DNA of 64,000 nucleotides from Cenococcum geophilum (taxonomy: Eukaryota), in NCBI GenBank assembly GCA_050273025.1, contig CP158635.1, positions 3,968,001 to 4,032,000 on the forward strand, read 5' to 3'. Positions 1-64,000 of the stretch are shown piece after piece (the first letter of the stretch is position 1; the number at the start of each line of letters is the position of its first letter). The position numbers and the translations under genes were made by a program. Under the pieces are notes generated by a model, which saw only the letters and a list, made by a program, of their open reading frames with translations, was not told the DNA's origin and made no database searches.

Positions 1-254
1 TAGTGTTTGCGCTAGCTTTAGCAGCCAATTACAGAGCGCCGAGGTGGATTCCTCTTTAAGGGTCTGAGAGATTATGGGCGCGTTTTATAAGGGCTGTACA
101 GCCTCACTAGTAGACGATAGTTATATCGCCTTTAACGTCGTACTTTAACCCCTAATATAGCGCTTGTCAGCTCGCCAATACCTCTATTTAAAAGCTTATC
201 TTCTACTCTATATATTGCATTCGTAATAGAGCCCGACCGTGCCCCTAATACCCC

Positions 255-670
255 TATAAACGTCCCTATAAACGTCCCTATAAACCTATATAAATGTATA
301 CACGAACGCCTGCACGAACGCCTGCACGAACGCCTATATAAATCTCTGCTTAAAGCTCTATATAAAGCCGTTTACAAGGCCTTTAAAAACAAGCCTAAAT
401 ATAAGGTCTATATAGGGAAGCTCTCTACTTAAAGCTCTGCTCCGCTCGAAGCTCTGCTTAAAGCTCTGCTTAAAGCTCTACTTAAAGCTCTACTCGAAGC
501 TCTACACGAGGCTCTACTTAAAGCTCTATTAAAGCTCTACTCGAAGCTCTACACGACGCTCTGCTCGAAGCTCTACTTAAGGCTCTATACGGAGCTCTGC
601 TTAAAAGCTCTGCTTAAAAGCTCTACGCGAGGCTCTACTTAAAGCTCTACTCGAAGCTTAATACGGAGCT
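255..670. repeat. Degenerate 11-12-bp tandem arrays (cacgaacgcctg; aaagctctgctt/ctcgaagctcta)
   Basis: Directly visible tandem units with RIP-type variants. Confidence 0.85.
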
Positions 671-892
671 CTAAATCTCTCCTAATACGCAGCACTAATA
701 TACTAGGAAGTCTCTATAATCGTATATACGAACGGCTTTATAAATGTCTATATAATTAATTAACCAAACGCCCGTATAAACGGCTTTATAAACGTCCATA
801 TAATTAATTAATTAATTAGTCACCCACACGAACGCCCATACAAATATCTGCACGTCTATATATCTGCAATCTACACGTCTATATACCTACAC

Positions 893-1130
893 ATGGCTCT
901 GCATAAGGCTCTGCAAAAAGCTCTATACGAAGCTCTACACGAAGCTCTGCATAAAGCTCTATATAAAGCTCTGCACAAAGCTTTATACAAAGCTTTATAC
1001 AAAGCTCTGCACGAAGCTCTATACAAAGCTCTACACAAAGCTCTGTATAAAGCTCTATATAAAGCTCTGTATAAAGCTCTATACAAAACTTTACACGAAG
1101 CTCTACACGAGCCTCTACCTAAAGCTTCCC
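893..1130. repeat. 12-bp tandem array (aaagctctgcac/aaagctctatac), about 19 units
   Basis: Visible units; they explain the ORF-track ALYK/RASC peptides on both strands. Confidence 0.9.
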
Positions 1131-1677
1131 CCCTACTGTAAAGCAAATCCATACCTACTAGTATAGGTATAGTATAATTAGGTAAGCTGTTTGTAATAGG
1201 GTATAAGAGGTACCTTAGGAAGTTTTAGGGTGAATAGAGGTATGGTGGTGGAGTACGGTCGCTATGTTGACGAGGCTAGTAGGGCAGGACCGGGTTTAAA
1301 AACGCGTCTTTAAACTTTAAGGCTGTATCTCGCCCCCTAATATAGTAGTTAGCTAGTTACAATTATTACAATTAAATAAAAGAAGAGATTATAATTTAAA
1401 TGCATCGCGTACTAAGACCGTAGCTAGTATATTAACCCCATTATAGTTGCTTAAAGTTAGCATACGTTAAGAATTGGGCCCGGTTTACAGTAAACGCGCG
1501 CCTATAATCTCTCAGACGCTTCGCAGAGGAATTTGGGGGTTGCAGGGGGGCTAGGGATAGCGCGACGTTCTATTGGCTCAGGAGTTAGTGCGCGCCGCAG
1601 AGTGGGGCTGTGGCAAGAGAGTGGGCCCATGCAACGCCATAAATTCCTTAGAGAAGCGGCTGAGGCACCTGAGATAA

Positions 1678-1870
1678 TATCTGAACGAGTTCGAATGTGA
1701 ATTTATGGTCGCAATCACGTGAGCTAAGCGAGCTCAGGAAACCCCTTAAATTCTACCTCTTCATATACGATTAGAAGAACAAGTCACCATCATCCAGAAG
1801 AGCATACGATACTATATGTATTTCGTGCCCCTGGATCTGACTCACTCGTGCCATTAACTTAGTACGAATA
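1678..1870 (+). repeat. 5' LTR of the non-autonomous element
   Basis: Near-identical to 4154-4346. Confidence 0.9.
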
Positions 1871-2982
1871 CTGATCAGTGAGCGCGCACAGATCAGCAAT
1901 CACTCGATACCTCCCCCCGAGCGATCACGACAGCGACCACCCGTTTAGACTCCTAGTACGACCTGCTGGAAGGTCGGAAGTCGGGGATTACGGACTTATC
2001 TCCAATTCTGTATACTTATTCAAGTCTTAGTGCGGTTTACTGGAAGTTTATAGACGCGAATACAGACCTTTACGGAACCCCCTACCCTCCTTCAATACCT
2101 CCGACCTCTTTTCAGACCCCTTACGGAGACCCCCTACCCTTTTGCGAACTACTACGGACCTGTTAAGACCCCTTACGGAAACCCCCCACCCTCCTACAAA
2201 CCGTTACAGACCCACCAACCACTTTTACGGACCCTATAAGACCTCTACTACCCACTACGTACTACACTACACTATACAACATAGTAGATATAACTAAGCA
2301 AATTAGTAAAGGTTAAAAGAAGTGGAGTTAGGGAGTCGACCTTACGTCTACGGACGGCGTCAACAACTATATTAATTTCAAAATCCTTAAATACGGACAC
2401 TATAAGCTTCTAAATAACGACCTATAGGAGCAATATAAGGAAGACTTTGCGGACTTTACAGAAGCTATTCTTAAGGCTTATAACCCTATTGCTATCCGTA
2501 ACCTATAAACCCTTTTATATTACTAAGGTATATAGGTTAAAAAGGATAAACGAGTTACTGTTATATGGTCCTTATATAACACAATATAGGAGGAGGACCA
2601 AACGGAATAGACTAAAGAGGAAGTCCTAGACCATATTAATACTAATGGATTCTTTGCCTCTTATAAACTTAATAGGATCTTTATAGGACCTTCAATATAT
2701 ACAAATCCACCATTGCCTAGAGAAGTAGGACTTTTGCCATATACAACGTTAAAAGAAGAACTGGACGAGACGTTAGATAAGGACGAGACTTAGGTAAACT
2801 CTAGTGGAAATTAATAGGTAGACTCCAGCGGAAATTAAGATTAAGCGACCTATCAAAAGGAGCTTAACCCTTAAGACGATGCTGTAATAGGCCCGTAAGC
2901 CTTAAAGGACGATCCTCTACCTGGCCTTCCTACCCCAGCTTAGTTACCAAAGCCTCAATTAAACATTACAACTGCCTCGTCC

Positions 2983-3207
2983 GCGCAAGCCCTACCCGCA
3001 CAAGCCCCGCCTGTATAAGCTCCGTCTATATAAACTCCGCCTACGCAAGCTCCGTTAGCGCAAGCTCCGCCTATACAAGCTCCGTCTATACAAGCTCCGT
3101 CCGCGCAACCTCCGTCTACGCAACCTCCGTCCGCACAAGCTCTGCCCGCGCAAGCTCCGCCTGCGCAAGCCCCGTCCGCGCAAGCCCTATCCGCGCAAGC
3201 TCCGCTA
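2983..3207 (+). repeat. 15-bp tandem repeat x15 (gcgcaagctccgtcc) encoding AQAPS/AQAPP
   Basis: Units counted directly; variation mostly third-position or RIP-type. Confidence 0.9.
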
Positions 3208-4153
3208 GTCTCACCCTATTCGTTAACTAAGGCTAAGGAGCCACGGCTGCCAAGCTTGTACAAACCTCCGCAACCTGCCTAGCAATCACTGCCTACGGCA
3301 ACCGCCTCTACCCTCCCCCTAGTGACTGTCCCTACCCCACCTGGTCTTCCTCCCGCCTAGTATTTCTACTCTAGTACTGCCAACACTAACCCTAATATGC
3401 AGCTGCATATAGACCAACCCACGTACGACCCCCTAGGGGCGTATATTACGTCTATTTACCAACTAAAAGCCTCATTTAATCTACCTTTTGCTGCCCAGTC
3501 TTCAGTCATTATATGGGAGAAGGAACACCCTAGTTAAGGAACATATACTACCTCCTTTACGGACCGCCGCTACCGCCAGCAGTACCAAAATCCACCGCCT
3601 ATACCGCTGTTTCGGCCACCTATTAGCCGAAAAGCTATATAGAGTCCTTAAATACCAAGGGAGGTAATACAAGTAAGTCGGTCAATTAGGGTATATTCAT
3701 TTACGGCCCATTAGAAGGCCGTATGGTTTATCCTAGAGACCGTAAGCAGGACTTACGGCCGGCTTAAAGCACCGTTTAGAAGACGACCACAAAGGTACTT
3801 CGGGAGGGATTTCCTACGCATTTCCTTTATATTTTATAGTTTTATTTTTACGCATTTCTTTTATATTTTATGGTTTTATTTTTATATATTTTGCATTTTA
3901 TAGTTTTATTAAAGTAAATTACAGAGGCTATATACAAGCGGTTCTATTTTTTAAGTACCGCCAGTGTATAATTACAGCACCTATTATACGGAGGAATTTC
4001 CTATATATTTCTTTTGTGTTTTACAGTTTTATTTCTTAATTTCTTTTGTATTTTATGGTTTTATTTCTTATATATTTCTTTTATATTTTACTGTTTTATT
4101 AAAGCAATTACGGAGGCTATACACAAGTAGTTTCAATTTTCAAGTACCGCCAG

Positions 4154-4346
4154 TGTCTGAACGAGTTCGAATGGGAATTTATGGTCGCAATTACGTGAGC
4201 TAAGCGAGCTCAGGAAACCCCTTAAATTCTACCTCTTCATATACGATTAGAAGAACAAGTCACCACCATCCTAAAGAGCATACGATACTATACGTATTTC
4301 GTGCCCCGGGATATGACTCACTTATGCTATTAAATTAGTACGAACA
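4154..4346 (+). repeat. 3' LTR of the non-autonomous element
   Basis: TGTCTG...GAACA, 193 bp. Confidence 0.9.
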
Positions 4347-4515
4347 CCCCTAGATACCCCTTAAATGGTCGCCGGTTATATACTAGAGGCACGTACCTAT
4401 AGTATATAGTCTCTACAATTTTAAAGGCCTTACCTTAAGAATTCGTCTCTCTTACTAATCTATCCTATTCCACAATTATGTCCTTATAGCCCCCTATTTA
4501 CAAAGTCCCCTTATA
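4347..4515 (+). repeat. 5'-truncated LTR of the same family as 19185-19399
   Basis: Matches the reverse complement of 19185-19355; ends cccttata (=CCCTTACA). Confidence 0.8.
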
Positions 4516-5170
4516 AGAGGTTAAAGAGTAAAAGGAATATATATTAAGGGAGTTTATTAATTAACTAGTCGTTTAAGAGGCTTTAGCGCAGTTAATTATT
4601 GTTTAGGTCTACTATATAAGGTAGTAATTTAGCTTTAAGGGCTTTTTCTAGTAGTAAACTATACCTATAATAAAGTTCTAGTTAACTTTAGCGTAACTAT
4701 ACTAAAGCTAATTAAGGAGTTATTTTTATTAAATAAAGCTACCCTAAAATAGAAGCTCTATACCCCTCGCTTAATATATAGAGCTTACTAAATTAGAAGA
4801 CTTTTATTGCAATCTACGCCTACTTTATTAATAGTACCGGCGTACTATATATAGCTTTACTTACTCTCCCCTTTTTACCTAATAGGTACGGTGGTAATAA
4901 ATAGGTAGAGTTTTTTTAGCAAATCCTCTAAGACTACTAGATACTTAATAAGATTAGGTATTATATTGGTAATAATTACGGAAATAATAACAAGCTTCTT
5001 AAACGACACTTTATACGGCTTAAAGATGCGGAAATAGAAGCTTAATTTAACTCCAAGTAATACCGCATTCGCTACTATAGTTATATACTTAATATTGCTG
5101 TATAGGCCTTCTTCTTCTTTAGGAATAAGGAAGCCATTAATATACTAAAACTGGCGATAGAGCTTACCTA
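4516..5170 (+). pseudogene. hAT-family transposase fragment (RIP-degraded)
   Basis: After RIP reversal reads AIYAHFID...IGYxVGD..NDD...RIRCHGHVLNIAVQAF, the hAT CxxH-region motif. Confidence 0.7.
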
Positions 5171-5269
5171 AGCTATATTTATTATATGCAATTAAATTAT
5201 AATTTTTTTTGCACGCTTATAAATTAATTAAATATTTAGCTAAAATATACATGTATTTATTACTAAGAC

Positions 5270-5530
5270 TACTACTAATAGAACTAATAGATAGATAGTT
5301 TCCTTTTTTAATATACTCTTTTCTTCTCTTCTTACTAACTACTTTTCTACTAGTTAATTCTAATCTTTTCTCCTAACTAATTCCGACTAATAGTACTATA
5401 ACTTTATATCTATAGACTTTGTACTATTCTATATAGAGATAATATTTTATATAGAGATAATAGAAAGCTCTTTAAATTAAAAGCCTAGTATTATATATAT
5501 AAGAGATATATAGAAATTAACTAAAGCTAT
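5270..5530 (+). repeat. Degenerate fragment related to the LTR/leader of the Gypsy element starting at 59988
   Basis: 5445-5520 aligns by eye with 60275-60347 (tatatagagataatagaaagctctttaaattaaaag). Confidence 0.55.
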
Positions 5531-5988
5531 AAAAGAAAAAAAAAACTATTAAGTATAAGGTATAAAAAGAATGGTAAAAAGCATAGATATACTAGTAATA
5601 TATATAAGAACTACTATAGGAAGAAGCTGGCAATACTTTTAAAGGTTTTTATACAGAACTAATAGTTAGCAAATAAAGATAAAAGATAGAAAAAAGGGTT
5701 ATAGTATAGTAGGTGTAATAGTGCTAGGGCGAATTACCTACTAAATTTTACTATGCTTTTGCTAAGTTCTATTAACCCTAACTTCTATTAACTAATTAGG
5801 ATTTTCTATACCTGGTATAGAAAATCGCTATTAGCCTGCTTACTACTAGCGCCTTAGTAACTCCGTTATATTTACGTTAACCCCTAAGGGCCTTCTTCTT
5901 CTCTTTAGCTTAGTATTTTTGTATAGTAGTGTTAGTATGCTTTAATAACGTGCAGAATACATATATCACAATAATATGTACTATGCGG

Positions 5989-6165
5989 TGTTGTAGATAG
6001 ATGTTATCTTTTTAATATAAAGAAGGGTAAGGAACTTAAGGTTCCTTACTACGCTAGTGCCGCGGCAATACGTGATGGCAACTTGCCTTATATAACGGCA
6101 ACTTGCCATACGTAACGGCAGCTTGCCGCACGTGACGGCAATTTGCCTCCTATTGCAATGCAACA
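5989..6165. repeat. Probable short LTR (TGTTG...CAACA, 177 bp) with four 20-bp units at 6070-6149
   Basis: Terminal inverted pentamers; tandem units with palindromic GGCAA-N-TTGCC core; no partner LTR or TSD found. Confidence 0.5.
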
Positions 6166-6169
6166 TATT

Positions 6170-9100
6170 CTAGCTACAAGTAGCAATTTATAAGCTTCCT
6201 CTTAGAGGCATTTATATAAGCCCATTATATTATATTAAGCTCTCCCTATACTGCTTAAGAAGGCCTAAAAAAATATCCTATCTTAAAAAGACCTTTATCT
6301 ACAACGACGCGTTAATACGTTATACTTAGATACTAAAAGTTACTCCCCCTATACTGCCTAGGAAGGCCCTCTAAAATATTCTACTTTATAGGCTAGACTA
6401 TATTTAACCTATACCCCTAAAAGAACCCCGGACTTAAAACTAAATTATATAATTTTAATTTAGAAAGCTAATAATAGCACCTAAAGTAAGCTTATCTAAG
6501 AAAACCGCTTTTATATAAAAGGAACCTAAGATCTAGTTAGTATCTAAAATTGAAGATAATAATAACGCTATAGACATATATAAGCAGATTTGCGCCCTAG
6601 CGGCTAGCTAAAAAGCCAATTGTCTTAAAGTAAAAAATACTTAAGAGACCTTATAAGAGATTTTAGAAAGCCTTACGGCTCTATAAAAATAGCCTAGCTT
6701 CCCCTTTTTAAAGCCTTAGCCGACCTATTTACTCTACTAAATGCGATATACTAAAGAGTACAGATATAATAGTAAAATAATTAAAGTCCGTTAAGCTCCC
6801 TAACTCTTAACTACTATTTAACGGAATAGATCCTACCTTTAAAAATTAGAGGATCTAAGTATAAAAAAAGCTTTATATTAATAACGACTATTTTCTCTCT
6901 AAAGAAGCTAAAATGCTCTACCTCTTTAGTTGAACTACTGGAAGTACTTAGCGTTACCTTTAAGCTAAGTTTAAGGACAACTCCCTTACCTAGTTTATAT
7001 TTATTAGCAAAATGTTATAATATTTGGCTACTATTTATATTAACCTAAATAAAGTATGGGATACCTAGTATAACTATAATTACCTAATAATAAAACTAAA
7101 CTAATCCTTTGCTAAATTCTAGACGTAATTCTTATATCTTATAGAAGAAGGCTAGGTCCCCCTTAAAAATTACTAATTAGATCTATATAACAAACTAATA
7201 ATTAGGTTATAAAAGAAGATTACTATAACCTTAAATAACTTGTTAATTTATAAAAGACTTATAACTTACTGCCTACTATTAGATTTAGAATTAAAGTAAA
7301 TTAACGCCCACTTTAATTAGTAAGAGTAACTCTATAGCAACTAAAACCTACTAGCTACGCCTATAGGAGCGGAAGTAAGAAGATAAACTATAACGGCTCT
7401 TGCGCTAAAAGTAGCTATAACTATAAATCCACGAGCTTTACCTAACCTACTATATACTACGCTCTTAACTAGCACGCGCCGTAATACCCTAATTAACCCC
7501 GCTACGGTCACGTGTTATAGCTATAAAAAGGATAGTTATTTTACCTTATTTTGTATAGAGCTAAAGGATATAAGTAATATTAAGAAAATAAAGGAAGGAG
7601 GGGTGTCTAATAAGTTAGGAAAAGGGAAATCCTAAGGGAAGACTTCTCCCTAAGGTACCCTATTAATCTTAAAAAGATTAACCTAAGTTGGCTAATAGGT
7701 GGCAAATACTTTATAACCCTATATATAGTATTTTAGAATAGATATAGAGTTAATACTATTACCCTTATTAATACTAAAGCGAATAGCTTTGCCTTTATAA
7801 ATACTATATATGCGATTAATATTGCTAAGTTCCTAAATATAAAAGCTACCTAACTAGAGAAACCTATCCTAGTAAAAGGCTATAGTGGCTAAGCTGGTAA
7901 GCCGGTAAGCTATATTTTAAAATTATATATCTTTCTTAATAGACGACGCTAATATGGTATCCCATTTTATATTCTAGACCTAGGTTCCTATAATATAATC
8001 CTTAACTAAAAGTAGATATTCTACTTTAATATTTAGTTAAACGTATAATAAAGATAGTTTGTCTAGCTAGAGGATAGACTAAAGTTACCCTTCTTTATTA
8101 AAGAAATCTAAACTAACTACTAAACGCTAACCGCGAAGGCTAACTTTACCTACTAGTAGGATATTAGGGACCGTAACGTAGCCTTCGCCTAAGAAAACGC
8201 CTATTAAGAGGCTAAAAGGAACCTCTATATACTAATAAAAATACTTTCTTAAAGCGCTATAGTTAAAGAGGACTCTACCTATAAAAGTAGAATAGATAGT
8301 AATATAGAAAACCTTTAAATTACGGAGATTTAACTAATATAGAAGAGAACCTACTAATAGGATATAAGAGATGGCCTTAAAAGGATGCAATAGGAGCTAA
8401 AAAAGGGACGATATAATTAATACCCTAAAAACCTCTAAAGTTATACAGCCCCCTAAAACCACGCGACCTACCTATAGTGAATATTCCTATAATTAGCGCT
8501 ATAGGGTTCTATTTTAATATATACCAGAAAGATAATAAGGTCTTTATAACTAGTTTATATAAAATTAACCAGATTCTTAGTAAAAGGGAAGAAGAGTTAT
8601 TAATAATGAGCTAGTTAAGCGTTTTCTCCCTACCATTTACTTAGGATATAAGGATGTATGCTTAAAGGCGGCCTCTAACTAGCTACCCCCTTACTAAATC
8701 TATAACTATAAGATCTAATTAGAGGCGAATAACTCCCTAGGCTATAGCCCCCTTTACTAGCAAACTATAGACAAATTTAAAGCGATAAAGTAGTACCTAA
8801 TTAATAACCTTAATAAAGGGTTTATTAAGCTAAGCTAAGCCCCTTTTACTTCTCCTATTCCATTTATAAAAAACCTAATAACGGCCTTTATTTTTATATT
8901 AACTATTAAAAGCTAAACGCTATTACTTAAAAGAACCAGTACCCTATTCTGTTAATTAATAAGACCCTTATTTACCTAAGTTGGGTAAAGATATTTATAA
9001 AGCTTAATATTTCTTAAGCTTTTAATTAAAATTATATAGACCGTATAGCTAAGAACTTAACAATATTCCGTACCCATTATAGGTCTTATAAATATATAAT

Positions 9101-9738
9101 CTTTCCTTTTGGATTAATAAATAGGCTAGCTATATATTAAAGATATATAAACGACGTCCTTTTTAACTATCTTAATAAGTTCTATCCGGCTTACCTAGAC
9201 AATATTCTTATATACTTAGACGATAAACTTAAGTATAAAGTATATATTAAGAAGGTCTTAAAGAGGCTACGGAATGTAGGCCTATAAGTAGATATTAAGA
9301 AATATAAATTTAGAGTAAAACGTATAAAGTATCTTAGGTTTATTATTACTATAAAAGGAATTAAGGTTAATCCTAAAAAGGTTAAGGCAATCCGTAACTA
9401 AAAACTCCCTTACACTATAAAGGGGATCTAGTCCTTTTTAGGCTTTTATAACTTTTATTACTAGTTTATTTATAACTATAGAGTTATAACTAAGCCCCTA
9501 GTATAACTTCCTTAGAAAGACACGCCTTTTATCTTTTATAATAACCCTATAGAAGCTTTTAAAGAGCTAAAAGTTCGGCTTATCTCTGCTTTAATTTTTT
9601 ATTATTATAGCTTTAACTTTAAATTAATACTAAAAACGGACGCTTCCAATAGGGTTATAGCGGGAATCCTATTATAGCTATATTTGGACAGTAAATAGCA
9701 CCTTATTACTTTTTTTTTTAAAAAAAAAATAGACTTGG
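6170..9738 (+). mobile_element. Truncated Ty3/Gypsy element A (gag, PR, RT, partial RNase H)
   Basis: Inferred CCHC knuckle ~7512-7560, DTG protease ~7765-7790, RT YLDDILIY ~9192-9215, ETDAS and WHP RNase H motifs; breaks at 9738. Confidence 0.85.
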
Positions 9739-12700
9739 TATTAGGTAAAACCTAAGTAGATAGTTATATAGCCGTAAGGTACGGGCGACCCTAAGGCAAC
9801 CCAGGGGTGACTCGCCCGTAAGGTATGTGCTCTATATATACCTAGGGAAAACCCTTCTTACCTCGCACACAGACTCCTCCTTTTCCCTTAAGGATTTGTC
9901 TCTGTCTATATAATATACCTATTATTCTATTATTGGACTCCCTATTTATATTCTTACCTTATATATAAATCCTTACCAATCCCCTTAGGAGGATAGCTGG
10001 TTTAATTTTTTTTTATAATACCTCTAAAAAGAAAACCAACGCCTATATCTAATGGTAATACACTAGCGATATAACCGTAGAACGCCTTAGGATCTAGTAT
10101 AGACAAAACCGCTAGAAGTATACTAGTAGTATTTAAGCTACCTTCTAAACCTTAAAATAATTAGATATTTATAAACGCTAGAAGCTAGTTTAACTTATAT
10201 ACCTAGGCTTAATAGGAGCTTAGTAAGGTTACTAGCGTCCTACTTAATACCGCTAATATAAAGGAGCTAGATAAGCTAGCTAAGAAAATAGCTAACTTAT
10301 AGAGCATTATTGATTTAATAAAGCCCTCCCGTTACTTCTTTAGTAAAGAGTATAAGTTATATAGCGAACGTATACGCCGATTAAATCTTAACGCCTTAGT
10401 TAAGAAGTTACTACCTAATATTAGCGGTACTACTTAACAGCATTTTAACTAGTAAATCGCCGTAGTTAAGAACCAATTTAAGGTTAATAATACTAACTAT
10501 AACTATAAGTAATGCACGCGCTAGGCCATTAAAGGTCTTATAAAAGAAAAGGTAATTACCTAACTAGTTTATTACTGGTTAGGTACTAAGGATAAGGGTT
10601 CTTTACTATAGAATAAGTTTAAGACTATAGTCTAAGACTAGATTAGGAACCCTATAGTAAGACGCTTTAATAATGCTATAATATATTATACGGCTATTAT
10701 AAAGGAGAACTAGAGGTTTAACGTTTTTCTAGCCTATATATGTAGCTTAGAGGACCTCTTCTCTTATACCCCTTTTATTAATCCTAAATAATAGGTAGAC
10801 TTTTAGTTCTTATATCTCCCAGCCTACCTATAAGTAGAGCTCTTCCGCCAGAACTTTGCCTAACGGGTAAAAACCACTAAAGACCTCTTTAACGAAATCC
10901 GCTATATAGAGTAATTACTTAATACTATAAAGCTCGCGGAAGATTACGTAAGTAGTAGCGGCAAATTATTGCGTATAAAGCGTGGTCGCAGTATAGGCTC
11001 CGTAAAGTTAGACTTAGGGAATAAAACCTAAAAAAGGTAACGCTTTAAGTAAACTCCTAGGGAGATTACCTAAAAGCTAGATAGCTTAGGGGACCCCCTA
11101 AACACTAGTGCTACGCACATAAGTTAAAGGACCGTAGGCGGCTACTATAAGGAATACTAAAAGTAGGCTAATAGAGAGAAGTTAGCTTGGCCTTTAGAAA
11201 ACCTAAAGCCCTAGTAGCGTATCTCTCTTAACTATAACTAGGGCCTAATATAAAGGGAGAGAAGAAACGTATTATGGTATATATTACGATAAATACACCC
11301 TAGGGTAAAGTCCGCCTATATGCCTTATATAACAATAGGTGCTAAATTAACCTTATTAATTAAGATATCGTCTATAGGTTTAACCTGCCTATACACTATA
11401 CGCTATATTTACGTAAACCTATCGTACGTTTCCTTAATAGCAACTAGATAATAATTTAGGATGCTTATAATCTAATAGTTACTACTAGTAACTCCTAGGG
11501 TACCTCTTACACTATTAGCCCGCAGACCTTTTAGGGCAGCTTATTTAATAGTTATAATATAGTTCTTAAATAGGATTAGCTTGCGGAAGTGGATCTATTA
11601 ATTAGCTTCTGTTCTAAATAGTTTATCTAAGGTACTTTAGACCCTAGACGCCTCTAAATAGTTACCCTTAACGCTCTCCTAGCAGATATTAAGGCTAGCG
11701 AAATAGTCTATTCGCTATAGCCAGAAGACTCCTTCTTTACGCTGGTTATAAATATAATAAAGGACCTATTATTACTAGTAGCGAGTACCTATGTAGACCC
11801 TTTAGATATAGAGACACCGATTATAAATATAGTAGAGGACCTATTGTTACTGGCAGCAAGTACCTATAGAGACCCTCTGGTGCTAGCGCAGATTACCTAT
11901 ATATAAGGGGGAGGTAATTAAAACCCTAAAACTATTAAATATACTATAGCTAAGCTATACGCACTCTTAGTGCGAGTATACCTACAAAACGTATATCGGC
12001 CGCACTTTTCTCTTTACTAGCTCCTAGAAGCACACTACTACGTAATAGTCGCTTTAACCTCCGTGGCCCTTAGCCTACTAGATATATATAAAGAGGAAAT
12101 TAATATCTTTTCTAATAAGCTAGTAAGTATACTACTATAGAACTCTAAGTACGACTATATAATTAACTTAAAAGAAGGTAAGACGCCACTATAAATGCCC
12201 CTCTATAACCTCTTATAGAAAGAGTTATAGATCTTATAAGAGTACCTAAATAGTACTCTTAAAAAGGGCTAGATTAGGCCTAGTAAGTCGCTTACTAAAG
12301 CGCCTATCCTCTTTATACTAAAAGTAGACGGTATAATATAGCTATACGTTAACTATAGACGCCTAAATAAGATTATAATTAAAAATCGGTACCCCTTACT
12401 GCTAGTTAGCGAACTCTTTAATAGGCTTAGCTATGCGAAGATATTTATAAAGCTAGATCTTTATAATATGTACTATAGAATTCGTATTAAAAAGGGAGAT
12501 AAATAGAAGACCGTATTTAAGATATACTACGGTCACTTTAAGTACCTAGTAATGCCCTTTAGTTTTATTAACGCCCCTATAACTTTTTAGAGCTATATTT
12601 ATAAAGCTTTAAAAACCCTAGTAGATATTATCTACGTAGTTTACCTAAATAATATTCTTATTTACTTAAATAATAAGGATAAGTATATTAAGCACATTAA

Positions 12701-15700
12701 GTAGGTACTATAATAGCTTCGCGCTTAGGGCCTATACGCCAAACTATTAAAATATATCTTTTATACTAAGAACCTTAAGTTCCTAGGCTTTATTATTACC
12801 CTTAGGGGTATTAAGGAATGGCCTAAGCCTAAGTTCTATAGAGATATCTAGGTCTTTCTTAGCTTTGCTAACTTCTATAGGCAATTTATCTAAAACTACT
12901 TGGATACTGCATACCCCCTATATATATATCTTGTATAGGTATATTATAACCCAACGTTAAATAAGGAGAAGAAGTAAAAGCGTAAGTTAAAAGGGCCTAC
13001 TAAATAGTATTAACCTTAGTCCTAGCCTATTAACGCGTAGTAGGCGTTTTATAAGCTACGTGCTATATTTATATAGGCTCCTCTACTTCGCTACTTTAAC
13101 CCTAATCTACTCCTAATAGTAATTACTAACGCTTCTACTTATGCCTATAGCGGTATACTTCTACAGCCTTTAAGGTAAGAAGATTAACTCCACTAGCACC
13201 TAATTGCTTATTATAGTTAGAAGCTTACTAGCCTAAAAGTATGGTATAATATATATAATAAAGAACTACTCGCTATAGTGTAATACTTTAAGACGTGGCG
13301 CTATTACCTTAAATACGCCGCGTATATAACGCGCGTACTCTATAATTATAACAATCTTAGGTACTTTATAACCACTAAAAGCTTATCTACTTACTAGGCC
13401 TAGTACGCTAAGGAACTAGCTAAGTTTAATTTTAAGATTAAATATAAGTTAGGTAAAGTAAATCCTACTAATATACTATCCTAGCGCCTAAATTATACTA
13501 AAAGCTTTAAAGATAGTAGTAAGAGGACAATTCTTAATACTTACTGCCTATATTATAGCAAAAGTTACGGGTTATAGGCCTTATAGGCAGCCCTAGTACT
13601 ATTATACTAAACTAGTGAGTAGTATACGTGTAGTATATAAGCAACTCTTATAAACTTAGTACCAGCAGACTAAAGCGTCCTACTATTCTCTTTAAGACTA
13701 CTTTAACTAACCTAATAACGCTTAACCCTAGGAAAAATCCCTTAGCCTAGGCTATAGTCCCCTATAATAACCTAGTAAGTTACCTACGTATTATATATTA
13801 CTTTACTAGTACCAACTTTACGTAGAGTCTCGTGCTATAGCAAGAGGTAGTAGTAGCTACTTTAGTTAAAACAGCGTTTATAAAACAACCCCCTAAGTTA
13901 CTAGTTAATTTTATTTATAGAGTATAAAAAAGGGACGCCTTTATAAGCTTTATATATAATCAGTTAACCTAAAAACGAGTTCCTACTAGTAATAAGGACT
14001 ATACCCTTAATAATTAAGGACTCTTAAGGCAAAATAATAAGGTCTAAGTGCTAAATTATATACTATTATAATAGAAGATCCTTAAGCGGAATTATAATAA
14101 TCCTATAGGCAGCTACTATAGTTTTAACTGTACCTTTAAGGTAATTACGCGAAAGTATACTTAGAACGGCCTTACCTAGGACCTCTGTAAATACCTAGAT
14201 AATTATAATACCTACTAACGCTCTAAATCGCGCTACTATAAACCCTATAGTGAGCTGCAGCCTTTTTAGGTCCCTACCCGAGCCTAGCGGCATTATTTAC
14301 TTAACTTTATTACGGATTTTCTAGAGTCTAAGACTCCTAATAGCGTAGAGTATAACTTTGTCCTTATCCTTATAGACCGTTTTATAAAGCTAGTACGCTA
14401 CTATTTAGTATATAAGATAATTAATACTACGCAACTCGCAGAACTCTTATTTAGAGTTTTTACGTAAATAGGGCCTTTAAATAATATTATCTCTAATAAG
14501 GGTAGTGTATTTATAAGCAAGTACTAAAGTACTATATACTACTATCTCCGCGTTTAATATAAACTTAGTACTATATTCTACTTATAGATAAATAGTTAGA
14601 CGGAGCGTTAGAACTGGGAGCTTAAGGTATATCTATATATATTTATAAACTAGGAATAGTCTAATTAGGCCTCCCTACTTAATGAAATAGCCTTTACCTA
14701 TAACTTTAAGGTCTATGCTATAATAAAGCGTTCCCCTATTAAGCTTGCCTATGGCTAGCTACTAAACGTCCTAGATAGAGTCCTAAATAGCGTTTAAGAC
14801 GCCTAGTAAGGTAGGGAAAAGTCTAAGTTAACAAATATCTAACTTATAGAGACGTATCTATAACGCCTGCGCCTTATATATAAGGTAGCGGCGGCGTTAA
14901 TAATATACGCCTAAAAGCTTTAGGTAAAATACTATAATCGTCACCACCTAGCTAAGTACTTCGCCGTCGGTAAATAAGTCCTACTTTCCTCTAAAAAAAT
15001 CTGTATAAAACGTCCCTATAAAAAGCTTAACTATAAGTTTATAGGACCGTTTTAAATCCTAAAGTGTATAGGGCAGTAAGTATATAAGCTAGAGCTTTTA
15101 CCTATTATAGCACGGCTCTACCTTAACCCCTAGTAGTAAAAGAGCTTAAGGAAGGCAGCTAGGAAGTAGAAGTAATTATTACCTACTAGGATTATGCTAG
15201 ATAACTATAGTACCTTATTAAATAGCTAGGATAGCTAAATAAGTATAATAAATAGAAATATAAGATAGAACTTAAAAATTATTAATAACTACTAGATAAG
15301 TACTATAAGTAAGACACCCTAGCCTTGTAGCTAAAGCGTAGGCAAAAAGTAAGCGCCGCTACTAAAATATAACTTGTACTAAAGTGGAGTAGAGGACGTC
15401 TTAAGGGATTAAAGAATAAATAACGCTCGCGGTAAGAACTACGGCATATATACGGGGTAAAGCGTAATTTATTATTATTTTATATAAGCTACGCTCTAAT
15501 ATAACCTAGCTACGCTAGTAACTTATAGGCGACTTATAGGTAAAGCTATAGTATATACTAGCAATAAAGCTTAATTTAAAAAGCACCCTTCCTAAGCCTA
15601 GTCCGTTACTTTATATTAGCTTAGCAAACTATTTATATATTAAAGAATAGGCCTATTTATAACTAGGGTCCATTTAACTAAGGTTTATAACCTGCTAGTA

Positions 15701-15960
15701 ACCTACTAGTAGTAACCTATACTAATAACTTATATACTATTCTATGTATATACTACGCAAATAACGTATAAGGCTAAAGCATAGGTTAGCGGCGGGTTTA
15801 ATAGGTATATAGCCTTACCGTCCTAATCTGGCTATATATAAGTAACTTATAACCTACCCACGAAGTATTTATAGCGCTACGCCGGTATAACGTAAGGCTA
15901 AAGTAGGGTTAGTGGTGAATTTAATAGGTATATAGCCTTACTATTTATAAATCTGGCTAT
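9739..15960 (+). mobile_element. Ty3/Gypsy chromovirus B (5' LTR, gag, PR, RT, RH, IN, chromodomain; 3' LTR not in place)
   Basis: Putative LTR ~9739-9978; KNRYPLPL ~12381; YLDDILIY ~12642; TDAS ~13125; QTERQN ~14597; chromodomain WEVE...YLVKWLGW ~15160-15250. Confidence 0.85.
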
Positions 15961-18900
15961 ATAATAATAATAATTTATTGCTTAACGTCCGATTTAGATC
16001 CCTATTAGGCCCACGCGGACTACTCCTTATATATATATGGGGAGAAAACTCTACTTAAGAAAACCCTATAATCTATCTCCCCGCCTTTTAGGACTCGCCT
16101 ATAGGGCGCCTATAAGGCGCCTGCGAGTTACCTATAGTGCTCTTACTACCTTACTTTTTAATCTCCTTAGGAACCACTACTGCCGTAATAAGCCTATAGA
16201 CGCGCTAGTATTATAAACTTTACTCTACTATTATAGAGTTATTAGGGGGCGCCCGTTGCTCGCCCCCCCCACCCTCTATTACTATTTCCTTTACAACCCG
16301 GATCTAATTTAGTATATTTTAGCTAATAAGCTACTAGGTAACCGCCTTAAGGCCTTTTTATATTAAGAGTAGTGTCTTATAGTTCTCTATACCAGCTACT
16401 AAGAGTATTACTTCTTAGTTAGTGCGTAAGGGGCATAATAGTATTACGTGTTTTGGTGTCTATCTTAGCTAGCTATATTTATATCTTGGGCTACCTACTA
16501 GGATACCTACCCAGTAGAGCCAGTTTTTTAGTCCTATTATTCCTGTTCTTAAGAGTGTTGCTATTATATTTTCTGCCTTTATTAGGCCTTCTTAGAGCCC
16601 TAAAGTATTTACCCCCTATAGCGTTAACTATACTATAGCTTAGGTTCCTCTTACCTTAGTTAGCCTTTATACCTTTAACTCCTATACGCCTCTTTAGCGT
16701 TAGTCCAGCTAGTATTATATTACTATAGATGGTTTCCTAGCGTTCTTTTATACTCTGCTTTAGCTCCTTTCTCTCTCTTACTATTATCCTTGCTAGCCTC
16801 TTATACGTCTCCCTTTCTCCTCTATATAGGCCTAGGCCCTAAAGTAGCACTATTTTTCTTTTACTTTCTTTACCTATTTCTTTAATATATCTTCCCTACT
16901 ATAGGGTTGTTAGTTTATTCTCCTACAAGGCGCCCTAGGGTCCCTCTATAGTTTATTTAGGCGTGTCTTAATGTACTTTATAATATTAAAATTATATTCC
17001 TTTTATACCCTTTATATTGCAGCGGCTTTAATATATAGTTATAGGGGGGGAATATTAGCTTCCTTCTTAAGTAGTGCTATAGCCGTTCGCTTGTATCCGC
17101 CTGTTATACTTTAAAGGTAGGCTATTTAGACCTTTTAGAGTGGTTTAAGGAGCGATTTAGGGGGGCCTTTCTTAAATTCTCCAATGGCCTAAATACTGGA
17201 CCTATATATTATAGTTGGCCGGATAACTACTATATATAGTAGGCGTGACCTCTAAAAGCATGGACCCTATATAAAATTAACAATCCTAAATAATGCGCTG
17301 TACTGTGCTTAGCCCTTACGGGCCGCTTACGCCATATATACGCTCTACTAGAGCTTACTGTTTACCCATACTCCTAATACTCTTAGGCCCTAAACTGGTT
17401 AACCCCTAAAGCCTTAAATATAAATTATATGCTAGAGATCTATAGATTAGTTGCGTTTTCTTATAAAATAGATTAGCTGGTATTTCTCTAGTAAGAATTA
17501 AACTCTATATCGCCTTACCTATTTTATATAGGTATTATAAGCTTTCTCTAGTGTTCTGCAATTCTTTACAGCTATTAGCCCGTATATAATTAGGTTTATA
17601 TTATTAATAAAGCCTATCCCCTAGGTCGCCCCTTCTTTAAAGAAGTTAAGTAGGTTGCTTATAAAGAAAAGGAAGAGTATAGGCGAAAGGGGTAATTCTT
17701 ATAGTATTTCTGTTATAACTGTAATAGGGGGGGGCTTTAGTATCCGCTAAAGACTAGTAATATTTCTTTTTAACCTATAAACCCTTAAATAAATTATATA
17801 ATCTATTCTAGGAAGCCTTTTACCCTAAGGATGTATAGGAGACGCTTATGGGGTATATTATTATAGGCGCCACTAATATCTAGGCTAAGCATTAATACTA
17901 TAAAGTCCCTTCGCATCGCCTATGTAGATTTAATGGTAGCAGCGAGTAGCGTAAGTACTAATAGTGTTAAGCGGTTCTTTCTTGCCCCTATTTAGCTTTA
18001 TAGTAGTAGGGCGTGTTCCTTAGCTATATTTACTATATGGTCCGCTATTACCCTTTTTAAGATCTTGCTAAGGGTATTCTCTAAGGCAATAGGGCGGTAG
18101 CTCCCTGGAAATAAGTAGTCTGCTTTACCTTCTTTACGTAGGATAAACATTATTATAGCTCTTCTAAGTCTTAGGTAGTAGCCTATTATAAAGTATGCTT
18201 TAGCTATATCCGTAAGCTAAGGTGCTACTAGTAGTTCGCAGGTCTTTAGGGCTTTATTTAGAATCCTATCTGGTCCTAGTGCTATATTATTTAAAAGGCG
18301 GCTAATAGTTCTGGCTATTTCTTTGGTTATTATATTGCTATTAACCCTTAAGCAAGTCACCGGTACTTCGCCCGTAATATTACTAAGGTTTACTAAAACT
18401 AATTAAGGGAAAAATCTTTCTGTAAGGATCTTTACCTTCTTATTATTATTGCTTATAGCCAGTAATTTACCTAGTCTTCGCAGGGGCGGAAGGTGTGGGT
18501 CTTCTACTAGACGTCCCGCCTTTCTTTTTACCTATTTTGCTATCCTCTAAAGACCTTTATTATAGGGGAGGCTCAGGTTAGTAGTATGCTTATTTATAAA
18601 CCATCTCTAGCTATTCCTTACTTCTTTTTTTAGGGTATTCTTTAGCTAGTTTCTTATGTCTTTATATTATCTCTTATTTTTAGGATTATAGCTACTTATA
18701 TATTTTCTTCTTGCTTATTATTAGCTGGTAATAAGAACTACGTATTATGCGGATTATACGTATTGCGTATAGGGGCCCAGTTTTAAGACCGGGTAGTGCT
18801 TTTTTAGCCTATTTTTAATTACTGCCTAAATCCTTTCTAGTCTTCAGTTAATTTCCTTAGGGGTAGCCAATAAGCCTCGCTTATTTAGTATTAGGTGGAT

Positions 18901-21140
18901 TTCTTCTAGGTCTTAAAGTTATTATTTAACTATATTAAGGAAGCTATCTATCTTAAGCTTTCTTATTATATATCTTTTGCTATTTAGTTATACTTTAATA
19001 TTTAGATCTAGCTATATCTAAATAGGGATATAGTCTAAAGCGAGTACCTATTCTTCTTTAGGGTTATACCTTTTAAGTCTCTAGTATAGGCCTTCGTCTA
19101 TAAATATAAGGTTAATTATACTTCTAGCGGTGCCTTATTGCCATATAATTACTCCTAGGGGGGTGGCTAGCTTAAGGCCCTAGGTATAAGGGGATTTTGT
19201 AGATAGGGGGCTATAAGGACACGATTAGAACAAAATAGATTAGTAAGAAAGACGAATCCTTAAGGAGGTAAGGCCTCTAGGATCGTGGAGACTATATACT
19301 ATAGGCACGTACCTTTGGCATGTAACCGGCGACTATTTAAAGGGCGTTTAGGGGTTATCCTAAGGGCAACCCAAGGTGTCCGTAATAATATCCCTTATAT
19401 TACCCCCCCCCCTTCTTACAGTTAGCCCCTAATCGCTATTACCTTACGGTAGGGAGATTATAAGGGCTTATCCTAGAAGAGGTTCGGAGAGATATTAGAG
19501 AGGTATTAGCATACCGCTATATATTATCTATTTATCTAACCCCTACTTTAAACTCCTAAAAAACCTTAATAAGGAAAAAATATAACTAGAGAAAAGATAT
19601 AAAGATTACTAGGAAACCTATTAGAAGCCTACTAAAAGTATACCGGTAACTACCTAGGTTAATATAGGGATTTTTATATAACTCTGCTTCTAAGCCTTTA
19701 TACCGGTCTATAATTAATTATAAGTATTATAGGTAATTTAATATTCTAGTATAGTTCCGTAGAACCTTTAGTATAGGATTTAACATACAGAGCCTTAGCT
19801 TGCTGTTGTCTTTAACTGCTAAAATATGGTCTATAATCTTTTCTTATAATCCTTTTCTTATAATCCCCTGCGTCACTAATATATTACTCCTACATTTACC
19901 CTTAGGCTATTAGATATAGTTAAGGTATCAATTAATTAGTTAAAGAGACTTATCTCTTAAGATTTGGTATATATAGTTTTAAATCTAGTAGTCCTATGCC
20001 GTATATTTGGCGTAGCTCTACTACCTAATAAATAGGGACATTTCGCGATAGCAATTATAGCTATTATACAATTATTAAGAACGTTTATAATATTATTCTT
20101 TAATACTATAGTATCGTTTTAGGTCTAATTTAACCTATATATATCTTTAATTTAACGTCTTAATTACCTTCCCCCGGCCGCGTAGTTAGTTTTTATAAGG
20201 AAGTAATAGTTAAATAACTTATACGCGTGTTTCCTTCCTTTTAAATAGCGCTATTATAATAAAGTTATATTAGTAAGGTTGCGGCTATTTACTAGAAAGG
20301 TATTAGACGGTAAAGTATAAAGATACTTTACTTATTAAGCTTAATCCTTTTCCTTAACACCTTACTTCCTATTATTAACCTTCGTTTAATTTGGACGTAT
20401 CTTTAATATATTATTAAGATTTTCTTCTTTTTCATTATTAATTTAATATACCTCTTTGTTCTCCTACTAACTACTCTTTTAAGTAAATTCTATAGCGTAT
20501 CCTAGCCTTACCTTTATATATAGAACCCTAACCCCTTCTAACCCGTAACTAGTACTAGTCCTACCTAAATAATTTTACCTATACGTCTTTAAAAGACTAA
20601 AAATCTAATAATAGGATTCTAGAGGCTTATAATAAAACGCACTGCGTTAGATCTAATACCTTTAGTCCTTATAATTAATATATGCGTACTAAGAGCGGCA
20701 GTTACATTAAGGTAAGCTTTTTTATCCTTAATAGATTTCTATTACTAACTTTAAGCTTTAATAGCCTAGGCCTAAGTGGCGACAATCCTTTAATATCCTT
20801 AACTACTATATTACCTAGGCTTTATCTCATTCTAGCGCTAATACTAAACGTCTTAGTTAAATTTAAGACTATACTATAGCCATCTATACTACCTATAATT
20901 TCTAGTAAGCTAGCTAGTAACGCCTAATGTAAGAGTAAGGTTAGTATACTAAGGATAGGGTAAGGGATAGGGGTAATAAAAAGAAGGTCGCTGTCTACTA
21001 TAGAAAGGAGTTTGCGTATATATGTTAAGTTTTAAAAGAGTATAACATAATATAGTATTAGGTAGGTTACCCTTCGGGTACCTAGCGGGTAGGTAACTAA
21101 CAGTTACCGTAGCAAGGTCTTAGTGGTTCTGGATTATACT
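15961..21140 (-). mobile_element. Tad1-like LINE (ORF1 with Cys knuckles; ORF2 EN-RT-Cys domain), RIP-degraded
   Basis: GIPQGSPLSPILFLF at 17660-17710, F(I/V)DD ~17600, YRPIAL ~18085-18100, endonuclease end TIDL...SDHIP 19020-19130; 3' end AATAAA followed by (TTA)n at 15961-15980; 5' boundary approximate. Confidence 0.85.
19185..19399 (-). repeat. 215-bp 3' LTR with adjacent PPT, sitting inside the LINE endonuclease region
   Basis: Ends TATAAGGG...CCCTTATA (=TGTAAGGG...CCCTTACA); purine tract AAGAAG(G)n immediately upstream on the minus strand (19402-19417). Confidence 0.8.
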
Positions 21141-22178
21141 AGCCAGCTAATATCTCTGTTTATTTTGGGCTTAAGTATATCTTTATTAACTATAAGCTTA
21201 CGCCGTAAGAGCTTTATTAGTATTGGTTTGGACCTAATATTAATATTAAGCGTTTAAGAGTCTCTGCTCTAGCTACACCTTATTATCCTACCCCTATTTT
21301 TATACCTACTTATATACCTACTAAGGGATCTAGATCCTATTCTTATTAGCCATTACTTAGTAGCCCAATAGATACTAATCCTGCTCCTAATAATAATAAG
21401 GCGTAGTAGCTTTTTAGATTGGGCATTTGTGGTTTAGACTTTTAGGATTCGTTCTTATATATAATAGCAATTAAGGACCTTAATTAGGTGCTTAAAAAGG
21501 CCTTAAAAGCCCTAAAAACAGTATTCCTAGTATAAATCAATTAATAGGTATACAATTCTAGCAAAATGCCCTATTAATTCTATGCTATATAAGTAAAAAG
21601 GCTAAGGAATAGTCCTGCCTTAGGCTATAGCCCTAATCCTTATGGTTTCTAGAGCTTGTCTATTCCCTATCCAATTTAACCTATTTACTCTTTTCGCGAG
21701 CTTTCTTTATAGGTCGTAATAACACTATAGTATTAGAGCGCTTTCTGCGACTTATAGATTGTGGACCTTAGTCCTAATATTCTTTTAAAATATCTTCGCA
21801 ATAATTAAGGTAATCCTCTAGTTCCTATATAAAGTTCTTAGCAGGCTAGCCTAGCTATTTAACTTTAAATTAAAGCTTGTTCTTAATAGACTTATAATAT
21901 AGTATAGCTTTAACCTCGTACCGCTTGCCCACTACCTTAGGGTATTTAATTAGGCCTAGATAAAAGTTCTTTTTTGGCGGTAGTTTATACTATAGCTCTA
22001 GTAGGTTTACGTAAAACATTAAATATATATAGGCTATAGATAGGGGTAGCTAAAGACCATAGGCTAGCTTACTAATTCGTTCCTTAACTTAGAAGGGACC
22101 TAGGTATTTTATATTAAGCTTCTTTAATAGTTAACATGTCTTAATATTTATTAAACGTAATAAAACCTTATCGCCTAC
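21140..22178 (-). mobile_element. 3' fragment of Gypsy chromovirus C (integrase C-terminus, chromodomain, 3' region); target of G1
   Basis: VGDKVLL, VFHVNLLEP, YEVEAIL...VKWLGW...TWEPE read on the minus strand after RIP reversal. Confidence 0.8.
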
Positions 22179-25100
22179 TATTACGGACGCTTTAAGTACA
22201 ATGTTACGACTACTTAGAGAAGAGTTAAAAGAAGCTAGTTGGTTAATCTAGGCACGGTCTAGGATGGAGCCGGTAGAGCTATGTGACGAGAAATAGTAAC
22301 CAAGGTCACATAATGTAATCTATATAATCTATAGGATCTGCGTAATCTGTAATAGAGTAGATAGAGTATACGTATATTATGTATAAGAAGGATTTTATAG
22401 GAGTACGGTTGTGTATTTAAGGACCCTTAGTCCCTACCTAGATAGTTCCTTCCTTATAGTGATTCTCAGAATATAATTAGAGTTAATCTATTAGGCAACT
22501 ACTCTACCAGTTATTATTACGTTATTAACTTTAATTTACTTTACCTATACACCTATCCCAATAACAAGCCTATTATAGTACTTGCTACAAGGTTCCGTTA
22601 TATAATTACTACCTAGTTATAGTAATAAATATAAAAAGTTAAATAATATGCCACTAAAAGCAGCCACTACGACGCTATTAATGGCGGCAACTACTTTAAG
22701 GTTAGAAGGAGACACTAGTATAGCGGATACTAACTTATAGCAACCTATAACGGTCGGATAGTTATAAGAGATAATTAACCAGTTAATAACGAACAACTTA
22801 GTATTAGAAGAAAGGGTTAATAGAATAGGAGCGGTAAAAATTAAGCTACTATTAATCGAAAGGTACTTAGGCGAAAGATTAAAGCTTAAAGGATTTCTTA
22901 TATAAATACACTTTAAGGTTACGTAAGAAGGAGTAAAGCTGCTAATATTTATAGATCGAATAGCCTACGCAGGACTATTCCTGTTAGGAAGAGTACTTAA
23001 GTAGTTTAAGCCTTACCTTATAGAGATATAGGTAAATGGAATAACGACCACTAATTAAGAAGTTAGGTTTATATTCTTAAGCTAGGAAGGATTCGCGGAA
23101 CAACTTATATAGATATTTAAAAACCTAGAACAAACAACTATAGTAAAAAGAAAACTTTAGAATATTATATAACGGACCTTAACAATTAAGTATATAACGC
23201 AGTTCTAAACGCTAGCTACGTAAGTTAAGTAGAATAATAAGGCGCTTATAGTATAGTATAAATAAGGACTTAAGGCTAAAGTCCAGAACATAATTATCCT
23301 AATGGAAGATGCGGATACCCTAAGGGAGTTAATAGATTAAGCGATTAAGATTAATAATTGGATATACTAAAGGGAATAGGCTAAGAGAGGTTAGGATAGA
23401 GTTTTATAGTTATATAAGGCGTAGAGTACGTAATAACTAAAGCTAAGTTAGAAAATATGGTATAGCGCAAAGCTAATAGACCTAAGTGGTACTAAAGAAG
23501 CCTATAAGAGCTAGAGTAAGAAACTATAAAAACCTAGAGGTTAAGGATCTAGTAATTATAGGACTAAGGAGTAGAGGTTAAACCAGGGATTTTAGTAGTA
23601 AAAGATATTTAGGCGGACTCTATAGCAAAGTTAGTAGTTTAGAGAAGGAGCTTATATAAATTATAGGAAATAAAGTTACTTTATAAGGGATTATAAAGAT
23701 GGTTAGAGTTACTATATAATAAAAGGAACGAGATTAGTAAACAATATATATATATAAAGAGATAATAATATACTATAAGGAATAAAAGAATATTTAATTA
23801 AAAGTTTTGTATTTTATTATAATAACGTATACCGAATTTATAAGGACGCTAAGTATAGCGTAAGCTATTAGCTATAAGAGCTATATTTAGCGGAATATAA
23901 AGGAACTAATAAACCAGTTCGCAGATTAGATATTAAAGACAATAAATTTAATAAAGGTAAAATATTTTATAACAATAAGGCAATAAGAGTAGCTTACTAG
24001 GAGCGTGCGGACCTCTAAGATATTATACTAAAGGTAGAGGATAATTCTACTATAGAGTAGGGAATATTAGTAGGGATTAAGACCCTACTAGATACGATAT
24101 CTATCGCTTCGCGAGACGTAAGAGAAGTAGAATAGTAAGCTACTTTAGCACTTAAAAAAGGCAAAAGGCCAAAGGCTTAAGATTCTTAAGATAAGATAAG
24201 AGACGACTAAGATTCTTAAAATAAGATAAGGTATACCTAAGGACCTATAACGGATAGAAACTAATAGAGCAGGGTAGTAGCTTAGTTTAAAGATATATAA
24301 ATGAGCTCGGGACAGAGTTTCCCACAGGCATAAGATTTTTAAGACAAGATAAGTAAGATTTAAGACTTTTAAGATAAGATAAGAATACCTAAGCCTAGTT
24401 AGACTAAGGTAGGAGTAAAGCTTAAGATAGAAGCAAGCTTAGGATTAAGAATCCTATAGAACTAAGACTTTAAGACACGAATAAGGACTATTAATAAGAT
24501 TAGAGAATCTATAGTATAAACAGTAACTAGACTAGGAGATAGGTATATAGACCTAGAAGACTTACTAGGGGAATAAAGAGTTTGGCTTAAAGATTAAAAA
24601 GTTAATACCAAGATTAAGAAGTAAGAAGGCTTTAAGGATCTACTTATAAGACGCGAAAAGAAAGAAACTATGGAGGAATTTAGAGCGAGAATTACCTTAT
24701 AGCAAGAGCAAAAACTAGATAAGAGATTTAGTATACTAGGACGTATAAAGGATAGAGTATCTATACAAAGAATCATTAATAGGCCTAGAATAGGCATATT
24801 AAGAGCTAAGTGGCTTACTAAACTAGAATAAGAAGAGGATTTAGGGATTCTAACTAGGTTCAAGGAACGATATACTAAGGGCTATTACAATATAGTAATA
24901 AGAAGATACTTCCTTACGAATAAGCCGTATATACTCTAACAGCTGTACTAAAAGTAGTATAGGTAAAGGCATAATAATAAGTAGGAAGATTTCTATATAT
25001 AGCTGAACGAAAAGGTTATCTAAGACTACCCGATTATAGAAAAGGCTATAAATTATATTAAAGGAGCCTTAATTATAACGTTAAAAGATCTAAAGGAGTG

Positions 25101-28100
25101 TTTAAAGGACTAGAGAAGTAAATAACGTATTTTAGTACCTGCGAACAAAGTTATAACGCTTAGATTAATATAATAAAGGTTTAAACTTAAGGATAAAGAT
25201 AAGCTAAGAGTTAACCTAAGATACTAAGCATATTATACGCTATTATGGATTACATATATAGATAATGCATATAATATATATAAAGCACTAAAGGATAAGC
25301 ACTATAAGTATTCTATAAAAATGTATTGGATAATAAAGGAGTAAAAGTATAGGAATGCTAAGTATATATATAGCTGGCATCTAGTAGAAGTTTAGGAGTT
25401 AGGAGACTTAATACTTTAACTAAAAAAATTCCTTACAGAAGAATGCCTAAATGGATAATAGTAGTAGGAATGCCTAGAAAATACGTGTTTATAGTATATT
25501 AAAGATAAAAAGCGAACTAAGTATTGGCTAAAGATAGACTAAGTATAAATAGGATTAAGCAGCTAATAGTTAGGAAAAGTAGAGGCCCACGTAACTAGAG
25601 GGAGCTAGTAGTAAAGCCTTAGACCCTTAAAGGAATTTAAGGACAATACCTAAATTTATAAGTTAATTAGTAAGATTAGCAGTTTAAAGCGCTAATAAAT
25701 AGTAGAGTAATAAGAAACTATATTTTACTAGCAGTAGTTAAGAGAATAGGGCTACCTTATAGATAGAAGGAACAATCTTACCTATTAGTTACGATTTTAG
25801 GAGATCTAGTAGCCTATAAAGGAGGGATTATTAATCTTAAAATAGGACCTATTTAGCTAATTATTAAAGGGAGATAAATTAAGATGTCCTTTAATATATT
25901 ACTATTAGGGAAAGATAAGGCAGTATTAGGAATGCCTTAGTTATAGAAATATAATCTAAGGATTAATTGGGTTATAGATTAAGTCGATATTAAGGATACT
26001 TAATAACATAAGATACAATAATAAGCCAAAATAGTATAGTACTAAGTAGGAGCAACCTATAAAGAAACGGAAAAAGGACTAAGCTATATACCGAAAAGAT
26101 ACTATAAGTATGGTAAGAAACTATGGTTACCGGAAAATAAAAAGCTGTTAGAGTATATAGTATGGGACTATAAGATAGAATTAAAACTAGGAATAAGTTT
26201 AAGGTTCTTTTTAATCTATAAGCTTACTAAAGAAGAAGGTAGAGTATTAAAAGAGTTTATCTAAGAAAATCTATAAAAGGGATATATTAAACCATTATAG
26301 TTATTAGCGGGTTATCTAGTACTATTTATACTAAAAAAGAATAGTAAACTAAGGTTATATATCGACTATAGATAGTTAAATAGCATTACTTAGAAGGATA
26401 GGTATCCTTTACCCTTAATTAGCAAAATCTAAGATAGGATAGGTAATATATAGATCTTTACAAAGATAGATCTAAGATAGGCGTACTATTAGATTAAGAT
26501 TAAGGAAGGCGATAAATAGAAGGCAGCCTTTAGATTAAAGAAAGGACTATATAAACTATTAGTTATATAATTTAGATTAACAAATATACTAGCAATATTT
26601 TAGAAACAAATTAACAGTATATTAGGAGAATACTTAGATAAATTTGTTATAGTATACCTTAATATTATTATTATCTACTTAATAACTAAGGAAGAATATG
26701 AGGAATACGTTAAATAGGTCTTAAAGAGACTATAAAAAGAATAGATGCTAGTAGCAATTAAGAAATGTAAGTTCTTTACTAGGAAGACTAATTTTATTAG
26801 ATTTATTATTAAACTAGGCCAACTTAGTATAGATTTAAAGAAAATTAAGGCTATAGTAAATTAGTAAGAACTAGAGAACGTTACGCAGTTAAGATTGTTT
26901 TTAGGGTTTTATAATTACTATAGAAGGTTTATAGTATAATAGTTAAAGAATATTAAACTATTTACGCGATTAATAAAGAAAGAAGAACTATAGGTATAGG
27001 GAGAGGAATAGTAGAAACTCTTTAAAAAAGTTAAGGAGTTATTTACCTAGGAGCTAGTTCTAAAGATCTATTAACTAGGACTAGAAACGGTTATAGAAAC
27101 AGATATATTAGACTATATACTAGGGGCGTACTTTATATAGAAATATTAAGATAGATAGCACCTAGTGGTATACTATAGTTAGAAGATAATACTATTAGAG
27201 TTAAACTATAACATCTATAATAAGGAGTTATTAGGTATAGTTATAGCACTAAAGAAATAGAAAGCATTCTTATAAGGTATAAAGAAACTATTTATAGTTA
27301 AAACAGATTATAAGAACCTAATAGGATTCCTAATAATAAAGGAACTTAACTAAAGATAGGTTAAATGGGTAGAGATGCTTATAAAATACTATTTTAAGAT
27401 TTAATATACTAAAGGTATAAATAACACGTAAGCAGACGCTTTAAGTTAAAAAGCTAAACTACAGAATAATAAAAAGCTATTAGGGGCTTTACTGCGAAAA
27501 GATATAGATAAACTAATTAGGTATAATTATCTAAAGATTATAGTAACTTAAGAAGAGTAGAATAGAGTTTATAAGTCACTAGAAAGCTTTTAGGTATAAA
27601 GGATTCTAAAAGTATAACTAGAAGATTTATAAATAGACATATATAAGAGTTAAGAAGCAACGTATATTCTAAGAAGCATAGCAAAACATTTTATAAAAGA
27701 TTTCTATAAGGGATTAACTTAAGGACATAATAGGGCCATAGGCTTAGTATTAAGACTTTAAAAGGAGTATATTATTAATAGAATTTAGGGCTTAGTATAA
27801 AAAGTTATAAAGGAATATCTAGATTGCTAAAGAAATAAACTAATAAGGCATAAGCTATATAGAGGGCTATAACCTATTAAAACACTAGAGAGACTATAGG
27901 AGGTTATATTATAGGACTTTATTATTAAGTTGCTAAAGTTAAGAGACCCTATTACTAAATAAGATTATAATATAATCTTAGTAATTATTACGGACGCTTT
28001 AAGTACAATATTACGACTACTTGGTGTTATAGACGCTTTAAGTACAATATTATAACTACTTGGGGAAGAGTCGGAAGAAGCTAGTTGGTTAATTTAAGCA

Positions 28101-28492
28101 CGGTTTAGGATAGAGCCGATAGAACTATATAATAAGGAATAGTAACTAAGGTTATATAATATGCTACGTATTAAATAAAAGGAATGGAAGAAACCTATAT
28201 ACCTTACGTATAAGACGTATATTACGTATAAGAAGGATTTTATAGAAGTACGGTTATATATTTAAGAACCCTTAATCCCTACCTAGATAGTTCCTTCCTT
28301 GTAGTAATTCTTAGAATATAATTAGAGTTAATCTATTAGGCAACCACTCTACTAGTTATTATTACGTTGTTAACTTTAATTTATATTACTTATATACCTA
28401 GCCTATTAACAAGCCTATTATAGTACTTGCTATAAGGTTCCGTTATATAATTACTACTTAGTTACAGTATTAAATATAGAAGGTTAAATAAT

Positions 28493-31367
28493 ATGCTACT
28501 AAAAGCAGCCACCATAACGCTATTAACGGCGGCAACTACTTTAAGGTTAGGTGACACTAGTATAGCAGATACTAACTTATAGCAACCTATAACAGTTGGA
28601 TAGTTATAAGAGGTAATTAACTAGTTAATAGCTAGCAATACAGCGTTAGAAGAAAGGGTTAATAGGATTGGAGTAGTAAAGGTTAAGTTACTATCTATTA
28701 AGAGATTCTTAGGAGAAAGATTAAAGCTTAAAGGATTTCTTACGTAAATATACTTTAAAGTTTTATAAGAAGGGGCAAAGCTACTAATACCTATAGATCG
28801 AATAACCTACGTAGAGTTATTTTTATTAGGAAGAGTACTAGAGTAGTTTAAGTTTTACCTTATAGAGATATAAATAAACGGAATAACGACCACTAACTAA
28901 GATATACAATTTATGTTCTTAAGCTGGGAAGGATTTATAGAGCGATTTATATAAATATTTAGAGACCTAGAATTAACAACTATAGTAAAAAAAAACTCTA
29001 AGATATTATGTAATAAACTTTAGCAATTAAGTATACAATATAGTTCCAGACGTTAGTAATATAAGTTAAGTGGAATAATAGGGCGCTTATAGCATAGTAT
29101 AAGTAGGGACTTAAGGCTAAAGTTTAGGACGTAATTATCCTAATAGAAGATGCGGATACCCTAAGGGAACTAATAGATTAAGCGATTAAGATTAATAATT
29201 GGATCTACTAAAGGGAACAGACTAAGAGAGGTTAAGATAGAGTTTTATAGTTATATAAGGCGTAGAGTACGTAATAACTAAAGCTAAGTTAGAAAATATG
29301 GTATAGCGTAGAGCTAATAGACCTAAGTAGTACTAAAAAAGCCTATAAAAGATAGAGTAAGAAACTATAAAAACCTAGAGGTTAAGGATCTAGTAATTAT
29401 AGGACTAAAAAGCAGAGGCTAAACTAAGAATCTTATTAGCAGAAGATGTTTAGGCGGACTCTATAGTAAAGTTAATAGTTTAAAGATAGAGCTTATATAA
29501 ATTATGGGAAATAAGGTTATTTTATAAGGGATTATAAAGATAGTTAGAGTTATTATGTAATAAAGGGAACCTAACTAGTAGATAATACATATATATAAAG
29601 AGATAATAGTATACTACGAGGAGCAAAAGAATATTTAATTAGAAGTTTCGCGTTTTATTATAATAACGTATACCAAATTTATAAAGACGCTAAGTATGGC
29701 GTAAGCTATTAGCTATAAGAGCTAAAATCTACGGAATATAGAGGAACTAAAAAACTAGTTCGCAGATTAGATATTAAGGACAATAATTTTAATATAGGCA
29801 AAACATTTTATAATAATAAGGTAATAAGAGTAGCTTACTAGGAGCATACGGACCTCTAAGATATTATACTAAAGGTAGAGGATAATTCCACTATAAAATA
29901 GGGAATATTAATAGGGATTAAGACCCCACTAAATATAATATCTATTGCTTTATAAGATGTAAGAGAAGTAGGACAGCGAACTACTTCGGTACTTAATAAA
30001 GGTAAAAGGCTAAAGGCTTAAGATTCTTAAGATAAGATAAGGTAAGCTTAAGGATCTATAACGGACGAAAACCGATAAAGTAGAGTAGTAGCTTAGTTTA
30101 AAAACATATAAATAAGCTCGGGATAGCGTTTCCTATAAATATAAGACTCTTAAGACAAGATAAGAACACTAAGTAAGCCTAGTTAGACTAAGGTAGGAGT
30201 AAAGCTTAAGCTAAAAGCAAGCTTAGGATTAAGAATCCTATAGAACTAAGACTTTAAGATATAAATAAGGACTATTAACGAGATTAGAGAATTTGCGGTA
30301 TAAATAGCAACTAGATTAGAAGACAGGTATATAGACTTAGAGGACTTACTAGGAGAACGCAGTATTTAGCCTAAAGATTAAAATGTTAATACTAAGATTA
30401 AAAAGTAAAAGAACTTTAAGGATCTACTCGTAAGATATAAAAAAAAAAGAAACTATAGAGGAATTTAGAGTAAGAATCGCCTTATAGCAAGAATAGAAAC
30501 TAAATAAGAGATCTAGTATATTAGGATGTATAAGGGACTAAGCACTAGTATAAAGAATTACTAATAGGCCTAGGGCAGGCACACTAAAAGCTAAGTAGCT
30601 TATTAAACTAAAACAAGAAGAGGATCTAGGAATCCTAACTAGGTTTAAAGAACGACACACTAAAGGCTGTTATAACGTAGTAATAAGAAGATACTTCCTT
30701 ACAGATAAGCCGTATATACTCTAGCAGCTGTACTAAAAGTGGTATAGGCAAAGGCACAGTAACGAGTGGGAAGATTTCTATATATGGTTAGACGAGAAAG
30801 TTATTTAAAACTACCCGATTATAGAGAAGGCTATAAATCACATTAAAGGAGCCTTAATTATAACGTTAAAAGATCTAAAGGAGCGTTTAGAGGACTAGAG
30901 AAGCGAAAGACGTATCTTAATACCTGCAAATAAAGTTATAACGCTTAGATTAACACAAGAAAGGTTTAAACTTAAGGATAAAAATAAGCTAAGAGTTAAC
31001 CTAAGACACTAAGTACACTATACGCTATTATGGATCGCATATATAGATAATATATATAATATACATAGAGTACCTAAGGATAAGTATTGGAAATACCCTA
31101 TAAGAATATATTGGTTAATAAAAGAATAAAAATACAGAAATACTAAGTATATATATAGTTGGTATCTAATAGAAGTTTAGGAGTTAGGAAACTTAATACT
31201 TTAACCAGAAAGATTCCTTATAGAAAAATACCTAAAAGGATAATAGTAGTGGGAATACCCAGAGAGTACGTGTTTATAGTATATTAAAGACAAAAAGCGA
31301 ACTAAGTATTAGCTTAAGTTGGACTAAGTATAAATAAGATTAAGCAGCTAATAATTAGGAAAAGTAA
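28493..31367 (+). pseudogene. gag: Long gag ORF of G3 (RIP-inactivated)
   Basis: ATG-CCA-like start shared by all four copies; CCHC knuckle ~29493-29535; ends at G-G-A-A-A-A-G-stop. Confidence 0.75.
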
Positions 31368-34300
31368 AGGCCTATAGGACTAGAGGGAACTAATAGTAAA
31401 GCCTTAAACCCTTAAAGGAATTTAAGGATAATACCTAAATTTATAAATAAAGTAGTAAGATTAATAGTTTAAGGTATTAATAGATAGTAAAGCAATAAGG
31501 AACCATATCTTACTAGTAGTAGTTAAAAGAATGGGTCTACCATATAGAAAAAAGGAGTATCTTTACCTATTAGTGACAATTTTAAGAGATCTAATAATTT
31601 ATAGAGGAGGGATTATTAATCTAGAAATAGGACCTATTTAGTTAACTATTAAAGGGAGATAAATTAAGATGTCTTTTAATATATTACTATTAGGAAATAA
31701 TAAAGCAGTACTAGAAATGCCTTAGTTACAGGAATATAATCTAAAAATTAATTAGGTTATAGGTTAGGTCGATATTAAAAATACTTAACGCCGTAAGATG
31801 CGATAATAAGCTAAGTTAGTATAATACTAAGTTAGAGTAATATATAAAGAGACTAAGTAAGGCTTAAGTTATGTACTAAAAAGATACTATAAGTATGGTA
31901 AGAAACTATAGTTACTAGAGAGTAAGAAGCTGTTAAAATATATAGTATAGGACTATAAAATAGAATTAGAACTAGAAATAAGTCTAAGGTTTTTTCCAAT
32001 CTATAAGCTTACTAAAGAAGAGGGTAGAGTATTAAAAGAGTTTATCTAAGAAAACCTACGAAAGGGATATATTAGACCATTGCAGTTATTAGTAGGTTAT
32101 CTAGTACTATTTATATTAAAGAAGAATAGTAAACTAAGGCTATGTATTAACTATAAATAGTTAAATAGCATTACTAGAAAGGATAGGTATCCTTTACCCT
32201 TAATTAGCGAAATCTAAAATAGGATAGGCAACGTGTAAATCTTTATAAAGATAAATCTAAGATAGGCGTACCACCAGATTAGGATTAAGGAAGGTAATAA
32301 ATAAAAGGCAGCCTTTAGGTTAAAGGAAGGACTATATAAACTATTAGTTATATAATTTAGGTTTATAAATGCACCAGTAACGTTTTAGAAGTGTATTAAT
32401 AATATATTAGAAGAACACTTAGATGAATTTGTTATAGTATATCTTAATAATATTATTATCTACTTAATAACTAAGGAAGAATACGGAGAATACATTAAAT
32501 GGGTTTTAAGGAGACTATAAGAAGAATAAATACTAGTAGCAATTAAAAAATGCGAGTTCTTTACTAGGAAGACTAATTTTATTAAATTTATTATTAAACT
32601 AGGCTAACTTAGTATTAATTTAAAGAAAATCGAGGCTATAGTAAATTGGTAAGAACTAGAGAACGTTACGTAGTTAAGATTATTTTTAGGGTTTTATAAT
32701 TACTGCAGAAGGTTTATAGCGTAATAGTTAAAGGATATTAAGCTATTTACGCGACTAATAAAGAAAGAAGAACTATAGGTATAGGGAGAGGAATAGAGAA
32801 AACTCTTTAAGAAAGTTAAAGAGTTATTTACCTAGGAGCCAGTTCTTAAAATTTATTAACTAGGGTTAGAAACGATTGTAGAAATAAATATATTAGATTA
32901 TATACTAGGGGCGTGCTTTATATAGAGATATTAAAATAGATGGCACCCAGTAGCATACTATAGTAGGAAGATAATACTACTAGAGTTAAACTATAACATC
33001 TATAATAAGGAGTTATTAGGTATAGTTATAGCACTAAAGAAATAGAGAGCATTCTTATAAGGTATAGAGAAACTATTTATAGTTAAGACGGATTATAAAA
33101 CCCTAATAAGATTCCTAATAATAAAGGAACTTAACTAAAGATAGGTTAGATAGGCAGAGATACTTATAGAATATTATTTTAAGATTTAGTATACTAAGGG
33201 TATAGATAATATATAAGCAGACGCTTTAAGTTATAAGGCTAAACTATAAAATAATAAGAAGCTATTAGGGGCTTTACTATAAAGAGACACAGACGGATTA
33301 ATTAGGTATAATTATCTAAAAATTATAGCAACTTAAGAGATATAGGATAGAGTTTATAAGTTACTAGGAAGCCTTTAGATATAAAGAATTCTAAAAGCAT
33401 AGCTAGAAGATTTATAGGTGGATATATATAAAAATTAAGAAGTAACATATATCCTAAAAAGCATAGCAGAACAATTTATAGAAGATTTCTATAAGGGAAT
33501 AACTTAAGGATATAATGGAGCTATAGGCTTAGTATTAAGACTCTAAGAGGAGTATATTATTAACTGAATTTAGGGCTTAGCGCGAAAAGTTATAAAGGAA
33601 TATCTAGATTGCTAAAGAAATAAACTAATAAGGCATAAGCTATATAGAGGGCTATAACCTATTAAAATACCAGAGAGACTATAGGAGGTTATATTATAGG
33701 ACTTTATTATTAAGTTATTAAAATTAAGAGATCCTATTACCGGATAAGATTATAACGCGATCTTAGTAATAATAGATAAGCTTATAAAGTAGGGATACTT
33801 TATAGCGTATACAGAAGAGATATTAGTAGAAGATGTTGCTAGAATTTATATTAAAGAAGTATTTATAAGATATAGAGTACTAAATAAGATTATATTAGAC
33901 AGAGATTTAAGATTTATAGCAGTATTTTAGGAGGTATTTTTAGCGGAATAAGGAGTTAGAGCAGTAACTTTTACCGCATATTATCTACAGACAGACGGTT
34001 AAATGGAAAGACTAAATTAGACACTAGAGTAGTATCTAAGGCATTATATTAATTATATACAGAATAATTAGGTATTATTATTACCAGTTATATAGTTTAT
34101 ATATAATATAACACTATAAGAAGAAATAGGCATATTACTATTTAAGGTGAATTACGGATATAAACTAAGAATATTACTATCGCTATATTAAGTAAAGAAG
34201 ACGAGTAGTATAGCTAAAGAAAGAATAAAAACGTTAATAAATCTTTATATAGACCTTATAGAATTAGTAAAGAAAGTATAAGAGAGAATAAAAAAGTACT

Positions 34301-34770
34301 ATAATGCTAAGAGATCTAAGGGACTAGATCTTAAGGAGGAAGATAAAGTATGGCTACTATATAAAAATTTTAAGAGTTAACAACTAAGTAAGAAGTTAGA
34401 CTATATTAGACTAGGACCTTTTAAAATTAAGTAAAGAATTTTATTAGTTACGTTTAAGTTAAACTTACTAGCTAAGATAAAGATCTACCCTATATAGTAT
34501 ATCGTAATGCTAGAGTTAGTATATGGAAATGTTAAACTACTGGTCTATAAGGCAGACATGTATAGAGGATAAAAAGAAGATAAATAGTAAGTTTTAAAAA
34601 TCATTAGTTATAAGGATATTAACAATAAAATATAGTATAAGGTTAAGTGAATAGGCTATACTAAGACTACCTAGGAGTTACTAGAGAATCTAAAGAACGC
34701 TATAGGAAAGGTATAGGAGTATTAGAGGAGATTAGGTTAGGTAGTATTAATAAAGAAGGATTACTAAAGA
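31360..34770 (+). pseudogene. pol: pol of G3: PR, RT, RNase H, IN, chromodomain
   Basis: ALIDSGA ~31475, KDRYPLPLI ~32180, YLDDII ~32440, YDKELL ~33000, QTDGQTER ~33990, TTWEPLENL ~34670 (RIP-reversed). Confidence 0.88.
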
Positions 34771-35351
34771 ATAAGTTACCTAAGGGGGGCCTAAGAAAAG
34801 TAGTTGCCGAACTACTTAGATCTATTTCCTTCTTAGTTAGAAGAGAATCTATTCTTTTATTACTAAGTTCCTATAGACCCTATTTTATAAGTTTCTATTC
34901 CTTAAAATAGACCTTCTTATAAACCTTCTTAAGACGGAGTAAATAAGTAAACGCTGCGATTTAAGTATCTAGGGCCTTCTATTCTGCGTCCCAAGAACGT
35001 TTTAATTTAGTAAGGGCTTAAAACAGTTTATTATCTAGCTGCGTAGTAGTAGATTAAACATAAAACCCTAAGATAAATTAATTAGGGAACTAGATAACTA
35101 TTAAGAGTAATAGGTTGCGTATATTTAGCATTAGATATAAAGTAAACGTTATAGGATAAACAAATATTTACTTTAGTGCACTTTAAGCAAAAGGACGGTT
35201 ATCGCGAAAATAGGTTTACTAGCGCAATATAAACTAACCCCTCTTTTAAGCAACGAGAATATGGAGATAGTATAATCTTACTAAGAGATAATATTGCAGT
35301 AATAGTGCGAGCACGACGTTGGGCGTATAAAGAAGAAATTGCTTTAGGTAT
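34667..35351 (-). pseudogene. Antisense two-exon gene of G3: Zn2Cys6-like cluster plus coiled coil
   Basis: Cys4 and Cys5 TGC codons and TAG acceptor preserved in this copy; see findings. Confidence 0.65.
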
Positions 35352-38300
35352 AATAAGCAATAATATTAACTAAATTAATTAGATAGATATTACACCTTTA
35401 GTAAACAACTTAGAGATATTAGGAATCTTTAAGGATAAAAATTAAGAGGAGGGAGATAGTGTTATGGACGCTTTAAGTATAATATTATAACTACTTAGGG
35501 AAGAGTTAAAAGAAGCTAGTTAGTTAATTTAAGCACGGTCTAGAATAGAGCCGATAGAATTATGTGACGAGAAATAGTAACCAAAGTTATATAATGTGCT
35601 ATATATTAAATAAGAGGAACGGAAGGAACCTACGTACCTTATATATAAGACGTATATTATATATAAGAAGGATTTTATAGGAGTATAGTTATATATTTAA
35701 GAACCCTTAGTCCCTACCTAAATAGTTCCTTCCTTATAGTAATTCTTAGAATATAATTAGAGTTAATCTATTAGGCAACCACTCTACCAGTTATTATTAC
35801 GTTGTTAACTTTAATTTGCATTACCTATATACCTAGCCTATTAACGAGCCCATTGTAGTACTTACTATAAGGTTCCATTATACTTAGGGAAGAGTTAAAA
35901 GAAGCTAGTTAGTTAATATAAGTACGGTCTAAGATAGAGCTAATAAAACTATATAATAAGGAATAGTAACTAAGGTTATATAATGTGCTACGTATTAAAC
36001 AAGAGAAATAAGAGGAACTTATATACCTTATATATAAGACGTATATTACGTATAAGAAGGATTTTATAGAAGTACAATTGTGTATTTAAGGACCCTTAGT
36101 CCCTACCTAGATAGTTCCTTCCTTATAGTAATTCTTAAAATATAATTAGAGTTAATCTATTAGGCAACTACTCTACCAGTTATTATTACGTTATTAACTT
36201 TTATACTTATATTACCTATATACCTAGCCTAATAACGAGCCTACCGTAGTTCCTGCTATAAGGTTCCGTTATATAATTACTACCTAATTACGGTATTAAA
36301 TATAGAAAGTTAAATAATATGCCACTAAAAGCAGCCACTATAACGCTATTAACGGCGGCAACTACTTTAAGGTTAGGTGATACTAGTATGGCAGATACTA
36401 ACTTACAGCAACCTATAACGGTTAGATAATTATAAGAGATAGTTAACTAGTTAATAAAAAATAATATAGTGTTAGAAAATAGGATTAACGGGATAGGCGC
36501 AGTAAAGGTTAAGTTACTATTAATTAAGAGATACTTAGGAGAAAGATTAAAGCTTAAAGGATTCCTTATATAAATATACTTTAAGGTCGCGTAAAAAGGA
36601 GCTAAGCTGGTAACACCTATAGATTAAATAGTATATACAGGATTGTTCTTAACAGGAAGGGCACTTAAGTGGTTTAAATTTTACCTTACGGAAATTTAGG
36701 TAAACAGAATAACGACTATAAACTAAAAAGTACGGTTTATATTCTTAAGCTAGAACGGATTTGTAAAGCAACTTATATAAATATTTAGAGACCTAAAGGC
36801 AGTAACCACGGCGGAAAGAAAACTCTAAGATATTATATAATAAACCTCGGCAATTAAGTATATAACGTAATTCTAGACGTTAGTAACGTAAGTAGAGTAG
36901 AATAATAAGGCGCTTATGGCATAGTATAAATAAGGACTTAAGGCTAAAGTCTAGGACGTAATTATTCTAATAAAAGATGCGGAAACCCTATAGGATTTAA
37001 TAGATTAAGCGATTAAGATTAATAATTAGATCTATTAAAGGGAATAGGCTAAGAGAGGCTAGGATAGAGTTCTATAGTTATATAAGGCGTAAAGTACGCA
37101 ATAACTAAAGCTAAATTAGAAACTATAGTATGGCGTAGAGTTAATAGACCTAAGTAGTACTAGAGAAGCCTATAAGAGATAAAGTAAAAAACTATAAAAA
37201 CCTAGAGGTTAAGGATCTAGTAATTATAGGACTAAGGAGCAGAGGCTAAACTAGGGATCTTAGTAGCAGAAGACGTTTAGGCGGACTCTATAGTAAAGTT
37301 AATAGTTTAAGGACGGAGCTTATATAAATTATAGAAAATAAGGTCATTTTGCGAGGGATTATAAAGATGGTTAGAGTTATTATATAATAAAGGGAACTAG
37401 ATTAGCAGAAGGCATATATATATAGAGGGATAATAGTATACTACGAGGAACAAAAGAATATTTAATTAGAAGTTTCACGTTTTATTATAATAACGCATAC
37501 TAAATTTATAAAGACACTAAGTATGGCGTAAGCTATTAGCTATAGGAGCTAAAGTTTATAAAATATAGAGGAACTAATAAACCAGTTTGCAGATTGGACA
37601 TTAAAGATAATAAATTTAATAAAGGCGAAACATTTTATAATAATAAGGTAATAAGAGTAGCTTACTAGGAGTATGTGGACCTCTAAAATATTATACTAGA
37701 GGTAAAGGATAATTCCACTATAAAGCAGGGAATATTAGTAGGGATTAAGACCCCACTAAATACAATATCTATCGCTTCGCGAGATGTAAGAGAAGTAGGA
37801 TAGTGAACTACTTCGGCACTTAATAAAGGCAGAAAGCTAAAGGCTTAAGATTCTTAAGATAAGATAAAAGACGACTAAGATTCTTAAGCCAAGATAAGGC
37901 AAGCTTAAGGACCTATAATAGATAAAAACCAATAGAGTAGAGTAGTAGCTTAGTTTAAGAATATACGAATAAGCTTAGGATAGAGTTTCCTATAGGTATA
38001 AGACTCTTAAGACGAGATAAGTGAGATTTAAAACTTTTAAGATAAGATAAGAATACTAAGTAAGCCTAGTTAGACTAAGGCTAGAGTAAAGCTTAAGTTA
38101 AAAGTAAGCTTAGGATTAAAGAATCGAAGGGACTAAGAATTTAGGGTATAAATCAGGACACCTATAGGTAAGAGGTAAGGAGCTTCTTTATAGATTAGAG
38201 AATCTACAGTATAAATAGTAGCTAGATTAGGAGATAGGTATATAGACCTAGAGGACTTACTAGGAGAATAAAGTATTCGGCCTAAAGATTAAAAAGTTAA

Positions 38301-41300
38301 TACTAAGATTAAGAAGTAAGACGACTTTAAGGATCTACTTATAAGATGTAAAAGGAAAGAAACTATAGAGGAATTTAGAGTGTAAATTACCTTATAGCAA
38401 GAACAGAAACTAGATAAGAGATTTAGTATACTAGGTTGTATAAGGGACAAAGTACCTATATAAAGAATTACTAATAGGCCTAGGGTAGGTATACTAAGAG
38501 CTAAATAGCTTATTAAACTGGAATAAGAAGAGGATCTAGGGATTTTAACTAGGTTTAAGGACCAACATATTAAGAGCTGTTACGACGTAGTAATAAGAAG
38601 ATACTTTCTTATAGATAAGCCGTATATACTTTAGCAGCTATATTAAAAGTGGTATAGACAAAGGCATAATAATAAGTAGGAAGATTTCTATATGTGGCTA
38701 AATAAAAAAAGTTATCTAAGACTACCCAATTATAGAGAAGGCTATAAATTATATTAAAGGAGTTTTAATTATAATATTAAAGGATCTAAAGGAATAATTA
38801 GAGGACTAGAGAAGCGAGAGGCGTATCTTAGTACCTACGAACAAAGTCACGACGTTTAGATTAATATAGTAGAGGTTTAAACTTAAGAATAAAGATAAAC
38901 TAAGAGTTAACCTAAAGCACCTAGTATACTATACGCTATTATGGATTGTATGCGTGGATAATATATATAATATACACAAGAATCCAAAGGAAAAGAATTA
39001 AAAATACCCTAAGAGGATATATTGGCTGGCAGAAGAATAAAGATATAGAAATGCTAAGTATATATATAGTTAGCGTTTAGTAAAAGTTTAGGAGTTAGGA
39101 GACTTAATACTTTAGCTAAGAAGATTCCTTACGGAAGAATGCCTAGATAGATAATAGTGGTGGAAATACCTAGAGAACACGTATCTATAGTATAATAAAG
39201 ATAAAAAGCGAACTAAGTATTAGCCTAAGTTAGACTAAGTATAAATAGGATTAAGCAGCTAATAGTTAGGAAAAGTAGAGGCCTATAGGACTAGAGGGAA
39301 CTAGTAGTAGAGCCTTAGACCCTTAAAGGAATTTAAGGATAACACCTAAATTTACAAGTTAATTGGCAAGATTAATAGTTTAAGGCATTAATAGATAGTG
39401 GAGTAATAAGGAACTATATCTCGCCAATAGCAGTTAAAAGGATAGGTTTACTATATAGAGAAAAGGAATATCCTTACCTATTAGTAACAATTTTAGGAGA
39501 TCTAATAACCTATAAAGGAGGGATTATCAATCTTAAAATAGGACCTATTTAGTTAACTATTAAAGGGAGATAAATTAAGATGTCTTTTAATATATTACTA
39601 TTAGGGAATAATAAGGTAGTATTAGGAATACCTTAGTTATAGGAATACAATCTAAAGATTAATTGGATTATAGGTTAAGTTAATATTAGGGATACTTAAC
39701 GCCGTAAAATGTAATAATAAGCTAAGTTAGTATAGTACTAAGTTAGAGTAATATATAAAGAGATTAAATAAGGCTTAAGTTATATACTAAAGAGATACTA
39801 TAAGTATAGTAAAAAACTATAGTTACTAAAGAGTAAGAAGCTATTAGAGTATATAGTATAAAACTATAAAATAGAATTAGAACTAGAAATAAGTCTAAGG
39901 TTCTTTCTAATCTATAAGCTTACTAAAGAAAAGGGTAGAGTATTAAAAGAGTTTATTTAAGAAAACCTATAAAAGGGATATATTAGACTATTATAGTTAT
40001 TAGCGGGTTATCTAGTACTGTTTATACTAAAGAAAAATAGCAAGCTAAGACTATGCATTAACTATAGATAGTTAAATAGTATTACTTAGAAGAATAGGTA
40101 TCCTTTACCCTTAATTAGCGAAATCTAAGATAGGATAGGTAATGCGTAAATCTTTACAAAGATAGATCTAAGATAGGCGTACTATTAGATTAGAATTAAG
40201 GAAGGCAATAAATAAAAGGCAGCCTTTAGGTTAAAGGAAGGACTATATAAACTATTAGTTATATAATTTAGGCTTATAAACGCACTAGTAACGTTCTAAA
40301 AGTATATTAATAATATATTAGGAGAATACTTAGATAAATTTATTATAGTATATCTTAACGATATTATTATTTACTTAATAACTAAGGAAGAACACGGAGA
40401 ACACGTTAAATGGGTCTTAAAGAGACTATAAGAGGAATAGATATTAGTAGCAATTAAGAAATACGAGTTCTTTACTAGGAAGACTAATTTTATTAGATTT
40501 ATTATTAAACTAGGCTAACTTAGTATAGATTTAAAGAAGATTAAGGCTATAGTAAATTAGTAAGAACTAGAGAACGTTATATAGTTAAGATTATTTTTAG
40601 GGTTTTATAATTACTATAGAAGGTTTATAGCGCAATAGTTAAAGGATATTAAACTATTTACGCGACTAATAAAGAAAGAAGAACTATAGGTATAGGGATA
40701 AAAATAGAGAGAACTTTTTAGAAAAGTTAAAGAGTTATTTACCTAGGAGCTAGTTCTAAAGATCTATTAACTAGAACTAGAAATGGTTATAGAAACAAAT
40801 ATATTAAACTATATACTAGGGGCGTACCTTATATAAAAATATTAAAATAGATAGTACCTAGTGGTATACTATAGTTAAAAGATAATACTACTAGAGTTAA
40901 ACTATAACATTTATAATAAGGAGTTATTAGGTATAGTTATAGTATTAAAAAAATAAAGAGTATTCTTATAAGGTATAAAGAAACTATTTATAGTTAAAAT
41001 AGATTATAAGAACCTAATAGGATTTCTAATAATAAAGGAACTTAACTAAAGATAGGTTAAATGGGTAGAGATGCTTATAGAATACTATTTTAAGATTTAG
41101 TATATTAAGGGTATAGATAATATATAAGCAGATGCTCTAAGTTAGAAGGCTAAACTATAGAATAATAAAAAGCTATTAGGGGCTTTACTACGAAAAAACA
41201 TAGACGGATTAATTAGGTATAATTATCTAAAGATTATAGCAACTTAAGAGGAACTAAAAAGGGTTTATAAATTACCAGAAAGCTTTTAGGTATAAAGAAT

Positions 41301-41320
41301 TCTAAAAGTATAACTAGAAG

Positions 41321-44300
41321 TGTTTGTACTAACTTAATAGCACGAGTGAGTTAGATCCAGGGGCACGAAATACGTGTAGTATCGTATGCTCTTTTGGATG
41401 ATGGTAACTGTCGATTCTATAAAGCAGACTACGTAGTCTATATACTGATGCACCTCCCCCCTAATTAGTTAGTGCTTCATAAGTGCACTAGACGCGTAAG
41501 CGGGTGGTTAGTGCACCGAACGCGTAATCGCGTACTTAGTGCACCGAACGTATAGGCACGCGGTTAGTGCAATAGGTGCTGTAATTATACACTAGCGGTA
41601 CTTAAAAAATGAAACCGCCTATATACAGCCTCCGTAATTTCTTTAATAAAACTACAAAATACAAAGGAAAATACATAGGAAATCTCCCCTGAGGTGCCGT
41701 CTAGGCTGCCTTCTAAACGGTGCTTTAAGCTAGCCATAAGTCCTACTTACGGTCCGTAAAATAAACCGTACGGCCTTTTAACGGGCCGTAGACGAACCGT
41801 AAGTTAGATCTTAAGGGCCGCTAAGGCGCTAGTGCTAAGCGAGCTAATGGCGATTTTCTATCCTGGGGATAGAAAATCGTGATTAGTTAATTTAACTACC
41901 CTATAAAATTCGGCAAGTTACGTAAGTCTACTAAATTCAACCGTAGCTTTCTACCGTTTTCCACCTGTACCGTATAACGAGCCGTACGGCCTTCCAACGG
42001 GCCGTAGACGTACCGTAGGTGCTCTGTTAGTCCCGTTCTACCTATTTTATAACTTCTAGGTTAAGCTTATTCGTGTTAATTAGGGTTTTAAGGGCTTAAT
42101 ACGGCTTTGCCTTAGTTATGGCGTCTACTAGGTTATTTCCGCCGCTGATTTATTTAACCTCCGCAATTTCACGTCGTTCGTAAGCCTAATGTAAGCACAT
42201 TAGGTCGACTATAAGCCTCTTCTCTTATATCGTACCTAGTTTAACTAGGCAGTTATAAAGGGACTTTAAATTAGTGCATAAAACTAGGGGTAACTGCTCT
42301 AGTTATAGAATCTTCTAGACTGTTAATTTAATTGCGGCTGCTATATTAAAGCTATAAGCTAGTACGTATAGTTCGGAAGCTAGTACGCTACGGGTTACTT
42401 ATTTGCATTTAATTAAGGACTAGTATAGTATATTTACGTCCTAATTATAGTCCGTAAGTACAATTATAAAGCCGATTTATAATAATAGGTCTTTATTATT
42501 AGTAAAGGAGGCGTCTGTAAATGCTAGTAAGCTAAGGGAACTTAGGTCTAGTGGTACGAAAGTAAGTCCCCTTACTGCATTGTTAATTTGCCACTAAATG
42601 CACTTATTAAGCTGCTTAATATTTTCTTCTTATAGATCTACTGCCTAGGCCGTAAAGGATAAATTATAAGTAGATTTAGGTTACAGACTATAGTAATATA
42701 GGTGCCTCTTGCACGCTGTATAACGTATTAGTCCTTTATATTTACGGTCTTACGGGTCTCTCTACGGGAACTAGTAAGGTCCGTAGGCTTTACTATAACA
42801 AGCTTTAGGTTTTAAGCTTAGCATTCCTAGGTTAGCTAGATTAAGTTGCCCTTTTATGTAATTAAGCCTCCGTTAAACTTAATTGGAGTTTACTCCGTTA
42901 ACTGCTTTTACGGCTTTGCTAGAAACTTAGCTTCTTATAGTTTAATCTCTTTAGCGTCCGCAAATATCCGGTCTGCTAAGAAGAGGGTATTATTTATTTA
43001 GAGTCTAATAATACTAAGGCCGTTTAATAGGCTGTATAGAAGGCAGGGGTTATAGGTTAACTGTTCTATTTTAAGTTTACTAACGTAGTGCTAGTGGTAT
43101 ATCTTAAACTAATGGTTTCCGGCTTCTAGTACTCCGTAAAGAGGTTTTATAACCCATAAAATTATTCCTGGTTATAGGTTAAGCTCATAGGGTAGTCATA
43201 TAAAGATATCCCTACTTAGGTAGGTATTAGACTACACGTAGGCTTGTAAGATGTCCCGTAAGTAAAGGGCTACGGATTTAGTTTGCTATAGTCTAAGCGT
43301 AAGTGCGAGTATAATCCGTTAACTAACCCGTTAAATTATAGGTAATTGCGTAAGGACTAGGTCCTTTTCCTGGTTATTATAAGCTTATATAACAAGCCTT
43401 AATTTCTTAAAGGCTTTATTAGTACTAGGGTGCTTAATCTTATTAATAAAGCGTAAGTTAAATATACGGACGCCTTACGGAACGTCTCTCTCCATTATAA
43501 TTGCAAAGACACCCTTTTTAAGTAGTCCGTTAATCTCTTTACGCCATAAGTCCGTAAAAGGGGTTTCCTATACTAGAACTAATATATCTATAGGCGGAGA
43601 TTGCTTTACGGATATACCTGCGGAGGTTAGGTAGTTCTCCATTACGGAATTCTTATAGGGGCGTCCTCAGCCACGCTTTATGGCAGGTTTAGTAGGTTTA
43701 GTGGGTTTCTAAGGGACTTCTAGGGTAGGCAAGGGTGCTTCCAGTTCGTCTAATTCAGCGGGTGCTTTTGGTTTATCTAGTTCAATAGGTGCTTCTAGTT
43801 TGTCTGGTTTGACGTCATAGGTGTTTTTGGGCCGAAAGTAGGGTTTTACGGACGTGCTTCTGAAGCTAGTTGGCCCGCTAGGAAGCTATACGCAGCACGT
43901 CTCGTTTTCTACGGCTAGTAAACAGTAGGGTTTGGTCCACTTGCCGCTTTTACGCTATACAAGGACTTTAGAGTTAAGCGGGAGGTTATATACTAAGGTC
44001 GTGTTAGGTCCGTTGCGGTAGTGTAGGGCGTTATTAATAGTTTATTTGGCCCGTAGCTTAACTATCTCAGCTATTGCCTTCCGTATTGCAGCTGCTTGTT
44101 CTATAATAGATGGAGCAGGAGGGTCTAGGTTACTTATCCTTAGGTAGGCCCTATAGACTAAGAGGGTAGGTACTAGTCCGTCTAGGCTAGCGGTGTTGTT
44201 AACGGCTTTTACGGCTATCTGCAGAGCTAGTTCCTTTTAGATATCCTTATATTCGTTTATAATAATTTAGTAGGCTCTCCGTAAAGCTAGGTAAGCTCGC

Positions 44301-47300
44301 TTAATAAGCCTAATGGACTAATGCGCCTTAACTAGAACAGCTTTTGTTGATATAGCTATAGCCGTAGTATACTGCTAGAATTCCTTGCTAATAAAGTTCC
44401 TACCGGCGTTGTGGGTAATATACTTAGGAGGTCTAACGTACGTATCAATCTAGCAGGTCTATAGAATATCCTAAGTATGCTTTGCGGATATATTTTACAA
44501 CTAACGGGCGGCTTAATAGCGGGTTGCCTTATTAATTATATGTAGTACTAGGCTGCCGTTAATATATATAATGTCTACGTATACTAAATAGTTAAAGTTA
44601 AGATCCTTATAAAGGGTGAACTTAAATCGGCCTAGGGAACGTCTATATTTCTAGTAGTAGGAATAGTATTTAGTTAGGTGGTTAATTGCCTTCCTATTAA
44701 CGTTGTTGTGTCTAGAGCGTTTAAGGACTCTATACAGCTTTTTAGTTAACGGGTGGCCGAAACGGCGGTGTAGGCGGTGGATTTCCGTACTGGTAAGGTA
44801 GCACGGGTTATAGTTAAAAGATTCCTAAATGTACGTCTATAAGGTCTCTCCCTATATAAGGAATGGGTGTCTAAATTGTTATATAATTAGTAAGGTGACA
44901 TGCTTATTTCCTAGGGTAGTTGCGTGGCTAATTAGAGTGTCTATAACGTTATTATAGTACACCTATAGCCTATCTATGTCCGTAAGGTAGAGTAGGAAAG
45001 GGGTATCCGCTTTTACTACGTGGAAGTTAACTAGGCTAATTAGAGTCTTAACTGCAACTAATCCGATTAATGCGGTTAAGCTAATACTAAACTAGACGTT
45101 TATGGCCCCAGTCTGCGTAGTATCAATATCTATATTATTATTTGTAGTGGCCTTATATACAAGGTATTGTCCATAGCCTGCAGTGGACTTCTTAGAGGCA
45201 CCTGTGTTAATTATAACACTGTAGAATTCCTTAAGGGTATAGCGTTCTGTGGTGATATATGTAAATAGGTCCTATTCATGGTCTATAACGTCCGTAACAG
45301 GTCTAGCGGGTATGCTTATAGATTGGTTTTTAGGTGCGATTAAGTGTATAAATAAGCGGTCGGCTAATACGGTTATAATATTAAAGGCTTAGCTGTCCGT
45401 AAAAGGTCCAAAAGTGGTTAGGAATGTCTCTAAGGTCTCCTATTCCTAAGCGTCTAAGTTAAAGTCGATTATAAGGGCTTCTATTAACTTATTAAGAGAC
45501 TCCTCCGCTTCCTCTCCTTTGTAGTCTAAGATAAACTAGTTAATCCGATTGTTAAATCTCTTCTTAGACTTATTACGTTCTTCCTAGGTATACCTTATAG
45601 ACCAATATTCTTCCTTACCGCATATAAAGCACTTCTGGCTAGTTTGTCTATGGGGGTATACTTTTATATAGGAGTTGTTGCGGGGGTTATAGGTAGGGCC
45701 TAGTTAATACGGGTACTGCTGGCGGTAGTGGCGGTCCGTAAAGTAGACGTCTAAGTCTGTTTATAGATATTAAATATCCGTAATAAAGGCTTAAGTGCTG
45801 CCTGGTGGGTTTAAGACTTTATACGTTATAATAGAGGAGCGTAGATTATTAATAAGGCCAGCTAAAGTGTCTATAGGCTTGTAATAGGCGTACTTATAGG
45901 GCTCTACTTCCTAGTAGGCCGTAATAAGTTTATTATATAGGAAGTCGTCTATTTGAAGCTTAGCGTTAAGGCCGTGCTATAGGTACCAGAGGTCTTTAAT
46001 GAGAATTTATAGGCACTCTATAGTCGATTTTTCAGTGTTCTTATCAATTACGGTCTATAGCTTGGTTGCATTTCATTAGGTAAGGATATTACGTTTATAT
46101 TCCGGTCCTTTAAAGTAGTTACAGGTAGCTTCGTATAGCTTATTAAAGGGAACACCAAGGGGGTTGCTCTTAAGGTTAGTGTAGTAGTAGTTAAGTGCTA
46201 GGCCGCGCAGCATGGTAGAGTAGGCTTAGCTAAACTTCTATTTAGGAATATCGGCCTTCTAACAGAGGTCCGTAAAGATGGTTAGTTTAAAATCAAAATT
46301 GTTATTTTTACCGCTGTACTTAGATTCGTCGGTATAGAGCTTAGCTAAGTTAGCTAGCTCCTTACCGTAGGTTTTTACTTAGGTAGGTTGCGGATCTATA
46401 ACTTATAGATCTATGGCTTGCGGATATATGGCTTACAGATCTATGACTTAAACAATAGGGGTAATTTAGTCCGTATTTTGGTTTGCGGGGGTATTACGGT
46501 CCGTAACTTAAGTACTAGGTATACTTTGGCCTGTAAGATTAATTCTAAAACTGTTTAGGTTTATAGGACGAATTTGGTTAAGTGGGTTAGGTATAAGGCT
46601 AGCGATTATATTAAGTTTGGAAGAAGTAAAGAGTTCCTTAGTTTCTTGGAACTGGTCTAGGATTTCCTCTTTAGTCTATTCCATTTGGTTCTTCTTATAT
46701 ATTATGTTGTATAAGGACTATATAATAGTAACTTATTTATTCCTTTTAACCCATACACCTTAGTTATATAAGAGGGTCCGTAGGTTACGGATAGTAGTAG
46801 GGTTGCATGCTTTAAAGATAGCTTCTGTAAAGTCCGCGAAGTCTTCCTAGTATTACTCCCATAGGTTAACGTTTATAAGCTTAAAATATTCGTATTTAAG
46901 GACTTTAAATTTAATGTAGTTATTAACGTTAGGTATAGACGTAAGGTCGACTCCCTGCCTCCACTTTTCCTAACCTTTATTAACTTGCTTTTTTAGGTCT
47001 ACTATACTATATTATATAGTGTAGTACGTAGTGGGTAGGAGGGGTCTTATAGTGGTCCGTAAAGGCGGTTGGTGGGTCCATAATAGTTTACGGAAGGGTA
47101 AGAGGTTTTGTAACGGTCCGTAAAGGTAATTAACAGGTCCGTAACGGTTCGTAGAAGGGTAAGGGGTCTCCGTAAGGGGTCTAAAAAGAGGTTAGGGGAG
47201 GTATAGTAGGAATAGGGGTTTAAGGTTTAGGGGTAGGGGTTCTATATAGGTCTGTATTCGCGTCTATTATACTTCTGGTAAACCGTACTAAGACTTAAAT

Positions 47301-47718
47301 AAGTATGCAGAGTTAGAGGTAAGTCCGTAATCCCCAACTTCCAACCTTCTAGCAGGTCGTACTAGGAGTCTAAACGGGTAGTCGCTGTCAAGTATCGCTT
47401 GGGGGAGGTATTAAGTGATTGCTGATCTGTGCGCGCTCACTAATCAGTATTTGTACTAACTTAATAGTATAAGTGAGTTAGATCTAGGGGCACGAAATAC
47501 GTATAGTATCGTATGCTCTTTTAGATAATGGTGACTATCGATTCTATAAAGCAGACTACGTGGTCTATATACTAATGCACCTCCCCCCTAATTAGTTAGT
47601 GCTTTATAAGTGCACTAGACGCGTAAGCGGGTGGTTAGTGCACCGAACGCGTAATCGCGTACTTAGTGCACCAAACGCGTAGGCACGCGGTTGGTGCAAC
47701 AGGTGCTGTAATTATACA
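41321..47718 (-). mobile_element. Full-length Ty1/Copia element, GalEa-like, inserted in G2 pol
   Basis: 271-bp LTRs 41321-41591 and 47448-47718; TSD AGAAG (41316-41320 / 47719-47723); domain order IN-RT-RH. Confidence 0.95.
42030..47010 (-). pseudogene. Copia gag-pol polyprotein (RIP-inactivated)
   Basis: HRRFGHP ~44750-44772, KSRLVVQ ~43385-43405, RDISQAY ~43240-43260, LYGVPEAGNHW ~43112-43143, QTDD ~42990, CTDSKSLYDCL ~42250-42280, NPADAMTK ~42110-42135. Confidence 0.88.
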
Positions 47719-48979
47719 AGAAGATTTATAGGTAAATATATATAAAAATTAAGAAGTAAAGTATATCCTAAAAAGTATAGTAGAGTAGTTTATAGAAGAT
47801 TTCTATAAAGGACTAACTTAAGGATATAACGGAGCCACGGGCTTAGTGTTAAGACTCTAAGAGGAGTATATTATTAATAGAATCTAGGGCTTAGCATAAA
47901 AAGTTATAAAGGAATATCTAAATTACTAAAGGAATAAACTAATAAGGCATAAGCTATATGGAGGGCTATAATCTATTAAAATACTAGAGAGACTATAGGA
48001 GGTTATATTATAGGACTTTATTATAAAGTTACTAAAGTTAAGAGATCCTATTACCGGATAAGATTATAACGCGATTTTAGTAATAGTAGATAAGCTTATA
48101 AAGTGGGGATACTTTATAGCGTATATAGAAGAAATATTAGTAGAAGATGTTACTAGAATCTATATTAAGGAAGTATTTATAAGACATAGAGCACTAAGTA
48201 AAATTATATTAGATAGAGATCTAAGATTTATAGCAGCATTTTAGGAGGTATTCTTAGCGGAGTAAGGAGTTAAAGCAGTAACTTTTACTGTATATTATTT
48301 ACAGACAGACGGTTAGACGGAAAAACTAAATTAGATATTAGAGTAGTATCTAAAACACTATATTAATTACGTATAGAATAATTAGGTATTGCTATTACTA
48401 GTTATATAATTTATATACAATATAACACTATAGGAAGGAATAGGTATATTACTATTTAAGGCGAATTATAAATATAAGCTAAGAATATCGCTATTACTAT
48501 ATTAAGTAAAGAAGATAAGTAGTATAGCTAAAGAAAGAATAAAGACGTTAATAAATCTTTATATAGACCTTATAGAATTAGTAAAGAAAGTATAAAAGAG
48601 AATAAAAAGTACTATAATGCTAAGAGATCTAAGGGACCAGATCTTAAGGAGGGAGATAAAGTATAGCTACTATATAAAATTTTCAAGAGTTAACAACTAA
48701 GTAAAAAGTTAGACTATGTTAGACTAGGACCTTTTAAAATTAAGTAAAAAATTTTACTAGTTATATTTAAGTTAAACTTACTAGCTAAAATAAAGATCTA
48801 CCCTATATAGTATATCGCAATGCTAAAGCTAGTATATAGGAATATTAAGCCACTAGTTTATAAAGTAGATACGTATAGAGGATAAGAGGAAGATAAATAG
48901 TAAGTTTTAAAGATCGTTAATTATAAGGACATTAATAATGAAATATAGTATAAGGTTAAGTAGATAGGCTACACTAAGA

Positions 48980-49664
48980 CTACCTAGGAACTACTAGAAA
49001 ATTTAAAGAATGCTATAGAAAAGGTATAGAAGTATTAGAAGAAATTAGGTTAGGTAGTATTAATAAAAAAGGATTGCTAAAGAATAAGTTACCTAAGGGG
49101 GACCTAAGAAGAGCAGTTGCCGAGCTACTTAGATCTATTTCCTTCTCTATTAGAGAAGAATTTATTCTTTTATTACTAAGTTCCTATAGACCCTATTTTA
49201 TAAGTTTCTACTCTTTAAAATAAACCTTCTTATAGACCTTCTTAAGACGGAGTAAACGAGTAGACGCCGCGATGTAAGCATTTAAGGCCTTTTATTCTGC
49301 GTCCTAAGAACGTTCTAATTTAGTAAAGGCTTAAGATAGTTTACTATCTAGTTGCGTAGCAGTAGATTAAATATAAAACCCTAAGATAAATTAATTAGGG
49401 AACTAGATGACTATTAAAAGTAATAAATTGCGTATATTTAGTATTAGATATAGAGCGAATGTTATAAGACGAACAAATATTCACTTTAGTGCACTTTAAG
49501 TAAGAGGATAATTATTATAAAGATAGATTCGCTAACGTAATATAAACTAACCCCTCTTTTAAATAGCAAGAATATAAAGACGGTATAATCTCACTAAGAG
49601 ATAATATCGCAGTAATAGTGTAAGTACGACGTTGGGCATGTAAAGAAGAAATTACTTTAGGTAT
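48980..49664 (-). pseudogene. Antisense Zn2Cys6-like/coiled-coil gene of G2
   Basis: Colinear with the other copies, 685 bp. Confidence 0.62.
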
Positions 49665-51043
49665 AATAAGCAATAATATTAACCAAATTAATTAGACGGA
49701 TATTATACCTCTAGTAAATAACTTAAAGATATTAGAAATCTTTAAGGATAAAGATAAAAAGGAGGGAGATAGTATTATAGACGCTTTAAGTACAATATTA
49801 TAACTACTTAAGAAAGAGTTGGAAAAAGCTAGTTAGTTAATATAAGTACGGTTTAGAATAGAGCCGATAGAACTATATAATAAGGAATAGTAACTAAGGT
49901 TATATAATATACTACGTATTAAATAAGAGGAATAAGAGGAACTTATGTACCTTATATATAAGACGTATATTATATATAAGAAGGATTTTATAAAAGTACG
50001 GTTATATATTTAAGGACCCTTAATCCCTACCTAGATAGTTTCTTCCTTATAGTAATTCTCAGAATATAATTAGAGTTAATTTATTAGGCAACTACTCTAC
50101 TAGTTATTATTACGTTGTTAACTTCTATACTTATATTACCTATATACCTAACCTAATAACGAGCCTACCGTAGTTCCTGCTATAAGGTTCCGTTATAGTA
50201 ATAGTAGATAAGCTTATAAAGTGGGGATACTTTATAGTATATATAGAAGAAATATTAGCAGAAGATGTTGCTAAAATCTATATTAAGGAAGTGTTTATAA
50301 GATATAGGGCACTAAGTAAAATTATATTAGATAGAGATCTAAGATTTATAGTAGTATTTTAGAAGGTATTCTTAGCGGAACAAGAAGTTAGAGTAGTAAC
50401 TTTTACCGTATATTATCCGTAAATAGATAGTTAAATAAAAAGACTAAATTAGATACTAGAGCAGTATTTAAAGCACTATATTAATTATATACAGAATAAT
50501 TAGGTATTATTATTACTAGTTATATAGTTTATATATAATACAATACTATAAGAAGAAATAGGCATATTACTATTTAAGGCGAATTACGGATATAAGCTAA
50601 GAATATTGCTATTACTATATTAAGTAAAAAAGATAAGTAGTATAGCTAAGTAAAGAATAGAGATATTAATAAATCTTTATAAGAACCTTATAGAAATAAT
50701 AAAGATAGTATAATAAAGAATAAAAAGGTACTATAATGCTAAGAGATTTAAGGAACTAGATCTTAAGGAGGGAGATAAAGTATAGCTACTATATAAAAAT
50801 TTTAAGAGTTAACAACTAAGTAAGAAGTTAAACTATGTTAGACTAAGACCTTTTAAAATTAAATAAAGGATTTTACTAGTCACGTTTAAGTTAAACCTAC
50901 TAGCTAAAATAAAGATCTACCCTATATAGTATATTATAATACTAGAGCCAGTATACAGAAGTGTTAAACTGCTAATTTATAAAGTAGACACGTATAGAGG
51001 ATAAGAAGAAGATAAATAGTAAGTTTTAAAGATCGTTAGCTAT

Positions 51044-54000
51044 TGTAACGGAACCTTATAGCAAGAACTACGATGGGCTCGTTATTGGGCTAGGTGTGTA
51101 GGAAATGCAAGTATAAAAGTCAATAACGTAATAATAATTGGTGGAGTGGTTGCCTAATAGATTAACTCTAATTATATTCTGAGAATTACTATAAGAAAGG
51201 AACTATCTAGGTAGGGACTAAGGGTCCTTAAATATACAACCGTACTCCTATAAAATCCTTCTTATATGTAATATACGTCTTATATATAAGGTATATAAGT
51301 TCCTCTTATTCCTCTTATTTAATATATAGTATATTATATAACCTTAGTTACTATTCCTTATTATATAGTTCTATCGGCTCTATCCTAGACTATACTTATA
51401 TTAACTAACTAGCTTCTTTTATCTCTTCTCTAAGTAGTTATAATATTATACTTAAAGCGTCCGTAATACTATCTCCTTTCTCTTTATCTTTATCTTTAAA
51501 GATTTAAAATATCTCTAAGTTGTTTACTAGAGGTATAATATCCGTCTAATTAATTTAGTTAATATTGTTGCTTATTATACCTAAAGCAATTTCTTCTTTA
51601 TACGCCCAATATCGTGCTTACACTATTACTATAATATTATCTCTTAGTAAGATTATACCGTCTCCGTGTTCTCGCTGTTTAAAAGAGGGGTTAGTTTATA
51701 TTACGTTAATGAACCTATCTTTACAACAACCGTTTTCTTACTTAGAGTATACTAAAGCGAATATTTATTTATTCTATAACGTTCGCTTTACTTTTAATGC
51801 TAAATATATATAACCTATTACTCTTAATAGTTATCTAGTTCCCTAATTAATTTATCTTAAGGTCTTATATTTAATCTACTGCTGCGCGGCTAGATAGTAA
51901 ACTATTATAAGCCCTTACTAAGTTAGAATGTTCCTATAACGCGGAATAGAAGGCCCTAGATACTTAAATTACGGCATCTGCTTATCTGCTTCGTCTTAAA
52001 AAGGTTTATAAGAAGGTTTATTTTAAAGAGTAGAAACTTATAGAATAAGGTTTGCAGGAATTAAGTAATAAAAAAACGGATTCTCCTCTAATAGAGAAGG
52101 AAATAGATCTAAGTAGTTCAGCAACTACTCTTCTTAGATCCCCCTTAGGTAACTTATTTTTTAGCAATCCTTCTTTATTAATACTGCCTAACCTAATCTC
52201 TTCTAATACTCCTATACCTTTTTTATAGCGTTCTTTAAATTCTCTAATGGCTCCTAGGTAGTCTTAGTATAGCCTATCCACTTAACCTTATACTATGTTT
52301 TGTTGTTAGTGTCCTTATAATTAACGATTTTTAAAACTTGCTATTTGTCTTCTTCTTATCCTTTATATATATCTGCTTTATAGACTAGTAGCTTAATATT
52401 CCCATATACTAGCTCTAGTATTACAATATACTATATAAGGTAGATCTTTATTTTGGCTAGTAGGTTTAACTTAAACGTAACTAGTAAAATCCTCTATATT
52501 ATTTTAAAAGGTCCTAGTCTAATATAGTCCAATTTCTTACTTAGTTGTTAACTCTTAAAATTTTTATATAGTAGCTATACTTTATCTCCCTCCTTAAGAT
52601 CTAGTCCCTTAGATCTCTTAGCATTATAGTACTTTTTTATTCTTTGCTATATTACCTTAGCTGTCTCTATAAGGTCTATATAAAGATTTATTAAATCCTT
52701 TATTCTTTCTTTAGCTATACTACTCGTTTTTTTTACTTACTATAGTAACAACAATATTCTTAGCTTATATCTATAATTTGCCTTAAATAGTAATATGCCT
52801 ATTCCTTCTTAAGGTGTTGTATTATATGTAAACTATATAACTAGTAATAGTAATACCTAATTATTTTATGCATAATTAATATAATGCCTTAGATACTGCT
52901 CTAGCGTCTAATTTAATCTTTCCGTTTAACCGTTTGTCTGTAAATAATATATAGTAGAAGTTACTACTTAAACTCCTTACTCCACTAAGAATACTTCCTA
53001 AAATGCTGCTATAAATCTTAGATCTCTATCCAATATAATCTTACTTAGTGCTCTATATCTTATAAACACTTCTTTAACATAGATTCTAGCGACATCTTCC
53101 GCTAAGATTTCTTTTATATATGCTATAAAGTATCCCTACTTTATAAGCTTGTCTACTATTACTAAGATTACGTTGTAATTTTATCTAGTAATAGGATCTT
53201 TTAATTTTAGTAACTTAATAATAAAGTCCCATAATATAACCTCCTATGGTCTCCCTAGTATTTTAATAGGTTATAGCCCTCTATATAGCTTATGCCTTAT
53301 TAGTTTATTCCTTTAGCAATCTAGATATTTCTTTATAACCTTTCTAGTTATCCTTTAAATTCCGTTAATAATATACTCCTTCTAGAGTCTTAACACTAAG
53401 CCTATAGCTCTATTATATTCTTAAGTTAGTCCCTTATAAAAGTCTTCTATAAACTGCTTTGCTATGCTTCTTAGGATATACTTCGCTTTTTAATTTTTAT
53501 ATATATCTGTTTATAGATCTTTTAGCTATACTTTTAGAATTTTTTATACCTAAAAGCTTTCCGGTGTCTCGTAGACTTTCTCTAGTTTATTATTTTCTTA
53601 AGTTGCTATAATTTTTGGATAATTATACCTAATTAATCCGTCTATATCTTTTTGCAATAAAGCCCCTAATAGCTTTTCCTTATTTTATAGTTTAGCTTTA
53701 CGGCTTAGAGCATCTGCCCTTATATTGTCTGTACCTTTAGTATACTAAATCTTAAAATAGTATTCCGTAAGTATCTCTGCCCATTTAACCTGTTTTTAGT
53801 TAAGTTCCTTTATTATTAGGAATCCTATTAGGTTCTTATAATCTATCTTAACTATAAATGGTTTCTCTATGCCTTATAAGAATGCTCTCTATTTCTTTAA
53901 TACTATAACTATACCTAACAACTCCTTATTATAGATGTTATAGTTTAACTCTGGTAGTATTATCTTTCGATTATAGTATACCACTAGGTGCTATCTATCT

Positions 54001-57000
54001 TAATGCCTTTATATAAAGTATGCCCTTAGTGCGTAGTCTAATACATCTATTTTTATAACCGTCTCTAGTCCTAGTTAATAGATTTTAAGAACTAGCTCCT
54101 AGGTAAACAACTCTTTAACTTTCTTAAAGAGTTTTCTTTACTCCTCTCCCTATGCCTATAGTTCTTCTTTCTTTATTAACCGCGTAAATGGCTTAATATC
54201 CTTTAACTACTGCGCTATAAACCTTTTATAGTAATTGTAAAACCCTAGGAACGATCTTAACTATATAACGTTCTCTAGTTCCTACTAATTTACTATAGCC
54301 TTAATCTTCTTTAAATCTATACTAAGTTGGCCTAGTTTAATAATAAATCTAACGAAATTAGTCTTCCTAGTAAAGAACTTATATTTCTTAATTACTACTA
54401 GCATCTGTTCTTCTTATAGTCTCTTTAAAACCCATTTAACGTGTTCCCTATATTCTTCCTTAGTTATTAAGTAAATAATAATATCATTAAGATATACCAT
54501 AATAAACTTATCTAAGTATTCTCCTAATATATTGTTAATACGCTTCTAAAACGTTGCTAGTGCGTTTATAAGCCTAAATTGTATAACTAATAGTTTATAT
54601 AGTCCTTCCTTTAACCTAAAGGCTGCCTTCTATTTATCGCCTTCCTTAATCCTAATTTAATAGTACGCCTATCTTAGATCTATCTTTGTAAAGATTTGCG
54701 CATTGCCTATCCTATCTTAGATTTCGCTAATTAAGGGTAAAGGATACATATCTTTCTTAGTAATACTGTTTAACTATCTATAGTTAATACATAGCCTTAG
54801 TTTGCCATTTTTCTTTAGTATAAATAGTACTAGATAACCTACTAATAACTGCGATGGTCTAATATATCCTTTTTATAGATTTTCCTAAACAAACTCTTTT
54901 AACGCTCTACCTTCTTCTTTAGTAAGCTTATAGATTAGAAAAAACTTTAGACTTATTTCTAGTTCTAACTTTATCTTATAGTCCTATGCTATATATTTTA
55001 ACAGCTTTTTACTTTCCAGTGACTATAGTTTTTTGCCGTACTTATAGTATCTCTTTAGTATATAACTTAGTCCTTTTTCTGTTTCTTTATAGGTTGCTCC
55101 TACTTAGTACTATACCAACTTGGCTTATTATTGTATCTTACGGCGTTAAGTATCTCTAATATTAACCTAACCTATAATCTAATTGATTCTTAGATTATAT
55201 TCCTATAACTAAGGCATACCTAATACTGCCTCGTCCCGTCCTAATAGTAGGATATTAAAAGACATCTCAATTTGTCTCCCTTTAATAGTTATCTAAATAA
55301 GTCCTATTTTAAGATTAATAATCCCTCCTCTATAGGTTATTAGATCTCCTAAAATCGTAACTAATAGGTAAGGTTGCTCCTTTTATCTATAAGGTAGTCC
55401 TATTCTCTTAACTACTGCTAGTAAGATGTGGTTTTATATTACTCTATTATCTATTAGCGCTTCAAACTGCTAATCTTACCACTTAATTTATAAATTTAGG
55501 TGTTATTCTTAAATTCCTTTAAGGGTCTAAGGCTTTATTACTAGCTCCCTCTAGTCCTATAGGCCTCTACTTTTTCTAACTATTAGCTGCTTAATCCTAG
55601 TATATTTAGCTTACTCTTTAGCTAATACCTAATTCGCTTTTTATCTTTAATATGCCATAGACACGTATTTTCTAGGCATTCCTACTACTATCGTCCGTCT
55701 AAGCATTCTTCCGTAAGGAATCTTCCTAGTTAAAGTACTAAACTTCCTTCCTCTTGGACCTCTGCTAGATACCATCCATATATATATTTGGCATTTTTAT
55801 ACTATTACTTATCCGTTATCTAGTATATCCTTATAGGGTATTTCCAATTCTTTTCCTTCGGATTCTTATATATTTCGTATATATTGTCTATATACGTAAT
55901 CTATAATAACGTATAGTGTACTAGGTGCTTTAGGTTAACTCTTAGCTCGTTTTTATCCCTAAGTTTAAACCTTTATCGTACTAATCTAAACGTTATAACT
56001 TTATTTATAGGTACTAAGATGCGTCTTTTGCTTCTCTAGTCCTCTAAACGTTCCTTTAGATCCTTTAACGTTATAATTAAGGCTCCTTTAATATGCGTTA
56101 TAGCCTTCTTTATAATTAGGTGGTCCTAGATAACCTTTTCATCCAACTATATATAGAAATCTTCCCACTTATTATTATGCCTTTACCTATACCACTTTTG
56201 GTATAGCTACTAGAGTGTATACGGTCTATCCATAAGGAAGTATCTTCTTATTACTGTATTATAACAGCCCTTTATATGTTATTCTTTAAACCTAGTTAGA
56301 ATCCCTAGATCCTCTTTATTCTTTAGTTCGGTAAGCTACTTAGCTCTTAGTATACCTACTCTTAGCCTATTAGTAATTCTTTGTACTAGTACTCTGTCCT
56401 TTATACGTCCTAATATGCTAGATCTTTTATCTAGTTTCTGTTCTTGCTATACAATAATTCTTTACCTAAACTCTTCTATAGTTTCTTTTAGTTTGCGCCT
56501 TACGCTCTAATCCTTAAAGTTATCTTACTTCTTAATCCTAGTATTAAACTTTTAATCTTTAGGCTAAACACTACGTTCCCCTAGTAAGTCTTCTAGGTTT
56601 ATATATCTGTCTCCCAGTCTAACTACTATTTATATTGTAGATTCTCTAATCTATAAAGAAGCTCCTTACCTCTTACCTATAGGTATCCTTATTTATACTC
56701 CAAAATCTTAGTTCCTTGGATTCTTTAATCCTAAGCTTGCTTCTAACTTAAGCTTAGCTCCCGCCTTAGTCTAACTAGGTATCTATAGTGTTCTCATCTC
56801 GTCTTAAGAGTCTTAAATCTTACTTATCTCGTCTTAAGAGTCTTATACCTGTAGGAAACTCTGTCCCGAGCTTATTCGTATATTTCTAAACTAAGCTACT
56901 GCCCTACTCTATCGGTTTTCGTCCGTTATAGGTCCTTAGGTATACCTTATCTCGTCTTAAGAATCTTAGTCGTCTCTTATCTCGTCTTAAGAATCTTAAG

Positions 57001-58995
57001 CCTTTGGCCTTTTACCTTTATTAAGTGCCGAAGTGGTTCGCTGTTCTACTTCTCTTACGTCTTGTAAAGCGATAGATATCGTATCTAGTGGGGTTTCGAT
57101 CCCTACTAATATTCCCTATTCTATAGTAGAATTATCCCCTACCTCTAGTATAATATCTCTAAGGTCTGCTTACTCTTAGTAAGCGGCCCTTATTGCCTTA
57201 TTATTACGGAATGTTTTGCCTATATTAAATTCATTGTCCTTAATATCCGATCTGTGAACTGGTTCGTTAGTTCCTCTATATCCTATAGGTGCTGGCTCTT
57301 ATAGCTAATAGCTTACGCTATACTTAGCGTCCTTATAAATTTAGTATGTGTTGTTATAACAAAACGCAAAACTTTTAATTAAATATTCTTTTGTTCCTCG
57401 TAGCATATTATTGTCCCTCTGTATATATATATCGTCTACTAGTCTTATACCTTTTACTACGTAGTAACTCTACCTACTTCTATAGTCTCTGATATAATAA
57501 CCCTGTTTTCCGTAATTTATGCAAGCTCCTTCTTTAAACTATTTCTCTTACTATAGAGTCTGCCTAAATGTCTTCTACTGCTAAGATCCCTGATTCGGCC
57601 TCTGCTCCTTAGACCTTTAATTACTTAATTCTTATCCTCTAGGTTTCTATAGTTTGCTCTATCTCTTATAGGCTTCTTTAGTATTACTTAGGTCTATTAG
57701 CTTTGCGCTATACCATGTTTTCTAACTTAGCTTTTGTCGTTGCGTACTCTATGCCTTATATAACTATAGAACTCTATCCTAGCCTCTTTTAGCCTGTTCC
57801 CTTTAGAAGATCCTATTATTAATCTTAATCGCCTAATCTATTAGTTCCCTTAGGGTGTCCGCATCTTCTATTAGAATAATTATATCCTAGACTTTAGCCT
57901 TAAGTCCCTATTTATACTGTGCTATAAGCGCCCTATTATTCCACTTTACTTATATTACTAGTGTCTAGAACTATGTCGTATACTTAATTACTAAAGTTTA
58001 TTGCACGAGGTTCTGGAGTTTTTTTTCTGCTATAATTATTTCTTCCAGGTCTTTAAATATCTGCGTAAGTCATTTTACAAATCCTTCCCAACTTAAAAAC
58101 ATAAATTGCATGTCTTAGTTAGTGGTCGTTATTCCGTTTGCCTATATCTCTATAAGGTAAAATTTAAACTACTTAAGTGCTTTTCCTAATAAGAATAGTC
58201 CTACGTAGGCTATCCGATCCACAGGTATAAGTAACTTTACTCCCTCCTATAAGACCTTAAAGTGTATCTGCGTAAGGAATCCTTTAAGCTTTAACCTCTC
58301 TCCTATAAATCTCTTAATTAATAGTAGCTTAATCTTTGCTGCTTCTATCCCGTTAAGTTTTTCTTCTAACACTATATTGTTAGCTATTAGCTAGTTAACT
58401 ATTTTTTTATAGCTGTCCAACCGTTATAGGTTGCTGTAAGTTAGTATCTGCTATACTGGTATCACCTCCTATCCTTAAAGTAGTTGCTGCCGTTAATAGC
58501 GTTATGGTGGCTACTTTTGGTGGCATGTTATTTAACTTCTTATATTAATACCGTAACTAGGTAGTAATTATATAATAGAACCTTATAGCAAGAACTATAA
58601 TGGGCTTATTATTGGGCTAGGTGTATAGGAAATGCAAGTATAAAAGTTAACAACGTAATAACAACTGGTGGAGTAGTTGCCTAATAGATTAACTCTAATT
58701 ATATTCTAAGAATTACTATAAGGAAGAAACTATCTAGGTAGGGATTAAGGGTCCTTAAATACACAACCGTACTCCTATAAAATCCTTCTTATACGTAATA
58801 TACGTCTTATACGTAAGGTACGTAAGTTCCTCTCGTTCCTCTTGTTTAATATATAGCACATTATGTAATCTTGGTTACTATTCCTCGTTACATAGTTCTA
58901 TCGGCTCCATCCTAGACCGTGCTTATATTAACCAACTAGCTTCTTTTGTCTCTTCTCTAAGTAGTTGTAATATCGTACTTAAAGCGTCCGTAATA
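51044..58995 (-). mobile_element. Gypsy family G copy G4 (inverted), inserted in the G1 chromodomain
   Basis: 425-bp LTRs 51044-51468 and 58571-58995; TSD GCTAT (51039-51043 / 58996-59000); gag ATG at 58526. Confidence 0.93.
51577..52261 (+). pseudogene. Antisense Zn2Cys6-like/coiled-coil gene of G4 (exon 1 51577-51805, intron 51806-51860, exon 2 51861-~52261)
   Basis: ORF-track 51565..51813 covers exon 1 (PSPCSRC intact); intron and stop position inferred. Confidence 0.65.
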
Positions 58996-59055
58996 GCTAT
59001 AAGGATATTAACAATAAAATATAGTATAAAGTAAAGTGGATAGGCTACACTAAGA

Positions 59056-59761
59056 CTACCTAGGAACTACTAGAGAATTTAAAAAACGCTATAGGAAAGG
59101 TACAGGAGTATTAGAAGAAATTAGGTTAGGTAGTATTAATAAAGAAGGATTACTAAAGAATAAGTTACCTAAGGGGGACCTAAGAGGAGTAGTTACTAAG
59201 CTACTTAGATCTATTTCCCTCTCTATTAAAAGAAAATCTGTTTTTTTATTACTAAGTTCCTATAGACCCTATTTTATAAGTTTCTACTTCTTAAAACAAC
59301 CCTTTTTACGCACCTTCTTAAGACGGATTAGTTAAGTAGACGTCGTAAGATAAGACTTAAGGGCCCGTTGCTAAGTATTAGCAGCCTCCTATTTAGCGTC
59401 CTAAGAATGGTATAATTCCGCTAAAGTAATAGATAGTTTATTATCTAGCTATATAGCAGCAGATTAAATATAAAACTTTAAAATAAATTAATTAGGGAAC
59501 TAGACGACTATTAAGAGTAATAGGTTGTATATATTTAGCATTAGAGATAGAGTAAATATTATAGGACGAATAAATATTCGCTTTAGTGTACTTTAAGTAA
59601 GAGGACGGTTATCGCGAAGATAGGTTCGCTAATATAATATAAACTAACCCCTTTTTTAAACAATAAGAATATAGAGACGGTATAATCTTACTAAGAAATA
59701 ATATTATAGTAATAGTATAAGTATAACAAGCAGTTAAGGAAGAAGAAATTGCTTTAGGTAT
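59056..59761 (-). pseudogene. Antisense Zn2Cys6-like/coiled-coil gene of G1, with a 21-bp in-frame insertion
   Basis: 706 bp versus 685 bp in the other copies; extra 59368-59388. Confidence 0.62.
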
Positions 59762-59987
59762 AGTAAGTAATAATATTAACTAAATTAATTAGACGGATAT
59801 TATACCTCTAGTAAATAACTTAGAGATATTTAGAATCCTTAAGGACGAAGATAAAGAGGAGGGAGATGGTGTTATAGACGCTTTAAGTATAATATTATAA
59901 CTACTTAGAGAAGAGTTAAAAGAAGCTAGTTAGTTAATTTAGGTACGGTTTAAAATAGAGCCGGTAGAGCTATATAACAAGGAATAG

Positions 59988-62900
59988 TATAGTGGTGTAA
60001 TTTGGCCCCTAGATTTAACATCTAAATTAGGCATAGCTTTGGGAGAGCCTAGGCCTTATATAAGTTATATAGATCGGTCTAGAGCCCTTAGAGTTTTTAA
60101 TAACTTAGATAGGCACGACAGACATATAATATACTCTTTTCTTTCTTTCTTACTGCCTATTCTACTAACTAATTACAACTAACTAACCGACTAACTAACT
60201 GACTGATAGATAGACAGATAGCACTGTTACTTTCCTATCTTAGAGAGGTTGTACCCTCCTATATATTTTATGGCATTCTATATAGGGACGACGGTAAGCT
60301 CTTTAGATTAAAAGTCCAGCGCTATATACATAGGAGACGTATAGGAACGTGCTGTAGCCACTGAAAACTATTAAGTTACTATTATTAGAAGCCGTTAAGT
60401 TACTAATAGGTGCGGAAATTAAGCACGGAACTACTAGCGACGTACGCGCAGGTATTACTATTACTAAGATAAGTTAATAACACTTTTGGAGATTATTATC
60501 TAAGACCTATAGTAGACGGAATAAATAACTAGAAGTGGGAATATAAGTATAGGGTACGGCAGGATAGAGGATAAAAGAGAGGGTTATAATGCATCAGGAC
60601 CAGCAGAAAGAAGTCTTTAATTTTTTATTTACTATATTTGCAACGGTCTATATAATTCTTCTAGCATTTATACAAGCCTTCCTTAAATTTATAAGAGTAA
60701 TGGCGATAGGACTGATAAAGGGAATACTAGGGATGCTAGGCCCATTCTATAATGACGGTAGAGAAGGAAGTAGGCAGCCTGCTAACCTACGAAGTTTTCC
60801 TAACCTAAAGGATGCGGTACTAGACCTAACTCCTACAACGTCTAAAACTAATAACCTTTAGTAAAAAGAGGACAAGAACTAAGAGGTTAACTTACCTATC
60901 CTAGGAGAAACTGCTAGTCCGTTACCTTGTAATAAACCACTAATAAAATAAGATAAGGTATATATTATAGCCTAGCCTATGCCAGCTCTAGGGACTCTAG
61001 GGACTCCTTACTTTACGGGATAAAATATATCGCAATTTATTAAATAATATGAGCGACTATATATTTGACACCGTGTTACGGACAATAAGAAGCATTAAGG
61101 ACTTCTAAAATATTATAACTATTAGATAGGGACCTAGATCCAAAGTCTGCCTAAGTTTATTATTAGCAGATAAACGGAACTCATAAAAAAGCTTTAGATA
61201 GACTACTAAGGAAGTAACTACTTTCAATAAGTTAAGACGGTAGAATTCTTGGAAGCGTATATACTATAGTATAGGAACAACCCACCTAGTAGTATACGCG
61301 AGTACTATAGACAATTTACACTAATTTCCTAGAAGGTTACTAAAGCTAGTAATTTAGAAAACCGTAAATAAGGATACTAGTTTATAAAAGGACTTCTATT
61401 TAAATATCAAAAATATACTATAACTAAGACAGGAGCTAACCCGGATAAACGAGAGTCTTTTAACTTTTATCTACTAAGAAGGGCTGTAGAAAACAGGCTT
61501 AATTTATATAAAGGCGTAGACCGCTTATTAATAATAAACCCTAAAAAGTAAGGTCTCCGTTAACTAGTTAAATAATTCTGCAAGCAGTAGCCGGCTATAT
61601 TAAACTAGAGAGATGCTGCTCTTTAGCCGCCTATAGTCTTTTAGCTAAATAAGTCGGCAAGTGCCCGTTATATAACCTAAGAGACGGACCCTAAGCTAAA
61701 GAGCCTTACTAGTTAACTCCGGAAGCTTAATCTTAGGACGGTTAAATTAGCAAGCATTATATCTTTAATGCCGTTCCTTAATAGAATTCGCTAAGACCTA
61801 ATATAGTATATACAGCTCCTAAATAAGGCGTCAGCGCGTTAAGAATAAGTAGGTCTATAACCGGTAATAAATAATAACAAACTACTACCGTCCTATAAAG
61901 GGGCGCTATGAGAGCGATATAAGCTAGGTTTAGGAAGGTATAGAAAACTAGGAAACCCTAGTGCATACTAAATATAAGATAAGACGTGTTATAGATATAG
62001 AGGCCCTTATTATTTTATTAACTAATACCTAGAGCTCTAAGAACTAGTTAGCTGGGGGTTCTTATATATAAACGAGAACAACCAAATCTATACTAAAATA
62101 CGTTAGCGCCTAGGAAATCCACTCCCATATTTACCAAGCAGCTATTAAATTCAGTTCCTTAAAGACTAGCTAAGGTAGAATGCGAATATTAATCCCAATG
62201 CGACGGCGACAGGTATCTAACTAAATACGTCCTTAGTAGAGCTTATAGAAAGCAATAGCGCTAAAAGTAAAAAAGAGCTCGGCGAGTCCTAGGAAGATAT
62301 ATACTAAGTAGAGTCGGTATACGTTAATCTAATAGGAGCAGCAACCCAGTCGCAGCCTATAATACGGTCATACGATCTTAGAAAGCCAAGAGGAGACATT
62401 AAGGTGATAAAACTATTTCTAAAACTAACTGGTTTGTAACCGGCAATAGTTTAAAATATACAACTAGGAGGATATGTCTAAATCGCACCACAACTACAGC
62501 GGCAGGCCCCCTATTCACTAGTAAACAATAAGGAGACTAATAAAATAGACTATACTAAATAGCTAAGAAGAGAAGTAGAGTAAGGAATAGAAGCGACTAT
62601 AACCGCTAAAGTACCGCAACTAAAGCCAGTTAGGATAATAGACATATTAAAAGGGAATGTCCTAAGCCCAACCGTAATAGCGAACAAGATCTTATTAAAA
62701 ACTATTAAAGTTACTATTAGTAACTGCCTTGTGTATATACCTAAAGTTATAAGGTTATTCTTTAAGCCGCTCCTACTACCTTTTATAAAACCTTACCAAC
62801 AAAAGCAAGAGGGCGTTAAGGCATCTATATTGTTGGCATACCTAACGTTTTATGCTAATTAAGCTAGCCTAATAACTATAGAGGTAGACCAAATTAAACG

Positions 62901-64000
62901 GGAAGCAGGATTCACCTGGTTTTAATAATAATGTCTAAAGGTGGAAGCACAGATAGGAGACAAAAGGGTTAAGTGTTTAATTAACTCTAGAGCGGAGCTT
63001 AACCTTATTAAGGAAAGTGTAGCTCTATAATATAGCTTGCTGATATTAAGTCTGCCCCTATAGTTATAGGGCGTATATCTAATATTTACAAATAGGACTT
63101 AGTTTAAGTTTATTGGATTAGTATATATAGCCGCTATAGTTATAGGGGACGTCTTAATATCCACGACTTTTATTACTATGGGAGAAATGTTATATAAGGT
63201 AATACTTAGTAAGCCGTAGTTAGTAAGGGCTAGGCTAGCAACGCAGTAAACCGCAATAGGCTAGGTATCTTATATTATTTAATTAGAAGATAGCGGAGTT
63301 AAAATAAGGTTCTTAACATCCTATAAGGACGCAATATTCCTTAGACCAGATAAAGGAATTAGTATAGGCAGTAGTTTAGGAAACGTGTAACTAGTATAAC
63401 CGCTAGGATCGTATCTAGGGTTACTTATAACCCAGTATATTAGAATAAGGAGGACGCCGAGGACGGAGAGAAAGGAAATAAGGTGCGGCTTTAATAAGGA
63501 CGTTTACTATTCTAAATATCTACTAAACAGGGCAATCGACAGGAAGAAGAGCACAACGCTAGATAGAGAAATCTTAACAGCGAAACGTTAAAGGAAGTCC
63601 TAAAGAAGCACTTAGGAGGAAGGCAGAAGCCAGTATTTAAGGCGAAGGCTAGATCCCTTATATATCGAATGTCAAAGACGACGGATCTATTTATAATATA
63701 AATAGAAGGCTATAGGAGCAAGGCCTAATAGAAAGCTATAAGTATAGCAACTATATATAAACGAAAGGCAGAGAAGGTCCGCCTGGTTAATTCGTCAGCA
63801 CTAGACAGAACGGTTATAGGAGGAATAATAAAGTGGCGAGAAGTGGCCTTACGTTGGCAAAAGGCGTCCATTTAAGAGTTACCCCTTAGTCTATATAATC
63901 ATTTCCTTAAGCCGCAGTATACTAAGCTGGCCTATAGTACACGGCTAAAGCCAGAATAATTAGAGCGCGTAATTATAGGGGACCTCCAGCTAAGAGAATA
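59988..64000 (+). mobile_element. Gypsy element H (different family; LTR ~59988-60326, gag+PR, start of pol), interrupting the G1 3' LTR and running off the window
   Basis: G LTR similarity stops at ~59987-59989; gag PYFTGQNISQFIE ~60950-61040; Cys knuckle ~61987; protease CLIDSGAELNLI 62974-63010; GGAAAC at ~63379 followed by YKRKAEKVRPV. Confidence 0.75.

Follow-up and report, generated by a model that had tools for sequence, protein, structure and literature searches.

A 21-nt length difference in a probable two-exon antisense gene of a RIP-mutated Ty3/gypsy retrotransposon

The window analyzed here, a 64,000-nt stretch of the Cenococcum geophilum genome, contains four copies of a ~1 kb unit, one of which carries 21 nt that the other three lack. 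A length difference of exactly seven codons raises the question of whether the antisense strand of this unit has a protein-coding history and, if it has, what kind of protein was encoded. The longer copy, G1, lies at 58979-59989 on the plus strand and is cut off at 59989. It is 82-83% identical to G2 (48907-49892, plus strand), G3 (34605-35579, plus strand) and G4 (52319-51349, minus strand). Two MAFFT alignments both contain one 21-column gap in G2-G4 relative to G1, and the four copies have no other indel in the interval from the pol chromodomain end to the polypurine tract. The claim of the sequence-only reading that G1 is longer by 21 nt is thus borne out, with a placement that slides. MAFFT sets the gap at G1 59349-59369 and a protein alignment sets it at ~59347-59367, while the placement of the sequence-only reading, 59368-59388 on the minus strand, gives the best fit to relatives of the same length, and the extra heptad can slide within ~59347-59390. 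These relatives (L027, L052, L053, L060, L080 and P0012) share with G1 an antisense length class of 42 residues, and G2-G4 belong with L057, L066, L077 and L078 to a class of 35 residues. Since the six relatives carry the same heptad, we identify it, by its sequence, as a subfamily trait common to other loci and not as a private insertion of G1. For the reasons set out below, we consider it highly probable that an antisense gene of two exons is located in an element of the Ty3/gypsy chromovirus type, between the pol chromodomain end and the 3' LTR, and contains the 21-nt difference in its exon 2, that intact relatives of this gene encode a protein with six cysteines and a helix varying in heptad steps, and that the copies in the window are RIP relics.

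The unit is part of a larger repeat, a Ty3/gypsy element that measures ~7.85 kb and has LTRs of ~430 bp. A Pfam search of a window copy identified RVT_1, RT_RNaseH and SH3_Tf2-1 in the plus frame of 28453-35456, and the chromodomain of this RIP-mutated copy was recognized as a motif by eye only. The relative L002, which is free of RIP (GC 0.48), contains an intact gag and a pol with protease, RT, RNase H, integrase, SH3 and Chromo domains, the last of these at residues 1092-1140 of 1258 with a Pfam score of 33.9 bits against a cut-off of 25.1. With RT, RNase H, integrase, a chromodomain, LTRs and a polypurine tract found, we classify the element as an LTR retrotransposon of the Ty3/gypsy chromovirus type. 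On its sense strand, the unit opens with ~150 nt that represent the chromodomain-like end of pol. In the element copy to which G1 belongs, the sense pol frame runs along the plus strand at 58995-59987, with the chromodomain-like end at ~58995-59130 and the stop at 59985-59987, inside the LTR. Alignment and sequence place the polypurine tract at 59845-59869 (plus strand); the 3' LTR begins at 59870 (plus strand), and 120 nt of it are present before the cut at 59989. This plus-strand copy is interrupted by a full minus-strand copy inserted at 51046-58993. The length difference is located in the ~700 nt that separate pol from the 3' LTR.

The AT-rich window has the dinucleotide signature of repeat-induced point mutation (RIP; TpA/ApT 1.74; (CpA+TpG)/(ApC+GpT) 0.38). 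RIP produces transitions only, and transversions were therefore chosen for the coding tests. Across the four copies, the 29 transversion columns of 59140-59845 are distributed 14/8/7 over antisense codon positions 3/1/2 (chi-square p ~0.2), and the known part of pol gave only 8/6/5 in the same test of the four window copies. A single indel is a multiple of three by chance in one case out of three. Given this split and this chance expectation, the window alone is too weak to carry a claim of antisense coding. Reading frames are no better a guide. In a de-RIP consensus of the four copies, the true integrase frame was still closed, with 24 stops in 399 codons; TGA is almost missing in all frames, and one wrong pol frame has fewer stops than the true frame. 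Within the window, tests that rely on ORFs or stops therefore carry no information. Pfam identified no family in the antisense frames when all six frames of a full window copy were searched, and when the RIP-mutated G2 translation was used in a word-indexed search, none of the 146 candidates reached E<=0.01.

The sequence-only reading had cited three transversions that are synonymous or conservative in the antisense frame, and these are as it stated: GCT in G1 against GCA/GCA/GCG in G2-G4 (Ala), GTG against GTC/GTT/GTT (Val) and ATC against CTC/CTC/CTT (Ile/Leu). It left out the non-conservative antisense transversions beside them in the same stretch, namely TAC against GAA/AAA/GAA, ATT against TAA and GGT against GTT/GTC/GTT. 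On their own, one indel and three substitutions are too thin to establish selection on an antisense coiled-coil protein, a proposal that is supported by the relatives. Within the G1 part of the unit, 18 of the 34 transversion columns fall in 59300-59431, and the depth of reads from other family members drops ~10-fold over the same interval, so this is the most variable patch of the unit and not a conserved one. Such a patch would suit a neutral, non-coding 3' untranslated stretch in which the 21 nt arose by tandem-duplication slippage and are a multiple of three by chance. The neighboring 21-mers of G1, identical at 12 of 21 positions, would suit it as well, as would the lack of a significant codon signal in the four copies and de-RIP and stop tests that cannot distinguish frames. 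A decision between drift and coding had to come from outside the window.

We scored a profile of the four antisense translations from the window against 1.84 billion proteins and obtained 51 short ORF products at E<=1e-3, including 16 at E<=1e-10; many of the 51 have an amino-acid make-up without signs of RIP. A second profile, built from the first matches, returned 134 proteins, all derived from metagenomes, none of which has an informative name or a Pfam domain. To these we added a scan of metagenome contigs with a profile of six close sequences, taking the best-scoring 80 of 415 matches, a selection that favors unbroken frames. Contig names assign 78 of the 80 loci to two metagenome data sets, and the copies are paralogs in a few genomes and not independent. 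Most of the 80 are RIP-mutated and some, including L002, are not; in L001 the match is split across two frames. DNA runs of two organisms contain the family in very high numbers, as do root and soil metagenomes, and ~21,000 contig pieces of DNA run X1 map on G1 at 80% likeness. All four window copies contain the antisense gene, and L001 and L002 have the same layout, with the gene on the strand opposite pol, between the end of pol and the 3' LTR. In its location, its strand and its presence across copies and subfamilies, the frame matches an antisense additional ORF (aORF-3R type).

The relatives reveal a gene of two exons. The block that forms exon 1 lies upstream of the helix-coding block and in a different frame. 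Removal of the 64-nt intron of L001 gives the junction ..SDNE-W-SRV.., and the ORF records P0001, P0013, P0058 and P0157, which represent three length classes, read ..SDAE-W-SRV.. unbroken at the exact predicted junction; these four records could be intron-less DNA rather than spliced RNA. In less mutated relatives, the intron is 55-130 nt long and has a 5' GT[AG][CT]G, a branch-like CT[AG]A[CT] and a 3' [CT]AG signal. Its length is 1 modulo 3 in all 42 copies in which the motif was found (50 examined), a property that is not required of a spliced intron. The methionine of an MPP.. sequence 29 residues upstream of the cysteine motif is the likely start, and the stop position is the same in most matches. 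In intact relatives, the antisense product would comprise ~190-220 residues in four parts: a six-cysteine N-terminus, a helix of ~100 residues with a hydrophobic stripe at every seventh residue, a variable linker, and a conserved hydrophobic-acidic C-terminal motif, followed by a conserved stop that overlaps the pol end.

In G1, exon 1 (59533-59761, minus strand) contains the six-cysteine motif, with C changed to Y by RIP. It is followed by an intron of 55 nt (59478-59532, minus strand) with RIP-hit splice sites (5' ATATAC, 3' TTTTAA). Exon 2 (59089-59477, minus strand), delimited through homologs and the codon-position test, consists of 129 codons with 10 in-frame RIP stops. It encodes the long helix, the linker, the C-terminal motif and the stop codon, and encloses 59290-59445, the stretch in which antisense coding had been proposed. 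The true start-equivalent of G1 is likely the ATA at 59761-59759, which matches the MPP start of L001, L002 and P0157; a downstream Met-equivalent ATA lies at 59683-59681, ahead of the cysteine motif. The antisense remnants of G2 (exon 1 49586-49436, intron 49435-49381, exon 2 49380-49013; minus strand) and G3 (exon 1 35273-35123, intron 35122-35068, exon 2 35067-34700; minus strand) each have 122 codons and 7 stops in exon 2. The G4 remnant (exon 1 51655-51805, intron 51806-51860, exon 2 51861-52228) has 122 codons and 6 stops in exon 2 and is on the plus strand, since the element itself is on the minus strand. The cysteine-proximal start is changed from ATG to ATA in all four window copies, the splice sites are mutated and exon 2 is interrupted by 6-10 in-frame stops. 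The antisense genes of G1-G4 are pseudogenes killed by RIP, and their history at the protein level is readable through transversions and indels despite this destruction.

A codon-position test restricted to transversions detected the expected excess at third positions across the family. In 83 copies and 156 codon columns, transversion (purine/pyrimidine) diversity at antisense positions 1/2/3 was 0.105/0.090/0.157, with position 3 higher than position 2 (Wilcoxon, p=4e-5) and position 1 (p=7e-4), and the nucleotide class with the highest diversity did not change under any of six frames used to guide the alignment. Two subsets of equal length, ungapped over exactly the stretch with the length difference, gave 0.175/0.136/0.349 (n=20, p ~1e-4) and 0.118/0.120/0.206 (n=22, p<0.01). 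The ungapped test on exactly this stretch contradicts neutral drift. L001 and L002, two loci without RIP, differ at 24/32/48 sites by codon position. At each of the six cysteine columns, all 43 copies have either C or the Y that RIP makes of it; elsewhere the C/Y fraction averages 0.023. When the pol-frame tail of L002 was shuffled among synonymous codons, the antisense frame was free of stops in 0.36% of 5000 shuffles. Another frame of the sense strand shares its third positions with the antisense frame; in L002 it is interrupted here by one stop, and in L001 it is closed.

The helix encoded by exon 2 was predicted with AlphaFold2 from an alignment of 22 sequences. Residues 98-199 of P0058 form one helix of 102 residues with a pLDDT of 94-98, the cysteine part has a pLDDT of ~48, and the tail is disordered. 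We measured the variable, N-terminal half of the helix as the anchor distance, the number of residues between the two motifs that bracket it. Of 85 members, 77 have a distance divisible by seven (28 residues in 1, 35 in 38, 42 in 28 and 49 in 10). The remaining distances (31 residues in 2 members, 46 in 4, 57 in 1 and 60 in 1) are mostly 3 or 4 residues away from such a multiple. The indel of exactly seven residues that had been read as lying within a coiled coil is one instance of a family-wide pattern in a predicted helix. The linker, from the second anchor to the C-terminal motif, has no such pattern and occurs in all lengths from 60 to 72 residues except 70 and 71. The helix segments cluster into 18 sequence types, and from these clusters, as opposed to a tree, we read ~12 indel events of 7 or 14 residues and ~6 others. 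Several of the events in multiples of seven are visible tandem duplications (L014, L050 and P0036). Confinement of the heptad-step lengths to the helix, with none in the linker, joins the codon-position result against neutral drift, which we now regard as very improbable.

One heptad position, occupied by L, A or V, exceeds the others in hydrophobicity in 9 of 9 sequences without RIP, always in the same register relative to a fixed anchor; these sequences span the length classes 35, 42, 46 and 49. A second, d-like position is weak, and the shuffle p for a 3.5-residue a/d periodicity is 0.02-0.47. The hydrophobic stripe is alanine-rich. Steps of 7 or 14 residues between subfamilies would keep the stripe in register. 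From the structural model, we infer that the helix may be a dimerizing coiled coil. A homodimer prediction for residues 52-239 of P0058 scored 0.06 (mark 0.32), was run without controls and has no weight either way.

Family-level coding signals agree with the earlier claim that this is not neutral drift of an untranslated region; that claim, however, set antisense coding against drift alone, and the alternatives also include an open sense pol frame. In L002, the pol frame is open past the chromodomain to the contig edge, through the antisense of exon 2. The overlap of the contig ends carries it further, across the intron, exon 1 and the polypurine tract, until it stops ~120 nt into the LTR. 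The pol frame of L001 is likewise open if one frameshift is allowed. Since the sense frame is open in these relatives without RIP, a length difference in a multiple of three cannot by itself separate the two strands. It could be that the sense strand alone codes, with a pol frame extending ~280-300 codons past the chromodomain and forcing all indels to multiples of three, and with the antisense ORF as its non-functional shadow. This would fit the openness of the frame in L002 and, with its one frameshift, in L001, and it would fit the result of a synonymous shuffle of the antisense gene, which left the pol frame stop-free in only 2.7% of 5000 cases. The constant intron length modulo 3 and a jump in diversity from ~0.1 to ~0.3 immediately past the conserved pol-frame stop also point to a constraint on the sense strand. 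However, over exon 2 the transversion diversity of the pol frame is highest at codon position 2 and lowest at position 3, which is the reverse of a coding signature, and the invariant cysteine codons would, by deduction, be His or Gln in the pol frame, as set by a variable base. The sense strand offers no account of the lengths in multiples of seven codons, the splice signals or the intron-less records, and the pol-frame tail of L002 contains no Pfam domain. The evidence fits a sense frame beside the antisense gene, not instead of it, and we consider coding by the sense strand alone improbable. Comparison of the two frames suggests that the sense frame is kept stop-free alongside an antisense gene that bears the sequence constraint.

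Transcript data are available from one RNA run, X21, in which 27 reads map on G1, all in one orientation, from a library whose strandedness is not known. The likeness of the reads to G1 is below 90% for 26 and 90-95% for one, indicating a diverged copy, and none of the 27 falls on 59300-59800; the reads are too scarce and too divergent to establish that the gene is expressed. Reads from a related copy in a single orientation are also what would be seen if the antisense transcript acted as RNA, for example by pairing with genomic RNA to feed silencing, and the ORF were incidental. Non-coding antisense transcripts have been described for other retrotransposons, and a role for dsRNA is discussed, in sections of one article (PMC7264820). 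An RNA role would nevertheless leave the third-position excess, the invariant cysteines, the conserved stop, the indels in heptad steps and an openness exceeding that of shuffled sequences without explanation, as these are signals at the protein level, and we hold it to be just as unlikely as coding by the sense strand alone. The gene model, the coding signature, the length variation in heptad steps and the predicted helix stand as results for the antisense gene, which we continue to favor.

The cysteines of exon 1 have the spacing CX2CX6CX13CX2CX8C. Zn2Cys6 clusters follow the rule CX2CX6CX5-12CX2CX6-8C, and the middle loop of 13 residues is one past this range. With the Pfam model Zn_clus (PF00172), exon 1 of L001 reached 11.6 bits (E=0.32), below the cut-off of 21, and neither exon 1 of L002 nor P0058 gave a match. 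Pfam searches with P0058, P0054, P0060, P0001, P0009 and P0013 gave sub-threshold, coiled-coil-like noise only. A sequence search of the PDB found nothing significant, with PPR1 at E=4.4 on the cysteine region, and a Foldseek search of the PDB with the AlphaFold2 model gave no match at E<=0.001. A feature search of the ESM Atlas led to Ascomycota clusters at 0.90-0.91, one of which bears the automatic name of a Zn(2)-C6 fungal-type domain protein.

Gal4-like dimers have an N-terminal zinc cluster followed by a long helix. The present family resembles the Gal4-type Zn2Cys6 factors in its six N-terminal cysteines (CX2CX6C..CX2CX8C) and in the long helix after them, but it differs in the 13-residue middle loop, the sub-threshold Pfam score, a much shorter length and the absence of a middle homology region. 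The order of its parts is that of a small Gal4-like dimeric activator, and by analogy this may be its function. The cysteine motif may bind zinc and DNA. The antisense transcript would start at or near the 3' LTR, and the protein would regulate transcription of its own element.

Antisense genes in comparable positions are known from other elements. HBZ of HTLV-1, a retroviral bZIP protein, has a dimerizing helix and a nucleic-acid-binding part, is encoded antisense near the 3' LTR and exists in a spliced form. The likeness of the present protein to HBZ would be in the mode of working only; no sequence relation is claimed. Among fungi, the antisense gene brtn is said to have been described by Zhao et al. 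(2011, Virology 417:248). Portions of four later articles assign it to the Boty-like Ty3/gypsy elements of Botrytis cinerea (PMC7264820, PMC8365987, PMC4227169, PMC5987419). As outlined in one of these, brtn is likewise an extra antisense gene of a fungal gypsy element whose pol has a chromodomain (PMC4227169), and a Monilinia transcript matching truncated Pol and BRTN implies that the two adjoin or overlap (PMC5987419). The cysteine motif, the intron, the coiled coil and the heptad indels are, on the other hand, absent from the descriptions of brtn contained in these portions. Among the family matches listed, none has an NCBI/UniRef source or a name other than 'hypothetical protein', apart from one automatic JGI label. 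With brtn compared by description alone, either it is not detectably related or our word-limited searches missed it.

In plants, antisense ORFs between pol and the 3' LTR include gene23 of maize Grande and those of rice RIRE2, Silene Retand and Phaseolus PvRetro13, according to sections of a single article (PMC7264820). The present gene is like them in position and orientation, in being found in most copies of a family and in having no known function; for the plant ORFs, the same sections propose nuclear localization and a regulatory role, and report none with clear similarity to other proteins (PMC7264820). The plant ORFs differ in their hosts and, for some, in belonging to a non-chromovirus lineage (Retand; PMC11963269, in part). 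Unlike them, the present family has an architecture resembling that of a fungal zinc-cluster factor, and an intron. A term search of the accessible text of 'LTR Retrotransposons in Fungi' (PMC3248453) returned no mention of antisense or extra ORFs. Our literature search found no such protein for fungal retrotransposons, with priority uncertain in view of the original description of brtn. As far as the consulted sections of one article go, extra antisense genes of LTR retrotransposons are known from plants and one fungal family, none with a known function (PMC7264820). Against this background, the present family offers a testable architecture, with a cysteine cluster, a heptad-periodic helix, a conserved tail and an intron that marks the strand, together with many natural length variants in seven-residue steps.

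The analysis also flags a possible long antisense overlap with the extended pol frame. We suggest, tentatively and with more doubt than confidence, that a widespread family of fungal chromoviruses has an opposite-strand overlap of ~700 nt, in which a pol extension of ~280-300 codons reaching across the polypurine tract into the LTR faces an intron-containing antisense gene for a small Gal4-like factor with a zinc cluster, a coiled coil and an acidic tail, transcribed from a promoter in the 3' LTR and controlling the element as a counterpart of HBZ. One article notes that the 3' LTR of HTLV-1 has an antisense promoter (PMC7264820). If such an overlap exists, the sense frame would hold the intron length at 3n+1 and the antisense protein would hold the helix length at 7n, and the pol extension would be kept open while its sequence could vary freely. 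The window copies are colinear with the extended pol frame of L002.

The open pol reading frame of this Ty3/gypsy chromovirus-type element runs past the chromodomain for about 280-300 codons. It crosses the polypurine tract and ends at a conserved stop roughly 120 nt into the LTR. In G1, a RIP-mutated copy of the unit that reaches from the end of pol into the 3' LTR, the region colinear with the extended frame lies on the plus strand at 58995-59987. In the non-RIP relative L002 it occupies 2-3775 and 7053-7544 on the minus strand. It overlaps the entire two-exon antisense gene, the introns of which have a length of 1 modulo 3 in all copies where an intron motif was found. The two ends of the 7546-bp L002 metagenome contig overlap by 3 nt, each continuing the other, a pattern that a tandem array of the element would give, as would an assembly of it that is collapsed or circular.

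G1 differs from the related copies G2-G4 in a second patch (59708-59741), characterized by six transversion columns at 59729-59738 and a more than tenfold drop in depth from other family members. The patch lies in the N-terminal part of antisense-gene exon 1, between both Met-equivalents (ATA at 59761-59759 and at 59683-59681).

RNA-seq run X21 placed 27 reads at 58994-59299 and 59810-59877, 26 with less than 90% likeness to the window and one with 90-95%. The first mate lay on the plus strand in all 27, and the reads diverged at 59874 into a different LTR. The reads suggest transcription of a diverged member of the family.

The plus-strand host copy that includes G1 is split into two flanking parts (50196-51043 and 58994-59989) by a full 7.9 kb element copy on the minus strand (51046-58993), inserted at the chromodomain start, and each junction carries a short repeat, approximately TAGCT. 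Within the host copy, the LTR (49770-50202) directly abuts the integrase C-terminal part. At 22069-41320, three or four element copies are arranged head to tail with LTRs in common. Missing from the first of these (22142-27985) are the C-terminal part of integrase and the entire antisense-gene region.

Matches of 58-62% identity (8701-9486, 12080-12816, 26138-26939, 39793-40641 and 54338-55019) tie this element to other, more distantly related repeat copies within the window's first 13 kb; these copies probably represent a second gypsy family. Separately, the less AT-rich parts of the window contain two inverted repeats of about 0.9 kb with 80% identity to each other (1782-2679 and, on the minus strand, 46604-47536).
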